DNA of 64,000 bases from Psammoneis japonica. Taxonomy: Eukaryota. The stretch covers positions 620,001 through 684,000 of the forward strand of contig QPGO01000009.1 of NCBI GenBank assembly GCA_008632985.1, given 5' to 3'. A program made the position numbers and the translations under genes. Under the pieces are notes generated by a model, which was not told where the DNA came from, did not search any database, and saw nothing but the letters and a program-made list of their open reading frames with translations. Positions 1-64,000 of this stretch are shown here, one piece after another. How positions within the stretch are numbered: the first letter of the stretch is position 1; each line of letters starts with the position of its first letter.

Positions 1-278
1 CGCTCCGCGTTTTTGTTTCGTCGTCGCCTTGTACGGTATTGTGGTGCGGTGTTCGAGTGTGTGGTTTGCTTTGCTTACAGCTTTGGTTTGTTGTGCTTTT
101 GGAGAAGCAGCGCCGTACGTATGTACGTACGTACGTGCGTACGTCTGTACGTTCCAGCCGTCAGACGTCAGGCAAACGCAACAAACAACATGAAACAACG
201 GGCCGACGCAGCCATGAACACCGGCAAAGGGCGCCTTTTTAGACTACTTCTACCTGGAACGTCGCTACTGCAGTAATC

Positions 279-865
279 ATGTCGAGCGATAGCACTCAAT
301 ACGACGTCAACAAAAGCGACAACAAAACGTCGTCGGCATCGTCAGTTGATCAGCAGCAGCGTTTGCTTCATCCATCTCTGCACAACATTCCGCAACAAGT
401 TCGATTCGGTTTGACGGGTGCCTTGGGCAATGTGTTGTTTATGATTATCTACAATGTCTCGGTAATACAACTCGAACACAAATTGGAAGCGTCCACCATT
501 TACGCTGTCGTTTATTTCTTTTACATTCCACTCGGGCACCTCTTGACGTCACTTCTCGTGTTTGGATGGCCCAAGAACAAGTATCTGTCGTCGCTCTTGA
601 GCAATTACCCATTGGATTGACCGCCATGGCGTTGGGAACGGCGTGTACGTTTTATCTGGATCACATTCATTTTAATGAACGTGTTGAAGATTTTATTCGA
701 CAGCACGTGTCGGCAATCGAGGAGGTGGCGACTGATGAAGACGAACAGGGGGAATTCTATTCGTCGCTCGTGGTGTTGGTCATTACCAGTGTATGGACCT
801 ATGTCTTGTCCGTCATGGTGAATAGTCCAACGGAAAAAGTGCCAGACGAAAAGAAAGAGCTATAA
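279..865 (+). CDS. GtrA-like multi-pass membrane protein (one apparent 1-bp frameshift near 605)
   Basis: ORFs 279-620 and 566-865 overlap and join into one hydrophobic protein. QVRFGLTGALGNVLF...IPLGHLLTSLLVFGW resembles the GtrA family. Confidence 0.55.
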
Positions 866-1102
866 ATGGTCAGGAGTACGTGTTTGTGTTTGTTTGCTAC
901 ATACTCATCCGGGAGGTTGCGAGAATGTTGTGGTTTCCTGATTGGTACAAGTACTAGAGAAAGCTCGCTATGAGTAAAGGGACTGCTGCGCCTTACGAGT
1001 ATAGAAATGAGAAACCCGCAAATAATACTATAGTGGAAAACAGTAGCTACTAGAAAAAAGCCGTCAAGTCTAACGCTACCGACAGCTAGCTCGTGATGCG
1101 CA

Positions 1103-1690
1103 CTATGATGATACTTTTTTGCTCTTTTTCTTTTTGCTCTTTTTTGACTTTTTCTTCTCCACAACATCATTGTCACTACTACTAGGGTCGGACGATGACG
1201 ACTCCTCCTTTCGTCGCTTCTTATCAGGCACTTGTTCGTCTTCTGCTTTTCGCTTTTTCTTCTTGTGCGTCTTTCCAAAAATAGCCGCCATGTCATCGTC
1301 ACTCTTGTTGCTTAAATCCTTGGCCCTTCTCATTTTTTGTGCGTGTCCCGCCGTCACTTTGTTTCGTGCCAACGTCAAGCTGTCCTTTTTCTTCTTCTTG
1401 CTTTTCTTCTTTTTCTTTTTATCATCAGACGCATGAGTTTGTTGCAAATTGGTCAAGACGGACGCAAAATCGTGTCCGGTAGCATGCCACGCATCATCCT
1501 CTGTTGCAGTTGAGGCTCCAATTCCCATGTTTTCCGTCAAACGCACCGCTCGTAGCGCCGTGGTGGTGCCTTGTCGACGTTTCCCCAAGCCTTGTCCCTC
1601 GGACCAACCCATTTTTTCCAACATCTTGGAACCAATGTTGCTCTTGGTCCATTCGGCATTGCGAGTGTCGTGTGTTTCGACTATCGTCAT
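1103..1690 (-). CDS. PINX1: PinX1/Gno1-like G-patch protein (ribosome biogenesis)
   Basis: G-patch SNIGSKMLEKMGWSEGQGLGKRRQG...GIGA, then F..VL..L, KMRRAKDLSNKS..DMAAIFG and a Lys-rich tail. Confidence 0.85.
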   Translation of the reverse strand: MTIVETHDTRNAEWTKSNIGSKMLEKMGWSEGQGLGKRRQGTTTALRAVRLTENMGIGASTATEDDAWHATGHDFASVLTNLQQTHASDDKKKKKKSKKKKKDSLTLARNKVTAGHAQKMRRAKDLSNKSDDDMAAIFGKTHKKKKRKAEDEQVPDKKRRKEESSSSDPSSSDNDVVEKKKSKKSKKKKSKKVSS

Positions 1691-2150
1691 TTTGTGAATA
1701 ATAATAATAATGAAAAAACAACGAAAAGAACAACAAGGTTGCAGTCTACCGGTCGCAGCAGAGCATTAACAACAAGCATCACCACACGCGTTACGTTGTG
1801 TCGTCGGTGTCGCCGCTCGGTGGCTGGTGTGTGTGTGTTCGCAAAAAAAGGGCGGGAAAACTCGCGTCACATACGATACTCACGTAGAATTGTACGTTGG
1901 AGCCGTTGTGGGCCATCCAATGTTGTCTCGATGTTGGAATGTTAGTTTGTCCAAACATACCGTTTTTCGTCTCCGTCGCGTACCTCCCTCCACAAGGTTT
2001 GTCTGTGCAGGGTTGCGATCTCACTCAATTTTTTCTGCGATAATTGTTGTTGTTGTTGCTGCTGCAACGCTCGCACTACTGTGCTGTTGTTCAAGTCGCT
2101 CTTCACAATCAACGCTGTTTGTTGCAGGCAATACAATTCTCCAACAAAGT

Positions 2151-2894
2151 ATGCCACGCACCAAGAATTTCAATGCTCCGTATCAACGACGAGTCCGTGT
2201 CAGCAAAACGCTCGTCGTGACAGTCCGGCATCATCCCAACAATGCCGCCAACAAGCCGAAACAACCCATCAATCATGAAGTGTTTGAGTTTGTTGAAAAT
2301 CAAGTCACGCAGAGACCGACAAAGAAAATTAGACTGTCTCAAGATGACAATGATGAATCGAGCAAGGATAAAGTACTGCCGCGACAACAACAAGAAGAAG
2401 AAGAGTTGAGCTCGTCTTGGATGCAGACAAAAGAAGCTCGTGCTGCTGGCAGCACGCAAAAGAAGAAGAAGAAGAAAAAACAAAGGAGTTATCCTCGTCA
2501 AAAGAAACGGCCTCAGTTGCCAGTTGTACTACACGAAGTGACTCCAATGCCACCACGCTTGTCGTTGCATGACGACGCTAAACACAAGACGACTACGAAG
2601 CCTCGAACGTATTGTGGTGGTGTACCAAAATCGCGTCAAGACGGAAACAAGTCATCCGCAGTAGTATCAGTTGTTACGCCCGAGTCATTGTCGTTTGAAC
2701 GACAGTCTACTTCTTCTCTTTGCAGCAATCGCAACTCGTATTCTGTTTGGGATTATTGTTTGGAGGAAGCCGCCGACGAAAACGATCAGTACCATGCAGC
2801 CACTGTGAATCGCGAAACAAAACAAAAGAGGCGAAAGCAGGTAGAGCCCAACAAACAGGAGAGGCAGAAGGACTTGAGGGAATTCGAGTGCTGA
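2151..2894 (+). CDS. Hypothetical basic, low-complexity protein
   Basis: Long ORF with a probable ATG at 2151. No recognisable domain. Confidence 0.45.
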   Translation: MPRTKNFNAPYQRRVRVSKTLVVTVRHHPNNAANKPKQPINHEVFEFVENQVTQRPTKKIRLSQDDNDESSKDKVLPRQQQEEEELSSSWMQTKEARAAGSTQKKKKKKKQRSYPRQKKRPQLPVVLHEVTPMPPRLSLHDDAKHKTTTKPRTYCGGVPKSRQDGNKSSAVVSVVTPESLSFERQSTSSLCSNRNSYSVWDYCLEEAADENDQYHAATVNRETKQKRRKQVEPNKQERQKDLREFEC

Positions 2895-3581
2895 CTTGTT
2901 GTCGAAAAACGAATTCAACCTGGACCGATTGTGTGTGTGTGACGACTTTGGCGTCGTAAGCTGTTGATGATAAGGATTGTTCCATGACGTGACGACTCAT
3001 GGGATGCGTTTTTGTGCGTAAGAGCCTCGGGTCGTTGTTCTGGTAGAAGTAGCCGTGACATGTACGGTCCTGCTTGTCTACTGCGAAATCATGGGTGACT
3101 AAAACAAACTTGGCAGAGAGCCACTTGTGTAAGACCAGTCTAAAATCATCAAATTATGCATTACCTATATACTGTACCGCGCGCATCATCTCTCTAGCAA
3201 TACAACCCGCCGTGTTATGACATTCAAGAAGTTCCCTACAACTATCGGCACCTCCACAAGTGGTTCGTATGATATCTTGATCGAGACATGATTTAGAATC
3301 AACCGAAAAGGACCAACGGCCAGCGCATATGGCCAGCGAGCACAGGCCAGACCCCTCGCAGACAAAGATTTATTTATTTGGGATTTACCGGTGCTGTCGG
3401 CACCGGTGCCGGTATGCGGCACCGGTAAATCCGATCGACAAAGACGACTTTCGATCCGCTGCCGGTCGTCCCTACCGGTTAAATCTGCATCGAGTGTATA
3501 TCTCTTGTTGTGTGAGAGAAACGTGACAATAATTTGGCACAAGCACTTTTGCAGGCTCCAACGAATTCGCCACCAGTTGGG

Positions 3582-6500
3582 ATGAGACTGCTGTTGTTGC
3601 TGTTGCCGCTGCACAGCGTTGTTGGATACGTACCAATAATTCATCGACATGCTTCTCAGTCAAGTCGTTTGGCGTTTTGGAGAGACAAGGCGGTGCCTTT
3701 TTTCATGACCTCCCAAGGAACCGAAGATGGCACCAGGAGGACTCACAGAAAGCGTTTCACAGCAAGGCGTGATGCAAGAGGCCCTCCAACAAAACAAAAG
3801 CGACACAATGCCAACCAAAATTGGAGATTGCCTAACCTGAGAACTGTCGACAGAGTGTCTGATGTTCTCGACATTCACCAAAAGCATGGCAACAAAATGG
3901 GCCCAAAGGACATTTCGCTTTGTTGGAATCGAACAGCTGCCATCACATCAAGGAATGGGGCAGAGCGTGTGAATCTGCCAAGCTGTGGAAGAGAGATGCA
4001 ACGATTGCTGCAAGATGCTGTGAAAGCATTGGACTGCTACACTCCTGACTTGGTTGGTTCGACTGCGAATGCCCTTGCAAAAATGTCTGACATGAGCAGG
4101 GCAAAGTTTGGGGCGGACATTTGGGCGGGTTACGAGAGCGAGCGAGTGCAGCAAGAGGCAGCCTCTCTCCTGGGGATTTGTCCATGACCTTGTGGGCGTT
4201 TGCAAAGGTTGGGCAACCCTCAACTGAGCTTTTTGACAAACTCGCTGTGGCATCCATTCCAAAGATAAGCCACTTCAACCCACAGGACCTTGCCAACACG
4301 GTCTGGGGACATGCTGCCATTGGGCACTCGTCTCCGATGCTTTTTGATGCCATTGCCGATGAATCCATGCAGAAGATGCACAAGTTCAGCCCGCAAAACC
4401 TTGCCAATGCGGTCTGGGCATGTGCTTCCATTGGGCACTCGTCTCCGATGCTTTTCGATGCCATTGCCGACGAACCCACACAGCAGATGGACAACTTCAT
4501 CCCGCAAGAACTTGCCAATGCGGTCTGGGCACATGCCACCATTGGGCACTCATCTCCGATGCTTTTTGATGCCATTGCCAACAAAACCACACAGAAGATG
4601 CACAAATTCAACCCGCAATGCCTTGCCAATGCGGTCTGGGCACATGCCACTGCAGGACACTCGTCTCCGATGCTTTTCGATGCCATTGCCGATGCATCAA
4701 TTCTGAAAGTGGATGCATTCAAACCACAGGAGCTTGACAATGCGGTCTGGGCACATGCCACCCTTGGGCACTCGTCTCCGATGCTTTTCGATGCCATTGC
4801 CGACGTGTCAATCATGAAAGTGGATGCATTCAAACCACAGGAGCTTGCCAACACGGTCTGGGCATGTGCCACCCTTGGGCACTCATCTCCCATGCTTTTT
4901 GATGCCATTGCAGACGCATCAGTTCTGAAAGTGGATGCATTCAAACCACAGGAGCTTGCCAACACGGTCTGGGCACATGCCACCACTGGGCACTCGTCTC
5001 CGATGCTTTTCGATGCCATTGCCGACGAATCCATGCGGAAGATGGATGTGTTCATCCCGCAAAGCCTTGCCAATGCGGTCTGGGCACATGCCACTGCAGG
5101 ACATTCGTCTCCGATACTTTTCGATGCCATTGCCGATGAATCCACACAGAAGATTGACAAGTTCATCCCGCAAAGCCTTGCCAATGCGGTCTGGGCACAC
5201 GCCACTGCCGGACACTCGTCTCCAATGCTGTTCGATGCCATTGCCGATAAATCCATGCAGAAGATGGATAAGTTCAACCCGCAAAGCCTTGCCAATGCGG
5301 TCTGGGCATGTGCCACTGCAGGACATTCATCTCCGACACTTTTCGATGCCATTGCCGATGAATCTGTGCAGAAGATGGATAAATTCAGCCCGCAAAGCCT
5401 TGCCAACACGGTCTGGGCATGTGCCACCACTGGGCACTCGTCTCCGATGCTTTTCGATGCCATTGCCGATGAACCCATGCAGAAGATGGATAAGTTCAAC
5501 CCGCAAAGCCTTGCCAATGCGGTCTGGGCACACGCCACTGCCGGACACTCGTCTCCAATGCTGTTCGATGCCATTGCCGATAAATCCATGCAGAAGATGG
5601 ATAAGTTCAACCCGCAAAGCCTTGCTGACACGGTCTGGGCATGTGCCACTGCAGGGCACTCGTCTCCGATGCTTTTCGATGCCATTGCTGATGAATCTGT
5701 GCAGAAGATGGATAAATTCAGCCCGCAAAGCCTTGCCAATACGGTCTGGGCATGTGCCACCACTGGGCACTCGTCTCCGATGCTTTTCGATGCCATTGCC
5801 GATGAATCTATGCAGAAGATGGATAAGTTCAACCCGCAAAGCCTTGCTAATGCGGTCTGGGCATATGCCACTGCAGGACACTCGTCTCCGTTGCTTTTCG
5901 ATGCCATTGCCGATGAATCTGTGCAAAAGATTGACAAGTTCGTCCCGCAAAGCCTTGCCAATACGGTCTGGGCATTTGCCGCCATTGGGCACTCGTCTCC
6001 TTTGCTTTTTGATGCCATTGCCGATGAATCCACACAGAAGATTGACAAGTTCATCCCGCAAAGCCTTGCCAATACGGTCTGGGCATGTGCCACTGCAGGA
6101 CATTCGTCTCCGATGCTTTTCGATGCCATTGCCGACGCATCAATTCTGAAAGTGGACACATTCAGCCCACAAGGCCTTGCTAATACGGTCTGGGCATATG
6201 CTGCCATTGGGCACTCGTGTCCGATGCTTTTCGATGCCATTGCTGATGAATCTATACAAAAGATGGAGAAGTTCAGCCCGCAAAACCTTGCTAATACGGT
6301 TTGGGCGTATGCGGTGTGCGACCACTGTGCAGATCTTTTACTCGGCGACAACTTTGCTGACATCTGCAATTCAAAAGCTTCATTGTTTTCGTTGGAAGGT
6401 CTCTGCCAACTCCATCAAGTCCAGTTGTGGCTTCGCGAACGCAACAATCCCTTGCAATTCAATGCAGCTTTACGTCAGAAGTGTCGCAATGCGTTTGTGC

Positions 6501-6876
6501 AAGAACAAGGGATACCGTCCAAGCTTCAGAAGGATGTTGTAACTTCGCTTAATGGGCTTGGGCTCCAGGCAGAGGAAGAGGTCATTACTGATGTCGGTTA
6601 TAGCCTGGATGCATTGTGAAGTACAATCAGAAACTGGTTGGTATCGAGGTTGATGGACCATCGCACTTTCTTGCTGATCGTTCGCCAACCGGATCCACCA
6701 TACTGAAGCATCGCCAGCTTTCAAATCTAGAGGATTATATTCTTGTGTCAGTGCCGTTTTGGGAGTGGGATGAAGTGTCGGCAAAGGATTCATCCATGAA
6801 ATCTGGTCGGGAGTACCGCACCAAATACTTGTCGAATGCCCTTGATGCGGCTACAAGAATTGGTAGTACACCCTAG
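3582..6876 (+). CDS. Organelle-targeted helical-repeat (37-aa HPR/OPR-like) RNA-binding protein with C-terminal RAP domain; frameshifts near 4125 and 6615
   Basis: Signal peptide MRLLLLLLPLHSVVG, followed by 19 repeats of FxPQxLANxVWA(Y/H/C)ATxGHSSPMLFDAIA. RAP motifs GYSLD...IEVDGPSHF...TILKHRQL...VSVPFWEW span ORFs 4121-6619 and 6616-6876. Confidence 0.85.
4274..6320 (+). repeat. Coding tandem repeat, 111-bp unit, 19 copies (last one partial)
   Basis: Unit starts at 4274 and the 19th begins at 6272 (exact 111-bp period). Units 9-11 and 12-14 look like a higher-order 333-bp duplication. Confidence 0.95.
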
Positions 6877-7035
6877 GGTCTGCTTTTTTACCAATGACAC
6901 ATTGTAAATAAAAAGAATCACTGCGTCCGAGTTTTACCAATGAAGTGTAGGAATGTTGAAATCACTGTTGCATTGTAGTACATAACTATTGTCATCATCT
7001 GTAGCAATCGTGTATTATTATTGAGATTTCGTGTT

Positions 7036-8949
7036 CTATGCAACTACCGGTTCGTCTACTGCCGGCTCATCTTGATCGACGGTTGGTTCGACGGCTGCCT
7101 TTTGGAAAAACGAAGGACCGGCCGTCTGTTGTCCTTCAATGGCGACACGCGCAAATGCTTCTTCGGCAGTCTTGTAGTGTTGCACCTTCCACTTGGCTTC
7201 CAAATCTTCGGCAATCTCTGCCATGTTGCCAGTGGGATGGTAGGAATACAGGTACGCAAATTGACCGGGAAAAATGAGATATTGCAAGACGGGTTTCCAG
7301 AAAAAGGTCAAGTAACTCTTCCACGATTTTCCCAAATCATCGTGTGGACTCCACGGTGTGTCAAACGCATTAATAATGAGATCCGATGCGAGTCGACTCA
7401 AGAATTGCACAACACTGACCCGCAAAATGCGTTTGCGGTAAAAGTCTTGGAGAGCGCCCTGCAGCTTGTCGGTGCTCTTGGTGGCGGCCAGAATTTCCGA
7501 CAAGACGTAGGCATCCTCAATCGCTTGACATCCCCTTGACCCAAATTGGGCATCATGGGATGGACGGCATCGCCCATGAGTACCGTGTTGCCATCGGCCC
7601 AACTACGCAAAATTCCGGTGCACGATCGTACAAGTCCCGTTGTTCCACACTCTCGGGCGGTGTCGCATCGAGTACCGTCATGATTTCATCCGTCCAACCC
7701 TGATGCAACGACTTGATGTATTCCACCAAATTCTCTTCGGGATCCGCTTGTTCATCCCGTTCCGATCCACCCCATCCACTCGGTGCCTTTTTGGTCCCGG
7801 CGGGAGCGCAAAAAAGGCATACCACTGCACACGTCCATCACCAACATCGGACGTGACAAAGTATCGCTTGGGTCCAATGTAACCTTGTATCCCGTTTCGT
7901 AATAATCATTCGTCTTGAGGACGGTCTCTCCCGCAAAGACTGTGTAACCACTGTAGGTACAACCCTGTCGACGTTGCAAATTGGCCGAACTCTTTTTGAT
8001 TTCTTCCCGTACATTTTAGCACGGACCGCCGACCAAATGCCATCGGCACCCACCAATACATCCGCTCGCGGTTGTTCCGTCGGCCAATTGGACCGTGACT
8101 CCGCCATTGTTGGCCTTGTTTTCATACGATTCGACGGGATTGCCATTGCTGATAAAGTCGGGTTTGATTTTGCGACATTCGTCCATGAGAATGTCTTGCA
8201 AATCCGGGCGATCAATGACACCTAACAATAGAATGAGTTGTGAGTGTGACGTTGAATTGTGTGAGAAACGAGTTTAGAGACGACAACAAGGAACATAAAC
8301 TCATCAAACACCAACAGTAATAAAACACACACACACCTGTATAAGGCAATCCATACAAATCGGCACACTGCTTTAATGGAAACTTGACAAACCAATCGGC
8401 GGGTGCCTTGTCATCCCACAAGTACGAAATCGAATCATCCGTCATGCGAAAACTCCCATCGGCACGCAATCCATCCTTGATACCACACGCTCGCGTTCCC
8501 GTAAAGGTAAATTTCTCCATGACACGATCAAAGAGCGTGTCATCAATCTCTTTGAGGACGGAAAGAGCATTGGACGCAAATTGAATGGGTCCACCAAAAC
8601 GAGCAAAGGCTGCCGTCTTTTCATAGACTTGCACATCAAATCCCTTTTTCAGCATGCACAATGCCGCCGTCAAACCACCGACACCACCACCGGCAATTGC
8701 CACTTTGAGGGGCCGACCGGGGCGTGCCGGTAGTGACAGCAATTCCTTCATTGTAGTTGTATCGATATCGCCATTGACGACGCCGACTGCTTCTTCTTGT
8801 TCGTTGTCGCCATTGACTGCCGATCGAAATAATAATGATGTTCTTCTTGTGCATGTACTACTCGTACTACTACGCTGTACTTGAGGTGGAGCAAACGCCC
8901 ATGATGTTTGGGCAATCCATCCCACGAAAAAGAAAGAAGCAACCTTCAT
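7036..8949 (-). CDS. ZEP: Zeaxanthin epoxidase (FAD monooxygenase, probably the diatom ZEP1 type), plastid-targeted; intron about 8222-8336; several 1-bp frameshifts
   Basis: SWAFAP presequence, GxGxxG (IAGGGVGG), [62 protein letters not shown]. Confidence 0.9.
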
Positions 8950-9355
8950 TGTGCGATACAGTACTTGCTTTTCTCTTAGAGAGAAAAGTAAACAACAGAC
9001 CACACCTCACAATTGTTGCTGGTGCGTGTTCTGTGTCAACAGAGGTGGTGGTGAAACCGATGGATGGATTTTGCGCGCCAATCAAACGTGGAAAACGCAC
9101 TTCAACCTCAAGTTCCGGGTGATGTTTGAATCGGTCGACTGGTTTATGATCGAACGATGGCGAGACTCCTGTAGAACGTTACTGAATCCTACCGTATGTA
9201 TGATCCAGTACTGATTCTACGTTTGGATCCAAAATCTCCCTCCAACGCGTGAGAGCCATCCAAAAAACAAACGAAAATTGCGACTTTTTGTTGTTGATCA
9301 CACAAACAAGTAGTGGTGCACCATCCAAGCAAAACACACATCTTGTACAAACAAC

Positions 9356-10937
9356 ATGGGTAGCAAGACCAAAGAGGTGAGTGTTTGTTATTGTTGAATG
9401 ATTTTTTGATGAAAGAAAATCTGCTACAGTAGTAGAGTAGCGTCGTCTACTCTTTCGTGTTCGATCTCGTATCACGTTCTCATGCTGTGATGGTTGATGT
9501 TTTCTTGTTGCTTTTTACAATACTGCAGGACAAAAAGGCAAAAAAAGCCGCTAAAAAGGCTGCTGCCGAAAAAGCTGCCAAAGAAGCAGCAGAAGCAGCA
9601 AGACGTGCTGCCGAATTGGCCAAGCAAGCCGAGTCTCGTCGTCTGATTCGTCGTCGGATTCGGATTCGACAGACTCGGAGGAGGAGCAACAACAACAACA
9701 AGAGAAAAAGGTTGTAGAAATGCAAGTCAAAAAGGACAAGGATTCTTCATCATCATCTTCTTCGGATTCGTCTAGTAGCGACGACGATTCGAGTGACGAC
9801 GAGGAAGAAAAACCCAAGGAAGCAGTTAAAACGGAGGAACCGGCCAAGACGGAAGCGAAAAAGGTCGAGGACAACAATGGCAGTAGTTCTTCTTCTTCCG
9901 ACAGTAGTTCATCCTCAGACTCGGATAGTAGTGATTCGGACAATGACGACGATGAAAAAGCTCCTGCTGTCAAGGAAACCAAACCGGTTGTTGAAGAAAA
10001 GACAAAGGAAGACTCTGGCTCGTCTTCGTCTTCTTCTTCCGATGATGATTCGTCTTCGGACGATGATTCGACTCAATCGTCAGAACCTCCCAAGGACGCT
10101 GCTGCTGCTGAAAATGGCAACAAGCGCAAGCACGAACACGAAAAACATGAAAATTCCTCCAACAAGCGTGCCGCTATTGTATCGGACGACAATAATAACG
10201 CCGAGAGCAACACCAAGATTTACATTCGTGGTTTGCCCTGGAGAGCCACCCAAGACGAGGTGCGCGAGTACTTTAGCTCGTGTGGTACGATTGCCTTTTG
10301 CGAATTGCCACTCCAAGACGATGGTCGGTCCAGCGGGACGGCCATTATCGAGTTTGAAACTCCCGACGCTGCCGCGGCTGCCATGGAATTGAACGGTGCC
10401 GATTTTCAGGGACGGTGGTTGTCCATCAAGTATTCGACACCCAAACCCATCTTGGCACCACGTGAAGCGACCGTCAAACAAGAGGGTTGTGTGACGGTGT
10501 TTATTGGAAACTTGCCGTGGGCGGTCGATGAAGACGCGGTCCGTGATGTGTTTGGGGAATGCGGTGATATCAAAATGGTACGCTTTGCGACCGATCGGGA
10601 AACGGGAGAATTCAAAGGATTTGGTCATGTCGAGTTTTATGATACGGATGCCACTGATAAGGCAGTGGAAATGGCTGGAACCGACATCATGGGACGGCCC
10701 GTTCGTGTGGATTTTGCCAATGATCGCAGAAATGGTGGTGGCGGTGGTGGATTTGGTCGTGGTGGTGGAGGACGAGGTGGTGGCCGTGGCTATGGAGGTG
10801 GTGGTGGACGAGGACGTGGTGGTGGTGGACGAGGAAGAGGAGGAGGAGGTCGTGGAGGTGGTGGTTCATCCTCGTTTAGTGCCAAAAAGACGGGTGGTAT
10901 TACGGAATTCAAGGGAAACAAGATTACGTTTGACTAG
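9356..10937 (+). CDS. Nucleolin/Nsr1/Gar2-like protein (acidic-Ser N-terminus, 2 RRM, GAR tail); intron 9377-9528; frameshift near 9635
   Basis: ATGGGTAGCAAGACCAAAGAG|gtgagt...ctgcag|GACAAA. RRM motifs IYIRGL/SGTAIIEF and VFIGNL/KGFGHVEF, an RGG region, and C-terminal FKGNKITFD. Confidence 0.9.
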
Positions 10938-11281
10938 AGAAGAACAAAACGGGCGGACATGCATGTGCTTGGGCCGTCGAAAAACTAAAAGCTATAAAGC
11001 AATAAGAGTTACGAATACGAAATCGAATTGAAGATAGAGTGAACGAGAAGATTGCAGCATAACAGCATCCACTTTCTGATTTGTACACGATAGGACTGCA
11101 GCTGCACAGCATGCACACTCTGACCATAATTCGGTAATGGTGTTCTGTCCCTCCTTTCTAAAGTTACATTGCATGAGCTCTTAAAATATTACTACTACCA
11201 CATTATTATGAAAACACAGTCCTCTCTACTCTCGACTCTAGGATTCGGCTTTGACAACCAGAGCGCAAACTAATACGCGTA

Positions 11282-12806
11282 CTACTTCCTGATGTTGTTC
11301 TTGTAGCAATCGCTGTCCGGAAAAGTAGCCCAATCAAAGCGATATCTTTCCACAAGTTTCTCCACATCTCTGGGGTTGGCTCCATACTCCTGGGCCAAGT
11401 GATCTGGTAGTGCCCTCGCAATAATCTCCTGACCAAGATTTAGACCCGCAATGTTGTCGCTTTCGTAGTGAACTCCGGCGACTGTCCGTGCGTAGGATAC
11501 AGCCCAATCCACAAGCCTTACTTGGCACTGCTGTTCCGCATTGAGCTCTAGAATCACACATAGCCACATGGAAGCAGCACTACCAGCGGAGTGCATGGCA
11601 GGCCAAGAAGGGTGCGTTGGAGAGCCCTCGGGGTACGCAGTAAAGTTAAACTGCGATTTGAGCTTCATCCTGAGGATTTCTTCCTCGATATCTAAAGGAA
11701 CACCTTGACTAGAGGTCAATTCCCTACTTGCGATTTGCCACGCAATTTCTTCGGGACGGGCACGTCCGGCATAATACTTGACACCGAAATTGGAAGGACC
11801 TACTTTTGCAACGGCCCATCCCGTCATGTAGGACAGCATTACCTCTCGACGAATAAACTCTGTCGCGCTGTAGGAAGGAATACATTTCCTGTTGACCTTG
11901 AAGCCTTCGCCAATGAGCTGCCTAATCAAATTTGCATGGTGTGTTCCCGGAAGCTAAAGGGTAGAGAGTCAAACCACTATTGTCAGAAACATATACATTT
12001 CTGGGCTTACCATCATCCAAGATGTTCGAACTCACCTCATCATGAACATACTCAGCCACGGTTTCAAGATCTAGATCTTTAGACTTCCAGATATCGGGGA
12101 GGGGGAGTACTCCTCTGGGATCATCACCCCTCACTCGTTCCAGTTGCCTGTTCAAGACAACCCTAAACTCGTCCCAGAAGGGACTCTTCGGATCGCTTGA
12201 AGGATGTGTGGGGGCGCCTCCGATTTGCGAAATGAGCTCTCGAGAAGGAACATCACACTTGAGACAGTCCTCGTGTCGAACAACAGAGATACACCTTGAC
12301 TGACGGAGCATGTTTGCGGTTCCTGCATCGATGGGATAATCGCTGTCGGTGAGGGGTAGTTGGCTACTGTACTGCCTCTCCAACTGCCGCGAGTCAAAGT
12401 ACACCTTGGAGAAGCGGATTCCAAGATCATTTGTACCCTGATCGTCCTCTTGAGAAGGTCGGTCAACGCAAAACCCAACCGAAGCTCTAGCCTGTATAAA
12501 GTTATCAAAACCAAGCGAACAACAACAATTGAGTTGTTTTATAAGGCTTCTTCCAGAAATGATTGCAATTACTGTACTAACCTGTCCACCGCATCCAGGA
12601 ATTGCCCTAGCCTTTGAGCTGATGTCACAAACTAGGCCGCCACCACAATCAAGGTCGTCGTAGCACGGTCCACGACAAAGTCCAAGGGGGTACTTGTTTC
12701 TTTCTTCTGCTTTCCAGATGTACTTCATTGTTTGTGCGTTTGAAAACACCAAAAAGCAGGTGAAGCATAGTGCAACACTTACAGGACAAATGTTCTTAGA
12801 AGGCAT
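11282..12806 (-). CDS. Secreted vanadium-haloperoxidase-like (PAP2 superfamily) protein with N-terminal frustulin-like Cys domain, copy 1; two introns (about 12492-12581 and 11954-12035)
   Basis: Signal peptide; KYYAGRARPEE, HPSWPAMHSA, RTVAGVHYESD. GT-AG introns join YVHDE|LPGTHH. Confidence 0.8.
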
Positions 12807-13781
12807 CGTGTTCTTGGTTCAATAAGACTGTAGGCTCTGTTTTGTTAGAGTTGTTGATTTATCGGGGTGAAGGTGTTTTTGATAACTGATTCGGGATCTT
12901 TTGATTTATGAGCAAGTTCTGTGGGGAAAAGAAGTCATGGGTCATCACATCCTGGTTGTGTTCTTCTTTTTTGTCGCGGCCCCATAATTGTTAGAAAAAG
13001 TCATTGGTCATCGGTGAAATTTGGAAACATTTATGAACAATATTCTATTCGCATCTATAGATGAGGGTATTCACGTGCTTACGGGGAAGTGACCAATTCG
13101 ACAAAATAATATGACAGTCAGCTATTGGAATGTCGAATTCTTCTTCAATCATCTTTTAGTCGTAGAATTACAGTAGTACTGTACAACACAGCATTGTTAA
13201 TGACTTAGACGTTTTCCGTGAAGGATTGAGAGGATAGGATCGTTGTTGGCTTTGTCCGCACACTGCATTCGTGTTTTTGTCCGCGATCCTTTGTCGTGGT
13301 TGAAGCCTTTGCAGATACTCGAAGAACAAACTCCTCAATCCTCGCTCTTTTCTTCTGTTCGTGCGCCAGAGTCTTTTGTTGCAATTCACATTAGCACCAT
13401 ATTAATGGTGAAAACTCTCAATCCTTCATAGTGGCAGCTATATGCTACTGACAAACACAAGAAGAGACAGCTTTCAAATCTGAGAGAGGGGCACCAGAAA
13501 CCAGACACACACAAACGCTTTCGTGGCACAGAATGCTGGTGACTGCCGCGAGGAGTCTGGCAGTTGGAAAAGGGTCTTGTGGAGTACCTAAACGACCATA
13601 CCGGTGGCGCCGCATTGACAGACATCTTCTTGACTTTCCCAAGTGCGAAATCATTTCTCCTGCTACTGTGCAGCTAAGATGCACATTCTATTATAAGTGT
13701 TCAACTATACTAGTAATGCATTACACGCAAATATTCATTGCAGTCGTCTCGTTAGGATTCGGTTTCGACAAACAGCGCAAA

Positions 13782-15322
13782 CTAATACGCGTACTTTCCG
13801 ATATTGTTTTTGTAGCAATCGCTGTCCGGGAAAGTAGCCCAATCAAAGCGGTACTGCTCAACAAGCTTCTCCACGTGGCTTGGGTCGGCCCCATACTCCT
13901 TGGCCAAGAACCCTGGTAGCTCCCTTCCAATGATGGCCTGACCAAGATTGAGACCCGCAATGTTGTCGCTTTCGTAGTGAACTCCGGCGACAGTCCGAGC
14001 GTAGGATACAGCCCAATCCACAAGCCTTACTTGGCACTGCTGTTCCGGGCTTAGCTCTAGAATCACACAGAGCCACATGGAAGCTGCGCTACCAGCAGAG
14101 TGCATTGCAGGCCACGAAGGGTGTGTCGGAGAGCCCTCGGGGTACGCAGTAAAGTTAAACTGCGACTTGAGGTTCATCCTGAGGACCGCGTCCTCGATAT
14201 CTTTAGGAACACCTTTTGCAGAGGTCAGTTCCCTCGTTGTGATTTGCCACGCAATTTCTTCGGGACGGGCACGTCCGACGTAGTACTTGACACCGAAGTT
14301 GAGGGGGCCTACTTTCTCGACCGCCCATCCAACCAAGTAAGACAGCATTACCTCTCTACGAACGAACTCTGTAGTGCTGTGGGAAGGAACACATCTCCTA
14401 TTAACCTTGAAGCCTTCACCAATGAACTGCCTAATCAAATTTGCATGGTGCGTTCCCGGAAACTAAATGTGTCGGTAGGCAAGCAACTCTCGTGAGGAAC
14501 GCGAAGCATTTCTGGACATCTCGACCAAGATGTTCGAACTCACCTCATCATGAACATACTCAGCTACGGTTTCAAGGTCCAAATCATTAGATTTCCAAAT
14601 ATCAGGGAGAGGGAGTACTTTTCTAGGGTCGTGTCCGTTCACACGTTCCAGTTGCCTATTCAAGACCACCCTAAACTCGTCCCAGAAGGGATTGTTCGGA
14701 TCGCTTGTAGCATGCGTGGGGTATCCTCCAATTTGAAAGATAAGTTCTCGAGAATGCACGTCACATTCAATACAGTCCTCCTGTCTAACAACAGAGATGC
14801 ACTTGGACTGACGGAGCATGTACGCTGTTCTTGCATCGAGGGGGAAATCGCCGGTGGTGAGGGGTAGTCGATGACTGTACTGTCTCTCTAACTGCTTGTG
14901 TTCAAAATACACCTTGGAAAAGCGGATTCCGAGGTCTCTTGGACTCCGCTCCTCCTCTGGGTGGGGACGATTGACTCGACGAAAGCAATAACCAACGCCG
15001 GGTCTCGCCTGAATTAAATATTCAAAACGTGGAAAAGAATGACAATGTAAGAATCAAGTTGTATCTGGGATTCTTCTAAATAGTTGAGATCACTAACCTT
15101 TCCAGTGCATCCAGGAACTGCCCTGCCCTTAGGGTTGATATCACAAACGAGGTTGCCACCGCAGTCAAAGTCGTTGTAACACGGTCCACGGCATTGTCCA
15201 AGGGGATACTTCTTTCTTTCTTTGGCCTTCCAGACATACTTCATGGCTCTTGCGTCTGCAAGAGCCAGGAAGCAAGCGAAGCATAGCGCAACACTCACAA
15301 GACACATGTTCTTGAAGGCCAT
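13782..15322 (-). CDS. Vanadium-haloperoxidase-like protein, copy 2 (close paralog of copy 1, same intron positions)
   Basis: ORFs 15014-15322, 14463-14912 and 13782-14438 match the exons of copy 1 and carry the same active-site motifs. Confidence 0.8.
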
Positions 15323-16722
15323 GTTGTTGAAAACCCAGCGAGATTGGAGGCGCTGTTGAATTGTGAGTTCGTATTGGAGTGAAGAATTGATGTTGGATTT
15401 TACGTTTTATGGGACAAATTGTGCCTCACACCCAGTTGATTCTGCTTTCGCGGCTTTTGCATCATAATAATTGTTGGAAGCATCTGTCCTAATTGTTCAT
15501 AACATTTATCCTTGTCCTTTATTTAACAAAATGGACAGACGGATATTTGTGTATTTTTAAGTATCTTTAAGCATCATATTTCGAGAGAAATTGGGTATTA
15601 AGTAATTTATGCGATCGTAATTAAGAATAAGTAGTAAACTTATTCATGCATTCGCAAGCTGACAAAATCTCGTTTGTCATGCATCGAAATCAATTTATAC
15701 CGTTATATACAAAAGTATAATATTGTGACATCACTTTATTGAACTCTTCATATAGACGACCTCAAGCAGACATGTCGCGCTTAATGATTATTTAATCATA
15801 GATCTCGATCCGCACCCATAGTGCCATCAGAAAGTCTTGACAGAATCATAATGTCATATCGGCGGTCGCCGAAAGAAGTACATAGGCCCTCAGGAAAGCA
15901 AAAAGCAAGGCAGCATACCGGTACGGTAGAATGATATGATAGGCCATTTTTACTGGTTCTTCGTGCTTCGTGGACTTCTACGACCAGGGGACATAGGGCC
16001 TTAATTAAGTAGGGAGAAGAGGCCTTTGAAGAAACGTGATATTCTATCGAGCAGCTGGAGAGATCTCGCCTCTCTACGGTAGCTACTCTCTACTACTCCT
16101 ACTGTAGAGAGAGTAGATAGAGTAGACTACGACTGCTAGCTAGCTACCGGTAGAGTAGGGCCCTAGCTAGCTAGTAGCCAGTGCCGGTAGCTCAGAGCAG
16201 TACTGTACTTTGTACGCTTAGTTCGGATTTGGCACCCTCCTCGCCATGAGTTCACACCGTGCAATCCTAAGCTCCCTCTAATGTCATGCAGCTTCAGGCA
16301 CACTCCCAACAGGGAGGTTTGTAGGTCCACCCGGGTGCTACTTCTCCTACGGTAGCTAGAGTAGAGAGTAGCCAGACTGGGGCTATGCAGGGCCTTTAAA
16401 AAGAGGGGGTTCTGCTTCTACTTGGTGACGCACAGAAAGCGAGCATTAGACTAGGATATCCTTGTCTAATTCCAGTCGCACCGAAGGACGGACGGTAACT
16501 CAACCTATGCAACAGATTGGATCAGGTTCCTTCCATAGACCTGCGCTAGCTAGATGTTTCCTGTACCGGTACCGTACCGGTAGAATGAAAGCTTTGCAAG
16601 ATGTTTTGAATTATGGTACACTCTGCCAAGGGTTTCACGCATTGCACCGCACTCTCTAGAGTACTGATGAAAAGGGGACGGAGTAGGTATTATCTAAGTA
16701 AATATTTGCTAGTAGCACCAAA

Positions 16723-18159
16723 CTACAGTCTTGTAGAACTTTGGCCCATGCCACTCATGTAGCAATCTGTTTCCTCAAAGTCGTTCCAGTCGAACCGACT
16801 CAACTGTACCTTCTCTTCAACTGTTTTTTTATCGCTTCCGTAGACTTTGGCCAGATGATCAGGCAGTTTCCTCGCAATCACCTCTTGACCAAGGTTTAGA
16901 CCAGCAATGTTATCAGATGGATAGTGAACTCCAGCCACTGTCCTTGCGTGCGATACAGCCCAATCCACGAGCTTTGTTTGGCAAATCTGCTCGTCGGTCA
17001 ACTCTAAAATCACTGGTATATAGAGAGAGGCCGCACTACCAGCGGAATGCATTGCAGGCCAGGAAGGGTGAGCTGGAGATCCCTCGGGATAAGCCGTAAA
17101 GTCGAATTGGGATGTGAGGTTCATGGCCATAATTTCGTCCACAACGTCAATTGGAACACCGTCGGCCTCCGTGAACTCGCCTTGGGCGATTTTCCATGCT
17201 ACCTCTTCTGGTCGGGCGCGTCCAACTGTGTATTTAGCTGCAAAATTGTAAGGTCCAGCTACACTTACTGCCCACGTTGTCAAATGAGATAGCATAACCT
17301 CTCTTCTAAGAAACTCAGTAAACGAGAGAGACGGGATGATGTTCGTGTCGACATCGAATCCTTCTGCAATGAACTCTCTAATCATATTGAGGTGATGCGT
17401 CCCTGGAAGCTGCGGTATGCATTTCGAACCGATTTAGTCACCAAAATAGTCAGAGAAAAAGATAGTAGTTGATTCTAGAAGCATGTATCTTCTGCTGCAA
17501 CTTACCTCGTCGTGAACATGCTCAGCCACCATTTCTAATGTCAAATCACTTGTATTCCAAATGTTGGGTATGGGAAGTGCGCCAAATGGATCAGTGTTGT
17601 TTCTTCTTTCTTGTTGAGCCCGAATGACGGGACGGAAGTCATCCCAGAAGGGACTGTCAGGATCACTTGACACGTGGACCGGATATCCTCCCACGCTTTC
17701 AATCAGCATTTCCGTGTACATGTCATCACAATCGTTGCAATCGCTTTTCCGAACAACAGAAATGCAGTTGGATTGCCGTAGCATGGCAGCTGTTTCATCA
17801 TCAAGTGGAAAGTCAGTGTCGGTAAGTGGGAGCTTGCCTTCAAATTCCGCGGGGATTTCTCCATTAAAGGTCACCTTGGAAAACCGCATCCCCATATCGT
17901 CTTCCGGTTTCTCGTACATTGGGTATCCTCTGTGGCCGATTGTACTTCCAACCATCATTGGAGCGAGTTTTCTTTCTCGTTCAAGGAAAGAAGGGCCAAG
18001 TTTGAATTGACCATGCGCTTCATTATTCTTCCTCCTGTCTCGGGCATTTTCACCTCTGCGAACCCTTGGTGCTTCCTTGTGAATGTCATCGGCGGAGAAA
18101 GCAAAGCTACGAAAGGCGACCGCCACTGCAACAGCAACACACCTTTTGCTGAATCGCAT
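16723..18159 (-). CDS. Vanadium-haloperoxidase-like protein, copy 3 (more divergent, no Cys domain); intron 17410-17505
   Basis: Signal peptide; HVHDE|gtaag...cag|LPGTHH; KYTVGRARPEE, HPSWPAMHSA, RTVAGVHYPSD. Confidence 0.8.
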
Positions 18160-18980
18160 GGTGCATGGATAGTAAGTCTCTCCTCAAGTGGTTAATTTGG
18201 AGACAACAGAGAGGGAACAAAAGATAGGATACAATGATCGCTGGAATCGAAAATGTGAGCGGAGAAACGCTGTTGGCGAGCCAAATCACAATCCGTTGAA
18301 CATACATAAAAACTTAAAATAAACAATGGTTGAAGTGAAACTTTTTACTATATTTGGACATTAATAAAGTAATTTATTACTTATAGGTTAAATATGGAAA
18401 TATAAGTAATGTACGTCTATGTAGAGAGAGATAATTGCAATCCATATGATAGTACCGTACGTTGAAAGACAGTATTTGACTAATATGACTCAATTTTCTT
18501 TTTTCCCCTCCCCGCCACTTGCATTCATGCTTTTTAGCGCATTCCATGCCATAAAATCATCTACCCTCCCTTTCCACCCCCCTCCTACACCCATCCTACA
18601 GATACACCTTTTAGATGTACGCATTTCAACGACGGTGGCTCTCTTATTTGCTTCTAGAATTGGAAACATAGTTTGATGGAAGGTGCAGAGTCGTACCGGT
18701 ACAATGTTGACAATGGGCTAACTCTCTCAGTCATCGCCACTATATGACATTTTTTGTTTACTGCGCTATGCTTTACATTTAGATTAACATAATCGTGATG
18801 CCGATATACGTTCTTGCCCTCAACGTGATTCATCGTCGAATATGGTTGATGTAGCTAGCTCTCTCAACAATTTCTCTCGAACTCCCATGTCCTTGTGACT
18901 GGAGTTCATCAGTCTCTAGTCTCAAATCTTTAACCCCTTAACTCCTTCTGAAGCTTGCGTTATTGTCTCAAAAAGTCAAT

Positions 18981-19523
18981 TCAGAATAAATGAGCTGAAA
19001 AGGGGTACCACCACCCGTCGTACGGGTCTGTTGGCTTTTCTTCTTTTCTCAAATTTCTCACGGCCCGTTTGACCTTTTTGGTGCGTCTATTCGAGGCGAC
19101 ACCTTCACGATATGCTACAACAGGATTCCTCAGACTATTTGTCCGATTTCTTGATTTGATGATGCGTTCCTTTTCCTTCATGTACTCTTCAACCTCAGCG
19201 TCCGTGTAGTTGCTCTGCTTGACGTAATACTCTCGTTGCGGTGGCACCATGTACAAGCTCTGAATCGACCGACGTCGTCCACTGGGTCTAATCTGTTCGT
19301 ATTCTTGAACCGAAACATGCTTGCCATCCACCTTGTGCGTTTCCGTATTTATGCCTTGTCCTACAGGACTGCGAATCTCTGACGCCATTCGCCATGACCA
19401 TCCAATCTCGACGGCTGGTCCATAGCTTGTGCTTGCCGGATTATCAGACGGAACGATTGGGTATTCCCGTATTTGAACGGCATCAAAAGAAACCTTCTTG
19501 TTGTCCTTCATGGTTGCTTCCAT
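18981..19523 (-). CDS. Hypothetical protein with a KxVxF..V.IREY....DNP....GP....GW motif common in diatom proteins
   Basis: KKVSFDAVQIREYPIVPSDNPASTSYGPAVEIGW; uninterrupted ORF. Confidence 0.65.
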   Translation of the reverse strand: MEATMKDNKKVSFDAVQIREYPIVPSDNPASTSYGPAVEIGWSWRMASEIRSPVGQGINTETHKVDGKHVSVQEYEQIRPSGRRRSIQSLYMVPPQREYYVKQSNYTDAEVEEYMKEKERIIKSRNRTNSLRNPVVAYREGVASNRRTKKVKRAVRNLRKEEKPTDPYDGWWYPFSAHLF

Positions 19524-19611
19524 GTTTAATGTTGGTTGCAGGTTCAATCTTATGAGTTGTGTCAGAGGTGCTTTGAATGATGATGTCGGCTATTGGCTAA
19601 TTGGCTGCTGG

Positions 19612-19672
19612 TTCGTGATTCGTGATTCGTGATTCCCTCTTGATGATGATGATTCGTGATTCGTGATTCGTG
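19612..19672. repeat. Two short clusters of a 7-bp repeat (ATTCGTG) between divergent genes
   Basis: ttcgtgattcgtgattcgtgattc and gattcgtgattcgtgattcgtga. Confidence 0.8.
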
Positions 19673-19781
19673 AGCCATTTCTACGTAGATTTCTACTTGT
19701 TATGTACTGCGTCGCACATTGATCGCGATCTTGCTCAAGTTACTAGACTACTTCACCTCTGACAGTACCGTATTTGCAAAC

Positions 19782-20495
19782 ATGGTTGCACCAACAAAGC
19801 GTCTATTACTATGTCGGGCGTGTCTTTTGATTGTTGTTTTGCCGCTTTCTCTTTACTGGGGCGGTGTTGGTATTAGGTGGAGACAAGACGGAGGAGAGAC
19901 TGACTATTATGTCTTTTTGCAGAAATTTTCTTTGGAAGGCAGCGGTGGGCGTTTCTTTCATACCGAAGTTCTTGTTTGCCCTCGTGGCGAGTTTAGTACG
20001 GACGATCAAAACAAACTAGACGACACGGTGGCGGCGCTGGAGGATTTTACGGAAATGGAGGAAACGTGGTGGTCGGACAAGACGTACAACTGTGTAGAGT
20101 TGGGGTACGGTGGAGCCATGTGTGATGAAGAATGTTGTGGAGTTCCTCACAGAGACGAGCAGCTGCATTATCCTTTGAATGCACACCGTGCCATGATTTC
20201 GAATGCCGACACGTCAGACAAGTCACTGTACTTGTATGGTACAGGAAGTTTTGGTGGAGACGCAGCCTATCACCATGCGTGTGACGCAACGTGTTGGTCG
20301 AATTGGAAGGGTACAGATTACAATATCTTTACCAACAATTGCAACACGTTTACGAGTACCATTCTCTCTTGTGTTTATGGACTGAGTCAAAAGAAGCCGC
20401 ATTTGGGTCCCAGCGATATGGTGACTGTCACGTGTGATTGTGAATCCGATGCTAAATTGAAGCAACAGCTTCGAACGGTAGCGCAAGAGTCCTAG
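19782..20495 (+). CDS. Secreted or membrane-anchored PPPDE (permuted papain fold)-like peptidase
   Basis: N-terminal hydrophobic segment; FHTEV...ELGYGG...W...YNIFTNNCNTF matches the PPPDE His/Cys arrangement. Confidence 0.65.
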   Translation: MVAPTKRLLLCRACLLIVVLPLSLYWGGVGIRWRQDGGETDYYVFLQKFSLEGSGGRFFHTEVLVCPRGEFSTDDQNKLDDTVAALEDFTEMEETWWSDKTYNCVELGYGGAMCDEECCGVPHRDEQLHYPLNAHRAMISNADTSDKSLYLYGTGSFGGDAAYHHACDATCWSNWKGTDYNIFTNNCNTFTSTILSCVYGLSQKKPHLGPSDMVTVTCDCESDAKLKQQLRTVAQES

Positions 20496-20559
20496 TCTTA
20501 GCAAAAGTCCGTAGGGCTTGAGAAAAGTATGTGGATCCTTTTATAAAGCTCTATATTAT

Positions 20560-21681
20560 TTATTCTTTTGGTCCAGGCCAAAACTTGTGTTCGACAGAAC
20601 GCATCTCGTGTTCCAACTCAAACACCTTTTCGCCAGTCTTCATATTGATAATGTCCTTGAAGCGAAACTGTTGAAACTCTCTAGCACCTTGCAATGTTTG
20701 TGCCTTGTCTGAAAATCGTGGGTTCACCCACACTATATCGGCAATCTCGGCATTCCTAAAGGCTTGTTCAAAGTCTGCTCTAGTCTCACCGACATACATT
20801 GCCACGTGATGGCCATCGTACGGAGGAACGGGACGAGTCGTCTCTCGAAACAACAAATTCTGAGCCGCTTGGCCATTCGAATCGATGCTACCAAATCCAA
20901 TAATGGCAACCCTGTGTTCTCCATCTTGCACCACGGATGTGGTGGCATCCAAGACGACGTTGTAAAAGTCAGCAATGGTTTCGGCAGTGCCGACAGGACA
21001 ATCAAACTCGACATAGGCAATCCCACGGCATTCTGTTTTTCCATCCACACCGTACTTTGTGGCTACGTTTCCAAATTGTTCCACGTCTGCAGTGGAGACG
21101 ATTGGTTGTTGCAGAGTTGAATCGACCTTGGATTCCCGTTCACGACAAACAAACACATTACCGTAATTGTCGGTTAATTTGACAACATCACGTTCAATTT
21201 CGTGTGATGCAAAACACGCTTCTTTGGCGCTACTACTAGCCGCAACAGCCGCCAATACTCGATCCTTGAGTGGTTGCAAATCGTCATAGATTAAACCGAC
21301 ATGACCTGGTATGACTTGAGGTGTGTCTCCAAAGGGCAAGTGAAATTGAGACGCTCCACAATTGGCCCATACTGTTTTGGATCCGGCAAGCACATTTTCC
21401 GCCTTGCGTGGATCCAAACCAAGTCCCAACAGGTCAATGTAAAACGGAACGATGTAATCGTGATTGGGTACATTGAGATTGACGTGTTCCAACAGAGTCA
21501 GAGTGGATCGATCGACACAGCTTTCTGTAACAACCTGCATGAAAGTACGTTGGCTCTTGGTGGGAGAGAGCGGCTGCGCAGTGTTTTGGACGACGAAAGC
21601 AGAAAACGATAGAAAAGAATAGGCGGTTGGTATCAGGGCCAACGCCACAACCGCATAATAATTCACATCGATACGACGCAT
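20560..21681 (-). CDS. Plastid-targeted glyoxalase/VOC-fold-like protein
   Basis: Signal peptide plus transit peptide; LEHVNLNVP..FYIDLLGL..WANCGASQFHLP and a second repeat with HHVAMY. Confidence 0.7.
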   Translation of the reverse strand: MRRIDVNYYAVVALALIPTAYSFLSFSAFVVQNTAQPLSPTKSQRTFMQVVTESCVDRSTLTLLEHVNLNVPNHDYIVPFYIDLLGLGLDPRKAENVLAGSKTVWANCGASQFHLPFGDTPQVIPGHVGLIYDDLQPLKDRVLAAVAASSSAKEACFASHEIERDVVKLTDNYGNVFVCRERESKVDSTLQQPIVSTADVEQFGNVATKYGVDGKTECRGIAYVEFDCPVGTAETIADFYNVVLDATTSVVQDGEHRVAIIGFGSIDSNGQAAQNLLFRETTRPVPPYDGHHVAMYVGETRADFEQAFRNAEIADIVWVNPRFSDKAQTLQGAREFQQFRFKDIINMKTGEKVFELEHEMRSVEHKFWPGPKE

Positions 21682-24569
21682 ATTGTGTAAAGCTCGAAAT
21701 AGCTTCTTGTTATCCTGACTCTTTTTGCATTCACCTTGAATACCTTTTACCTTTTACTGTGTAGAGTGTGTCGTTGCGATGCGCTCATGCATTTTCTACC
21801 CGCAATTTTTCCTGTCCGGCGTCCGTCATCATGACAGCACCAACAACGCGTTGCAAGTGAATGTCATCCAGGACAACTTTCTGGCGAAGCTCTCTTTCAG
21901 ACAGGACTGATGATGCCAGCTCAAGTCCAGCAATGAGCTCAGCACTTGAAGCTGACAAAATTCACAACTCTCAAGTTGCTTCGTGGTCTCGGCAGCACAC
22001 TGGATGAGCGCAATCCCAGCTTTTTTGTCTGACTTGGTCATCAATGTAGAAGCTCACAAGAGGGCTGCAAAAGTCAGTGCAGAAGATCTTGAAGGCATGT
22101 GCAGACTCCTTGAATGATGGTGCTCTGAAGCCAGCAAGAGAGAGCTGCTCTCAAGCACCTTCTGTGGCTTTCCATGGGGAGCCACTTTCAGAAAAGGGCA
22201 ACAATGTGCTTGCCCTCAGACTGATGATGTGAGATCAACCTTGGCACTCAGCAGCAATGGCAACAAAGGAGCACATGGCAAAGAATTTGGAAAAGCAAGG
22301 CCAGAAGACCAGGTCAGATGGCAATGTGTTGTGCAAGCAATGTCGGCAAAGCCAAAGAGTGCAGTGCTCAAAATGAAGTCAGATCTTGTCATTTCAAGTG
22401 TGTGAGACCAATTTTTGAAGTTGGTTTTGCTCTGCAGGAAATGTTTTTGAACTGTGCTTGGGGTTTCTAATGTGCCAAACACCCTTGGTGCCATCAAGAC
22501 TCTGGATGGTCTTGTCATTTTCGCTGTCACAGCAGGCCACTCTCTGGACCTCTTTTCACCCAACTGAAAAGAGAGCCAGCTTTGAGTGTGTTTTCTTGCA
22601 CTCTTCCTTTTGTTGAGGTGAGCAACTCCAAATTCTGATGTGATCACACCTGTGCCATGAGATGGGGGGGGGGGGGTTCAGATTGTGGACTGACAGCTGC
22701 ACTTTTCAATGTTGCAGGTGTGTTCAAAAGTGTGTGGCTTCAAGATTGAGTTGGATGTGGAAACCAGCTTTGTCATGGCACAGAGGTTGTGCTCTTTGTT
22801 TCTGATGCAGCCACTCAAATCCATCCTGTGTGCATGGGTTCTGGCACAGCTGCATGGAGATCTCAGGTTCAAACTCTGCAGGAGGACCATGTGGCCCATT
22901 GAAGAAGGCAAATTTAAAAAAAACCCTCACCCAAAAACACAAGCAAAGAGTGAGAAGCAAGAAGAAGTGTTAGAAACACATGAAATGTGGCACAACAAAG
23001 AGGCAACCAAATGGCTTTGCACATGCCCAGTGCAATCCTGTTGCCATTTGCCATTGCAGTCTGCAAAACTTTTCACGTTGCAAACATTTTTGCAATTTTT
23101 GCTCAGAAATTCTGAGGACTTTCTGCACAGAAACTCACATCAGCTCTGATGCAAATTCTGCAGAGGTGGGAAGAGGCCAGCATGTCTGGCACCATGGTGT
23201 GCACATCATCATGGCATGCTTCTTGTGCAGTGCAGTGTGATGGGTGGTCACCAATCATGCTGCAAAGAAATGTGCAGTGGCACTCTTGCTGCCCCCCCCC
23301 CCTTTTGCTGATCCAGCATCAGGGGTGCAAGAAGAGTGCAGCACAGCCACAGTGGGTGCACTCCTTTTTTGTTTTGGGTTTTTTTTTTGCAACAACAAGC
23401 ACAGATCTTTCATCTGCTTCCAGCTGCTGTGAGCTTTGCCCCCTCTGCTGGGAGGTGGTGCACCACTGAGCTGGCCTCTTGACTTCAACTGTGCTCATGC
23501 TGTGTTGTTCTCAGCCATTTGTGCCTCACACAACATCAGCACAACTCCCAGCTCCAACTCCAAAAGAACCCACTTGTGAGGCTGCAGCTCTGGGAGATGC
23601 CAGGGGCAGGTTCATGATCCATTGCCTCAGCTCAAGGAACAGTGTGTGATGCAGAGGCTTGGCAAAGAAATCTGCAATCATCACCTCTGTGGGTCAACAC
23701 TTTGCTCTTGTCTCTTTGGGCCAGATCCCACAAGCTTCAAAGAAATGTTGGATGTCAATGTGCCTGGTGCATCCACCACCCATGCTTGGCTGTTGTGTTC
23801 TGGCCACATGACAGTGGCTGGCACTCTGGCCATCCTGGCACACATCATTGTCCTCCTTTGCTTGGCATCCCTGGGCAATCAGGAAGCAGTTCCCAGATCA
23901 AATCAAAAAAGAGCAACATTGCCCATGCCCACCAGCTGTGCTTTTTTGTGGAGCTCTTTTTCTGCCCAGCTTTTGTTTGGCAGAAATCAAGCACACTGAT
24001 CCCTCCTCTCCCAGTGACATGGGGGATGCACCAGCACAGCTCTTGCAGTCCTGGCAAACTGCAAAAGATGTGCCCACTCACCACTTCACAGCAGCGCGCA
24101 TCCTTGTCAGCCTTGAGAGCAAGTGCAAGGTCTTTTTGTCCTTGGAGATGCTGCGCACAGCAGTGCAACTTGCTCCAGTTGTCCTGAAGGGGCACGGACA
24201 CTCACACACACAGAAGCAATGCTGTGATCTGAAGAGGTCTGGCTTGGTCATGAAGTGCTGGCATTGGCCAACCCTGTCAGGACCCAGAGGAGGCTTGGAA
24301 AATGTGTTTGTGACAAAAAGGTTTTTCTTCACTGGGCTGGAGCCACTCTGGTGTTCATGTCCTTGGGAGCACCTCATTGCATTGATGGTGCACTCCATGT
24401 GTGGTTTTTCATGACAACAAACTTTGCTTTTCCGTCCTCAGAGAAATCAGCAGTTGGGCCCAGGCAATCATGCACCTTGCCCTGACAGACAGTGATTGGT
24501 GTTTTGTTGGCTGCACTTTTTTGTTAAGAGCACATTGCAGTGACATCTTCCAGCACCTGTTGTTTGATG

Positions 24570-27500
24570 CAAGAAAGCTCAAGGTCACCCGTTTGTGCCA
24601 CATGACAGCACACTGCTCACTGTCACCCACCTTGTTCATGACACACCAGCAACATGGGTTGACCTTAAAACATGGGTCCTTGCAGAGGAAGGAGGAAAGG
24701 TTTTTTCCATGACAAGTGCTCCCTGCTGGGTGCTGCACAGCCCCTTCTTGAGCCACACACAGAGCACCTGTGCTTTCCATTCTCCATTGCCACACACTTG
24801 CAGTGCTTTCTTAGATCAACTTTTGTCAACATTTCAGCCATCTTGCCATCGAGTTCACATGTGCACAAGCTTGTCCATGATGCCTGCATGCATGAATGTG
24901 CTCCTGGGATGTCTGCAGTCATGACTTTTCTTCTTTCCTGTGCATTGATTGTCAGTGGCTGAAATGGGGAGCTTGCTTGCTCATGTGATGGGTGCAGAGG
25001 TTTCCTCCCAGATTTTGCAGGGCCATTGCTTCCAGCCATCAGTGCATCCTTGTCTCTTGATCATGCTGCCCTGCTTCTGCTCAAGGCACATCAGGTGCCA
25101 GTGAGCACATTCTTTTTGCTCTTGGGCTGTGTCTCTGGCAAACACCAGCTGGACAACACCACAAAAATCAAGTTGCTGCATGTCCTTGACTGCATCATCA
25201 TCTGCCCCTTCACATCCAAACACTTTTGGTTCTTTCAATGCTGACATTTGTTCCACAAGAAACAGGGTGCCCTTGGGATCTTCAAAATGTTGTGTGATCT
25301 GATTCAGTTGGCAGCCCAACTCACTCACAGTTGGAGCAAGCACCAGCTGCAGCTTCTTTCCTTTTGTGCCCTGAGGTTGCAGGCATGGGCTCTGTGACCA
25401 TGTCTGCTGTGGCCCACCATTTCAGCATCCAGACCATCCTTGCTGCCATTGTCTGAGTCCAAGTCCAAATCACATTGCACCTTGAGTGATGGTGGACCTC
25501 CCTTGTCATTGTCTGTCAAGTCCACACACACTGTCAGGTCAGCACTGTCCCCAGCCGCACTTCCTCTCTCTGCTCTGGGATGAGCTCTGGTGTGTTTTGT
25601 TGGTGTCTTTGCTGTGTGTTTGGTTGAGCACATTGTTGTGTCTTGCTGAGGGAGATCCACATCAATGCGGTCCTGCTGCATGGGGTCAGTGGGACCCATG
25701 TTCAATGGGTCTTGCTCGGCTCTGTCATGTTGTCAAGTGGGGTGCACGTTGGCTTGTTCCAGCTCCAGGTGATGCGCAACTTTTTCAAAATCCGTTTTTT
25801 GCCAAATCGAAGGGTGAGTGCACACTTTGCATGCATTTTTGGGTGCACACTTGCCTTTCGATTTTCAAAACGATCAAAATTGAAGGAGTCACTTGCACTA
25901 AACTGCGCTGAAGATGTGCCTCTCGCGTGATGAAAATCATCTCACCTGGAGCTGGAACAGGCCTGTCAGCTGTCATGCTGTTTGGCTCAAATCCTGCCTT
26001 GCCTCTGCCCCCCCCCCTGTGTTGTGCCNCCCCCCCCCCTGCTCTTGCAGCTTTGCATCCCACTCCTGTGGTTTCTTCCATTTGATGGGGGTGCAATGAT
26101 GTGAAGAGCTCACTTTTGCAGCAAATGCTTGGGCACTTTGGGCTTGTGCAGAACCGTCATTGTTGGGGTCATCAGCTGAGTTGGAGTCACAGCCAGAGTG
26201 TGTTGAGTTGGCTGATGAGTCATTGTTTGGTGTGCAGGCAGAGTCATGATTGTTGTCAACTTTGTTTGCATGGTGGGGCAGCTCATGATTGCACCAATCT
26301 GTGGCTGTGAGGGTCTTTGGCATGTCTTGCTTTCTGTCTGTGGCAGCCACACAGGTGGTGGCATTGGCAGGCATTGGCACAGCCATCTAGCAGTTTTGGA
26401 CAATGCACTTCCCAGTGGCAAGTGACATGAAACATTGGCCACCTCATTCATTCCCAGTGGGCCCAAAGCAGATGGTGCAGGATGTGCATGGTGTCTCACA
26501 ATGCTGTTGTGTTCCTCACATGCTTGAGCAACTTGAGCACAGGCACCAAACTTGAGGTGCTCATGTTTGTTGCAATCAATGTGCTGCCCAGCACGGATGT
26601 GCCATGGGGGCAGGTTTCCAAGGGTGCTGTCATCATGGGGCAAGGCCGTGAGCTGGAGTGCCACACTGGACACCAGACAGGGATGATGACCAAATGGGGA
26701 ATCCCAGAAAATGGCAGCTGGTTGTGCCTGCTGCAGATTCAATCCTTGACAGTGCAGATGCCCTGTTCAATGTCTGACATGTGTTCATCATGGGAACAGA
26801 GGTCAAATGTGGCACTGGGCACTGGGTCTTCCAGCACTTTGAACTTGGGGCCAGCCTGAAAATTCTTTGTCATCTTGAACCCTCTCTGCTTGTGCCATGA
26901 CTTTCTTGAGTGCCACTGCCATGACCAGCTCTGGTGCCTTGGTGGCTCTTTGGCTGCACATGACAGCTGATCCAAAGCACAGTGCTTGGCATGAGATGAG
27001 GAAAAAACAGGTGCTGTTGATGAACATGATGTCAATGGACAGAACAAAACTGTGGCAAGTTTCAAGGATTGAGCTGGGCAGCTTGTCTCACTGCACACTG
27101 ACCAGTGTTCCCAGGCAGTGCAATGCACTGTCTTGCCCTCAAGCAACCAATGCACTCTGCCCAAACACATGGTGCACATGCCATTGACCACACACAATGC
27201 CTGGCAATCAGACAGTTGAGCACTTGGTTCCTGTCAACCAATCAATGCATGGCAGCATTGAAGGGGAACATCATGATGCTTTGAGCTGCTCTGGCGGAGT
27301 GATGGCATCCTGGTGCTCATGTTTGGGGGTGTGCTGCTGCTTGACCAAGTCCTCAAGTGCATCATTAACCATTGCCACCTTGAGCAACTGGTTGGTGGGG
27401 GGCTGTGCTTGATCACTCTCCCAACATTTTCATGCACCAGGAATCTTCAATCTCCTCTTGACCCATTCTCTTTACTTTCACAATCTGTGTTGAATTGCAA

Positions 27501-27850
27501 GTCCAGCGCACCTTCCACTTGATCACTTCCATGCCTTTTCCATCATCTGCAGCCTGGACTCTGTTGGGTTTGTGTTTGACATGTGCGATGAGTTCAACAC
27601 ACCTGTTCATGGGACAGACCTCTCCATTCATTGACGCTGTTGTCAAACCATTCTTCAAACAACATGCAGCCACTTGCACATGACTGACAGGAGAAAGAAG
27701 GAAGAAAGACTTCAAACAAAACAATGTGTGCCTGAAGAGCGTGCTTCTCATCATCCTTGCATCACGGTGAGGCACAAAACAGTCAACGGTCTCTTGCTTG
27801 TGTGGACCCAGAAGCTGCTGCAAAGAGTCAACATTGCATGAATGGGTCTC
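24570..27850 (-). mobile_element. Degenerate Ty1/Copia pol remnant (integrase then RT, truncated within RT)
   Basis: Integrase-region SHDEHMSDIEQGICTVKD and DCNKHEHLKFGACAQV. RT-region HLMCLEQKQGSMIKRQGCTDGWKQ, VMTADIPGA and FKVNPCCWCVMNK..EQCAVMWH. IN-before-RT order. Boundaries approximate. Confidence 0.8.
25751..25963. mobile_element. 213-bp MITE-like element with 22-bp terminal inverted repeats, nested in the Copia remnant
   Basis: ggcttgttccagctccaggtga (25751-25772) pairs with tcacctggagctggaacaggcc (25942-25963), 1 mismatch. There is also an internal inverted repeat. TSD not evident. Confidence 0.65.
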
Positions 27851-28718
27851 CAGAGAGCTGGAGTCTAGAGCAGCTGCTCTCTAGAGCTGGAGAGTGGCAG
27901 TGGCCACTGCTGGAGCTGATTGACTGATGGGGAATGCAGTGCACAACAGAAAGAGACAACAAATTGAGTGTGTCTGCAAAACAGCAGGTTGGAAGGTCCC
28001 CATCTGAGGTGTCAACCTTTCCAGCTGCAACATGCTTGCTCCTTTTGTTGCACAATGACTTGAAGCATTAGCCTCAGCTCATCTTGACTGTTGTCAGAGG
28101 TGCTGCAAGTCATGCATCAAAGCTGCTGCTTGGACAGCTGCTCATGCACAAACATGGGCTTGCAAGCACTTTCATCTTTCACAAAACATTGCTGCAATTC
28201 ATTGCGCCTTTTTTCATGGTGCACATGACAAACTGCAATAGTGTGACCACAAGAAGACTCCCTCAATCAATGGACAATGTCCTCCACATGTGATTTGGTG
28301 GGTGTGTCAATGCCTGCATGTTGATGTTCACTGTCACCACAATCTGCTTGTGTTGCATGTCAGGCAAGTGCAAAGAGCAGATGTCGCAGTCTGATTTGTC
28401 AAAGTTCAGCCAAAATTGAAAATTCAAATCCAAAGCAATCAAAAGTTTTGAACAAATTTCACTTCAAAACACTTGACAACAAATCGGGAAAGTGGCTTTG
28501 CAACATTTGGACATCACTGAATTGACAACCAACAATGCAGAATGAACCCGCACTCAAAACTGCATGCACAACAATGCAGTGATCCACGCAGAAAGTCTGC
28601 ACACATCAGAGATGCAGATGTCAGGAACTTCAACAAGACATGTGTTTCACACCACATGCAAATGAAGGTGAAATTTCTGTTTTTGTGGTTGGCAATGGTC
28701 ACGTGTTGGTGACAAAGT

Positions 28719-31700
28719 TGCACTGTGCTTGAAGAATGAGTGCAAACAAAAGTTGAGCAAGTGCAAAAAGTGAAAATTGCAAGATTAAAATCTGCTCAAT
28801 CATTTTGGGTTTCTCCAAACGAGCTCTCAACAGCCCAAAGAAGCTTCTGCGCTGCTTCCACAGACCAAATGGCCCTTCAGAGAATGCGATCGTGACAACA
28901 GATTGTTTGGGTGCAACCGCTGTTGACACATGGGATTTTTCAACATCATTGTGTGATTGCATTTGCAATTTCTGACATTCCAATCAAATCTGTGTGACCG
29001 ATCTGTCCTTCGCACAAACCTGCGATCATTGATGTGCGATTGAAAATGTGATGACACTGAGACACACAAATGCACACAAAATGTGTGTGACAATGCACAC
29101 TGCACTCACCTCCCCAATTGCACATTAGAGTCATTTGCTGAATGGTGCCATGCAATGGACATTGACAGTGTCAACAATGTCACCACATTTGACATCTGCA
29201 CTGTGCAGCTGCACTGTTGTCATCACACATGGTCCAACACAAGGCTGTTCTGTTTTTTTGGAGTCTTTCTCAAGCACCATCTTTTCTCCTGTTTTGCACG
29301 TGCACGGAGTGTGTCAAGCAATGTTTTTGTTTGTGATCACTTGTTTTTGTTTCTGGACAAGAAACTTCCAATTGGCAATGTGTTGGACATTGAAAATCAT
29401 GTCTCTGTTGAAGACCAATTGTCCTGATGCAGCTCACACAACAACATGGTGTGCGGAACACACAGCAAAAGCCGCTGCTGATGGCATGCCCAAAAATGAA
29501 TTGTCTGCATCCACAGGTGCATTTTGCAAGTTGAGCGCACACAGCACATTGTCTGGCACTTGATGCATGTGTTGCACAATTGCGCTCACCTGTGGATTTT
29601 GTGTGTGTGTGTGTGTGGGTGTGGGGGGTTGACTTTAATGCCACAATCATCTTGGAAGCATGTCCTTGAGCTGATGTCCAATGAGTTCACTTCCACAGTC
29701 ACATGCAACCAATGACAACCAAGGACATCTGCTTGGCCACATCCTTTTTGACAGCCCAGCTGCAGTTGTGGATTTCTCATTTGGAATTTCCACAACTTCA
29801 AACCATCCTGTTGCTGGATTGATCATTGTCAAACATTTGAGGACCAGGGGGCTCTTCTTTCCCTTGCAATGCATCTTGCATGGTCCAATGAGATCCACAC
29901 ATGGCAGTTCCCATGGTGTGGCTTTTCACACTCAGCAGGCAAATGTCCACATTTCTTGTGTTTCTTTTTGAATTTTTGGCACGTCTCACATTTTGACACA
30001 CATTTTTGCATGTCTTTGCACAAGGCAGACCACCACAAGTGTTGCAAGATTGTCTCTTCTGTTCTGTTCATGCCAGGGTGAAGAAGGCACATGTGGTGCC
30101 AGCCCACCACTGCTTTTTGCAACATCTTTGGTGCAACGATTTCATCCTTGTGACACATGAGCAACCGGTCTTGCTCACCTCCATGAAAAGTCTTTGCATG
30201 ACATGTCTCTTTTGACAATTGGGAGAGAATGTCATTGTCCCCTTTCTGTTCAGTGTCAATGACTTTGTGTGTCAACAGAAGGACATTGTCATGGGATTTT
30301 GGTGAGATTTTTTCAGCTCGTTCTTCTGTGCTGAGATTTTCCATGGGTTCGATTTTTCTCACAGTGAGTCAGCTGATTGCATCTGCAACAATGTCAGCCT
30401 TGCCCTTGAGGTAAATTGTTCTGGGACTGCATTCTTCTGATGTTAGATGCCAACGCACAAATTCATCTGTTTTGTAAAATTTTTGTGTGAGATTTTTGTG
30501 ATCCGTGTGTGCATTTGTCTGTTGGCCAAACAGTGTGTTTTAGAACTCTTTTGGTGTTTCCACTGCAGACAGCACTTCTTTTTCTGTTGCAGTGCAATGC
30601 ATCTGTGCTCCATTCAGCTTGCAGCTGCAGAACAAAGCAGTGGGTCAGTTGTTCTGCATGACAACTGTCCCCAATTGAGAGTTGCTTGTGTCAGCACATG
30701 TCTCAAAGGGTTTGTTGAAAGTCGGGTGTGACAAAATGACTCATCTTTTGAAATGATGCACTTTGTCTTTTTGAATTCTTTTTACTCCATTTTGGTCCAT
30801 TGCTGCTTTGCCTTGGATTGGCTGAGTTTGGCCAAAGGAGCAAGAACATGAGAACATTGAGGCCACATGTCTCAACAGCAGTTGATGATGCCAACAAAGC
30901 ATCACAATTGTTTGCAAATTTTGGGAGTTGGGATTGCGTGAATTGCTTCCACTTTGTCAGGTGCCAGACCAACACCATCACAGGTGACATGAAAACCTGG
31001 ATGGCCCACTTTGAATTTGGCAAAAAAAGACTTTTTTGTGTTGACCTTCAACCCAGCTTGTTTGAGGCACATGAACACCGTTTCAAGCTCATTGAGGTGG
31101 TCTTGAAAATCACCTTTTGCAAGGCATGGCACATTGTCAACACAAGTTCTGACAAACTCTGGCCCTGCCATGAGCTCACTTGTGTGCTCTTGGAAAATTT
31201 CTGGAGCTCCACAGATTCCCACAGGCAGTCTGCAGCAGCACTCGCATTTTTCCCGGGGCATGATGATCATGCACAAGCAACATTCATGTGGAATTAATTC
31301 AATGTGACAGCACCCCATGTTTGAATCAAGGAAAGTGGCACACATGAAACACTCAAGTTTCTGTGGCATGTCTTGAACATCAGGTGGAGGGAATGGAGCA
31401 CGTGTTGACCTCTCATTTGGTTCATGGAAGTTGGGCAGGAACCAAACTTGACCATTTTTCTTTCGTTGAACAAAGGTTGGAGGTGCCCATTCAGAACAAT
31501 TTGTTTTTCTCAAGACTTTCAACTTGCATGGTTTTTCAACTTCCTTTCAAGCAGTTGCCTCCAAGGCTTGTGGCATGGGAAATGGCTTCAACATGATGTG
31601 GACTTGCATCTGATTTCACCTTGAGATCCACTGGTTTCCCGGTCCATTTGCCCAGAGAACCATCAAAAAGGCTTTCAAATGTTTTTAGCAGGAACTTCAC

Positions 31701-32950
31701 CTGCTTCTGTTCTTCCGAAGTTAGATGAGTTGCTGCTGCAGTTTCACATTGATGAGGTTGGCAGCATTGCAATCTGAGTCAAAAGGGCCCAATTGACCCT
31801 GTCATTGAGACCAATTGCAGCATGAGATTCCTCAATGCAATCAGCAATCAACTTGAAAACATTGGCAGCGAAGTGTGCATCAACATTCTTTGTCAGTCCA
31901 GTCAAATCCTTTGATTTGACCTCTTCATCAGCAAAGTCCAATGTGATTCCAAGACTGGACACATCATGTCATGTCCCAGAATCACATCATGATGTCTTGA
32001 AGAAGAGTGGGTGTTGTCAACATGCACCATTGTTTCCATCATGTGTTTGTCAAATTCAGGTGAGGAGAATTGGATTTTACACTGACTGTCAGTCATGAAG
32101 AGTCCTCCTTTGGTCCGGCAGATTCTTTTGTTCTCAGTTTCCATGTGAACTTGCACAAATTGTGCTTGGCGATGTTCTGCCATCAAGGAGAATGTGCAGA
32201 GGCTTGTTTTCACTCCACCTGAGGAGGCATTTGTGCAAGCAATGACTGGTGGACCAGCGTGGATTGCTTTGGCTCTTTTTCTGGCCTTCCCAATGTTCAG
32301 CAGCATGCAAGACTCCTTGAGTGGTGCCAGTCATTCCTCAGAATTGCTGCACATTGTTTTTTCAAACTGACAGTTTTCCTCACTGAGGGTGTCAGAGTCA
32401 TGTTCCTTGCTCTTTTGCTTTGTGTCTTTGTTCAAAGAGAACTTGTCTTGAGTGTTTTTTTAGCTGCCTGAACAATCATGTCATCCAACTCTTCTTTGCA
32501 ACTGGTGTTTTTGTTGTCATCACACAACCATGTGTGTGATTGCCATTTGAACAATGCCATTTTGGATCATGCTCATGGTTTCCATGGCATTCTTTTGATG
32601 GTCGTTCAATGACCCAGCACTTGCCTGCATCATGAGTGGTTTTTTCACAACAACTGCACCACTTCTTGGACTCAGCACCTGTGGTTGCCATTTGAACAAT
32701 GCCATTTTGGATCATGCTCATGGTTTCCATGGCATTCTTTTGATGGTCGTTCAATGACCCAGCACTTGCCCGCATCATGAGTGGTTTTTTTGCAACAACT
32801 GCACCACCTCTCAGACTCAGATCATTTGGTGCCAGATTGGCAACCATTTTGGAACCATGATTGGATCCATCCTTGGCTTTTGATCCAGACTTGTTGCTTT
32901 CATCAGAAGTGGAAGAGCAAGTTTTCCAACATGTGAAAAAAAATGTTGCT
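28719..32950 (-). mobile_element. Degenerate Ty3/Gypsy element (gag CCHC, PR, RT, RH, IN, PPT, 3' LTR 28719-29104); 5' end missing
   Basis: WCSCCEKTTHDAGKC, ILLDG, SEWAPPTF...LDSNMGCCHI...RTCVDN, LLHPGMNRTEETI...CETCQK, MDLIGP. The LTR is homologous to 54673-55050. Confidence 0.85.
32540..32820. repeat. Tandem duplication (about 145-bp period) covering the gag zinc-knuckle region
   Basis: tgccatttgaacaatgccattttggatcatgc... occurs at 32541 and again at 32686. Confidence 0.85.
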
Positions 32951-32969
32951 TGCCAAGTCTTGTTGCACT

Positions 32970-33900
32970 TCCCTTGCTTCAATCGCAACTTCTGCATCTG
33001 CCATGACATGAGCAACTGTCAACATGGCACTGTCACAACTCAAGTGTTTGAGGACAGTGAGCAGCCCATTGCATGATTCCACAGCTGCAAATTGTCTTCA
33101 GATCAATGCAGCTGCACTGCTGTGGAGAAGGAGTTGCTGTCCATTGTCAAAATGATGAGTGCGTTTTGCAATGTCCTGTCTGGACATCATGTGCACATCA
33201 AGACCAACCACCAAAACTTGTTGTTCAACAGATTCAAATCAAAGCATGTCAAACATTGGTGCCTCTCATTGGCAGAGCATGATTGTGCTTTTGAGTGTCA
33301 CCCTGGCAAGGACAACGTCATCACCAACTTTTTTAAGTTGCCATCTGGTGGCTGATGTTTTGCCGACAACTTTGAAGAAGCCGCGACCTTGGATCTCTCT
33401 CTCTCTCTGTCTGAAAATGAGTTCCTGGCCACTTGTGGCTGCACTGCAGAATGCCAAGGAGCTGCTGACAAGTCTCTTCAACTTCACAGAAAAGACCTCT
33501 TCCATGTGTGTGAGCTTTTGGTTTCAAAAACATTGCGCCATTCTGTGGAACGACAAGATTGCCCTTCCGCCAACCTTGTTCCCAACTGTGCTGTGCTTGT
33601 GTCATGATTCTCTTTGTCATGTTGGAGCCAATTGCACCCACCTTGCTCTTGCCTTCCAGCTGCACATTTGGGACATGCAAAAGTTGACCAGCCATTTTGT
33701 TTGTGCTGGGTGTTGGGTGTGTCAAAAACAGAGACGTTCCGTGAAGCAGTGCAGCGAACTGCTGCCACCAGACATCACATGCAAACCATGGCAAGTTGTG
33801 GAAGTCAATCTTTTTGGTCCCTGGTCATTTGCTGATGTTGCCAGCATTGGCCGTTCCATCAAAGCTGTCTCTGTGATCGACGTCGCCACTTGTTGGATGG
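32970..33900 (+). mobile_element. Degenerate Ty3/Gypsy fragment (RNase H plus integrase N-terminus) in opposite orientation
   Basis: CTAVEKELLSIV...IKTNHQNL...ECHPGKDNV; HDSLCHVG...CWVCQK...PWQVVEVNLFGPW. Confidence 0.8.
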
Positions 33901-34198
33901 CTGCAAGACCTCCCCCAAGAATGTCTCGCACATCGTGGATCTCCTTTTCGCATCATGCGCACATCCACCCCAATGGGGGCAGTCACCATCCAGCACTCTC
34001 CAGACATCACTGAATGGATCAGCATCTGTCGTCTTCACCCTGTCTTCTAAACTGTCCAGTTGGGGAAGCGAGGGCCGTGAGTGCGTGCGTCTGTCCGCAA
34101 GAGTGTCGTGTGCGTGTCCCATCCACATTTTTTCTCAGTGATTTTCCGAATGTTTCTCTGTGTTCTCAATGAGTCATTTCAATGACTTGTCCCTCTTG

Positions 34199-34362
34199 TG
34201 CAAGCTCAAGCTGAGGTTGATGTCAAAACAAAGAAGTGAGCAGACCGAAGAGAGGGGGAGCCCAAGCGTCAGCGAGCGCTGGCGAGCCCTCTCAAACGGC
34301 TGCATCAATCTGACATCCAAAATTGACACTGCACATCAGAAGCGTGCGAGTGAGTTGCTGCA
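34199..34362 (-). repeat. 3' LTR (164 bp)
   Basis: Direct repeat of 39462-39625. Confidence 0.95.
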
Positions 34363-37300
34363 CTCTTCCCTTCCATGATCCGAAAGAACTGGAGGATCAT
34401 GCAAAGGGCCAAAACCAAGGACCAAAACCGAAAGAAATCACAGCAGCAGGAGGAAACCCAGGTGTTGGGAAGAAAACCCCCTGATCAACCACGAAAAGGA
34501 ATCAGGCGCCAAATGTTGAGGCGCTCAACCACATGAGGAGCTTGACGAACCAAGAGCATGCCATTCACATGCACTTGAACAACAGGACAAGGGCCATGAG
34601 CACGAGGCTCGAGTCTGGACGGGTCAACCGACTTGATTGGAACTTGATCACCCACTTGACAATCGCAGGATCTTCTCTTGGCATTGGCTCGTCGCAAATT
34701 GTCGTTGATCAGCATCTGGCGATGGCCTTGAATTGTCAACAAATCCGCTGTCACAGGGATGTCTAGGATCATGTCACGTCCAAACACCACAGCACCTGGC
34801 GAAATCTGTAGAGAACGGGAAACAGCACAGCAAGTTGCATGCATTGCAGTTGCCAAAGCATCGTCCACGAGGCCAGCTGCATCCTGAAGGTTTTGAGGTG
34901 GATCAGAAGCAATGAGCGTGCGCAATGCATTGCCGATGGTCTGATGCATTTGTTCACAAATGGCACTGGCTTGAGGGTTGTACGAAGCAGTCGACACATC
35001 ATCAATTCCGGCTTGTTGCAACAGCATCTGGAACTTGCACCCAGTGAACTCGCCGCCGTCATCGTGGATGCATCAATTCGGTCTGGGACAGCGTGCAAGC
35101 CAGCAATTTTCAAATTGGTTGGCGGCATGTCAGGCAGTCTCATTTTCAATTCTCGCCAGCTCAACAAGATTGGAGACAGGATCAATGCAGGTCAATGCCC
35201 GAAACTCGATCTCTCCATTCGGTGCTTTGATTTTCCACGGGCCAATGAGGTCAACCGCCACTTCCGACCAGGGAGTCAATGGAGCCTCTCGCTCAGGCAA
35301 CTCTCCATGGCCAGGACCCAAGGTTTTGTTGCGTCGGCAATCAGCGCAAGAGCATTCATCACACATGCGATGCATGCCAGGATGACAACAATGAGCCTGA
35401 ATCGTTTCACGCATGCGCTGGCTTCCGGCATGGCCAAGGACGAGATGACACCACCGCAAGATGTCGGGCACAAGCGCAGTCGGCAAACAGATTTTCCACT
35501 GTCCTGGCGGATCATTTGGTCGCATGCGACAACACACAAGTGGTCGATTGTTCACACATTCCACAAGGAAACGATCAGGGTGAGCAGCGCGCATCTGGTT
35601 CAACTGTTGGTCCTTGAACTGGTGCTCCTGGATGCGTTGTGACATCATCTGGATTCTGCATCTCCTGCATTGCAGGGCAATTCAAGAAGGAATCAAACAG
35701 CTCCAGCTCATCGACAAAGAAAGAGAAGAAGTGTGAGTGGCCTTCATTTTCAATGTTGCGACAACACTTGAATTGGCGTGCGCCGAGCTCCAAGTCCTCA
35801 TCGCGGAAATCCTCGACTTCGGATGGTTCCTCACTCGGCACCAACTTCGAATCGAGCGGAGCAAAATCAACAACAGTTCCTTTGCCCGGAGCCAAGCTCT
35901 TCCCTTCAGAGGGAGGATCCACGCAAGGCAAATGAGAAAAACAATCAGCCAGGACATTCAATCGGCCTTCAATGCAATGGAACTGAGGGGCGAAATCTTC
36001 CAGAAAGAGTCGCCAACGAAGTGCGCGTTGTGAATTCAAGGTGCGAAAGGCAAGGTTCTTGTGGTCAGTGAATGTACGCAAGTCGCCACCAAGGAGCATC
36101 GATCGGAATTTGCGGAAGCACATGACAACGGCCAACAGTTCTTTTTCGATCGTCGAGCAGTTTTGTTGTGCCGCACTTGGCTTTTGAGACCAGCATGCAA
36201 CAGGTTTTACGTCCTGTGCAATCACTGCACCCATCTGGCAATCACTGGCATCGGTGTAGATGTGGAAGGGTTTGTTGTGATTGGGATGCACCATCAACGT
36301 CTCGGCCGCCAGGACTGCTTTCATCTCATTGAACGCCGCCTGACATTCCGTTGTCCACGTCCACAAGCCTTTGCCTGTGAGATCTGTCAAGGGTTTCAAC
36401 AGGTGAGAACGCCGAGGCCACATGTTGCGACAATGCGTCACAGCACCAAGGAACGAACGAAGCTGCTTGATGTTCTCCGGAGGTTGCATTCGCAGGATGG
36501 CCTCCACTTTTTTCTTCCACAGACGAACTCCAGTCGGAGTCAGCCAATGCCCAAGGAAACCCGTTTCCTGCACACACCATTCGCATTTCAAGGGACCCAC
36601 TTTGAACCCAGCTTCTTCCAAGCGCTGCAAGAGTCTGTCAAGACGGTCAAGGTGAATGTCAAAGTCGTCATCGAATTGAGCGAGATCATCAATGCACGCG
36701 CCAACATCCAAGTCATGCACAGTTTTCTCAATCAAATGTTGCGCAACATCTGGAGCCGGCTTCAGACCCATCGCTAGACGGCAGTGTCGACACTTTCCAA
36801 AAGGTGTCACGATTGTCGTCAGATCCTTGGAATCGTCATCCAATTCAAACGTGCAGCACATCATTGAGAGGTCCAGTTTGGTCAGAAACTTGCACCCGGC
36901 TCTCTTCTGCAGCACATCTTGAATGATCGGCAAAGGATGAACCTTGCGCTTGAGGGCTTTGTTGAGTTCCCAAAAATCACTGAGCCACCACACTCGACCA
37001 TCCTTCTTCGGCCGAATAAAAGCACCAGCAGCCCATTCCGAAGTTCCGGCTTCCTCAAGAACGCCAAGAGCCACTGAATGATCCAGTTCTTGTTCAAAAG
37101 TCTTGAGATCATTGTGCGGCACTGTGTGCGCTCAAGAATGACAAGGAACAGCGTTGGGATCAATGTCAAGGTGAACTTTTTCGCCAGCATGCTTGCCGAG
37201 AGTGCCATCGAAAAGAGCAGTGTGTTTTTCCAACACGAGGCGCAATTTTTCTTGTTGTTCGGCAGTGAGATGCTTCTGAGCTGATGCTGCTTCAGAAGGG

Positions 37301-39461
37301 GACGTCTCCTCATGCTTGGCATCGAGGATGCAGCTGTCCCGCACTTCATCATCGTTAGCTGGCTCGTCAGCCAAGTCGTCAAGCCACTGCTGGATGCCAG
37401 TCCGTTGATTTCTTGGTTTCATCGCGATGCTTGAATTGAGCCACTTGACAATTCTGTGTTCGAAATCTAACGTGACACCTGCTCTTGCCAAGAAGTCCTG
37501 CCCAAGGATCACACCGCATTGGCAAGGTGAGTCAAACACATGCGCATGCATGCCATCAACACGCTTGGTCTTGTCAAATTCAGGGAGCACCACATCCCGC
37601 AGTCAAACGGCAACGAGTCGATTCGAATTCTCCCGCTGTCGTCCGAAACTTTGCAACAATTGGTCCTGTTTCCTCCAATGCTGGCACCGCTCCAACTGGC
37701 AACACCCGAGCATGAATCATTGAATGAGTTCCACCGGAGCCGAGCAACACCCGCATCACGCGCTTGCTTTCCTTGTCTTGAATGAATCGCGCCGCGAACA
37801 AGGTTGCAGGGACCACGTTTAAAGGTTTGGTTGGTTTTGTTTTTGGGGTTGGCACAGCGTGCTCAAGTCCCACATCGTCTTTGTCATTCACAGCACAATT
37901 TTCGAAATCGTCATCATCAAACAAATCAGCAGCATGCGCGCGACAATCATCAATGCAATCAGTGCAATCATCAAACATGCAGGAATCAGGAGCGACACAC
38001 TCGGACGACAGCTCTTCAAGCTCATTGGGTCAGTGTCGACCGCGTCCGGAGAAGCAACCACCAGGTCAAAAACTTCCCGCTCCACCTCGATGCTCACGAG
38101 GCCCTCCTGTTGAATCAAGATGATGGCTTTCAGCAGACCAATCATTGGGAGGAGCCATTCTGGCTGGATTGCCGCAACCGCCGCCATCTGCATTGGTTCG
38201 GGTGTCGTTTTGACATTGCATGCAGGAGCCACCATCTTCATGATGCTCGCCGCTGTTGCCGCCAGAGTCACAGTTTCCTCGACCGCCACAATTTCCTTGG
38301 CCACCACCACGACCTTGACAGCCATGGCCTTGCCAACCACGACCTTGAGTTCCGCCACAACCACAACCTCCACCGCGACCGCCACCTCAACCACCGCGGC
38401 CACCACATCCGCAACGCCACAATCAGTTCTTGGACGGCAGTTGTTGGAGTCAGGATTCACGGTGCAATCTTTCCACTTGTGATTGTGATGTGCAATGGAC
38501 ATTGGGATTCTGGGTCAATGCGATTGCCTTTCTTCTTGTTCGAGCTGCCTTTAGACTGTCCATCCTTGCGCTTTTTCGATGTCTTCTTGTTCCTGTCCGC
38601 AAACGATTTCTCTGTGCTCACATGCGTGACAATTTCCGCTGGCATGTCATTTCCAATCGTGCGTCCTGCTCTTGCACACATCTCGCGCCACGACAGAGGG
38701 AAGCTGTCAAAAATCATCTTCTTCTTCTGGTTCTGAGCAACAACTGGATTGTTTCCCAGCAACGTGCCAAAGTTTCCATTCGATCCGCGTGTGCCTGTGC
38801 TTCAACGTCGTGCGGCTTTTTAAGAGCAAGCAAGCATTCAATCATCGTGTCACGTGCTTCAGTTTCACAATGCGACAAATAAAAACGAGCCAATTCTTGG
38901 TCAAAACGAGCCACCGTCTTCTGCGCATCTGGAATCGCCATGGTGAGATTGGACCATTTGTCTTCAGCAGCATCCGCCAACACTTCCTCAAAGTTGTCAA
39001 ACAATTCTTCTCCCGCAGTGAATTCGAGTTTTGCAGCCAGTTTACGAAAACGATCTTCCACGAACAACAACGCTTCAATTCCATTGCTTCCGTCAAAACG
39101 AGGGCACTTTTTTGTGCACGTGCTTCCATCGTCGTGCGATTGAGTCAACTTTGCGAGCTCCAAATCCGAATGGGCAAATTTCGCAGCATGCAAAATGCAC
39201 GGTTCCTTGGGGCTCTCGCGATTGCTCATCAGGCCAAGTTGGTCTGCCAAGGAACTGTTTCAAGCACTCTACCTTCGATTCGAGCTGTGCTGCTTGAATC
39301 GCCAAATCCTGTTCGCGTTGTTTTCGTGTCTCCTTTTCTCGTTTTTGCTCCAAAGCCCAGTTTGCTGCCGTCGCTCTCAATGTTCTTTTCTCTTGTTTCG
39401 CAAGCCTGTCAGTTGCATCGTTGTTTCTCATTCAGCTCTTTACAATCGACTGCAGTCACAG

Positions 39462-39625
39462 TGCAAGCTCAAGCTGAGGTTGGTGTCAAAACAAAGAAGT
39501 GAGCAGACCGAAGAGAGGGGGAGCCCAAGCGTCAGTGAGCGCTGGCGAGCCCTCTCAAACGGCTACGTTAATCTAACATCCAAAATTAATGCTATGTGTC
39601 AGAAGCGTGCGAGTGAGTTGCTGCA
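39462..39625 (-). repeat. 5' LTR (164 bp)
   Basis: Direct repeat of 34199-34362. It retains several TpA sites lost in the other LTR. Confidence 0.95.
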
Positions 39626-39645
39626 TCTTGTAACAAGTCTTTTAA

Positions 39646-40040
39646 GGGGGGTCATCCCCGCGTTTATCCTAAAATTACCGTTGCATTTGAATAAGGTTTT
39701 TTATAGTGTTTATTTTTGAATACAAGAATTATTCATAGTCACACCCGATCGCGCACGAAAACGAGAACCATCAACACCGCGATCGAAGCACGACGATGAT
39801 GACAATCATCGATATTTCTCAAAAACGTAGTTTGCCGTCTACCAACTTTTCATGTATATACAATCTTTGATACATAACAAACATAAAATAAATGAGAGTT
39901 GGTAGACGGACCACCTCCGTCACAGACTTATAGCTTGTTGTTTTCACCACGGTGAAGCACGGTGAAATTCAGGAAAAATCATGCAAAACACGAGCTATTC
40001 GGCCGAATTCGAGCTAAAAAAAAGTAGCAACCGACCACCC
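39646..40040. mobile_element. 395-bp non-autonomous DNA transposon with TTAA target duplication and GG...CC ends (Kolobok-like)
   Basis: TTAA|GGGGGGTC...GACCACCC|TTAA. Removing it and one TTAA restores collinearity with the homologous empty site at about 41584-41606 (reverse strand). Confidence 0.7.
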
Positions 40041-40429
40041 TTAAATGACTTGTTACGTGTGTCTATCTGCGCTTGGTTCGGTTTCTGATCACAAAACTAT
40101 ACTATGTACTCGGAGTATCTCTTGGGCATTCCTAACTTGATGGCCGGCACTGACTGATGAAGCAGAAGTAGACAGAATGCTCTCAGCGCAACGTTCAGCT
40201 TCGGCAATTGACTGCTTTCCGGAAAACAATGCTGGAGATGGAAAACGAATGCGAGACTCACAGCGAAGGACTTATTCTTCAACTATTTTGTATTTAGAAA
40301 ACTACATATCTCCTAAGGCTTATTCAAACATGGATCAACCTCTCTAATTAAAATGCAATCCTCTTGACCAAACTGCATGGCATAGGTGCTTTACATCACT
40401 GCTAGTCACAGAGTTGTCATACGGTGTCG

Positions 40430-41332
40430 CTAACCAGCGCAACAGCATTGTACCGAGTACTCCAGCCATTTTACTCTCGAACCGATGAGATCCGTAGTAT
40501 CCCGCGTGAGTATGGTTGCAGTACTACCTCTGCGTGTCATGCCCATTACGTACATCTTGAACTCCCCTTCAGGGTTTATGTCTTTCCCTAGCGACACGGC
40601 AGGGCTGATATCCACTCCTGTCACTGGACAAGAGTTGCTCTGGGCCAACCAAGCACATTCCACAGTGCTGAGAACCACATTTGTTGACGACACTTTCAGA
40701 TAGTATCCATCGTACTCCCCAGGTCCGCAATCAAATGTTAGCCACAGTCTATCCAGGGTCTTACAGAAAGGGCTGGTCAAGCTTTCTATTTTGTTGTAGT
40801 AGCAGTGGGCGCTAAAGTAATCTGCTCCCACTCCATTGCAGTTTACTTTCCAACTGCCCAGATAGTTTCCGCTATCTTCATCCCTAATACATGGTATCGT
40901 GACTTTCTCGTCCCCGAAAGATTTGACTTTGCATCGCCTCCAATCACCTGTCTTGTGGTTTTTGGCACCTAACCTCCATGCACTCGTTGAGCCAGGCAGT
41001 GATTTCAATATTTGGGTGGATACACCTACGTCAAATCTCTCTGTGCGAGTGAAGTCCGAACACCACGGGTAACTATTTTGGGGTATACATTCAGCAGCAG
41101 CTGCCGCACAAGCGGATGCGGGCACCAATGGCTCACCTTCCCGCTCTACGCCGTCATCCACAGCTAAGCACTCTGTATACTTATCTAACGTGCGTAAGAC
41201 GCGTTTGGGGTTTGAGCACACCCCATTGCCCTCCTCGCCAATAACCCGCGATGATGACGATGATGGTTTCACACCTTCAACGCATATTATCGCTAACGTA
41301 CATATTGCTGAAAGAAGTGCCTGACTCGTCAT
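40430..41332 (-). CDS. Secreted Cys-rich hypothetical protein (300 aa)
   Basis: Uninterrupted ORF with a signal peptide and normal Tyr/TpA content. Confidence 0.7.
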   Translation of the reverse strand: MTSQALLSAICTLAIICVEGVKPSSSSSRVIGEEGNGVCSNPKRVLRTLDKYTECLAVDDGVEREGEPLVPASACAAAAAECIPQNSYPWCSDFTRTERFDVGVSTQILKSLPGSTSAWRLGAKNHKTGDWRRCKVKSFGDEKVTIPCIRDEDSGNYLGSWKVNCNGVGADYFSAHCYYNKIESLTSPFCKTLDRLWLTFDCGPGEYDGYYLKVSSTNVVLSTVECAWLAQSNSCPVTGVDISPAVSLGKDINPEGEFKMYVMGMTRRGSTATILTRDTTDLIGSRVKWLEYSVQCCCAG

Positions 41333-41553
41333 CTTCTTGTAGCTTCAACTGTTACGTTTGCTCGTCACCACTTCTCTTCTCTTTCTGCCCAATGGCGCCA
41401 ATTGATAGTTGATAATGTAGTTGTTATTGTTAGGTTCTCGAATTGTAAGATGATGTAGAACAGATCTCTACTCTAGCTAGTACTAGTAGAGTAGTAGAGA
41501 GAGCTACTCTCGCAGAGATCTCGTAGATTCTGTGTAGAACGTAGTAGTTGAAG

Positions 41554-41720
41554 GTGATCAGAATCCGAACCCAGTCACATACAATAAGTCATTGAAAAGA
41601 CTTATTACAAAGGGATAAGTCATTGAAATGACTCGTTTAACTCGCGGAGAAACATTCTGAAAATCACCCAGTTGATGTAGATAGGACACGCACACGACAC
41701 GCACACAGACAGAAACACGG
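41554..41720 (+). repeat. Putative transposon terminus; inverted homolog of 34075-34198 + 39631-39645 + 40045-40092
   Basis: gtgatcagaatccgaacc pairs with ggttcggtttctgatcac (ends 40092). Both copies share twin palindromes aagtcattgaaa(a/t)gact and ggacacgcacacgacac. Confidence 0.75.
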
Positions 41721-44700
41721 ACAGGAATGCATTCTCTTTGGCACGATCCATGATGTTTGCTCTGTGGCACTTCTACACTGCATTCAATGATGGAAAATCA
41801 GCGACCCCATCTAGACCACAGCACTGCATGGGTTCCAGGAAGTCCCTGTGCCATCCACACAGGTTGGCGCTGTGGATGTCAGCATTGCATTGTACCTTCA
41901 TGTGATGTGGAGCCTTGTGCATGTTGGCAAGTGGTTTCTGCAGCTCATCAAACATGCTGCAGAACAGCTGGCCACAAGCACAAGGTCCTTCACCTCACGT
42001 TTGTCACTCTGCTGCCTTGGGCTGCTCCTGCAACAGGCAAAAACAGAACTGGCTGAGGCAAGCAAGCAGCCTTTGGTGTTCTGGATTGTTGGAGCCTTCT
42101 GGGAGAAACTGTGCTGCCAACAACAACTCATCTTGTTCCATGGAAGTGGCCCAAGCCTGAGATGGGAAAGTGACCTTGCCATCCTTGCTTGCTTTGCCAC
42201 ATGCAACAGTGCACCCCTGGGCTTGGAACCCACCTCCTCACTCATCCAGAGCCTCCTTGACCACCTCAAGACTGGCCGCACTAGCTGCTGGGCTGTTGTT
42301 GCCTTTGGCGACAAAAGCTGGCTTGGCATTGTCTGCACGACTGCCCTGTGGTGGTGCTTGGTGGTGTGCATCATTGCTTGCTTGAGGATGTGGCAGCATG
42401 ATGCCTCCTTGATGGATTTGGGGCACTCATCTCAGCCCCTGGTGCACTTGCTTTCCACATGGACCACAAGGAAGGCCTCCACACCTCTGACAGTCACAGG
42501 CCACTTTTTGGCAGAAATGGTGCCCCCCCCCCCCCCCCCCACACTCATTCTGGGTGTGCAGATTGTTGTGGTGCAGCAGATGGTGTGGTGGTGTGGCAAA
42601 GTGTTGAAAAAAAAATGATGTGGTGTGTGAACACAAATCTGCCCATCAACTCATGTGCTCATGTTTGGGGCTCTCAATGGAAATGTGTTGACAGGGCAGC
42701 TCCAAGCAGCACACATGTCTCCCACAGCCCAAAATGCCTCACCTTGTGTGTGACTGCATCCACTCTGAAAATGAGCTTTTGGTTTGATGCATGTTCTGGC
42801 AAACAATGATGGCAAGCCTCCCCGCTGTGCAAATCTGCCTCTCTCACAGCTTTGTCAAAACAGGCTTGCTTTCTTTGCCTTGATTCACAGTGGACAATGC
42901 ACCTTTGAAAGCTTTTGTGACACAACAATGAAACACATGGTGGTGGCACTCTTCATGAGAAAACACTTGTTGCCAGACTGGGTTGCTCAACCTGACATCA
43001 ACTCTGCTGAAGAGCAGGGCTTTGTCCTCTTGCCTGGATGAAATGAAAGAAAAAAGGTGAGTTGTGGCACTGTGAATTTGAGTCATGCAGCTTTGGTGGT
43101 TTCTTGCTTGTGCCTTGCTTGTGCCTTTGCTCAATTGTCACACTGTTGTTCTGCCATCTTTGTTTTCTGTGACATGTTTTCACTGTCATTGTCCAATTGT
43201 TGTGCTGAGTTTGTTTGATGACATGCAATTGTGCAGGCTTTTGAAACCCTCCAGGCAAAATTGGGCACCAAGGCTTGCCCCCCAGCTTTGGATGACTGGG
43301 CCTTTGATGGCCTTGAAATGAAGGAGCTGCTGCAGCTCATCCAAAGTGATGATGCATGGGAGCAACAAGTCCTTGGCAAGATCAAGTGAAGCCAGACAGA
43401 TGCACTGCAAGGTCAAAAATTTATTCTCAGTGATGACAAAGAAGAAGCGCAATTGTGGATCAAGGATGGAAGAAGTGTTGACCTTGTAGCTCTGACAACA
43501 GAAAAACCAGTCTTGCACCACACATGGGCCACTTGCTTGTTTGTCTCCCTCCAGCTTTAGATCTGCACATCAACAGCATTGTCCTTTTTCCCATGCAGCT
43601 CACTTCAAAATGCAGATGGAACAATGTTGCTCTCCTCTTGGCTCTTGACATTTTTCTCATGTGGAACAATGGAATGTTCTTGCAACACTCTGAACTGCGT
43701 GGGCCACAGCCATTTCCCATCTCTCTGTTGCCAGCAGTGGCTGCCTTCCAACCTTGGTTCAGCAGTTGGGAGCACATGTGTGGAAGCACCACACACAAAA
43801 ATGCGAGCAAAAGAGTGAGAAGAAGCACAACATGGCAAAAGCATGTGAGACATGAAAGAACCAAGAGGCTGTCAAATTTCCAAAAAAAAAAGAGTGGAAG
43901 AACAAACTCATCATTGCAACTGCAATTTGTGGAATTCAAAGTTTTCAACAAGCACAGAAACTCTGAAGCAAAGCTGTTTGACAGGCTGGGGAGGTGTGTG
44001 GAAGTGCAGTGAGTTGGCATGTGCAAAGAGAGGGGGGGGGGGGGGGGGGGGGGGTGCGCACCAGATGGGGTGGCAAGTTTGCTTGGAGTCCAACTTCTCC
44101 TGTGAACAATGGGACAGTTGACTGGCAAGAGCCTTGGCAGTGGCAAAACCAAGGCTTGCAGCCCCCATTCAGGTGGGGACACTGACAGCAAAGCAGGTCA
44201 CTCCAAATTGGGAGAAAGAAGCCAGCTCATGCACATGGCAGGGGCAGACCAGAAAAGGCTTTGGGGCAAACAAATGGCACAGGAGGAGGCAGCAAATTCT
44301 GAAGGGTGCTGGAAAGAGGCTGCAGTGATCCAGGGAGGAGCTGGAGGGAGAGACAGGGTGTGTTCTCAGTGGCACCAACAAGCAGGGGAGAGAATGGGAA
44401 AAATGTTTCCAGGCACCAAAGTGGTTGACAGTGAGTGAGACAATGCAGACACTGTTTTGTCATCAAGGGAGCAAGCAAAAGCAGGACCAAACTGGGCCTT
44501 GTGGCTTCCACAAGACTTCGTTGGCTTGGGGATGTTGTTGTTGTTGTTGCCATCACATTGGATTGTGCATGGGTTTGCCTGCAGGTTTGTGTGCGTGCAA
44601 GACACCAACAGTCACGGAGAGTGTGTCGTGAAAAATGAACAAGGGCTTGCCTGTGGATCTGTGCATGTGGCACTCACTTCTTTTTGTGCACTGCATGACC

Positions 44701-45480
44701 TGCCCAATTCATGTGTTGCCTCCATGATGTTTGTTGTGCAATTGTGCACACATTCAATTCTGACCAACATCTCAACAACTCTGCATGTTCTTTGGCACAA
44801 AGTTGGCAATGGGAAGAGAGGGGTGGCGCGTGGTGTTGGATGTCTTGAAGTGAAGTTAACGCTGCAAAGATTAAAGACAGCCTCAATCATTTGTCAGCTG
44901 TCTCTGCACTTAGCTGGTCACAAAAGCTGCTGTTTGCAAACCCTGTGCCACTGGCAGAGGGGAGAAGGGGGAAGAAATTGTTCAAAACAGAGAAGGTCAA
45001 GAGAGAAGAACAAGGAGCTGGAACCATCACTCAAATCAATGGACAAGATGTCTTCTTCAATTGTTGACAACTTTTGCACTCATTGAAAAGGTCTGGGCTT
45101 CATTTGAAATGACTGGAATTTTTTGTGTCAGCTGCTGCCAGAGACAGCGACGACCAATGCAAGAAGGGCGCAGCGTCATGAGAGCTTGGGACATTTTGTG
45201 CTCTTCTTCTTTGCAGCCAGTGCAGAATGAGCATGTGCCATTAAAGTTGATTGGCATGGTGTCGAATCTTCACAACCATACAGAAGGGGAAGATGGGTGC
45301 TCAGCTGAGAGGGGGCTCGACCCACTGCTCGCCGTCAGCGTGGAGGGCCGCAGAGAGGACACCACCAGCATCTCTTTGTGGTGTGGCCCTGGTGGGCCAC
45401 CACTCTCTAGAGCCAGGCTCTTTTTGAACCAGCATGCATGTGCTGTTGCATGTGTTCAGTTTTCATGGCACAGTGTAAGA
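41720..45480. mobile_element. TpA/CpG-depleted degenerate repeat block, unclassified
   Basis: Same compositional signature as 21.8-34.2 kb, with long C18 and G23 runs. No domain recognised. Confidence 0.6.
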
Positions 45481-46006
45481 AAGCATCCAATTGTTGAGAG
45501 AAACAATGCGATGAATGTGCTTCTTCTTTCCGCATTTACGGTTTTTCCGCCGTTTTCCGCCCGTCGTCCGGCGCCCGTATCGTTTCATCAACCGGTTTGG
45601 ATCGTGCGTGACACGACTTGACACCCCGGGTTTCGGCACCTGCAGAACATTCTTTCTTAGTACAAAATAATCATGTAAAATATACGTGAGTCATGGAATC
45701 CTGGGTAGCACCTCTTCGAAAAGCGTGCTCTACGTACCGAGTACTGAGCTTTTGCGTACGTAAAAATCATACAGAAATTTCTATGATACTTGAACTTTCT
45801 CAATCAAACGCACCCACCGACTGACGACGAGCGAGAAATTGAAAAAATGAGCCACGTCTTCGTCTCTTGCTTTCTGGTTGACAACAAGCCATCTGGAACC
45901 AATTTCAACATCGTATCAGCAGGCTGCAAGATCCTTCCCAATGCCAAACGTCCACATGAGGAGATAATACGTAGTTTGTAAAGTCTTGACGCCGTTTTCT
46001 TTTCAG

Positions 46007-49000
46007 ATGAGGAACAACAAAATGAGATCGCGGTCAAGACGCCTGTTCATCGTCTTGTTGCATCTTGTCGGTGTCAGTACTCATTTGCCTCGACGGCACG
46101 GGAGTCATGTCGGTATTGTGGGTGTTCATCCCATGGCGATCTTATTGGAGCGATTAGAGTTGGAAGCCTATGAGGATGGATTGGATGGCTTACTAAAACA
46201 GGCTGCCGAATGGCATGGTCAAGATGAAATTCTGTCTGATCCGTACTGGCTGCAGGTAAGTGTGTGGACTCGATGTGATTATCATCAATTGCTGCTGTTG
46301 AAAGTATGGTTTATTCAGAGGTTTGTCTTACTTATGCTTTTAACGTTGTTTTTCAGGACGATGTCGATGGAAAATGCTATGGTCCCGGTGGCTTTTCAGA
46401 ATGCGGTGATGCAACACTTTGGCAGTTGAGACGACGGCCTACTGACGAGCAGAGGAGAGGATTGCTATCAGCTTTTGGTTCTAAACACAAAAAGGAATAT
46501 AATGGATATGCTTTGCAATCGTTTAATGTGGAGACGATTTTGACTGGCGGCAGTAATGTTGATGACATCAAGGGGAGAAAAGAAAAGGCGTTCAGCGGAG
46601 ATTGTCTCGTGGCTGACGATGCAGTGACGAAACGAAAACGACGAATCGCACGAGACAGGCAAGATGTAAATTTCTTGGGACTGGGAGATTGTTCGTCGGC
46701 ATGGTCATGGAAGATTAATGGAAAGGGCGTCTTGTACCAGGAGATTGAGGAGCGCAACGACGCACGGAGTATGCACATGGCACAGCCACCCATGTTTCAG
46801 GGACAGCGTGTACGAACACGCTGTTTGTGGAGAAGGAATGCTACTTCAGCCGTTCTGTCACCGTGCAAGACAGAACCATTAAAAGAAAAGGAGGTAATAG
46901 ATCAGGGTAAGCGATTGGTGAGCTTTTCACTGGTTCGATACCAAGCAACAACCACTACATCTTTGTCAACATCTTCACATCCATCCGTCACAACAACCTC
47001 AGGAGGTGGTGGAGTACTGCCATCATCGGGAGATGACGGTGCAGAAGAAAAAGAGAGTATTCATCCAGATCATGTAAAAACTACAAGTGACAAGGCACAC
47101 ACTCGATCCATGGGGCTTGCTATGCATCCAGAGCTGAAACCGCCACAAGAACTACTCTTTCCTAGACTAGGTGACTTGCACCGACGCCAAGGGAGTGGAG
47201 GAGGTGCGCCTTCGAAAAAGAAACGAAATGCTCGGACTCCGTCTATTGCTATCTTGAAGGATAGCAATCCAATCATTTTTCAATTACAACAGCAGAAGCG
47301 ACAGGAGGAAGATTCAGATTTTATACAGACCGACGCAGATGAAGAGGAAATCGAAGCGCTTTCACTATCGGTCGACACTGAACCCTCATCTTCGATATCT
47401 CGACCACGTAGAATGCCGATTCATCCTTATATTGCAGCGTGTGAAAATGAGGTATGGACCGATCCCCAAACAGGTCTGGATTATCTTACGGATATCAGTG
47501 ATTATCTAGGATATGGTCGTAGAGCTGCAGGCAGACACACGTTGATGGGTGTTGGCCAATACACTCGAACCGTCTTCAACATCAAGGTCTATGGCGTGGC
47601 GTTGTATGTATCAAAGCGCGACGTCTTGGCCGACCCTCTTTTTCAACCGTACGCAACCATGACTGCCGACGAGCTACGAGAGTCGTGGAGGTTTTATTCG
47701 CATCTTCGCAACATGCCATCTCGTGTGGATCCCAACGCGGGTTTGTTTGATCGATCCATTTTTATCAAATTGAACATGCAAATATCAGTTGATCACATGA
47801 GAACTAGTCTTGAGGCAGATTGGAGAAAGCTGTCTGAACAAGACAAGGAGCTCTTGATTGCATGCAGTCTCAACCCAAGACCAGCGCTCGAGCCAATGCT
47901 ACAAAAGATCCAGAGCGACGAAAACCCTAGTCGCTGCTCTTGTGGGCAAATCGCACCAGAGGAGTATCGTGCTGACCCTACGTGTTGTGCAAGAGGAACA
48001 GAGCTGGTGTTTACGTGGCGTAAGAACGGTGATCTGGAGGTGAGTATGTGTTTGCGAAAGTATCTGTGCGTGTCTGCTGTACGATACCCTGGTCTTATTC
48101 TTATACAATTTGCTCCATTGTACTCGCACAGGTTCGCGTGGATGGGAGAGTCATGGATATCTTTCCTTCACCAAAAATGGCAAAAGGGATATTCTACGAG
48201 TATTTGCGTACGGACGATCCCATCAGTCCTGATGCGGTTCAAAGATTTGCCGACGGTTTTCCCTTTCTCTTGGCACCGCTAGCACAAGTCAAGGGCGTCT
48301 CGTCAACAGCAATGTCATCTGGCGCTCCTGATGCGTCGTCATCTGATGCGGGTGGTGGCGGAATGCTTAGTGCTATTAGCGGCATGGCTAACATGGTTTC
48401 GTCTCAATCAATTGGAGCCGCAGAGTGGTTGCAACAAAACGCAGTTGGAATGGCATCGAATATAGCGAGTGCAGCGCGATCAACGGGTGAATCTGTACGG
48501 AATCTAGGCGATGAGATGTACAAGCGGCGCGGTCAAGTGTGGACTCAAGTCGCATCAATGCCAGAACAGAGTGTACAATTCTTATCTGCTCGTGTCCATG
48601 ATGTAGCCGCCAACGTTAAATCGAGAAGAGATCGACGAAAGGGTCTTGTCTTGGTGACTACAGCAAAAGAAACAGCTTCTGACTCGTCCTCTTCTGATGA
48701 AGCTTCCGCACCGCGAGGCCGAGTGGATCGATCTCCCATTGCGCATTGGTTTGGTGAAGAGCCGGCTCTTCCCGACGAGATTGGCCCAGCATTGGAACCA
48801 ACAATGGATATTACAAGAAGGATATTCTTGTTCATGGTGCATTTGTATTTGCTACTGCTATTGATTGTAAGCATGCCAGGATCTTACACTCGCACTCGAC
48901 TGAAAGTGGTCCGAAAATCTAGCAGCTGTGCGAGCAGCAGAGTAAGCTTTACAGACACAGAAGACGGCTTGATATCGTCTTCATCAGAAGAAGAGGACAC

Positions 49001-49127
49001 GTTGGACACCAGCCCTCGTCTCAAAAGCGTCAGGAAGAGGAGCAAAAAACTTCTTCCGGATGAACGTGCGTCACAAATCACAGACGACTCGCAAGGAATG
49101 AAGAAGTCTCTGAGTTACTTTCTTTAA
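46007..49127 (+). CDS. Protein with signal peptide, ricin-B-like Cys region, chalcone-isomerase-fold domain and C-terminal TM; introns 46256-46356 and 48040-48131
   Basis: Phase-0 GT-AG introns join three ORFs. CHI-like LMGVGQYTRTVFNIKVYGVALYV...GTELVFTW...VRVDG...IFYEYLRTDDPISPDA. Confidence 0.75.
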
Positions 49128-49442
49128 CGTGTATTAAAATTTTAACATCAACATATTATAGGCTTGACTACTTTACTACTGCACACCTGGATTCCTCGGA
49201 AGCACAGCAAGTAGGTCTAGGAACCAAGCTCTAGTAGAGTAGGTCCAGATGGTGGTTATCATCCATGCATTAGCGCAACATACAACGTCAATCAGAAACA
49301 GTCTGCACGCCGCCAGCCGTTGCCTTCGTGTCGGCTATCACGGCTCACAATGATGATGGGTGCTGGCTGTCCGACATGAGCATCTGAAGATAAAGCCTGC
49401 TGAACTACTCGCCGCAAGTATGCTAACGAGTGTCATCGCATT

Positions 49443-50948
49443 ATGAACATAATGGCGCTGAGAGGTGTCTCAAGCTGTCGCAAGGTGAACGTTAGGAGAG
49501 AGCTACTCACATATCAGACAATAGTTGGTGCACGTGGTGGACGCAATCAGAACGGTATTTGTGCTCCTTTCAGCGCTTCGGCTGATAATGAAGCGCGTGA
49601 CACCAAGAAGACAAGCAATTGGGTGACACAACTTCGCCAGAGATACAGCCCTGATCGTGACGAAGCTCATGCCAGAAAACCAGCAAGCAAGGCTCGCCCC
49701 CCGCAGAATCGGAATGTTGGTACCGACAAAAAAGAAGATCTCAGAAAACCGGCAAGCAAGGCCCGCAAACCGCAGAATCGTAATGTTGATCTATTTGTAT
49801 CATGCCTTCCCGGCTTGGAACCGTTCCTGCTTTCCGAAATGAAAAACCTTAATATCAGCAACAAGCTCAGGAGGGTTCGTGGAGGTGTGGAAGTGAAAAC
49901 ATCCAACGTTGAAGCGACCATTGCGGCGTATCATTTATGGTTGGGTACTGGCACTCATGTCTTGTGGAGGTGTGGAGATCCTTTTTACGCCCGTCACTTG
50001 GCAGCACTGGAACGCAAGGTTACCAAACTCTTTTCACAGGACTTACCATGGACTCAATTGGTATTGAGATCGAAGGAGAACTTGGATGTTCGAGTCACAG
50101 CGTCCAAGAGCAAGCTCTACCACACAGGTGCAATTGCCGAGCGAGTTTTGAGTGGCATACACCAAGCTCACGTTGAGATGAGGGAAGATGCAAGTACGAG
50201 TCATAGAAACAGCGAAACTATTCCATTGGTGGTGCGTGTTCAACATGACATGGTTCAAATATCAATAGACACATCCGCAACACCACTTCATCAACGAGGC
50301 TATCGACTGCAGACTGCAAAGGCTCCTCTGCGAGAGGATCTGGCATTTTCTCTCCTCTATGCCGCTGAATGGATCAAGGACCGATCGCACAACGACGAAT
50401 ATGGGAGTCTTTTGGATCCCTTTTGTGGATCTGGAACAATTGCGATTGAGGGCGCCGGGATGATCGCCGGATTGCCGCCCGGAAGGCTGAGGTCTTCACC
50501 ACTTACAAGCTCATCCGAGCACTGGAAAGACATGGTGGACAAAGCCATGGCAGAGAGGAGAGATGCTTTGCCTATTTTCGCGAGCGATAGAGATCTCGGT
50601 GCAATCGAGGCAGCAAAGTCCAATGCCCAGCGAGCAGGAGTATTGGATCAAATTGACTTTCGAGAAGGTTCCGTCGGATCGCCAACGCCTTTTTCCGTAA
50701 GCGCTCCCAACTTGTTGATTGCGACAAACCCACCGCATGGAAAACGTCTTTCCAAGTCAAAGGATCTGTTACCACTTTACTACGCACTTGGAAACCGCGT
50801 CCGTGAAGAAGGAGCACAAAGAGCTGCAGTCATAGTGCAAGACATCAAGTTGCTTCGGAAAACAGGGTTGGACGTCAATGTTTCGTTCACTACTAAGCAC
50901 GGCGGACAAACAGTATCCGCCGTAATATGCAAGGATGGGAATAAATAG
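49443..50948 (+). CDS. THUMP-domain RNA methyltransferase (RlmL/THUMPD3-like), probably organelle-targeted
   Basis: SCLPGLE, LHQRGYR...APLREDLA, LLDPFCGSGTIAIE, NAQRAG, TNPPHGKRL. Confidence 0.85.
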   Translation: MNIMALRGVSSCRKVNVRRELLTYQTIVGARGGRNQNGICAPFSASADNEARDTKKTSNWVTQLRQRYSPDRDEAHARKPASKARPPQNRNVGTDKKEDLRKPASKARKPQNRNVDLFVSCLPGLEPFLLSEMKNLNISNKLRRVRGGVEVKTSNVEATIAAYHLWLGTGTHVLWRCGDPFYARHLAALERKVTKLFSQDLPWTQLVLRSKENLDVRVTASKSKLYHTGAIAERVLSGIHQAHVEMREDASTSHRNSETIPLVVRVQHDMVQISIDTSATPLHQRGYRLQTAKAPLREDLAFSLLYAAEWIKDRSHNDEYGSLLDPFCGSGTIAIEGAGMIAGLPPGRLRSSPLTSSSEHWKDMVDKAMAERRDALPIFASDRDLGAIEAAKSNAQRAGVLDQIDFREGSVGSPTPFSVSAPNLLIATNPPHGKRLSKSKDLLPLYYALGNRVREEGAQRAAVIVQDIKLLRKTGLDVNVSFTTKHGGQTVSAVICKDGNK

Positions 50949-50970
50949 TTACACCTTGTACCTGTTACAG

Positions 50971-52413
50971 CTATGCTGGTACAGACTCCGTTACAAAGTC
51001 TCGAATGGCGGCTAGATTGGTGCACAAATCTTGAACTATTCGTCCTTCCACGAGACTGACTGGAAGATAGGCTCTTGGACTGACTTCCACGGCATAGGTT
51101 AACCGCATAGCTTCCTTTCCCTCCGGGGCACACCCTGGCAATGGCTGCATTCTCCAAACACCCTGGTACAGACGAAATTCACCACCCTCTTTGCCTTCTA
51201 GCGACTGCATTGATATATCTCGGGTCGGTAGTTTCGACAAGGCAAAAGGTCTGGGGAAGCGATACCGTTTCAACTTCACCCTTGAATTCTCCTTGGCTCT
51301 TTCCTCCCTGGATTTGCCTTCGTACATATCTTCCCGAAAGTGGGCAAAGTCAGGCATCCCCTGCGGCCACTCTCTCACTTCCAACGTTGTTTGAGCACTA
51401 AAGTTAATACCCACAACTTTTGCGCCTCCCACCTGACGTAATCTTGACCCCTTCATTTGCTTGGATAACATTTTGCACTGCTCTTCGTCTGACATTGATG
51501 TATCAACTACAAGCTTCTTATCGGACGAAGAATCCGTGTTGTACAACTCTTCAACCTCATTGACGACGAGGTTTGGAATGACATTTTGTAAATTCTCATA
51601 GTCTGTCAGCACCTTCCATACATCGTCAACACTCGCCATGATATCGATTCCTGCAAAGATTCTTCTTGAATTCTCCCGTGCTTTCTCCACTCGTGCTACA
51701 GCCTCGCCTGGCACTAAACACATATCCTCGTCTAAAAACGGTGGTCCCATGTCTTCGCAAATATGATATCCCACATCATCATAGGTCAATGTCGATACAT
51801 CCAATTCCGGTCGCCGCGCAAACTCCGACACAACTTGTTCGGCTTCCTGTGCCACTTGCACTGCCCGAGTTGCTTCCTCCACTGCCGCCACTTCTGCGGA
51901 ATCAATAGCTTTTCGTGAGAGTTCCTTGGCATTTTCCAAACTATCTCGCGCTTCCTTTAACGCCGTTTCGGCCCGCAGCAGCGCTGCTTCGGCCGACGCA
52001 AAGGCTTCTTGGACCAACACGTCGGATTCGAGCGCTTTGGCTAGGTTTTCTTGCTTGGAAACCATTTCTGCGGCACCCACGGTTGCGTCACGAAGCACTT
52101 CTGCAATTGCCTTGGGTGCAACCGATTCAATAGGCTTGACGACAATATTCTTGGCAAGCTCTTTTACCTTTTTGCGAATCTTTTTCCGACGAGAGTCCTC
52201 CTCCTCATCTTTGTCGTTGCTGTTGTTGTTTGGAGATGTCAAGTGCAACGACGATGAATGCCGATTAATCACCGAGTCTTCATGTAAATGATATGCGCAT
52301 TTCATCGATTGAGATCTTGTGGTTAAAGGTGTAGGAGAAGTTGTAAATGCGGAGCCCAAGTCACATGTAACAAGATCAAAGAACAAACACAATGCTATCG
52401 AAGAAAACTTCAT
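50971..52413 (-). CDS. Plastid-targeted START/SRPBCC (polyketide cyclase/Coq10-like) protein
   Basis: GSAFTT presequence; RRIFAGIDIMASVDDVWKVLTDYENLQNVIPNL...GEFRLYQGVWRM...LTYAVEVSP...DLCTNLAAIR. Confidence 0.85.
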   Translation of the reverse strand: MKFSSIALCLFFDLVTCDLGSAFTTSPTPLTTRSQSMKCAYHLHEDSVINRHSSSLHLTSPNNNSNDKDEEEDSRRKKIRKKVKELAKNIVVKPIESVAPKAIAEVLRDATVGAAEMVSKQENLAKALESDVLVQEAFASAEAALLRAETALKEARDSLENAKELSRKAIDSAEVAAVEEATRAVQVAQEAEQVVSEFARRPELDVSTLTYDDVGYHICEDMGPPFLDEDMCLVPGEAVARVEKARENSRRIFAGIDIMASVDDVWKVLTDYENLQNVIPNLVVNEVEELYNTDSSSDKKLVVDTSMSDEEQCKMLSKQMKGSRLRQVGGAKVVGINFSAQTTLEVREWPQGMPDFAHFREDMYEGKSREERAKENSRVKLKRYRFPRPFALSKLPTRDISMQSLEGKEGGEFRLYQGVWRMQPLPGCAPEGKEAMRLTYAVEVSPRAYLPVSLVEGRIVQDLCTNLAAIRDFVTESVPA

Positions 52414-52699
52414 CTTCCTTTCTTTTTTCGGAAGAGACACAGCTTCTCCTTCCGACTCCTTTCGCAACAACGCTTTCTCCTATTTGGCGACAACTTGATG
52501 TGTGACAATATCGCCTTGTTACTCTAAAGAGAAAGAGCAAAGAATTGCTTTTGGTTGTGGTCAGAATGTCGCTGAGTGTGTCGCACCAGTTGCTGACACA
52601 AGACATCCAATTCAGTTGTTCCTCGTCGCGAACGGCGAAACACGCAGAAATCAACACGCGGAACAAACGAAAGAGCGGAAGTTAGTTGCCACCGACCTG

Positions 52700-54235
52700 C
52701 CACCGCACATGCGCACGAACGCTGCATGCAATGATGATCGATGAGGGTTGCGACTCACAGCGAGGCACAACGGGGCTGCTGGAGGTGCCAGTGGAGTGGA
52801 GAGGCTTGTTCGCTGCAATCCTTTTTGTTTTTGCAAAGCACTCACCCTCTTGAAAACCATCTTCCTGTGCTTCCCATTTTTCTGTCAAGGTGCGGCAGCC
52901 AGCTGCTGAGGAGACAGGAGCAGCATGCTCTCACCTGCAAGAGCTCTCTCTCAAGCTGGGCAAAATGGATTCATGCCCTGGTTGGCCAAGCGCCTCTGTG
53001 CATTTTAACTCAACCATGACCTCTCCACTTTCATCTGCCTCATCTGCCGAGCTGTCTGCATGCCATGATCTTCCTTCCCAACAAGGTTGCCAGCAAAGTT
53101 TTTTTCGGAGGCTCTTCCCCTTCCAACATGCCAAGTGCTCTAAATTTTTCAACAGAGCTCTGCTGCTGCAAACACACCAGCCAGGGTGGAACAATGATGT
53201 GGACATTGTGCCAAGGGCACTGCTTGTGGCAAGCAAACATCTGCCACGACCACGGGCGCTGCTTGTGGCAAGCAAACGACAGTTGTTGCAAGCGCGGGGG
53301 GGTCTCCCAGAAAACTGGCCAAGATGAGCCTTTGTGCCAAATCACTGCCACAACTGATTTTTGAGGTGTGCAGCACAGAGTTGTGCTGCATTGCTGAAAG
53401 TTGTGTGCCAGCTCAGCGGGGAAAATCATTTCGCAGCAGCTTGTTTTGAAGCATGGGCAGGCTTTTGGACTTCTTAAAGCAAGCAAGGAGAGCCAACATT
53501 TGGTGTGCAGCCAAGGAAGCTCAACAAATTTTTGCTGTGCTGTGCACACAGTGTGGTTTGTTTGCAAGCTGTGGGCACCGCACATTGCAAAAAATGACTT
53601 GCCTCTGACAGTCGCCTCAGCGCAGTGCACAGGGCATCCCCAAAAACTGCGCTGGTGCAGCTGTGGGTCCCAACCCTCAAGTGAATCCAAACTGGCGTGG
53701 CAGGCGCGCTCCTGATGAGCGCACAGACCATCACCGCGGTGCTGTTGCGGGGAATTTGATCAAATCTCGCACCGACGATGGCGATGATTGCGACACCAAG
53801 AAAGCCATCTAAACCTTCGATTCTGCGAGAACGCATTTGGCACACAATCAATTGGCACCTGTTGGATGGGCATCTAAACGCGTTCTCCACGATTTTGATT
53901 TTGTGGCAAGCTGTTGATGAACATGCCGATTCAATCGTTCGTGACGCCATGTCACGTGCCAAGTCTTCATCAACCACTCATTCACCGGATTTTCGACACC
54001 CGCTGAGAGCAAAAGCCGGCAGATGTGTGAAGGCAAGCAATGTAGAATCGAAATGGTGTTGTTGTTGTGCCAAAGTCTCACCACTTGTTGTCTCACTCAA
54101 CTGTCATGCAGACGCAGCCAATTTTCACAGTGTCAATCGTCGTGTGAGCTCATCGACGAATCCAATGTCGCAGTCCCGTCGTCAAACCCGTTTTAGCAAT
54201 GCCAATGACAAGAGGAACATTTTTCAAGACTTGAT
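52700..54235. mobile_element. TpA-depleted degenerate repeat segment, unclassified (the signature resumes at 55051-55420)
   Basis: Very few TA dinucleotides, Tyr-free spurious ORFs, CpG partly retained. Confidence 0.55.
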
Positions 54236-55050
54236 TTGCAACATACACCTCTATATACTGAGGATCCTTTCGCTGGAATGCTGTCAGCAGTGGCATTTGC
54301 GGTACGTTCTACGTACCATACTACCACGCAAGCTACACCAGGACAACTGGTCTTCAATAGAGACATGATATTTAACGTCCAACATGTTGCAGACTGGAAA
54401 TTAATCCAGCAGCGAAAACAAGAAATCATAAATAAAAATAACGCTCGAGAGAATGCTCGACGTACTCCTTACACGTACAGAGTAGGAGAAAAGATACTAC
54501 TCGAGAAAGACTCGCAAAAATTAGAACAGCCCTATGTTGGACCGTATGTAATAACAACGGTACATGCTAATGGCACAGTACAGATCAAACGCGGTGACGT
54601 TATTGACACTGTCAATATTCGTCGGATAATACCGTTTAACGACTGACTCTAATGTGCAATTAGGGAGGCGAATGCAATATGCGTTGTTATGTACGTATTA
54701 TATATGTATATCTATATATTAAATAAAAGTATATTTCAATCGTACGTCGATCGTGGGTTCGTACGAAGTACAGATCGGTCACATAGAAGTGATCGGATGT
54801 CGAGAATCGCAAATGCGATCGTACGATGATGTTGACATCTTATGTGTCAATGTCAATCGTATCCGGACAATCTGTTGTCACGATCATATTCTCCGAAAGG
54901 CCTTTTGTCTGTAGGAGCAGTGCAAAAGGTTTAGGCTGTTGAGAACCCGTTCGGAGAAACCCAAAATGATGTCGTAGAAACAATTCTCATAATTTTCACT
55001 TTTTGAACTTGTTCTACTTTCGTTTGCACTCGTTCTTCGAGCATGGTGCA
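54236..55050 (+). mobile_element. Largely unmutated 3' fragment of a Ty3/Gypsy element (integrase C-terminus, PPT, LTR 54673-55050)
   Basis: AFAVRSTYHTTTQATPGQLVFNRDMI...KLEQPYVGPY...NGTV...VNIRRIIPF; PPT agggaggcgaa; TG...CA LTR. Homologous to 28719-29540 on the minus strand. Confidence 0.9.
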
Positions 55051-55769
55051 GGGGGGGTTGTGATTGCATGTGGAAGCATGACGTTGGGACCCACAGCAGT
55101 GCAGCAGCCAGACGAGAGGTGTCACATCTTGTCAGTCCTCATGGGATGATGCAGTGCAAGGCATCCCCAACTGTGCAGCCTCAGTGCAGCTGGAGCGGTC
55201 ACACACAATGTGCGGGGTGGTGTGTGGCACCGGCACTCAGTGCTTGTCAAAGGGCAAGCAGCACCAGCTTCCATTTTTTCAACAACTTCCATGTTTGTTC
55301 ATGTGCAGATGAGTTCACATGTTGGCCTCTGCCCAAGCCTTGATTTCAACTGGGTGTCACCACAAGGCAAGAGGTCAAAGACGCAAACACCAAATTGATG
55401 CACAGATGGAAAAAAAACAAAAAGAGGCCGCGCCACTCTGCCACGTCAGAAAGATTCGGTGTCATAACCAATCATGACCTTGAACTACCGCTGTTTGGAT
55501 AGCACAACGTCACGAAGGCAATAGGTCTTTGACCGACTTTAACACGTGTCGAAACGTGATGTCATCAAGGGCAATAAGAACCGATGACGACAAAGATAAA
55601 TCGTCGTCACTGATTCTGACGACGAAAACCGACCATCGATCTTGCTCACAACTTTTCCCAAACAACGCATACAAGCTTTCACAATAATTCACAGGAGTAC
55701 TACGCTTGACGATTCAGTACTGTCATCATAAAAAGGCAGCGAACGAATCATCATCAATAACAGTTCAGT

Positions 55770-56216
55770 ATGACTTCCACAAAGATCTCCAAGAACGTAA
55801 AGGTTGCTGCTGTCGCGAGTGCGTTGCTCATGCTGGTTCCGTCAACGACGACTGCCTTTCTCGTCACAAATGGTCGTGCGTGGGGTACCGCCAATCGCAA
55901 GAATCTCACCAGGCAAAAGTATGCTGAAATGGATCAAGATATTATGAGAACGAATTCAGCGGAAAGCCTCTTGCAGTCTTCGGCAATGCAGAAGGAAGCA
56001 AAGGTTGTGTATTCGGCCTTCTTGGATGAATATACCTCCGACGACGACGACACTGACTACACAGTAGACTACGAGGAAGAAATCTTTCAAATGGACACAC
56101 AATTTCAAGACTATACCGCTCCACAGGTAGTATGGAATACAGAACATGGAGGAGAGTCTGAACACCACCACCACCGATTGTACTCTGCCTTTGCCGATGA
56201 CGTTTATGAAGACTAA
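55770..56216 (+). CDS. Small acidic hypothetical protein with signal or plastid-type presequence
   Basis: Hydrophobic N-terminus ending TTAFL; uninterrupted ORF. Confidence 0.6.
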   Translation: MTSTKISKNVKVAAVASALLMLVPSTTTAFLVTNGRAWGTANRKNLTRQKYAEMDQDIMRTNSAESLLQSSAMQKEAKVVYSAFLDEYTSDDDDTDYTVDYEEEIFQMDTQFQDYTAPQVVWNTEHGGESEHHHHRLYSAFADDVYED

Positions 56217-56857
56217 AGAATGGCGATTCGTTGTTGGTCGCTTGTCCGCTGCGTGACATTTACACATGCTACCGTTATTTTGGCATCGTCAACAAGCTTA
56301 GCAACCGACAAGAGTGCAACTTGGGCATTTTGTGGAAAATTGCTCAAGAATTGCTGGCGATGAACATGTCAACTTGTCGTGTGAAAGACCATAGATAATG
56401 TACTAGAGACATAACATAGACTTTATAGAACCTTCTGAATATAAGATCCATTATAGCCCTACTTTCTTGGCCTCCATTGCCTGTGAAACTACCGACATTC
56501 ATCGTCGTTTCCTGGCCACTATCTCTTTTCGCTCTGCATTAGACCCTTCTTGGATTTGATTTCTGCTGATTCATTCCCGCCAAAACCATGACTTGTTCGA
56601 TTAAAACTCTTGGACCGACGTCATCTTTACTTATGATTGGTTGATCTACGTAGTTTCTACGACGTGTCTGGTACACGTCAGAAGCACGACGAAATTCCGC
56701 TTCGACATTCACATTCCAGTTCGATATTTTCGCTGACACTAATTGGCGTTGGCGAGCAGCTGTTGCGGTTGTTGCAATAAGATCCAGTCATACTAACTGC
56801 GACTTGGCTGTGCGTTGAGGCAAACACAAAACACATACATTTCCTAGAAGCGCCACC

Positions 56858-59624
56858 ATGACGGTTCGATTGCACCAATGTGGCTTTTTGTTTGCCATGA
56901 GCGGTTGTTTGCTGAATTCATCGACAAACACATTTGCCTTTGTGCCTCAGCTTGCTGTGAGACCGAGAGTCGTCGTAGACACTCGTCAATGGGTCCAAAC
57001 CTACAATGTCGATTCCGCCAAGACAGACGACAATGATGACGAAGAGGTTCGAAAACAAGTGACGAACAAATACGCCGATTTGTACCGCGAGTTGGTGCTC
57101 AAGGACGACAACGACGAGGACAGCGGTTTGTTGTCGGCAGACGAAGTAGAGGAAGTGTCAATCATGCAAGAGCGTATTGAAAAGGACGAGAAGGAATTAC
57201 TGGAACTCATTAAACAAGAAGAGAATCTGGTAGTACCGACATTTCCAAAAGACAATGGTGGATCAGACGGGCTTAAGGCATCCGTTGCGACTCTAGAGAA
57301 GAAGGCTGTACAGAAAGAAAATAAGAAGAACGGCTCACGTTTCTCTGCAGTGCTTGAGGAGGAGGAGGAAGAGGAGATTACACCAAATGTTCTAGAAGAA
57401 GTTAAGCCCATTGAAGAAGAGCAGGCGATCGACAATGTAGTGCCAAAAGAGACGAGGAAAACTCCAATTATACTGGGAGCAGCTCCTTCGAAGGAATTCA
57501 ATGCAGAGACAGAGGCAGAAGTATTCGAGAACGAAGAAGAGACACCCATTATTTTAGAAGGATCTGCAATGGGTACAAATAATAGGGCATTTGTTGCGGG
57601 ACCAGCCGCTACGGAAGAAGAAGAAGAAGTGGTGGAGATGAAACCGGAGAAAGTACCGGTAACTGAATCTGAAGTTGTAACGCAACCCATAATCCTGGAA
57701 GCAGCTACAGACACAGAAGAGGTGGCTGCAGAAACGGCACAGGGAGGAAAGGAGAAGGGTACCATGGTGGAAGAAACCTGGAAGAGAAGGTCCCATGGTG
57801 GAGATGAAACCAGAGAAAGTACCAGTATCTGAATCTGAGGTGGTAACGCAACCCATAATCCTGGAAGCAGCTACAGATACTGATGAAGAGGCGGCTGCAG
57901 GAACGGCACAGGAGAAAGAGAAGGGCCCCATTCTCGAGGCTAAAAGAGCTCAAGTAGTCGAAACGACGTCCCAAGAAGAATCATCGGAAGAAAGTAGTCT
58001 TGACATCGCGGATGTAACTATGGATAAAGCGAACGAGGATGAAGCCAAGGAAGATCAAGATAATTCTCCAATTGTTGTCGAGGCGGCTCCAACAGATTCT
58101 CAAGAATCCGTAGAATCACTTCCCAATACGAAACTCGCGAAAGAATCAGATGAGAAGGCAACTGCCAGTATTCTTGGGTCTGCATCCGATTTGGCGGAGT
58201 CAATCATCGTGGGGGCGGCGGATGATAACGAGGTATCGCAGTCTGATTGGACGCGGGAGCAAGAGTCAGAAGGTAGTGAAACGTTCATGTTGCACACTTC
58301 TGATGCTTCAGAGAATCCATTGGCAGAGGCGACGGTCGATAAAGCAGAAGTTTCCCGAGAAACTGGTACAGTCCTTTTGGGTAATGGGGCGACTATTGCT
58401 GAGGAACCGGAGGCTGAGTCGACGCTTGAAGAGTCAAAGACAGCCGAGACTCCTGTTGCAAAAATTACCACAGATAAGGAGGATGCACTGGACAGAGATA
58501 AGGAATTGAAAGAGAGCACGGCTCCAACATTGCTTGAAGCGATAGCCTCTGACGTGGTTGGGGAGAATGAGTTAGAGGAAGGTTTAGAAGCGTTCACAGA
58601 GGAGGCTGTTGCCGAGACGAGAACAGATGAAACTGCCGAGAAATCAATCATATCGACAGAAGAGAAACAAGAGGTTGAGAAATCATCGGTTCTTTCTGTG
58701 GATCTTGAGCCTGAAGAAGCTCTCGTAGTCCCCGTCGAGAAAGAACCAATTGAAATCCTGCCTCTGAAAAAGGTGACAGTCCGACAGCCTTTCTGGGCCG
58801 GGACCACCTACCGAGATATTTCCGACACGCTCGTGGAAGCTGTTACTCCACGAGATTCCGTGGATGAGCTCTGGTCCCGAGATGGAGTTGACTTGATAGT
58901 TAAGACCACTGCTCACATTACCAACGCGGCCGTAGCTACAGGCAAGGTTGCATTTTATGCCACGGCAGCTTTAGGGGAAGCGCTGACGGATGAGGAGGTG
59001 AATGCGTTTGCTTCCGAAGCGTCATTAACCAAGAACATTCCGCCACTTCGAAAGCTTGAAGCAGTCGGATCGACTTGCTCTGCCGCGGCTCAGTGCCTCC
59101 GTAGCTCGGCTTCGACGGGACGAGCCATTGAAGCAATGGCTGATACAACGAAAAGTCTGGTGTCGGCTGTGGCTTCTGCGGCAGTTGGAGTTTTCAAGAG
59201 CGCCACCAACGCCAAAGGCTTGCTGAGCCGTATACAAGAGCAGGTCGTCGAGACGCGATTGCAGTACGAACAGCAACTGCGTGAACAAGAGAAACTCAGT
59301 AAAGAGCGGCGAGCGCTTGACGCGAAACGCAAACTAGTCGAGGAATACGTCCAAGCAAAGCAGGCAGCCGCCGAAGATTCTTTGAATAAGAAAATGGAAG
59401 AAGACATGCGGGTAAAGCTGGAACAGTTGAGCCAGACACGTCATGATGCCAAACAAAAGGCTCTCCTTGCGATCCGTCACAATGCTGAAAACGAGAAGAC
59501 TGAGCTTCTGGACAGCAATGCGTTATCAATTCAGGTCTTGGAAGACGCACTAAAGCATTTGATGCCCAAGAAGTTCAGGCGGGCGATTAAAAGGGGGGTG
59601 CATGGGCCGAAGCAAACACACTGA
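56858..59624 (+). CDS. Large Glu-rich, probably plastid-targeted hypothetical protein with an internal repeat; frameshift near 57780
   Basis: TFAFVP presequence. ORFs 56858-57832 and 57795-59624 share the repeat VEMKPEKVPVxESEVVTQPIILEAATDT. Coiled-coil-like C-terminus. Confidence 0.7.
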
Positions 59625-60523
59625 GACAGGCAAGTACACGGCCATGCGAAACTAGTACAGATATAGAGTAGACATACATCGGACAATCACTAACGGTAAA
59701 AAGAGACTGACGATTTCCATACATTCTACCTAACGCGTAGTGCCAGGTTGTTGCTTGTTTTAGAGTCTAGGATATCCAAGTTGCTTTTGGCTTGGAAACC
59801 TTCTTCTTTCCCCGCGAAGCTATCATGTTACCTGTAACTAAGTGATGCCCGAGGTAATGTAAGGATTTATCTCAGCAGAAGAGGTCAATTGGCTTGTAGC
59901 TGTTTCTGCAATCTTTGGATCGCGCAGGGAGCAAAGGCTGAAACTCGTCGTCGTTGTGGTTCTTAAAACACCCTAGTTGGTAGTGTGACTGGAAACTGAC
60001 TGTGCCATAAAGCGACTGAGACCGAGTACTCTGTTGTTGTTTGTGGTTGGGCGTTAGTAGTGAGCTAAGTACTTTATTAGATAGTGTAGTGCAGTGCTTT
60101 TCCTCCGACAACGCGGGGCGCCCGACTTCTCACGATAGATAGATGCGCACGACATACCGTACAGTGGGAGCGCGATGTTGTGCGTTGATGCGCCGGCGTA
60201 GCGCAAGAACGGAAACCAAAAGGAGACGACGAAACAACGCGGAGAGTCGGTCAAGATGGCACGCCTTTTGTGTGACAGTGGCTGACGAAAGTAGTTTAGA
60301 ACTTGTCTCCAAAAATGTGGCAACACCAATCCGTATCCACGACACAACACGACACATGATTGCCAAACCTACTCGCTGTGGCCCATCACCGAGTCGTGAC
60401 AACGCTACGTACATTTCTACGTGTTTTGTACTGAACATCATCGGATGCCGACCACGCAGATTTTTTCCAGTGTCGAGTGTTGTGTCATAATTTTCAGAAT
60501 CGCCGTCGATTCACAGATCAACC

Positions 60524-62065
60524 ATGAAAATTGTTATCAGCATCCTTTCCTACTTTGCCTTTGTTGCCGCCATGAGCGCTGGTGCTGTCGCCGCCAGCCC
60601 TCCTGCCTCGCTTGTCGACACGGCAAAGAGCGGTCTTCGAGCTCTTTCGATTGCCTCGGCAGAGCGTATCGCCGTGATGCACGAAGACTTGTCACGCAAT
60701 GCTTGGAAAATGGCTTTTGCTATGAAGGAACTCAGGGGAAAGTTGGAAAGTTACCACGATGCCCCAAGCAGTGCCAGGACTCCCACGGAAGAAGCTCACG
60801 TCACCCCGAGCTTGGTGCCCTTTTGCCTATCTTTAAAGCATGCCGACAACGACGCTTTTCTACAAGTTCTACAAAAGACTAGGCCCGTGACTGTTAGGCC
60901 AATGGACCGTTCGAAAAGCACTTTCTGTTTCTTTTATGAGAACGATACGGACGAACCAGACTACCTCAAGACCGTGGAGCAAATCCTTCGCAATATTGCT
61001 CCAATCGAGTCCTCCATCGACAACTTTTACTTGCACGCTGACGCCGAGCCAACCTTTTACGACAGGTTTTACAACTGGTGGAAGACGGTCGAAGACGCAT
61101 CGAGTCGCTTGATCACTCAAGTGCAGATTCAGGCTGACTTTTTGAAAGAACATGAGTTCACGCCACTTCGGATCCAAACTTTGTACAACTCCAGTGTCAA
61201 AAGGCACGAGATTGAGTTGAGCTTATATAATTGGGGGAAGAGAGTTGAAGATATCTCGATGCGCTTGATTGCTCGAGTGCAGACTCAGGCTAGTCTTTTG
61301 TTTGAACGCAAGTCTATGCCGCTTCAGATCCCAACTTTGTACAGCTCTAGTGTCGAAAGCGACGGGTTGGAGTTGCGCGTATACAATTGGGGGAAGACAG
61401 TCGAAGACGCCTCGATGCGCTTGTTCACTCGAGTACAGACTCAGGCTCGCCTTTTGCAAGAACACAAGACTATGCCGCTTCTCTTGTTGAAACATCGTGT
61501 CGAAGACTGCCAGTTCGAGCTGTTGAGGCGTTGGTCAATGCGCGTGAAAGGCATGGCGACGCCTTTTGAAACACTTTTGTTGTTCTCGGACAGACACAGT
61601 ATCAAAGAGAGAGTGCAAGACGTGTCTAAATGGATTCAGTCTAGTGCTTTGCCCATGTTCAAGACGAAGCAGCACCTCATTCAGAGTATTGAGAGCAAAC
61701 GTTGGCGAAAGAAAATTCGACGCATGAATTCTCGCATCTCGAAAAGATGTGAGACAAAGTCGTCTATGGGGTCAGGATCGTTTGACATTTACAGTGCGAA
61801 GCTGTGCCAGCGTTGGCAAAAGGGAGTTGAACGATTGCGGGCTCGTGTCTCTAAGCATGTTGAGCCCCGTATCGAGAGTGGCAAGTGCAAACGTTGGCGA
61901 AAGGAAATCCGACGAATTAATTCTCGCATCTCGAAAAGGTGTGAGACAAAGTCGTCTATGGGGGCAGGATCGCTTAACAGCTACAGTGCGAGGTTGTGCC
62001 AGCGTTGGCACAAGGGAACTGAACGATTGCGGGCTCGCATCTCAAAACATTGTGAGACTTCGTAG
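60524..62065 (+). CDS. Hypothetical secreted protein with two sets of internal repeats
   Basis: Signal peptide; YNWxKxVEDxSxRLxxxVQxQA x3 and KRWRKxIRRxNSRISKRCETKSSMG x2. Confidence 0.65.
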   Translation: MKIVISILSYFAFVAAMSAGAVAASPPASLVDTAKSGLRALSIASAERIAVMHEDLSRNAWKMAFAMKELRGKLESYHDAPSSARTPTEEAHVTPSLVPFCLSLKHADNDAFLQVLQKTRPVTVRPMDRSKSTFCFFYENDTDEPDYLKTVEQILRNIAPIESSIDNFYLHADAEPTFYDRFYNWWKTVEDASSRLITQVQIQADFLKEHEFTPLRIQTLYNSSVKRHEIELSLYNWGKRVEDISMRLIARVQTQASLLFERKSMPLQIPTLYSSSVESDGLELRVYNWGKTVEDASMRLFTRVQTQARLLQEHKTMPLLLLKHRVEDCQFELLRRWSMRVKGMATPFETLLLFSDRHSIKERVQDVSKWIQSSALPMFKTKQHLIQSIESKRWRKKIRRMNSRISKRCETKSSMGSGSFDIYSAKLCQRWQKGVERLRARVSKHVEPRIESGKCKRWRKEIRRINSRISKRCETKSSMGAGSLNSYSARLCQRWHKGTERLRARISKHCETS

Positions 62066-62228
62066 AGCGGGGGATGGTGCAAACCGAGACGATCAGCATC
62101 GTGAGGTACTAGAATTCAGATTAGAAAGTCATTATATTAACAAGAGTGTCCTAGTCGTAATTTTCCCATCTTATGATTGTAGAAATCAGGCGTTGTCGGC
62201 TAAAGCAAGTACTAGTATTTCGTTAGTG

Positions 62229-64000
62229 TTAACGATATTGAGCATGCCACCTTTTTTTATACAGAGTGTGCGACTCTCGGATGACTCTCGCAACGGCGCG
62301 TCCTAGATTCAGGGGTACAGCATTGCCAATCTGTGCATTCTTCTGTGTCATGTTTCCTGAAAACTGAAAGTCATCCGGAAATGATTGGATGCGAGCTCGT
62401 TCTCGGAGAGTCAAGCAGCGCTCGTGCCTGTAGTGCTTCGCAGGATTGTTCCTACGGATAGTCGCGACAGGCTGGTCCGAGAGAAGAAGCTGCATGATAC
62501 CACTTTCTTTCAATTCAATCCCCTGTTTGGAGTGGTCCTTAATTCTTTTCCCTTTCAACATGATATGACCATAGTCTGTTGGGTCAATCTCCGCGAGATC
62601 TCCAAGGACGTCCGCGTCTCCGGCACATTGATATGGTTGAAGACCTTCTCCATGGGTTGGCTTTGGAAAATGAGGGAGAGGGACGTCCTTGCGAGAGACA
62701 ACTAGAAAGACGCGTGGCCTATCCTGAGGGTCTCCATAGTCGCTGGCTTTTAGGACCATAACTCGACTCTGATAGCCAAGTATCAACAGATCGCCATGAA
62801 GCTTGTCAAAGTATTCGCGCTTGTTTTTTGAGCTGTTCTTATCTAAAATACCGAGTACGTTTTCAAGCGACCCAGTCAAAGGCTTGAAGAATCGAATCAA
62901 CTCGACAAATTCCTCTACCAATCGATTATTGGCTTTGTCATTCTTCCCATTGCCTGTATTGACTCGGGAAAAGCCATCGCACGGAGGACTCGCATGAATA
63001 TGATCAACCGATTTTGGATAACCCTCTTTAGCGTCAACAGCGTTTCGTCGAAACACTTTTACACACTCCTCGTAGATCTCTGTACCGGGAAAGTTGATTT
63101 TTAGAGCAGAAATAGCATGATCATTATTCTCCACTTTATACAAACTCTGAAAGCCTTCTTGATCAAACGCCAAGGACGAAAGTCCACATCCTGCGAATAC
63201 ATCTAGGCAGCGGGGCTTGCCGTCGTGTGGCTCCGTCATGGGCATTGCCAAATCCTTGTAGCGGTAAGCACACGTAAACCCTGGCACCGATTCTTTGATA
63301 GACTTTTTAGGATCATCAGACTGGGGACCAAAGTAACCCTGTTCGTACACTACCATTGGCTTTCCAGGCCACGCTGGATGTCTGTCTGTGAGAGATTGTA
63401 GAGGAACTCGACCTTGATTCAAGACACCCATGGTGTTTGCCAGGGTGACCTTGTCTGGCTGTAGCAGACCTTGAGATTTCCAGGCTTCCGACACTCGCTT
63501 GGCCTCGGCCTCTCCTATAAATGTCTTATCCAACGACAAGGCAACTTCAACACAAACACCTTCCTTTACGCGTGTCTTATTTTGATGTATAAGCTTGGAT
63601 AGAGTGAAGAAATATCCCGGTTTCTGCTTGCAAGACCACGTCTCTCCACTTTTGTAAAGCCGTCTTTTACAGAACATTTTCGTTGAATCTTCCTTAATCT
63701 TGTGATGACTCGTGTTTTGTGAATCTGAGAGGAACACTCGAATGCTCGGTTGTTTCTGTTTAGAGACCTGTTGTTGCTTCGTTTCCTTCGTGTCTTCCCG
63801 CTTGGCACGTTTAGCGGCCCTTTCAGGATCATCGGCATCGGCTTTAGATTCCTCAAATTTATCTAGGACCTCCAAGTAAGCATCATCATTATCGTCATCG
63901 AGAAGTTGAGCAGCTTCGATTTCTTGCCAATCAAACTCAACCTGAGAGAGCTGTTTCTGGCATTGATCGCTCAAAGTTTCGCTTTCGGTACTGCTCTCCT
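62229..64000 (-). CDS. DNA (cytosine-5)-methyltransferase, RID/Masc1 (DNMT4)-like; 5' end runs off the window
   Basis: Motif I LDVFAGCG, IV VDHIHASPPCDGFS, VI LENV, VIII YGDPQDRPRVF, IX-X LTLRERARIQSFPDDF...QIGNAVP. No upstream stop before the window end. The C5-MTase call is secure; the subfamily call is less so. Confidence 0.85.
   Translation of the reverse strand, partial: ESSTESETLSDQCQKQLSQVEFDWQEIEAAQLLDDDNDDAYLEVLDKFEESKADADDPERAAKRAKREDTKETKQQQVSKQKQPSIRVFLSDSQNTSHHKIKEDSTKMFCKRRLYKSGETWSCKQKPGYFFTLSKLIHQNKTRVKEGVCVEVALSLDKTFIGEAEAKRVSEAWKSQGLLQPDKVTLANTMGVLNQGRVPLQSLTDRHPAWPGKPMVVYEQGYFGPQSDDPKKSIKESVPGFTCAYRYKDLAMPMTEPHDGKPRCLDVFAGCGLSSLAFDQEGFQSLYKVENNDHAISALKINFPGTEIYEECVKVFRRNAVDAKEGYPKSVDHIHASPPCDGFSRVNTGNGKNDKANNRLVEEFVELIRFFKPLTGSLENVLGILDKNSSKNKREYFDKLHGDLLILGYQSRVMVLKASDYGDPQDRPRVFLVVSRKDVPLPHFPKPTHGEGLQPYQCAGDADVLGDLAEIDPTDYGHIMLKGKRIKDHSKQGIELKESGIMQLLLSDQPVATIRRNNPAKHYRHERCLTLRERARIQSFPDDFQFSGNMTQKNAQIGNAVPLNLGRAVARVIRESHTLYKKRWHAQYR

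Follow-up and report, generated by a model that had tools for sequence, protein, structure and literature searches.

Loss of TpA on one allele of an intact host RAP-domain repeat gene, with the signature of TpA hypermutation

Results

The window, by which we mean the whole 64,000-nucleotide stretch of DNA analysed here, contains a FAST_1 + RAP gene of the heptatricopeptide-type repeat kind, whose coding sequence runs on the forward strand from 3582 to 6876 according to Pfam matches, open reading frames and run contigs. A Pfam search of the window's open reading frames matched FAST_1 (PF06743, E = 6.6e-57) in 4 stretches and RAP (PF08373, E = 8.7e-13) at residues 14-59 of the reading frame 6604-6873. 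The latter match places the RAP domain at 6643-6780 on the forward strand, inside a 3′ part of the gene with normal TpA content. In window coordinates the gene is split over three frames (3582 to about 4122, about 4123 to 6614, and 6615 to 6876) because a base is missing from the assembly in two places on the forward strand: in a G run at 4122-4125, where frame 0 passes to frame 2, and at 6614, immediately ahead of the RAP domain, where frame 2 passes to frame 1. The run contigs have the extra base at 4122/4125 in both alleles (depths 33.3 and 32.9 of 66.2) and an added C at 6614 (depth 62.9 of 62.9), and these two bases join the three frames. Both apparent frameshifts are assembly errors and the gene is therefore intact; they had gone unnoticed in the preliminary description. 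We read the first in-frame ATG, at 3582, as the start of the gene, and the N-terminus that follows is hydrophobic.

With its C-terminal RAP domain, FAST_1/37-residue repeats and unbroken reading frame, the sequence is an intact nuclear gene encoding a helical-repeat protein of the FASTK/RAP type, which presumably binds RNA in an organelle. It shares FAST_1, the C-terminal RAP domain, the 37-residue repeats and the ...LANTVWA[FY]A... motif with the FASTK/RAP heptatricopeptide-repeat proteins as these appear in the accessible text of the published accounts (PMC6212722, PMC8190603), but 15 of its 20 repeats carry His or Cys where those proteins have the core aromatic residue. Homologs of the gene occur across algae. 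No close orthologs were found, the best relatives being 43-49% identical over about half of the query.

The repeats lie in tandem at 4274-6320 on the forward strand as 19 units, each exactly 111 bp (37 amino acids) long; GTCTGGG/GTTTGGG anchors, 19 in all between 4301 and 6299, keep the same 111-bp spacing. TRF assigned 18.4 copies with 84% matches to the array, and unit 19 is alignable over only about its first 47 nt. The array contigs are fragmentary, and among the contig pieces listed many place at two sites. One contig joint, 4922>6227, had 21 letters on one side and was dismissed as a probable repeat artefact.

TpA is nearly absent over 3638-5161. The unique 5′ coding part of the gene (3638-4273, forward strand) holds 4 TA against about 27.6 expected from the ordinary TA density of the window (Poisson P(≤4) = 3e-8) and is single copy, with a contig depth of 55-66 that equals that of its flanks. 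The preliminary description had the depletion extend into unique upstream coding sequence, with about 3 TA in 3661-4200, and this is borne out by the 3 TA found there (3833, 4038 and 4131) and by a TA observed/expected ratio of 0.11 for 3650-4273. Over 3650-4249 there are 3 TA, and none of 337 ordinary 600-bp segments has fewer than 11. Units 1-8 (4274-5161, forward strand) contain 1 TA in 888 bp (observed/expected 0.02), and every outgroup-supported TA site in them is now CA or TG. Units 9-19 (5162-6320, forward strand) are partly depleted, with 1-5 TA per unit and TAT retained in units 15, 18 and 19. The observed/expected ratio is 0.28 in units 9-14, 0.41 in units 15-19 and 0.52 in the 3′ unique part, and 0.63 in the ordinary window sequence (37,305 bp). 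The fade towards the 3′ end that had been described earlier is present but not monotonic, as TpA persists in the middle units 9-14. The surviving TpA of these units all lie in a GATAA context, yet the GATAT at 4118 was hit. GC content climbs to 0.53 within the tract. The promoter side of the gene is spared from TpA loss.

The codon after W-A (unit columns 37-39) is CAT in 6 units and CAC in 2, giving 8 His, TGT in 7, TAT in units 15, 18 and 19, and TTT in unit 16, exactly as first counted. The two other sites said to vary do so as well. At AAT|ACG (columns 24-25) TA stands in 5 units (14 and 16-19), TG in 9, CA in 5 and CG in 0, and at TCT|ATG (column 93) TA stands in 2 units, CA in 9 and TG in 3. 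Units 10 and 13 differ at 10 bases, 6 of which make up three CA-versus-TG double differences, and the TpA hits are indeed later than the duplication of the units. Both CA and TG occur in 13 of the 111 dinucleotide columns, 7 of them bridged by TA and without CG. Among 80 difference events in 9 disjoint pairs drawn from units 1-18 there were 13 CA|TG doubles and no adjacent double transition of any other class, compared with 5 CA|TG doubles among 295 events in a 1.6-kb paralog control (Fisher p = 2.8e-6). The claim that CpGs were largely kept stands only in part, given that 17 of the 80 events are CpG-linked and that CpG observed/expected in the gene is 0.55-0.87 versus 1.01. At column 24, TA was lost synonymously (AAC ACG) in 5 units and by replacement (AAT GCG) in 9. 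Column 21 has 15 CA by the synonymous route versus 1 TG by the replacement route, and here some selection is visible. Outgroup polarisation covers only columns 24 and 37, and the CA/TG/TA columns 21, 65, 93, 95 and 108 could have a history of ordinary substitution and unit turnover.

The direction of change was assessed by a motif census over 120 homologs, standing in for a unit-by-unit alignment of orthologs. The W-A-x-A position is F in 550 and Y in 451 of 1061 repeats (94%) and H or C in 24, versus H or C in 15 of 20 repeats of the window gene. No homolog among the 120 has an H/C share above 25%. F/Y is nearly universal at this position, and the His and Cys codons of the window gene therefore derive from TAT. 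The A-N-x-V-W position shows T in 544 and A in 12 of 898 homologous repeats, compared with A in 8 of 18 in the window gene. As judged from these homologs, TA is the ancestral state and the change runs from A/T to G/C.

Further support comes from the second allele. The run contigs stem from one study and probably from the same sample as the assembly, hence they are not independent of it, and they are contigs, not reads. They contain a heterozygous bubble at 3904-4202 (forward strand), represented by two 300-nt contigs with depths of 33.3 and 32.9. Over this 299-bp bubble, the only part in which the other allele is seen (its array is not covered), TA occurs 2 times in the window allele and 14 times in the other (binomial p = 9e-14), the latter being ordinary density. 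Of 19 allelic differences, 12 are TA in the other allele versus CA or TG in the window, evenly divided between TA>CA (6) and TA>TG (6), and one more is a TG-versus-CA double. The window allele has thus lost 12 of 14 TpA against a background difference of about 2%, and the loss is allele-specific. Ten of the 12 TA-linked differences alter the amino acid, at unrelated residues. Upstream, at 3638-3832, TpA is absent from either allele in the run contigs, so part of the depletion is shared, is older or was copied between alleles. Across the locus as a whole, homozygous segments are interspersed with segments that diverge by 6%. Where the window is compared with a homozygous run contig (3298-3933), 2 of 3 substitutions are TG in the window and TA in the contig (p about 9e-4), which hints at a possible trace of recent TpA events.

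The same signature, TpA changed to CpA or TpG, marks the repeat blocks of the window, as had been proposed, and here it is documented by homologs, alleles and LTR/TE pairs. One such block is TpA-free, spans 17.6 kb (21800-39450, no strand assigned) and contains Ty3/gypsy remains with Integrase_H2C2, RVT_1 and RT_RNaseH matches. Its first part (21.8-33.6 kb) is also CpG-free, while 33.6-39.4 kb retains CpG; CpG observed/expected in the older blocks is 0.02-0.3. Pfam searches of 39 further open reading frames from the TA-free blocks gave one additional integrase match only, and those of the blocks at 22-28.7, 41.8-45.2 and 52.7-54.2 kb yielded no annotation. An LTR retrotransposon at 34199-39625, with RT/RNaseH on the minus strand, has 164-nt LTRs (TG..CA) and a 5-bp target duplication (TCTTG). 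Its left LTR has 0 TA and its right LTR 5, and the pair differs at 14 of 164 nt through 5 TA singles, 3 CA|TG doubles and 3 other events. The two LTRs of an element are identical when it inserts; the differences that this pair has since acquired lie mainly at TpA sites, so the process acts on DNA that is already integrated. The 5′ LTR retains 5 of 8 TpA and the transcribed 3′ LTR has lost 8 of 8. The TA-rich part of the 5′ LTR would lie upstream of the transcription start and, together with the spared promoter side of the RAP gene, this raises the idea that targeting may follow the transcript.

A second comparison within the window pairs a TE copy at 28719-29529 (forward strand, 2 TA) with its TA-rich homolog at 54236-55050 (67 TA). 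At 51 sites the former has CA or TG (28 TA>CA, 23 TA>TG) where the latter has TA, with 0 sites reversed, and the pair additionally shows 11 CA|TG doubles. In the alleles, the LTRs and this TE pair, the differences left over resemble background divergence. The TA-rich copy stands unmutated with TA-free flanks on either side, and the TE blocks end abruptly, within about 100 bp, without a gradient that would indicate spreading. As a control we used the PAP2 paralogs on the minus strand (11239-15329), which are 80.7% identical over 1.6 kb and have normal TpA (71 and 66 TA). No TpA depletion was seen in this pair, in a third paralog or in three short tandem repeats of the window.

Discussion

These data make it likely that one haplotype has undergone an in-place, DNA-level conversion of TpA to CpA/TpG over about 2 kb, of the kind described in Bigelowiella natans, at a target chosen by an allele-specific state. 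The conversion tract would begin at roughly 3640/3840, reach to 5700 and fade out by 6300, each event changing A:T to G:C at the T or the A of a TpA on either strand. The same process would have stripped nearly every TpA from the adjoining Ty3/gypsy blocks. Judging from the signature alone, the mechanism would be that of the TpA-only hypermutation of B. natans mutation-accumulation lines. Its target would depend on a state that is local, heritable and specific to one allele (silent chromatin or guidance by RNA), and not on repetition as such, although the tandem array may be what drew the silent or RNA-guided state. At the protein level, Tyr is replaced by His or Cys, Thr by Ala, Ile by Thr or Met, and Val by Ala. 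Conversion of TpA to CpA/TpG cannot create a stop codon, so that even a very heavily hit gene retains its open frame.

The preliminary description took repetitiveness itself as the trigger, as in RIP, with spreading, and this was not established, since single-copy DNA is hit and low-copy repeats are spared. We regard a process of this type, in which the tandem 111-bp repeats or paralog homology are sensed and mutation leaks some 400-600 bp into the unique 5′ flank, as rather unlikely, though it is the most serious of the alternatives. The only host gene with the signature is also the only long, high-copy tandem array of the window, paralogous repeat genes share 31-mers with that array in the run contigs, the remaining depleted blocks are repeats or TEs, and fungal RIP is known to leak into flanks. 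However, at least 350 bp of the hit tract is single copy by read depth, and with 12 of 14 TpA lost within the bubble this 5′ sequence has suffered no less than the array. Nor does the damage track similarity, as TpA is better preserved in the most similar units (9-14) than in units 1-7, which are more diverged, and the depletion is one-sided, strong at the 5′ end and fading at the 3′ end, though the 3′ and middle units are most alike. The 80.7% paralog pair, the third paralog and the three short tandem repeats escaped, as did a TA-rich TE copy amid TA-free flanks, and the TE-block edges lack a gradient. In B. natans, too, the experimentally hypermutated region is described as single copy in the accessible part of the preprint (10.64898/2026.01.13.699255).

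The remaining explanations fare worse. It had been suggested that the changes diversify residues of an RNA-binding protein, but the hit positions are the most conserved core of the repeat in the 120 homologs, and adaptive diversification is unlikely. Selection in general, whether favouring His/Cys and Ala for RNA binding or lowering TpA through codon and amino-acid usage, has little probability as the cause. Repeat proteins of this family do bind RNA and differ between units, and the synonymous excess at column 21 fits selection; against this, column 24 lost the same TA synonymously in some units and by replacement in others, the unique 5′ part and non-coding TE DNA changed likewise, and the 10 of 12 allelic TA-linked changes that are replacements fall on unrelated residues. 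Scarcely more probable is that a paralog or pseudogene lying in hypermutated, TE-rich DNA supplied the depleted 5′ two-thirds through gene conversion or recombination, the gene itself never being targeted. Paralogous repeat genes exist, and the homozygous/6%-divergent mosaic means that conversion does occur at the locus, but the unique 5′ part is present at allelic depth only (33 + 33 versus 55-63 in the flanks), no donor copy was seen among the contigs, and the tract is collinear with the other allele, differing almost only at TpA sites. Least credible of all is an artefact in which TpA modification in silent chromatin makes a long-read basecaller write CA or TG. The assembly has uncorrected 1-base indels, and the 2 of 3 substitutions at 3298-3933 with TG in the window and TA in the contig would suit such miscalling; on the other hand, a half-depth run contig shows 0 substitutions across 300 nt relative to the TA-poor window allele, a TA-bearing contig lies equally deep beside it, every site is fixed for either CA or TG, as would not be expected of miscalling, and the protein-level and LTR-level patterns are coherent.

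The nearest known counterpart of the conversion that we favour is the hypermutation of B. natans. According to the accessible text of Mettrop et al. (10.64898/2026.01.13.699255), 231 of 302 de novo mutations in that alga fell in two regions, where almost all were A>G or T>C and all were on TpA, and an adenine deaminase acting on DNA was proposed. The same text gives 124 TpA-depleted clusters enriched in reverse-transcriptase Pfams, and some TpA-depleted coding sequences with host-type Pfam domains. Shared with the window are the restriction to TpA, the products CpA and TpG on both strands, the local domains with a very large rate contrast, and TpA-depleted, CpA- and TpG-enriched clusters with reverse-transcriptase genes. 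Of the features of TpA hypermutation, we find the TpA to CpA/TpG change, its A/T to G/C direction, both strands and a confined high-rate domain, while a foreign target is found in the neighbouring LTR elements but not in the RAP gene, which belongs to the host. The B. natans targets proven in that text are two inserts, a single-copy one of giant-virus origin and one of virophage origin, and its events were measured de novo, whereas here one allele of an intact host gene is affected and the events are known from sequence comparison. The genome of the window has few introns, and for three of its proteins the named relatives are diatoms, at 38-47% identity and in no case near 100%, pointing to what is probably a lineage other than B. 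natans. Our literature search found no other papers on TpA to CpA/TpG hypermutation in algae or diatoms.

Other systems resemble the pattern in part. RIP in Neurospora and other fungi likewise consists of dinucleotide-specific transitions that mark repeats and TEs in blocks and touch adjacent unique DNA, but it turns CpA/TpG into TpA and makes stops; here TpA is destroyed, GC rises and stops are impossible. CpG decay by 5-methylcytosine deamination also ends in TpG and CpA and accompanies TpA loss in the older blocks and, to a mild degree, in the gene, but its source dinucleotide differs, and the two processes are separable since the 34-39 kb element and the RAP gene lost TpA and kept most CpG. 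In E. coli, CTAG depletion is ascribed to very-short-patch T:G mismatch repair, a repair bias that similarly turns TA in context into CA or TG; it is bacterial, tied to one methylase context and genome-wide, in contrast to the limited domains seen here. ADAR-type A-to-I hyperediting of dsRNA matches in its A-to-G change with T/U before the edited A, as the accessible text of the B. natans preprint has it (10.64898/2026.01.13.699255). It edits RNA and is not inherited, whereas the changes here lie in genomic DNA contigs, affect both strands equally (6 versus 6) and postdate LTR insertion.

In its accessible text, the 2026 preprint frames TpA hypermutation as a defence against integrated viruses, whereas here an intact host gene has been struck. 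The signature lies on a host gene whose other allele keeps its TpA, so the process can strike host genes and has done so recently and in an allele-specific manner. This allele specificity suggests that targets are chosen epigenetically or under RNA guidance and not recognised as foreign. More tentatively, and with the odds somewhat against it, TpA editing may be neither confined to chlorarachniophytes nor purely antiviral, acting also in a diatom-like alga, under a heritable allele-specific silent state and on a single-copy host gene; as part of the same speculative reading, it might be a silent remodeller of host repeat proteins besides a scrubber of TEs. As this mutator removes TAA and TAG and creates no stop, the length of an open reading frame in TpA-free DNA says nothing about whether it is functional. 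Rates, targeting rules and the consequences for the protein can be measured at the heterozygous locus and in the LTR pair. With diatoms as the nearest named relatives, the phenomenon is probably wider than one lineage.

TpA loss in a FAST_1/RAP gene and its repeat array

On the forward strand, between about 3582 and 6876, lies a host gene encoding FAST_1 (Pfam, E=6.6e-57, in four stretches) and, after it, a RAP domain (E=8.7e-13). Its middle is built from 19 units of 111 bp (4274-6320) in perfect register, with the anchor GTCTGGG or GTTTGGG found 19 times at 111-bp steps between 4301 and 6299; Tandem Repeats Finder reports 18.4 copies with 84% matches. The protein has 771 relatives at E<=1e-10. 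The best 120 of these reach top identities of 43-49% over about half of the query, their named members come from diatoms, pelagophytes, haptophytes, one dinoflagellate and Plasmodiophora, and the repeat consensus in relatives reads ...LANT[AV]WA[FY]ATAGH.AP.LFDA.... Directly upstream of the gene, at 3385-3480, we noted a cluster of inverted repeats with ACCGGT (TTTACCGGTGC ... GCACCGGTAAA).

TpA is scarce in the 5' half of this gene and becomes more frequent towards its 3' end. Observed/expected TA is 0.11 in 3650-4273 (4 TA), 0.02 in units 1-8 (1 TA in 888 bp), 0.28 in units 9-14, 0.41 in units 15-19 and 0.52 in the unique 3' part, compared with 0.63 across the ordinary parts of the window (37,305 bp). 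Only 3 TA occur in 3650-4249, whereas every one of 337 ordinary 600-bp windows contains at least 11. A preliminary description had held CpGs to be largely kept; retention is partial, with an observed/expected CpG of 0.55-0.87 in the host gene versus 1.01. The surviving TpA of units 9-14 (5248-5713) and the one at 4266 are all within GATAA. GATAT at 4118 is converted; GATAA survival may reflect context protection or shared descent.

The codon counts of the preliminary description were borne out. Across the 19 units the W-A-x codon is His in eight (CAT 6, CAC 2), TGT in seven, TAT in three (units 15, 18 and 19) and TTT in unit 16, and at the TCT|ATG junction, which that description had also named, TA occurs twice, CA nine times and TG three times. 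The AAT|ACG junction has TA in five units (14, 16-19), TG in nine, CA in five and CG in none. Both CA and TG are present in 13 of the 111 dinucleotide columns of the unit, and a site with CA in some copies and TG in others must go back to TA or CG. Seven of these columns also contain TA without CG, one contains all four, two contain CG without TA and three neither.

Homologs indicate the direction of change. In 1061 repeats of the best 120 of the 771 homologs the W-A-x-A residue is F 550 times, Y 451, L 21, C 18 and H 6, as against H 8, C 7, Y 3 and F 2 in the window gene. Ahead of V/A-W, the same 120 have T in 544 of 898 repeats and A in 12; the window gene has T 10 times and A 8 times. Any H or C at W-A-x is found in 22 of the 120 listed homologs, in at most one quarter of the repeats of each. 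Because homolog repeats have F/Y and T, and rarely H/C or A, this comparison identifies TAT/TTT and ACG as the ancestral states and His, Cys and Ala as derived through TA>CA or TA>TG.

Unit pairs carry the signature of TpA conversion

From the 18 full units we formed 9 non-overlapping pairs of nearest units (80 difference events), and used as control a 1.6-kb pair of PAP2 paralogs from the window (80.7% identical, 71 and 66 TA, 295 events). CA-versus-TG double differences account for 13/80 events in the array and 5/295 in the control, and single TA-versus-CA/TG differences for 9/80 and 19/295. The corresponding counts are 17/80 and 35/295 for CpG-linked events, 0/80 and 1/295 for TA-versus-CG doubles, 13/80 and 108/295 for other transitions, and 28/80 and 127/295 for transversions. 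CA|TG is the sole class of adjacent double transitions in the array pairs, and the array differs from the control in doubles (Fisher, p = 2.8e-6) and in all TA-linked events (p = 2.3e-5). Between units 10 and 13 there are 10 base differences, all of them transitions and six of them within three CA|TG doubles. The doubles fit the earlier proposal of separate hits postdating the duplication, although exchange between units could also have spread such states.

The two alleles differ in TpA content

Over 3000-7000 we compared contigs from three runs of one sample in one study; they probably derive from the assembled sample itself, and the other allele is seen only at 3904-4202. There, two 300-nt contigs have depths of 33.3 and 32.9, the adjoining single contigs 55-63. 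One equals the window sequence and the second differs at 19 positions; the locus is heterozygous. Twelve positions are CA or TG in the window and TA in the other allele (6 per route), two are TG versus CA (one double at 4016-4017), two TG versus CG, and three are remaining changes. In 299 bp, the other allele has 14 TA, the ordinary density, and the window allele 2; the asymmetry is significant against the one-directional rate of the PAP2 control (p = 9e-14). Ten of the 12 TA-linked changes are amino-acid replacements: Ile>Thr, Ile>Met, Tyr>Cys, Val>Ala, Arg>Gly and Asn>Asp.

Both alleles are identical at 3298-3933, including 3638-3832, which is without any TpA; depletion there is thus shared, older, or copied between alleles. 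At 3839 and 3846 the window has TG and the homozygous run contig TA (depth 55.4 of 55.4). These are two of three substitutions across 636 bp, making random error improbable (p about 9e-4), and may represent ongoing or very recent TpA change, or else a fault of the consensus at these TpA sites.

In the window assembly the reading frame changes at two points, about 4125 and about 6612. Relative to it, the contigs of both alleles carry one additional base at 4122/4125, and at 6614 the sole contig spanning 6224-6769 carries an additional C (depth 62.9 of 62.9). Since these inserted bases unite the three frames, the gene is intact and both apparent frameshifts are assembly errors. Given two indel errors in a 3.3-kb gene, further broken-looking frames of the window may have the same origin, for example ORFs 46279-48282 and 48033-49127, which overlap.

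Transposable elements were mutated in place

TpA is nearly absent from about 21.8-39.45, 41.8-45.2, 52.7-54.2 and 55.05-55.46 kb, and the boundaries of these blocks are sharp, within about 100 bp. The proteins still recognisable in them are reverse transcriptase, RNase H and integrase of Ty3/gypsy elements; the remaining parts are unannotated. CpG is lost too from the older blocks (observed/expected 0.02-0.3) and kept at 33.6-39.4 kb (0.66-0.9). At 32535-32824, in a TA-free and CpG-free block, lies a 145-bp tandem duplication (93% identical) with CA|TG doubles in 2 of 8 difference events.

A complete Ty3/gypsy-type LTR element occupies 34199-39625, with reverse transcriptase/RNase H on the minus strand, 164-nt LTRs starting with TG and ending with CA, and TCTTG as its 5-bp target duplication. 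Its LTRs differ at 14 positions (five TA-versus-TG/CA singles, three CA|TG doubles and three other events), the left having no TA and the right 5. As the LTRs were identical at insertion and now differ at TpA, mutation took place on DNA, in situ and in both. This in-place divergence excludes RNA editing before integration as the sole cause.

The segment 28719-29529 (2 TA, 13 CG) aligns at 73.7% with the integrase-bearing, TA-rich and CpG-rich fragment 54236-55050 (67 TA, 49 CG). At 51 sites the former has CA/TG where the latter has TA, with 0 in reverse; 11 CA|TG doubles occur as well, and CpG losses number 34 against 4. The fragment, which sits between the TA-free flanks 52.7-54.2 and 55.05-55.46 kb, looks like a later insertion so far spared by the mutator. 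The first proposal, that one TpA mutator strikes both these elements and the host gene, is supported, and the allele and LTR comparisons add weight to it.

Lineage, precedent and targeting

The proteins of the window are themselves absent from the protein collection searched. The RNA methyltransferase of the window has best matches of 47-50% identity and the DNA methyltransferase of 41%, both with named relatives in diatoms (Cylindrotheca, Seminavis, Cyclotella). The closest Atlas cluster (0.97) occurs most often in diatoms, but two clusters most frequent in green algae come very near it (0.96). The latter, a C-5 cytosine enzyme on the minus strand (62232-63998, passing the window end; PF00145, E=1.3e-48), has 34 relatives at E<=1e-20; all named ones are diatom proteins, some with a chromodomain. 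Window genes are long, unbroken frames. The host is probably a diploid, intron-poor, diatom-like alga other than Bigelowiella natans.

Our literature search found one matching report, a preprint on B. natans (bioRxiv 10.64898/2026.01.13.699255), and no other account of TpA mutation of this kind from algae or diatoms. According to the preprint, 231 of 302 nuclear point mutations in mutation-accumulation lines fell in integrated giant-virus and virophage regions; 230 of the 231 were A>G or T>C, each on TpA. The rate was about a thousand times background, in some lines only, and some TpA-depleted coding sequences had host-type domains. Its authors suggest that an ADAT2-like adenine deaminase edits the DNA and that RNA or chromatin may guide it. 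The mutator is thus already described, in that one preprint, whose main text is silent on RAP/FASTK genes and on tandem repeats. New here are the host gene as target, allele specificity and, probably, a second lineage.

The preliminary description saw the trigger in repetitiveness itself, as in RIP, with spreading. The array is indeed the only long, high-copy array of the window and lies in its only depleted host gene, and run contigs show that paralogous repeat genes exist. However, the unique 5' part, single copy by its allelic contig depth, is struck as completely as the array, and depletion is one-sided and least where units are most similar. The PAP2 paralogs and three short tandem repeats are unaffected, a TA-rich element copy is flanked by TA-free DNA, and block edges show no spreading. 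In B. natans, too, the giant-virus target is reported as a single-copy viral insert, unlike the host gene with an array described here (10.64898/2026.01.13.699255). On this evidence a RIP-like trigger with spreading is not supported. The PAP2-family paralogs stand as three copies in a row at 11239-17433 (minus strand at 11239-15329; 80%, 70% and 67% identity); their TpA content is normal.

As the target signal we prefer a local state that is heritable and allele-specific, and that the array might cause. The LTR element, read on the minus strand, would have kept 5 of 8 TpA in its 5' LTR, which lies where the TA-free domain ends, and lost 8 of 8 in its transcribed 3' LTR. TpA is also spared upstream of the host gene. 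Targeting that follows the transcript would fit both. Both routes are used equally (6:6 between alleles, 28:23 in the element pair), which speaks against a simple mechanism acting on one strand in the transcription bubble.

Consequences for proteins and reading frames

TA>CA/TG makes no TAA, TAG or new TGA and removes TAA and TAG, so a frame stays open at any mutation load. With only TGA left to end a frame, the 823-codon open frame antisense to the array (3943-6414, minus strand) and many long frames of the TA-free blocks are spurious by-products. One TA meets two fates in the array, synonymous (AAC ACG) in some units and replacement (AAT GCG) in others, which points to mutation pressure rather than selection for a residue. 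His or Cys occupies a core position in 15 of 20 window repeats that is aromatic in 94% of the repeats of the best 120 of 771 homologs. Adaptive diversification of the repeats, as first suggested, finds no support in these data; the His and Cys residues look like damage that a diploid tolerates and not like a tuning of RNA recognition.

Follow-up and report, generated by a model that had tools for sequence, protein, structure and literature searches.

The 64,000-nucleotide stretch of DNA analysed here (the window) carries host genes, among them a FAST-kinase-like gene with an internal tandem array and a tandem gene family, besides a glyoxalase-like ORF (20560-21753, minus strand) and a large region that reads as a nest of Ty3/gypsy copies alongside further repeats within a diatom-like nuclear genome (Table 1). 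The left edge of the main block is sharp at position 21797, some 45 bp away from where the glyoxalase-like ORF starts, and its first part comprises roughly 7 kb of DNA bearing no retroelement signature. The young Ty3/gypsy element has LTRs at 34199-34362 and 39462-39625 and an intact 5-bp target-site duplication (TCTTG, at 34194-34198 and 39626-39630), right after which the TA density is normal. The TA-free gypsy fragment adjoins this insertion. The ORF that contains the tandem array is open over 842 aa and matches FAST_1 in eight stretches (E = 6.6e-57).

Table 1 Features of the window, with TA and CG counts against those expected from base composition where available
Feature	Position	Strand	Evidence
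TA-free part of 111-bp tandem array in host FAST-kinase-like gene (ORF 4091-6619)	4266..5115	+	1 TA vs 46 expected
Tandem host gene family keeping TA (negative control)	11238..17902	+	Copy comparison
Main TA-free composite block, nested repeats	21798..39441	.	46 TA vs 1161 expected; TG and CA enriched
Unclassified TA-free and CG-free DNA	21798..28718	.	No Pfam match in ORFs of at least 90 aa
Old Ty3/gypsy element, TA-free, CpG-decayed	28719..32174	-	Integrase_H2C2 29829-30368; RVT_1 30902-31546; tblastn cover 29136-32174
Gypsy fragment, TA-free (RNase H and integrase zinc domain)	32819..34013	+	Pfam; tblastn cover 32819-33978
Young Ty3/gypsy LTR retrotransposon, structurally complete	34199..39625	-	TA erased, CpG kept
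RT/RNase H frame, open, 518 aa	35575..37131	-	RVT_1, RT_RNaseH, RT_RNaseH_2
Outer LTR, partly mutated, 5 TA left	39462..39625	-	LTR-pair comparison
Unclassified TA-free and CG-free block	41894..45242	.	7 TA vs 214 expected; 20 CG vs 203 expected; no significant Pfam match
Unclassified TA-free block	52526..54194	.	7 TA vs 98 expected; no Pfam match
TA-normal gypsy 3' fragment (U) between two TA-free blocks	54229..55051	+	67 TA and 49 CG in 823 bp
Unclassified TA-free block	55016..55465	.	0 TA vs 26 expected

The deficit of TA in the main block corresponds to log10 P = -234 under a Poisson model, and about 709 TA would be expected there at the ordinary observed/expected (O/E) ratio of the window. 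Both TG (1895 vs 1138 expected) and CA (1969 vs 1061 expected) were raised over the same interval. The distribution of TA over 1-kb windows was bimodal, with at most five TA in 22 of the 64 and 14 in the next lowest; counts stayed at 0-5 all along 22001-39000 and ranged from 14 to 77 in the ordinary parts of the window. An earlier sequence-only reading had described a near-vanishing of TpA from the transposon blocks with TG and CA both present as products, and these observations were borne out, down to the 4 TA counted in 36001-37000; four smaller blocks with the same depletion lie outside the coordinates given there. Overall, TA O/E was 0.04-0.07 in the target blocks, in which AA was not depleted (O/E 0.93-0.98). 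CG was almost absent too in 21798-34198 (O/E 0.16) and in 41894-45242, and was near normal in the young element (O/E 0.84).

At the protein level, the loss of TA appears as a replacement of tyrosine by cysteine or histidine. The young element retains 22 TA against 323 expected (O/E 0.07), and 23 of its 25 conserved Tyr codons now specify Cys (in 14 cases) or His (in 9); of its 535 conserved columns, 422 are unchanged; within the RT/RNase H frame, Cys or His stands at 14 of 15 conserved Tyr columns and a single Tyr is left among 518 residues. Across the old elements, the conserved Tyr columns read C at 16, H at 5, F at 7, Y at 1 and other residues at 4, and the old copies also show the CpG changes R>C, R>H and R>stop. 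All of the altered motifs cited in the earlier reading were found on the minus strand, including CIDD (36685-36696), CVDN (31133-31144), HCR (36427-36435), DASDC (36238-36252) and GPC (e.g., 29878-29886). Under the standard genetic code, a change from TpA to TpG or CpA cannot make a stop codon; the proteins are destroyed by Tyr>Cys/His and similar changes, and long open frames remain.

The direction of the change was assessed by using fragment U as the unmutated comparator of M, the 3' end of the old Ty3/gypsy element (28719-29529); the two are 72% identical in the four-letter alphabet and 90% once the letters are reduced to purine or pyrimidine. At the 65 aligned TA sites of U, M reads TG 28 times, CA 23 times, TA once and something else 13 times, and at the 46 CG sites it reads TG at 16, CA at 19, CG at 7 and other letters at 4. 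The frequency of A:T>G:C per A was 0.42 after T vs 0.11 after A, 0.13 after C and 0.04 after G, a preference for TpA of 3-10x whose absence had been named beforehand as grounds for abandoning the idea. The ancestral state of the young element was deduced from proteins 45-60% identical to it and from its own LTRs. A family consensus that was itself TpA-free, likewise raised as an objection, is contradicted by the related elements from metagenomes (TA O/E 0.45-0.71 at all five loci) and by homologues that retain Tyr, and the TA-free condition is thus the derived state. Essentially every TpA has become TpG or CpA through A:T>G:C transitions on one strand or the other, and the two strands were affected about equally, given the Cys:His ratio of the young element (binomial p = 0.40) and the similar numbers of TG and CA in the main block. 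Sites also differ in how readily they are lost: those with a pyrimidine after TA on the edited strand (RTAY) go first and YTAR sites last longest, a class in which the surviving TAs are overrepresented (odds ratio 8.8, p = 1e-16). Editing had struck 39 of the 69 A sites followed by a pyrimidine and 12 of the 35 followed by a purine (p = 0.039), which lends modest support to a flanking-base rule for product choice; no such bias could be seen at the old elements' Tyr codons.

Several observations show that the change acts in place on double-stranded chromosomal DNA, namely the similar effect on both strands, the divergence between the LTRs of a single insertion and the conversion of an array in a host gene. 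The LTR pair of the young element differs at 11 sites, 10 of which are TA/TG/CA/CG sites: five have TA in the outer LTR against TG or CA in the inner, three have TG in one and CA in the other, two involve CpG and one is of another kind, leaving 1 non-YR difference in 164 bp. Conversion has gone less far in the outer LTR, which borders unique DNA, than in the inner LTR, which borders old repeats. In the FAST-kinase-like gene, the seven array units starting at 4274-4940 contain no TA, later units contain 1-5 TA each, and a single array column is TA, TG or CA depending on the unit; because such an array involves no RNA intermediate, its conversion points to mutation of the DNA itself. The scarcity of other changes in the young element shows that TpA conversion has been far faster than background mutation and CpG decay.

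The mutation respects repeat-unit borders, and repeat targeting, as proposed earlier, fits the gypsy copies and the array but does not extend to every repeated sequence. The host gene copies at 11238-12841 and 13752-15357, which are 79% identical, hold 73 and 66 TA and showed no directional TA conversion between them; fragment U retains its TA though flanked by TA-free blocks; and the stretch 39677-40343 reaches a summed depth of about 7000 in the public run X1, yet has normal TA.

We regard it as probable that this is a repeat nest hypermutated at TpA to TpG/CpA by an adenine deaminase, with CpG decay as a second layer. The proposal of a distinct mutator acting on either strand of repeated DNA is supported by the depletion, the U/M sites and the Tyr>Cys/His changes. 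The candidate enzyme, TadA/ADAT-like or another deaminase, would deaminate adenine at 5'-TA-3' in DNA, yielding hypoxanthine, and would work in episodes, with homology, small RNA or chromatin directing it to sequences that are repeated or silenced; CpG loss in older copies would be ordinary 5mC deamination in methylated repeats. Such a system may have a role in genome defence. We know of no natural enzyme that erases TpA from double-stranded chromosomal repeats. TadA and ADAT2 share the A>I chemistry that yields A>G, and their natural target, A34, follows U33; in bacterial tRNA-Arg this site reads U-A-C, in agreement with the preference for TA-pyrimidine found here. Forms that act on DNA are the engineered ABEs and amphioxus BjADAT2, the latter as cited in a 2026 preprint (bioRxiv 10.64898/2026.01.13.699255).

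That preprint bears on the earlier supposition that the phenomenon is undescribed in diatoms. Our literature searches for TpA-erasing hypermutation in diatoms found no report, and a term search of two papers on diatom transposable elements found no mention of TpA hypermutation, but localised TpA>TpG/CpA hypermutation itself is known from Bigelowiella natans (Mettrop et al., bioRxiv 10.64898/2026.01.13.699255), so far the only report, and on an unrelated alga. In that work, mutation-accumulation lines acquired 230 A>G/T>C changes within two integrated viral regions, every one of them at TpA; they arose in bursts that affected 11 of 15 lines with up to 45 changes per line. The likenesses described there are close: A>G/T>C almost exclusively, at TpA only and with both products; restriction to particular non-host segments with ordinary flanks; a long-term trace of TpA depletion with CpA and TpG enrichment; enrichment of TpA-poor coding sequences for reverse transcriptase and DDE domains; and a proposed adenine deaminase, unproven in both cases. 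The hosts differ, B. natans being a chlorarachniophyte (Rhizaria) and the present genome diatom-like (stramenopile), as do the targets, which in B. natans are single-copy integrated giant-virus and virophage regions with many TpA left (Rho 0.45) and here are LTR retrotransposons, unclassified repeats and a host-gene tandem array. The B. natans lines gave a measured rate, whereas the present data capture the end state alone. What is new here is the bias from flanking bases, the confinement within element borders and the evidence from the LTRs for in-place action.

Fungal RIP resembles the present case in altering duplicated DNA in place through transitions at specific dinucleotides on both strands, in bringing sites near saturation, in being bounded by the repeat unit and weaker at its edges, in sometimes affecting tandem repeats within genes and in leaving transposons dead. 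However, RIP changes C>T mostly at CpA, making TpA and stops, whereas here A>G at TpA removes TpA and makes no stops; RIP also requires RID/Dim-2 and a premeiotic stage, and, unlike under RIP, the 1.6-kb host duplicate is untouched. Deamination of 5mC at CpG likewise turns a palindromic YR dinucleotide into TG and CA and is present here as the second layer in old copies, but it cannot remove TpA and is slower, as the CG and TA ratios of the young element show. APOBEC3 and ADAR offer a parallel in deaminase-driven hypermutation that inactivates retroelements; their substrates are single-stranded cDNA or RNA, and the trace they leave is one-stranded and limited to retro-copies, in contrast to the effect on both strands and on a non-retro tandem array.

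An alternative that we consider unlikely would dispense with a dedicated mutator: by analogy with 5mC decay at CpG, a modified base held at palindromic TpA in silenced repeats, either oxidised thymine (5hmU, 5fU) from a TET/JBP-type enzyme or a modified adenine, could mispair and give T>C/A>G. The 5hmU of dinoflagellates prefers TpA, and 5-formyluracil mispairs with G. A mark on both strands of a palindrome would yield TG and CA equally, as observed; TA and CpG are lost from the same blocks in old copies; and partial conversion of the outer LTR and the array edge is expected at the margin of a marked domain. Against such decay, conversion is near complete in an element whose LTRs have barely diverged at non-YR sites and whose CpG stands at 84% of expectation, so it has outpaced 5mC decay by a wide margin, rapid as that process already is, and the bursts in the B. 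natans lines suit a regulated enzyme better than passive decay.

Editing of RNA or cDNA by an ADAR-like or APOBEC-like enzyme, so that the elements arrived already mutated, is very improbable and is weakened by the evidence in hand. It would agree with the mostly retrotransposon nature of the identifiable TA-free DNA and with the preference of ADAR for a 5' U noted in the B. natans preprint (bioRxiv 10.64898/2026.01.13.699255), and the two LTRs of a cDNA could in principle be edited separately. Both strands are affected, however, with Tyr>His (sense T>C) at 9 of 23 sites, the converted host-gene array and the unclassified 7 kb fall outside such a route, and the difference between the LTRs is a positional effect in the chromosome.

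That a modified base in repeats was mis-called during sequencing or assembly and that TA is really present is highly improbable. Contigs of X1 at single-copy word depth (58-72) cover 21001-22548, 22916-25806, 26065-28748 and 32821-34057 with 0, 3, 4 and 0 differing letters, thereby reproducing TA-free stretches of 1.2-2.9 kb (those over 21798-28718 at depth 58-70), and one of them crosses the sharp left border of the main block. Judging from such exact contigs at about 60x, X1 is probably high-accuracy short-read or HiFi data; it may be the very sample behind the window assembly and so perhaps is not independent of it. Among 39 places checked, of 40 listed, at which every X1 contig differs from the window, one would restore TA, and 16 read CG in X1 against TG or CA in the window, a sign of some consensus error at methylated CpG or of allelic difference. 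The base-calling artefact raised in the sequence-only reading is therefore not supported, and the Tyr>Cys/His pattern recurs in protein records of other public data sets: JGI protein P0017 has Cys or His at 14 of 19 conserved Tyr columns, and a comparison with P0133, a relative of 83% identity whose Tyr content is normal, shows C/Y 10 times, H/Y 4 times, A/T 7 times and similar pairs. Illumina-based mutation calls in B. natans show the same change arising. Finally, error-prone repair synthesis of the Pol eta type recruited to repeats, suggested earlier since its WA>WG hotspot takes in TA, is equally hard to credit, as patch synthesis would hardly reach near-complete conversion and AA is neither depleted in the blocks nor edited at a rate approaching that of TA.

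The window carries a real, fast, in-place and TpA-specific A:T>G:C hypermutation of repeat DNA, which upholds the core of the sequence-only reading, namely that a distinct mutator acts on such DNA. Dinucleotide counts in 1-kb windows split into two classes, with 0–5 TA in 22 of 64 windows and 14–77 in the other 42; the near-absence of TpA first noted at 21800–39625 was confirmed in that the whole interval fell in the 0–5 TA class, and the kilobase 36001–37000, for which about four TA had been estimated by eye, held exactly 4. The main block contained 46 TA against 1161 predicted from base composition and ~709 predicted from the ordinary TA level found elsewhere in the window (Poisson log10 P of the deficit = −234), and its 1895 TG and 1969 CA were each ~1.7–1.9 times expectation. 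In the TA-free blocks, four of which lay outside the interval originally noted (see table), the observed/expected ratio (O/E) was 0.04–0.07 for TA and 1.3–2.0 for TG and CA, with AA, AT and TT unaltered (AA O/E 0.93–0.98). Block borders were sharp, the left one at 21797 and the right one where the outer LTR of a young Ty3/gypsy element ends. The hypermutation was confined to discrete segments of foreign or selfish DNA with ordinary flanks, except for part of a tandem array in a host gene, and gypsy domains lie within the blocks. ORFs in the blocks at 21.8–28.7, 41.9–45.2, 52.5–54.2 and 55.0–55.5 kb had no significant Pfam match, and a self-comparison of the window in purine/pyrimidine code recovered only the fragment pair U/M, two RT regions, the LTR pair and a host gene family, its further matches not rising above the shuffled control (69 hits), such that the unclassified TA-free blocks were not linked to one another.

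Coordinates of TA-free blocks, retroelements, the host array and supporting read contigs in the window
Feature	Position	Strand	Evidence or remark
TA-free block	4266-5115		outside 21800-39625
Main TA-free block	21798-39441		delimited by gaps between successive TAs
TA-free block	41894-45242		outside 21800-39625; CG nearly lacking too
TA-free block	52526-54194		outside 21800-39625
TA-free block	55016-55465		outside 21800-39625
111-bp tandem array in FAST_1 gene	4091-6619 (open 842-aa frame)	+	FAST_1, E = 6.6e-57
Ty3/gypsy domains (RT, RNase H, integrase zinc domain)	29136-32174	-	Pfam, tblastn
Ty3/gypsy domains	32819-33978	+	Pfam, tblastn
Ty3/gypsy domains	34493-38026	-	Pfam, tblastn; part of young element
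Young Ty3/gypsy element, structurally complete	34199-39625	-	164-bp LTRs, 34199-34362 (inner) and 39462-39625 (outer)
Old element	28719-32174	-
U, TA-normal gypsy 3' fragment	54229-55051	+
M, TA-free counterpart of U	28719-29529	-	3' end of old element
X1 contig cover	21001-22548		0 differing letters; spans sharp left border
X1 contig cover	22916-25806		3 differing letters
X1 contig cover	26065-28748		4 differing letters
X1 contig cover	32821-34057		0 differing letters

Element domains were placed using Pfam and tblastn with 118 homologues. The LTRs of the young element start with TG and end with CA, and the 5-bp target-site duplication TCTTG stands on either side; for its 518-aa RT/RNase H frame, the named best relatives were from diatoms (Pseudictyota, Cyclotella, Thalassiosira and Cylindrotheca), names that suggest a diatom-like host. 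No Tyr codon lacks TA. Of the 15 columns of the 518-aa frame in which 40 homologues conserve Tyr, 14 are now Cys (9) or His (5), and across the young element 25 conserved Tyr columns read Cys at 14, His at 9, Tyr at 1 and Phe at 1, with 422 of 535 conserved columns unchanged. The proposal that conserved Tyr residues of the retroelement proteins had become Cys or His thus holds at 23 of 25 columns in this element, and every one of the motifs quoted in its favor (CIDD, CVDN, HCR, DASDC and GPC) was found. In the old elements, 33 such columns read Cys at 16, His at 5, Phe at 7, Tyr at 1 and others at 4, and replacements typical of CpG decay are also present (R>C 9, R>H 6, R>stop 4). A family TpA-free from the outset had been named as the reading's own potential refutation; related elements on metagenome contigs had a TA O/E of 0.45–0.71 in five of five cases (23–65 TA per kb), so the element lineage is not intrinsically TA-poor, and this explanation is ruled out by its TA-normal relatives and by the need of Tyr codons for TA.

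The direction of change was read from U and M, which contained 67 TA and 49 CG, and 2 TA and 13 CG, respectively. At the 65 aligned TA sites of U, M has TG at 28, CA at 23, TA at 1 and another dinucleotide at 13, so that 51 sites are now TG or CA, and the U-to-M changes comprised 49 A>G and 37 T>C; M keeps TG at 39 of the 52 aligned TG sites of U and CA at 41 of 54. Counting both strands, the frequency of A>G per A was 0.42 after T versus 0.11 after A, 0.13 after C and 0.04 after G, in agreement with the TpA preference originally suggested, and that of G>A per G was 0.39 after C versus 0.10–0.16 elsewhere. U and M were 72% identical as four-letter sequence, and recoding to purine/pyrimidine raised this to 90%.

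The flanking bases also mattered. Relative to the mean, TAs surviving inside the blocks were enriched 5.1-fold in the context TTAA (15 inside/76 outside), 3.9-fold in CTAA/TTAG (22/145) and 2.0-fold in CTAG (6/79), and stood at 0.11-fold in ATAC/GTAT (1/233) and 0-fold in ATAT (0/119), giving an odds ratio of 8.8 for YTAR against all other contexts (p = 1e-16). In the U/M pair, the A was the edited base at 39 of 69 sites with a 3′ pyrimidine versus 12 of 35 with a 3′ purine (p = 0.039), and products differed by context, with YTAY yielding 8 TG and 2 CA, and RTAR 7 CA and 4 TG; these flanking-base counts therefore give 5′-TAY-3′ as the preferred site on the edited strand. Trinucleotide gains (TGx, young element versus outside DNA) gave no clear product context. 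By-eye counts of the base before the Tyr codon, which are weak, gave Cys:His of 7:2 after a pyrimidine and 7:7 after a purine in the young element, and equally weak counts in the old elements gave no pattern.

Two layers of decay can be separated. CG O/E was 0.16 in 21798–34198 and a near-normal 0.84 in the young element; because the latter has kept CG but lost TA, TA loss is independent of CG loss. CpG to TpG/CpA decay was seen in old copies only, with the 46 aligned CG sites of U reading TG at 16, CA at 19, CG at 7 and otherwise at 4 in M (35 of 46 now TG or CA). Decay of CpG by 5mC deamination does not explain the TA loss, as had been argued from the outset. The young element is also the measure of speed, having 1 LTR difference in 164 bp that is not of the pyrimidine-purine (YR) kind, largely intact CpGs, and a TA O/E of 0.07.

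The LTRs of one insertion are identical at landing. Those of the young element now differ at 11 sites, 5 of which have TA in the outer LTR and TG or CA in the inner, and 3 of which have TG in one LTR and CA in the other; the remainder are 2 CpG sites and 1 other. No TA is left in the inner LTR, which adjoins old repeats, and 5 remain in the outer LTR, which adjoins unique DNA; immediately past the target-site duplication of the outer LTR, TA density is normal. The array in the FAST_1 gene, which encodes ~20 tandem 37-aa FAST_1-type repeats, is an independent second case that needs no retro-intermediate: 7 of its 111-bp units, starting at 4274–4940, lack TA, later units have 1–5 each, and individual columns read TA, TG or CA depending on the unit, turning WAYA into WAHA or WACA. 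The gene remains open for 842 aa though its first units are TA-less.

Both products had been reported, implying A>G on either strand of TpA, and they proved to be about equally frequent, whether counted as Cys:His (14:9, p = 0.40) or as TG and CA in the main block. The LTR differences, the conversion of the array and the equal products together show that editing of one RNA or cDNA strand cannot be the main cause. Retro-intermediate editing of the ADAR or APOBEC type was rejected on this lack of a one-strand signature and on the converted host array.

We infer the enzyme, the targeting rule and any benefit to the host. Adenine deamination in DNA at 5′-TA(Y)-3′ is the most likely mechanism; its main rival is that a modified base at TpA decays. 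Error-prone synthesis by Pol eta (WA>WG), offered as a candidate alongside these, finds no support, since AA is unaffected in the blocks and A>G after A is infrequent in the U/M pair; AA is not a hotspot alongside TA. GC-biased gene conversion is ruled out by the absence of AT, AA or TT depletion, and selection against UpA in transcripts by the loss of the catalytic Tyr of YxDD, which kills the element.

A base-calling artefact was weighed using X1, a public 2019 run holding 0.59 of the sampled words of 33000–42000, whose contigs were compared with the window over 21001–41000. X1 may be the source sample of the assembly, and its contigs reproduced the TA-free sequence with 0–4 differences per stretch at a word depth of 58–72 in the four covers of the table; exact 31-mer contigs at ~60x suggest reads of high accuracy. 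As far as these contigs show, the TA-free state is no artefact. The young element was present in X1 as short pieces only. The listed differences are sites at which no X1 contig has the window letter, and they bear on the assembly versus the reads: among the 39 checked of the 40 listed (22916–29792 and 34136–39536), 1 restores TA and 16 are CG in X1 and TG or CA in the window. Sites with CG in X1 at single-copy depth were 23775, 27027, 27030 and 28565, with 29454 in the reverse direction; allelic CpG polymorphism in methylated repeats could account for them, as could assembly consensus error at methylated CpG. Run X2 covered 7 of 30 bins, mostly flanks, and run X3 none, and neither was counted as evidence. 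A lone N stands at 26029 within the TA-free block, and the long X1 contigs end at 25806 and restart at 26065, on either side of it.

Some duplicated DNA has kept its TA. A host gene family of three tandem copies at 2.5–2.9 kb spacing (11238–17902) served as a negative control, and its copies at 11238–12841 and 13752–15357, 79% identical over 1.6 kb, contained 73 and 66 TA with no directional TA>TG/CA change. Fragment U (823 bp) retains TA between TA-free blocks, its TA-normal span coinciding with the span of homology. Transposable elements and the tandem array were thus mutated while the 1.6-kb duplicate and U were not, and duplication by itself therefore seems insufficient as a trigger; the process is either episodic or has requirements of length, identity or chromatin. 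The segment 39677–40343 beside the young element has normal TA and a summed X1 word depth of ~7000 versus ~60 for single-copy DNA, and could be a short repeat of high copy number spared from TA loss.

Fungal RIP is a C>T change at CpA and creates TpA. The process described here resembles it in working and differs in its defining chemistry, with TpA removed and CA enriched, so the exclusion of RIP by the sequence-only reading stands. That reading was also unaware of any description in diatoms, and full-text literature searches with term searches within diatom transposable-element papers likewise returned no diatom report. The only other description of this kind of hypermutation that they returned is a 2026 preprint on another lineage, the rhizarian alga Bigelowiella natans: its mutation-accumulation lines gained 231 mutations within two integrated viral regions, of which 230 were A>G/T>C changes, every one at TpA, arising at ~1000x the background rate and in only some lines (Mettrop et al., bioRxiv 10.64898/2026.01.13.699255). 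The preprint also reports genomic clusters poor in TpA and rich in CpA and TpG, with RT and DDE domains enriched among TpA-poor coding sequences, and its authors propose an ADAT2-like adenine deaminase (10.64898/2026.01.13.699255). The B. natans case shares the localised, TpA-restricted A>G/T>C excess and the TpA-poor, TG/CA-rich trace; it differs in host lineage, in the more complete conversion seen here, and in targets, which here are LTR retrotransposons, unclassified repeats and a tandem array in a host gene.

The signature also appeared in protein records. Two Tyr-poor homologues, P0017 (a JGI record) and P0067, were found among the 120 listed, with Cys or His at 14 of 19 and 8 of 17 conserved Tyr columns, respectively; the controls P0001 and P0015 keep Tyr at 20 of 20 and 18 of 19. 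A record 83% identical to P0017 (P0133) has normal Tyr content, and differences between the two included C/Y 10, H/Y 4, A/T 7, V/I 3, A/V 3, M/I 3 and similar pairs, with ~38 of 81 in the TA>TG/CA direction and ~5 in reverse by manual count. The gypsy RT proteins P0017, P0122 and P0067 have 0.8–1.1% Tyr and 7–8% Cys+His, a protein-level composition that points to the same hypermutation in their source organisms.

We tentatively propose, as a possibility from which we still lean somewhat away, that diatoms and chlorarachniophytes, perhaps with much of SAR, share a RIP-like defence, with a natural adenine deaminase as the effector, which would act at 5′-TA(Y)-3′ in double-stranded chromosomal DNA, be guided to repeated or invading DNA and episodically erase TpA. 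If so, Tyr codons would be destroyed, along with TATA-like and AATAAA-like signals and the TA/TTAA target sites of transposons, and no stop would ever be made. A second lineage, with a more extreme case in a diatom-like genome, suggests a widespread principle of eukaryotic genome defence that mirrors RIP with the opposite chemistry. In diatoms, which can be transformed and gene-edited and whose sexual cycles are known, both enzyme and targeting rule are open to experiment, and a natural double-stranded-DNA adenine deaminase, or a pathway exposing repeats to one, would be of interest for base editing.

There are also consequences for annotation. In the standard genetic code, TA>TG/CA never makes a stop; TAA>TGA remains one, and TAA/TAG>CAA/CAG loses one. 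Hence the 518-aa and 842-aa frames stay open, and TA-free DNA, lacking TAA and TAG, fills with long spurious ORFs that can mislead gene callers: the 25 kb of 21000–46000 hold 35 that reach 150 aa or more, spread over both strands and mostly without a Pfam match, and most are probably not genes. Tyr-less "proteins" such as P0017 and P0067 enter databases, and rapid divergence at TG/CA sites hides copies from repeat finders, as the two identity values for U and M illustrate.

Two other ORFs in the window encode methyltransferase domains. One at 62229–63998 (−), which runs past the window end, has a C-5 cytosine DNA methylase domain (PF00145, E = 1e-48) and is divergent, with 10 relatives found (best 41% identity), among which the sole eukaryotic one bearing an organism name belongs to the diatom Seminavis robusta (identity 36%, covering 42% of the query); there is nothing to connect this ORF with the TA loss. 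The other, at 49443–50948 (+), combines UPF0020 (RMKL-like methyltransferase, E = 3.7e-32) with an RlmL ferredoxin-like domain and probably encodes an RNA methyltransferase unrelated to TA loss.

Follow-up and report, generated by a model that had tools for sequence, protein, structure and literature searches.

The loss of nearly all TA dinucleotides from one piece of transposon-derived DNA, while a related piece in the same neighborhood keeps them, raises the question of what removes TA, when it does so, and why one copy has been spared. In the 64,000-nucleotide stretch of DNA analyzed here (the window), an earlier note had singled out two such fragments of Ty3/Gypsy retrotransposons, called copy A and copy B below, and had offered them as an internal before/after control. 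Our preferred explanation, to which we give a probability of about 0.75 as a whole, is that a mutator working at the DNA level would have hit integrated mobile DNA in a diatom-like nuclear genome, turning TpA into TpG or CpA (A:T to G:C on either strand) almost to completion within single elements.

Two related Gypsy fragments and the fates of their dinucleotides

Copy A and its parts are the following.

54236..55050, + strand: copy A, an unmutated 3'-terminal Ty3/Gypsy fragment (67 TA and 49 CG in 815 bp; rho TA 0.94, rho CG 1.44)
54236..54646, + strand: last 136 residues of integrase/pol, in an open frame to a TGA stop (from the translation and phmmer relatives)
54647..54672, + strand: spacer with a purine-rich run, probably like a polypurine tract, before the putative LTR (by analogy with the purine run of the complete element E2, described below)
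54673..55050, + strand: putative 3' LTR of 378 bp, starting and ending with TGCA (proposed because its termini resemble the E2 LTR's, a purine run precedes it and the A/B homology ends with it)

The frame of copy A stays open for 136 codons up to its TGA stop, and its translation contains both STYH and PYVGPY, the motifs by which the earlier note had recognized a normal integrase. Long relatives carry, in sequence, RVT_1, RNase H, Integrase_H2C2 and rve, and A aligns to the approximately 130 residues that follow rve. When the window was compared by tblastn with three long pols, similarity at A was confined to the last 130 residues (54260-54643), and the same search found no pol-like sequence to the left of 54236. 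None of the 23 ORFs in 52379-55395, including A's own integrase C-terminal ORF, matched a Pfam family at E<=0.01. Copy A is therefore the tail of a 5'-truncated element, and the description of it as an intact Gypsy fragment has to be given up, as it comprises the last 815 bp only, without pol upstream. The homology between A and B stops jointly at the last base of the putative LTR (55050), and 54673-55050 is probably a 3' LTR, whose right edge would then be the natural terminus of the element and an ordinary insertion boundary. No second LTR partner for A or B was found in the window. The summed depth of sequencing contigs rises over 54673-55050, a weak hint of an LTR.

Copy B lies in the opposite orientation and belongs to a longer remnant.

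28719..29529, - strand: copy B, the corresponding tail of an old relative, its TA and CG erased (2 TA, 13 CG; rho TA 0.03, rho CG 0.34, rho TG/CA 2.05)
29137..32114, - strand: rest of the B pol, with reverse transcriptase, RNase H and the zinc domain and core of integrase (from Pfam and tblastn; the scanned ORFs lack tyrosine)

Within this remnant, Pfam recognizes RVT_1 at 30905-31546 and Integrase_H2C2 at 29832-30368. The element is truncated at its 5' end, and no 5' LTR was found in 31900-34198, where purine/pyrimidine-coded sequence gave a best local score of 43 against a null maximum of 58.

Local alignment pairs 54236-55050(+) of A with 29529-28719(-) of B, confirming the homology to a reverse-complemented B that had been claimed for almost the same interval (28719-29540). 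A BLAST comparison of purine/pyrimidine-coded sequence, in which E-values are inflated and the many hits of 89 bits or fewer were treated as noise, extends the match to 54229-55051 against 29536-28718 with 1048 bits. The alignment has 834 columns: 599 matches, 193 mismatches (144 transitions and 49 transversions) and 42 gap columns. Sixty of the 61 aligned TA dinucleotides of A are gone in B, and 49 of the 61 have become TG or CA by a single transition (1 kept, 29 to TG, 20 to CA, 11 other). CG has fared similarly, with 39 of 46 lost and 35 of 46 now TG or CA (7 kept, 19 to CA, 16 to TG, 4 other). By base, changes from A to B affect 63/126 positions in TA and 40/94 in CG, compared with 50/341 among other A/T and 40/231 among other G/C. 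The statement that the differences fall mostly at TA and CG thus holds as a strong enrichment, although the majority itself is slim: 103 of the 193 mismatches, arising from 220 of the 792 aligned bases.

Counting substitutions by dinucleotide context, as the earlier note had proposed, shows TA to be far more often mutated than other A/T contexts. Transitions hit A preceded by T at 52/126 sites, against 29/341 for all other 5' neighbors (Fisher odds ratio 7.6, p 5e-15; strand-symmetrised), the latter being divided into 13/128 after A, 13/106 after C and 3/107 after G. For C in the same pair of copies, transitions occur at 36/94 sites before G and at 27/231 elsewhere (odds ratio 4.7, p 1.5e-7). 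Since transversions are flat, at 4-9% in all context classes, the excess is purely transitional. The change is therefore specific to the dinucleotide, and it acts on both strands, with 29 TG and 20 CA outcomes at TA. Same-strand outcomes at TA form 18 runs where 24.7 are expected (z -2.0), a marginal clustering that lends faint support to patchwise action on one strand at a time; CG outcomes show no clustering (z +1.25).

Not all of the contrast between the two copies is due to these processes. Transversions separate A from B at 49/792 sites (6.2%), bases outside TA and CG differ at about 15%, and 9 dinucleotides read TG in one copy opposite CA in the other, as they would if each lineage had resolved an ancestral TA or CG on its own. 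The two copies are thus old, diverged relatives, part of whose contrast is ordinary divergence. What had been offered as a before/after control is a real contrast, but with 6% transversions and about 15% difference at non-TA/CG sites it is not a strict before/after pair.

The direction of change was examined with outgroups. A phmmer search with A over 1.84 billion representatives returned 3315 relatives at E<=0.001, and the 60 best were aligned with A and B. Of the 64 columns at which A and B differ, outgroup frequencies side with A at 57, with B at 6 and are tied at 1, a balance that is biased towards A, since likeness to A was how the outgroups were chosen. Family-wide columns in this alignment include Y at 0.92, N at 0.93 and P at 0.98, and A has tyrosine wherever tyrosine is the commonest outgroup residue. 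Tyrosine makes up 6 of 136 residues in A and 0 of 133 in B, is absent from the two other B ORFs that were scanned and occurs once among the 519 residues of the E2 ORF; it amounts to 3.3% in four long outgroup pols and to a median of 3.2% in the 150 best protein relatives, 8 of which have none and 13 of which have 1% or less. Cysteine and histidine are raised in the mutated copies B and E2, and the translation of B, which reads PCVGPC, is interrupted by two stops and leaves the frame over a short stretch. The polarity runs from TA to TG or CA. These comparisons support TA and CG as the ancestral states, with B derived, and the earlier claim that TA is ancestral stands with them, subject to the same outgroup bias.

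Erased blocks and a complete element

Dinucleotide profiles over 500 bp and segmentation by TA gaps were used to map blocks across the window. Ordinary DNA of the window has a rho TA of about 0.5-0.8 (0.57-0.58 in host-gene regions) and a rho CG of about 1, while in TA-poor blocks TG and CA stand at about twice expectation. The main blocks and their contents, apart from the flanks of copy A, are as follows.

21763..39564, no strand: TA-poor domain of 17.8 kb with 48 TA, holding B, an inverted Gypsy fragment and E2 (TA-gap segmentation)
32903-33911, + strand: inverted Gypsy fragment (tblastn with three long pols)
34199..39625, - strand: E2, a complete Gypsy element with TA erased and CG kept (22 TA and 298 CG in 5427 bp; rho TA 0.07, rho CG 0.84)
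37602 to 34491, - strand: E2 pol (tblastn with three long pols)
34199..34362, - strand: E2 3' LTR, 164 bp, 0 TA, followed by the target-site duplication CAAGA at 34198-34194
39462..39625, - strand: E2 5' LTR, 164 bp, with 5 TA within 61 bp of its outer edge, preceded by CAAGA at 39630-39626
41775..45408, no strand: second domain poor in TA and CG (11 TA and 28 CG in 3634 bp)

The window is eukaryotic nuclear DNA. It encodes a THUMP/RlmL-like protein whose nearest feature cluster is in Bacillariophyta, and every named homologue of the cytosine methyltransferase encoded at the end of the window comes from a diatom (Cylindrotheca, Cyclotella, Seminavis); on these grounds the genome is called diatom-like. 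A TA-poor tandem array at 4274-6312 was left out of the cases of hypermutation, as amplification of a TA-poor 111-bp unit could explain it.

E2 is a better control than the A/B pair. It is flanked on both sides by the 5-bp target-site duplication CAAGA, its LTRs start and end with TGCA, and a purine tract directly precedes its 3' LTR. The two LTRs differ at 14 positions with 0 transversions, and 13 of the 14 lie at TA- or CG-type sites. By site, 5 have TA in the 5' LTR against TG or CA in the 3' LTR, 3 are TG in one and CA in the other, 2 are CG sites and 1 is of another kind. The three TG-versus-CA sites probably go back to TA, or, less likely, to CG. Because the LTRs were identical at integration and now differ at TA sites, the mutation took place in DNA after integration. 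The change at TA in E2 appears to have been far faster than background.

E2 also displays the border of the process. On the side of the 5' LTR, where the element adjoins TA-normal DNA, TA is normal from 6 bp outside the LTR, and the outermost 70 bp contain 5 of the element's 22 remaining TA (binomial p 8e-6 against an even spread, in this single case). The 3' LTR, which lacks TA, adjoins older erased DNA. In this single case the process ends at the element border and is weaker just inside it, which fits recognition of element sequence better than a spreading chromatin domain. Because blocks in the window track element boundaries, a regional composition effect is excluded, and the argument that the earlier note had made against such an effect is borne out.

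TA loss and CG loss are separable. In all transposon-derived blocks of the window rho TA lies between 0.03 and 0.11, while rho CG ranges from 0.12 to 0.84: 0.84 in E2, 0.67 and 0.37 in the left and right flanks of A, 0.34 in B, and 0.15 and 0.12 in two large old blocks. Uniform loss of TA combined with variable CG implies that TA erasure saturates early and that CG decays slowly. The same split is seen in environmental relatives, recovered from metagenomes with a six-sequence alignment query. The best 80 of 310 confirmed relatives were chosen for their resemblance to the unmutated query, a ranking that disfavors mutated copies; 3 of these loci are TA-poor (rho TA 0.06, 0.13 and 0.22) and 13 are CG-poor only (CG rho <0.3, TA rho >=0.56). 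Compared with its nearest less-mutated relative, locus L007 has kept 0 of 52 TA, 29 of which became TG or CA; in L077, 38 of 65 TA became TG or CA, with retained TA lying outside the five commonest fates. L007 and L026 share outcomes and therefore represent one mutated lineage.

The borders of copy A

Both neighbors of copy A are depleted in TA.

52521..54235, no strand: A's left flank, poor in TA (over 52500-54235, rho TA is 0.11 and rho CG 0.67; 9 TA in 52521-54244)
55051..55464, no strand: A's right flank, poor in TA (over 55051-55500, rho TA is 0.08 and rho CG 0.37)

The last TA before A is at 54194, those inside run from 54244 to 55015, and the next is at 55465, so that the limits of the TA-rich tract and of the homology block lie no more than 8 bp apart at the left end and 35 bp at the right end. 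The sharp edges that had been reported are thus real, with the qualification that the right one is probably an ordinary LTR terminus shared by A and B. The right flank opens with a run of 7 G. On the left, 53716-54235 belongs to another repeat family, and a 239-aa ORF at 53043-53759(-) has no homologue at E<=0.001 among 163 candidates.

Contigs, and contigs only, were drawn from three sequencing runs of one sample, probably the window's own. Long contigs at a single-copy depth of 57-61 end at 53715 and resume at 55070. Between these points 1045 X1 pieces match at >=90%, with a summed depth in the thousands, which indicates that the family of A and the left flank 53716-54235 are both repeats. 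Of the 56 variant positions tallied in X1, 55 are transitions. A 130-base contig identical to 54399-54528 has a word depth of 523, compared with 57-61 in the single-copy flanking contigs, and hints at several identical copies and a young A family. Sister copies of the left flank retain TA or CG opposite TG or CA of the window (judged by eye against a loose-end consensus) and diverge after 54232; on the other side, the similarity of a sister contig to the right flank breaks exactly at 55051. No contig bridging 54236 or 55050 was found among the pieces listed from the three runs. The left edge of A is best explained as a truncation joint with another, mutated repeat. A gene-conversion or repair patch on a mutated resident element was considered as the source of A and rejected, because the flanks contain neither pol nor homology to B.

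Two other accounts of this junction have to be weighed against the later insertion of A. In one of them A was already in place when its flanks were mutated and went unrecognized, because at 815 bp it was too short, because its family was not yet targeted (by small RNA, for example), or because chromatin protected it. That both flanks are mutated is as this account expects, and so is the survival of 5 TA within 61 bp of the boundary in the outer LTR of E2, where escape does occur at an edge; moreover, A and the left-flank repeat are both truncated at their joint, which leaves the order of events there unfixed. Against it, A carries no partial mutation (its rho TA is 0.94 and tyrosine is kept at columns where the outgroups have it), its right edge is a normal terminus set against older DNA (CG rho of 0.37 next to 1.44), as a later insertion would leave it, and the identical 130-base stretch at about ninefold depth suggests a young family. 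We regard such an escape as rather unlikely, and the recent arrival of A is favored as the more probable reading, on the combined grounds of a normal right terminus, the greater CG decay of the flanks and the lack of TA loss in A.

Far less probable, in our estimate, is an artefact, whether a chimeric assembly at A or a foreign origin of the TA-poor blocks, whose native composition would then be unusual. The missing bridging contigs and the 7-G run just after the right junction would suit a misassembly, but the breakpoints coincide with the codon-exact start of integrase homology and with an LTR terminus, and contigs of sister copies lose similarity exactly at 54232 and 55051, as they would at real borders. 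Change in place rather than a native composition is indicated by each of three findings: the polarity test, the loss of tyrosine and the LTR pair. Returning to insertion as the preferred reading, copy A would be a younger member of the family of B that has passed through neither process, inserted into DNA whose TA had already been erased, most likely after the mutator last acted at the locus.

Proposed mechanism and comparison with known systems

The window offers three natural controls within 64 kb: A is untouched, E2 has its TA erased and its CG kept and carries datable LTRs, and B has lost both. Taken together they give an order of events, in which TA erasure is fast, border-limited and post-integration and CG decay is slow. 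In the mechanism that we propose, TA erasure would be followed by a separate and slower decay of CpG to TpG or CpA, most likely through deamination of methylated cytosine, and B would be an old 5'-truncated Ty3/Gypsy relative that has been through both.

Methylated transposons lose CpG through deamination of 5-methylcytosine. The conversion of CG to TG or CA in B (35/46) and in older blocks resembles this decay, which also seems to occur alone in 13 of the best 80 of the 310 metagenome relatives; methylation itself is putative here, and methylation of diatom transposable elements has been described (Hoguin et al. 2023, PMC9998398). Unlike CpG decay, TA loss proceeds independently and is complete even where CG is kept, as in E2 with its CG rho of 0.84.

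Editing by ADAR and APOBEC enzymes acts on RNA or first-strand cDNA, has a single-strand bias and leaves the two LTRs of an element identical. The changes described here are likewise deaminase-type transitions in retroelement copies, and two points of context would suit an ADAR-like enzyme that turned A into I in retroelement transcripts ahead of their reverse transcription: ADAR prefers U before the edited A, according to the discussion of a preprint on Bigelowiella natans (10.64898/2026.01.13.699255), and A after G is the least changed in the A/B pair (3/107, against 26/234 after A or C, p 0.011). Unlike ADAR or APOBEC products, however, the copies are changed on both strands, the E2 LTRs differ at TA sites despite having been identical at integration, and flanking repeats that are not retroelements are mutated as well. 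RNA-level editing is accordingly the least probable of the alternatives, and change at the DNA level is retained. On that level, the same sequence outcome would follow from a lesion of thymine in TpA, caused by oxidation for example, in place of adenine deamination. Oxidation of thymine yields 5-hydroxymethyl- or 5-formyl-uracil, which mispairs with G. T-to-C on one strand is A-to-G on the other, and 29 TG with 20 CA suit both chemistries alike; nothing in the sequence favors a thymine lesion over adenine deamination. The adenine deamination of the preprint is itself a hypothesis built on an ADAT2-like protein (10.64898/2026.01.13.699255). We consider a thymine lesion unlikely, though a serious contender, and our leading guess for the enzyme, taken from the same preprint, would be an adenine deaminase that acts on DNA at TpA.

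The closest parallel lies in that work. Two viral inserts followed through mutation-accumulation lines of B. natans acquired 231 changes, of which 230 were A:T-to-G:C, all of them at TpA (Mettrop et al., bioRxiv 10.64898/2026.01.13.699255), and hypermutation was seen in 11 of 15 lines only. TpA-poor coding sequences of that alga are enriched for reverse transcriptase and DDE domains, and the process appears episodic (10.64898/2026.01.13.699255). As in the giant-virus and virophage inserts of B. natans, the change in the window is A:T-to-G:C at TpA, giving TpG or CpA by strand, and it is confined to foreign or mobile DNA amid ordinary neighbors, the blocks of the window ending at element borders such as the E2 edge at 39625. 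Unlike that chlorarachniophyte, in which a viral insert has a rho of 0.45, the host here is diatom-like, the targets are LTR retrotransposons and rho TA falls to 0.03-0.11. CpG decay accompanies the older blocks of the window, unlike in the preprint, in which a full-text search counted 0 mentions of CpG; with CG kept in E2 (rho 0.84) and lost in B and the older blocks, we read the G:C-to-A:T companion excess as the second, slower process. The rate was measured de novo in B. natans, whereas the window shows fixed differences. A literature search found no description of TpA erasure outside the B. natans preprint, diatoms included.

The window adds to this picture three states side by side, an edge effect at an element border, the separation of TA and CG loss in environmental relatives as well, and signs that repetition does not suffice as a trigger. 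The last point bears on a comparison with fungi. Repeat-induced point mutation, abbreviated RIP, in Neurospora and other ascomycetes converts CpA to TpA and so enriches TA. RIP and the process seen here both inactivate mobile DNA where it stands, through dense, dinucleotide-specific transitions that stop sharply at the edge of the repeat, but the direction is opposite, with TA destroyed and GC rising. Multi-copy DNA also seems not always to be mutated in the window, whereas RIP mutates any duplicated sequence of sufficient length: the family of A seems to be multi-copy and yet unmutated, on weak evidence, and tandem gene duplicates at 11238-17902 (82% and 67% identical) are TA-normal, with TA counts of 66 versus 73 and 48 versus 45 and a transition/transversion ratio of ~1, and as an internal control they contrast with the A/B pair. 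Repetition alone thus seems not to be the trigger.

A broader proposal, which we rate somewhat below even odds, is that diatoms have a sequence-guided mutator that would work element by element and erase TpA up to the borders. It may be episodic, or limited to recognized families or by a length threshold, so that new or short copies such as A stay intact. Such a system would mirror RIP with A:T-to-G:C changes; at least one rhizarian alga would have it too, and it might go far back within SAR. A targeted A:T-to-G:C mutator would amount to a genome defense with a chemistry opposite to those of RIP and APOBEC, and it might be a natural source of a TpA-specific DNA adenine editor. For genome annotation, the stops TAA and TAG and the codons for tyrosine are missing from erased blocks, which therefore give rise to long spurious ORFs and to transposons that are hidden from similarity searches.

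CpG decay and TA erasure among relatives of the integrase

Three metagenome contigs carrying relatives of the integrase of A, the unmutated Ty3/Gypsy tail, are poor in TA, with observed/expected ratios (rho) as given below, and all three are rich in TG and CA.

L007, 1-1280: relative of A's integrase, rho TA 0.06
L026, 1-1180: relative of A's integrase, rho TA 0.13
L077, 1-1061: relative of A's integrase, rho TA 0.22

L007 and L026 are a single mutated lineage that is seen in two assemblies. CG has been lost (rho <0.3) but TA kept (rho at least 0.56) in 13 of the 80 best metagenome relatives out of 310, namely L044, L021, L015, L049, L024, L031 and seven more. CpG decay is therefore common in this Gypsy lineage, with TA erasure the rarer and apparently host-specific process.

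A cytosine methyltransferase at the window end

One gene in the window is a candidate for the part of the pattern in which CG becomes TG; we regard this as a lead and not a finding.

62229-63998, (-), incomplete at the window end: match to PF00145 (E 1e-48), a C-5 cytosine methyltransferase

PF00145 is the only domain of this protein, and its best named homologues come from diatoms, some of them with an N-terminal chromodomain; by feature cluster, its nearest neighbour is a 576-aa methyltransferase from an ascomycete. These matches fit the diatom DNMT4 group, which is related to fungal RID according to Hoguin et al. 2023 (PMC9998398).

The old block around B and the right edge of A

In the alignment of A with B, its diverged homologue, the sole TA of A that is kept in B lies at 29129-29135 (-), directly after the stop codon of B, within a short stretch that runs from this codon to a purine run. 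Two further features lie in the old TA- and CG-poor block around B.

32530-32820: 146-bp tandem duplication, adjoining the next feature
32903-33911, (+): inverted Gypsy fragment with RNase H and integrase zinc domain, between B and the complete Gypsy element E2

The duplication retains 99% identity in purine/pyrimidine coding, and together with the inverted fragment it indicates that the block holds nested insertions. The block also contains one N, at position 26029.

At the right edge of A, a run of seven G (55051-55057) directly follows the putative LTR end, and the 49 bases 55051-55099 are found again in another contig, where the sequence differs on both sides.

Other repeated DNA in the window

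4274-6312: tandem array of a 111-bp unit (37 residues, repeated 18.4 times), within long overlapping ORFs on both strands
11238-12841, 13752-15357 and 16748-17902: gene-bearing unit, present three times in tandem

The array, which matches FAST_1 and DUF1601, is TA-poor (rho TA 0.19) with CG kept; this poverty may reflect amplification of one TA-poor unit rather than hypermutation. The tandem gene copies have identities of 82% and 67%, are normal in TA content and show a ratio of transitions to transversions of about 1; they are repeats left untouched by the TA process.
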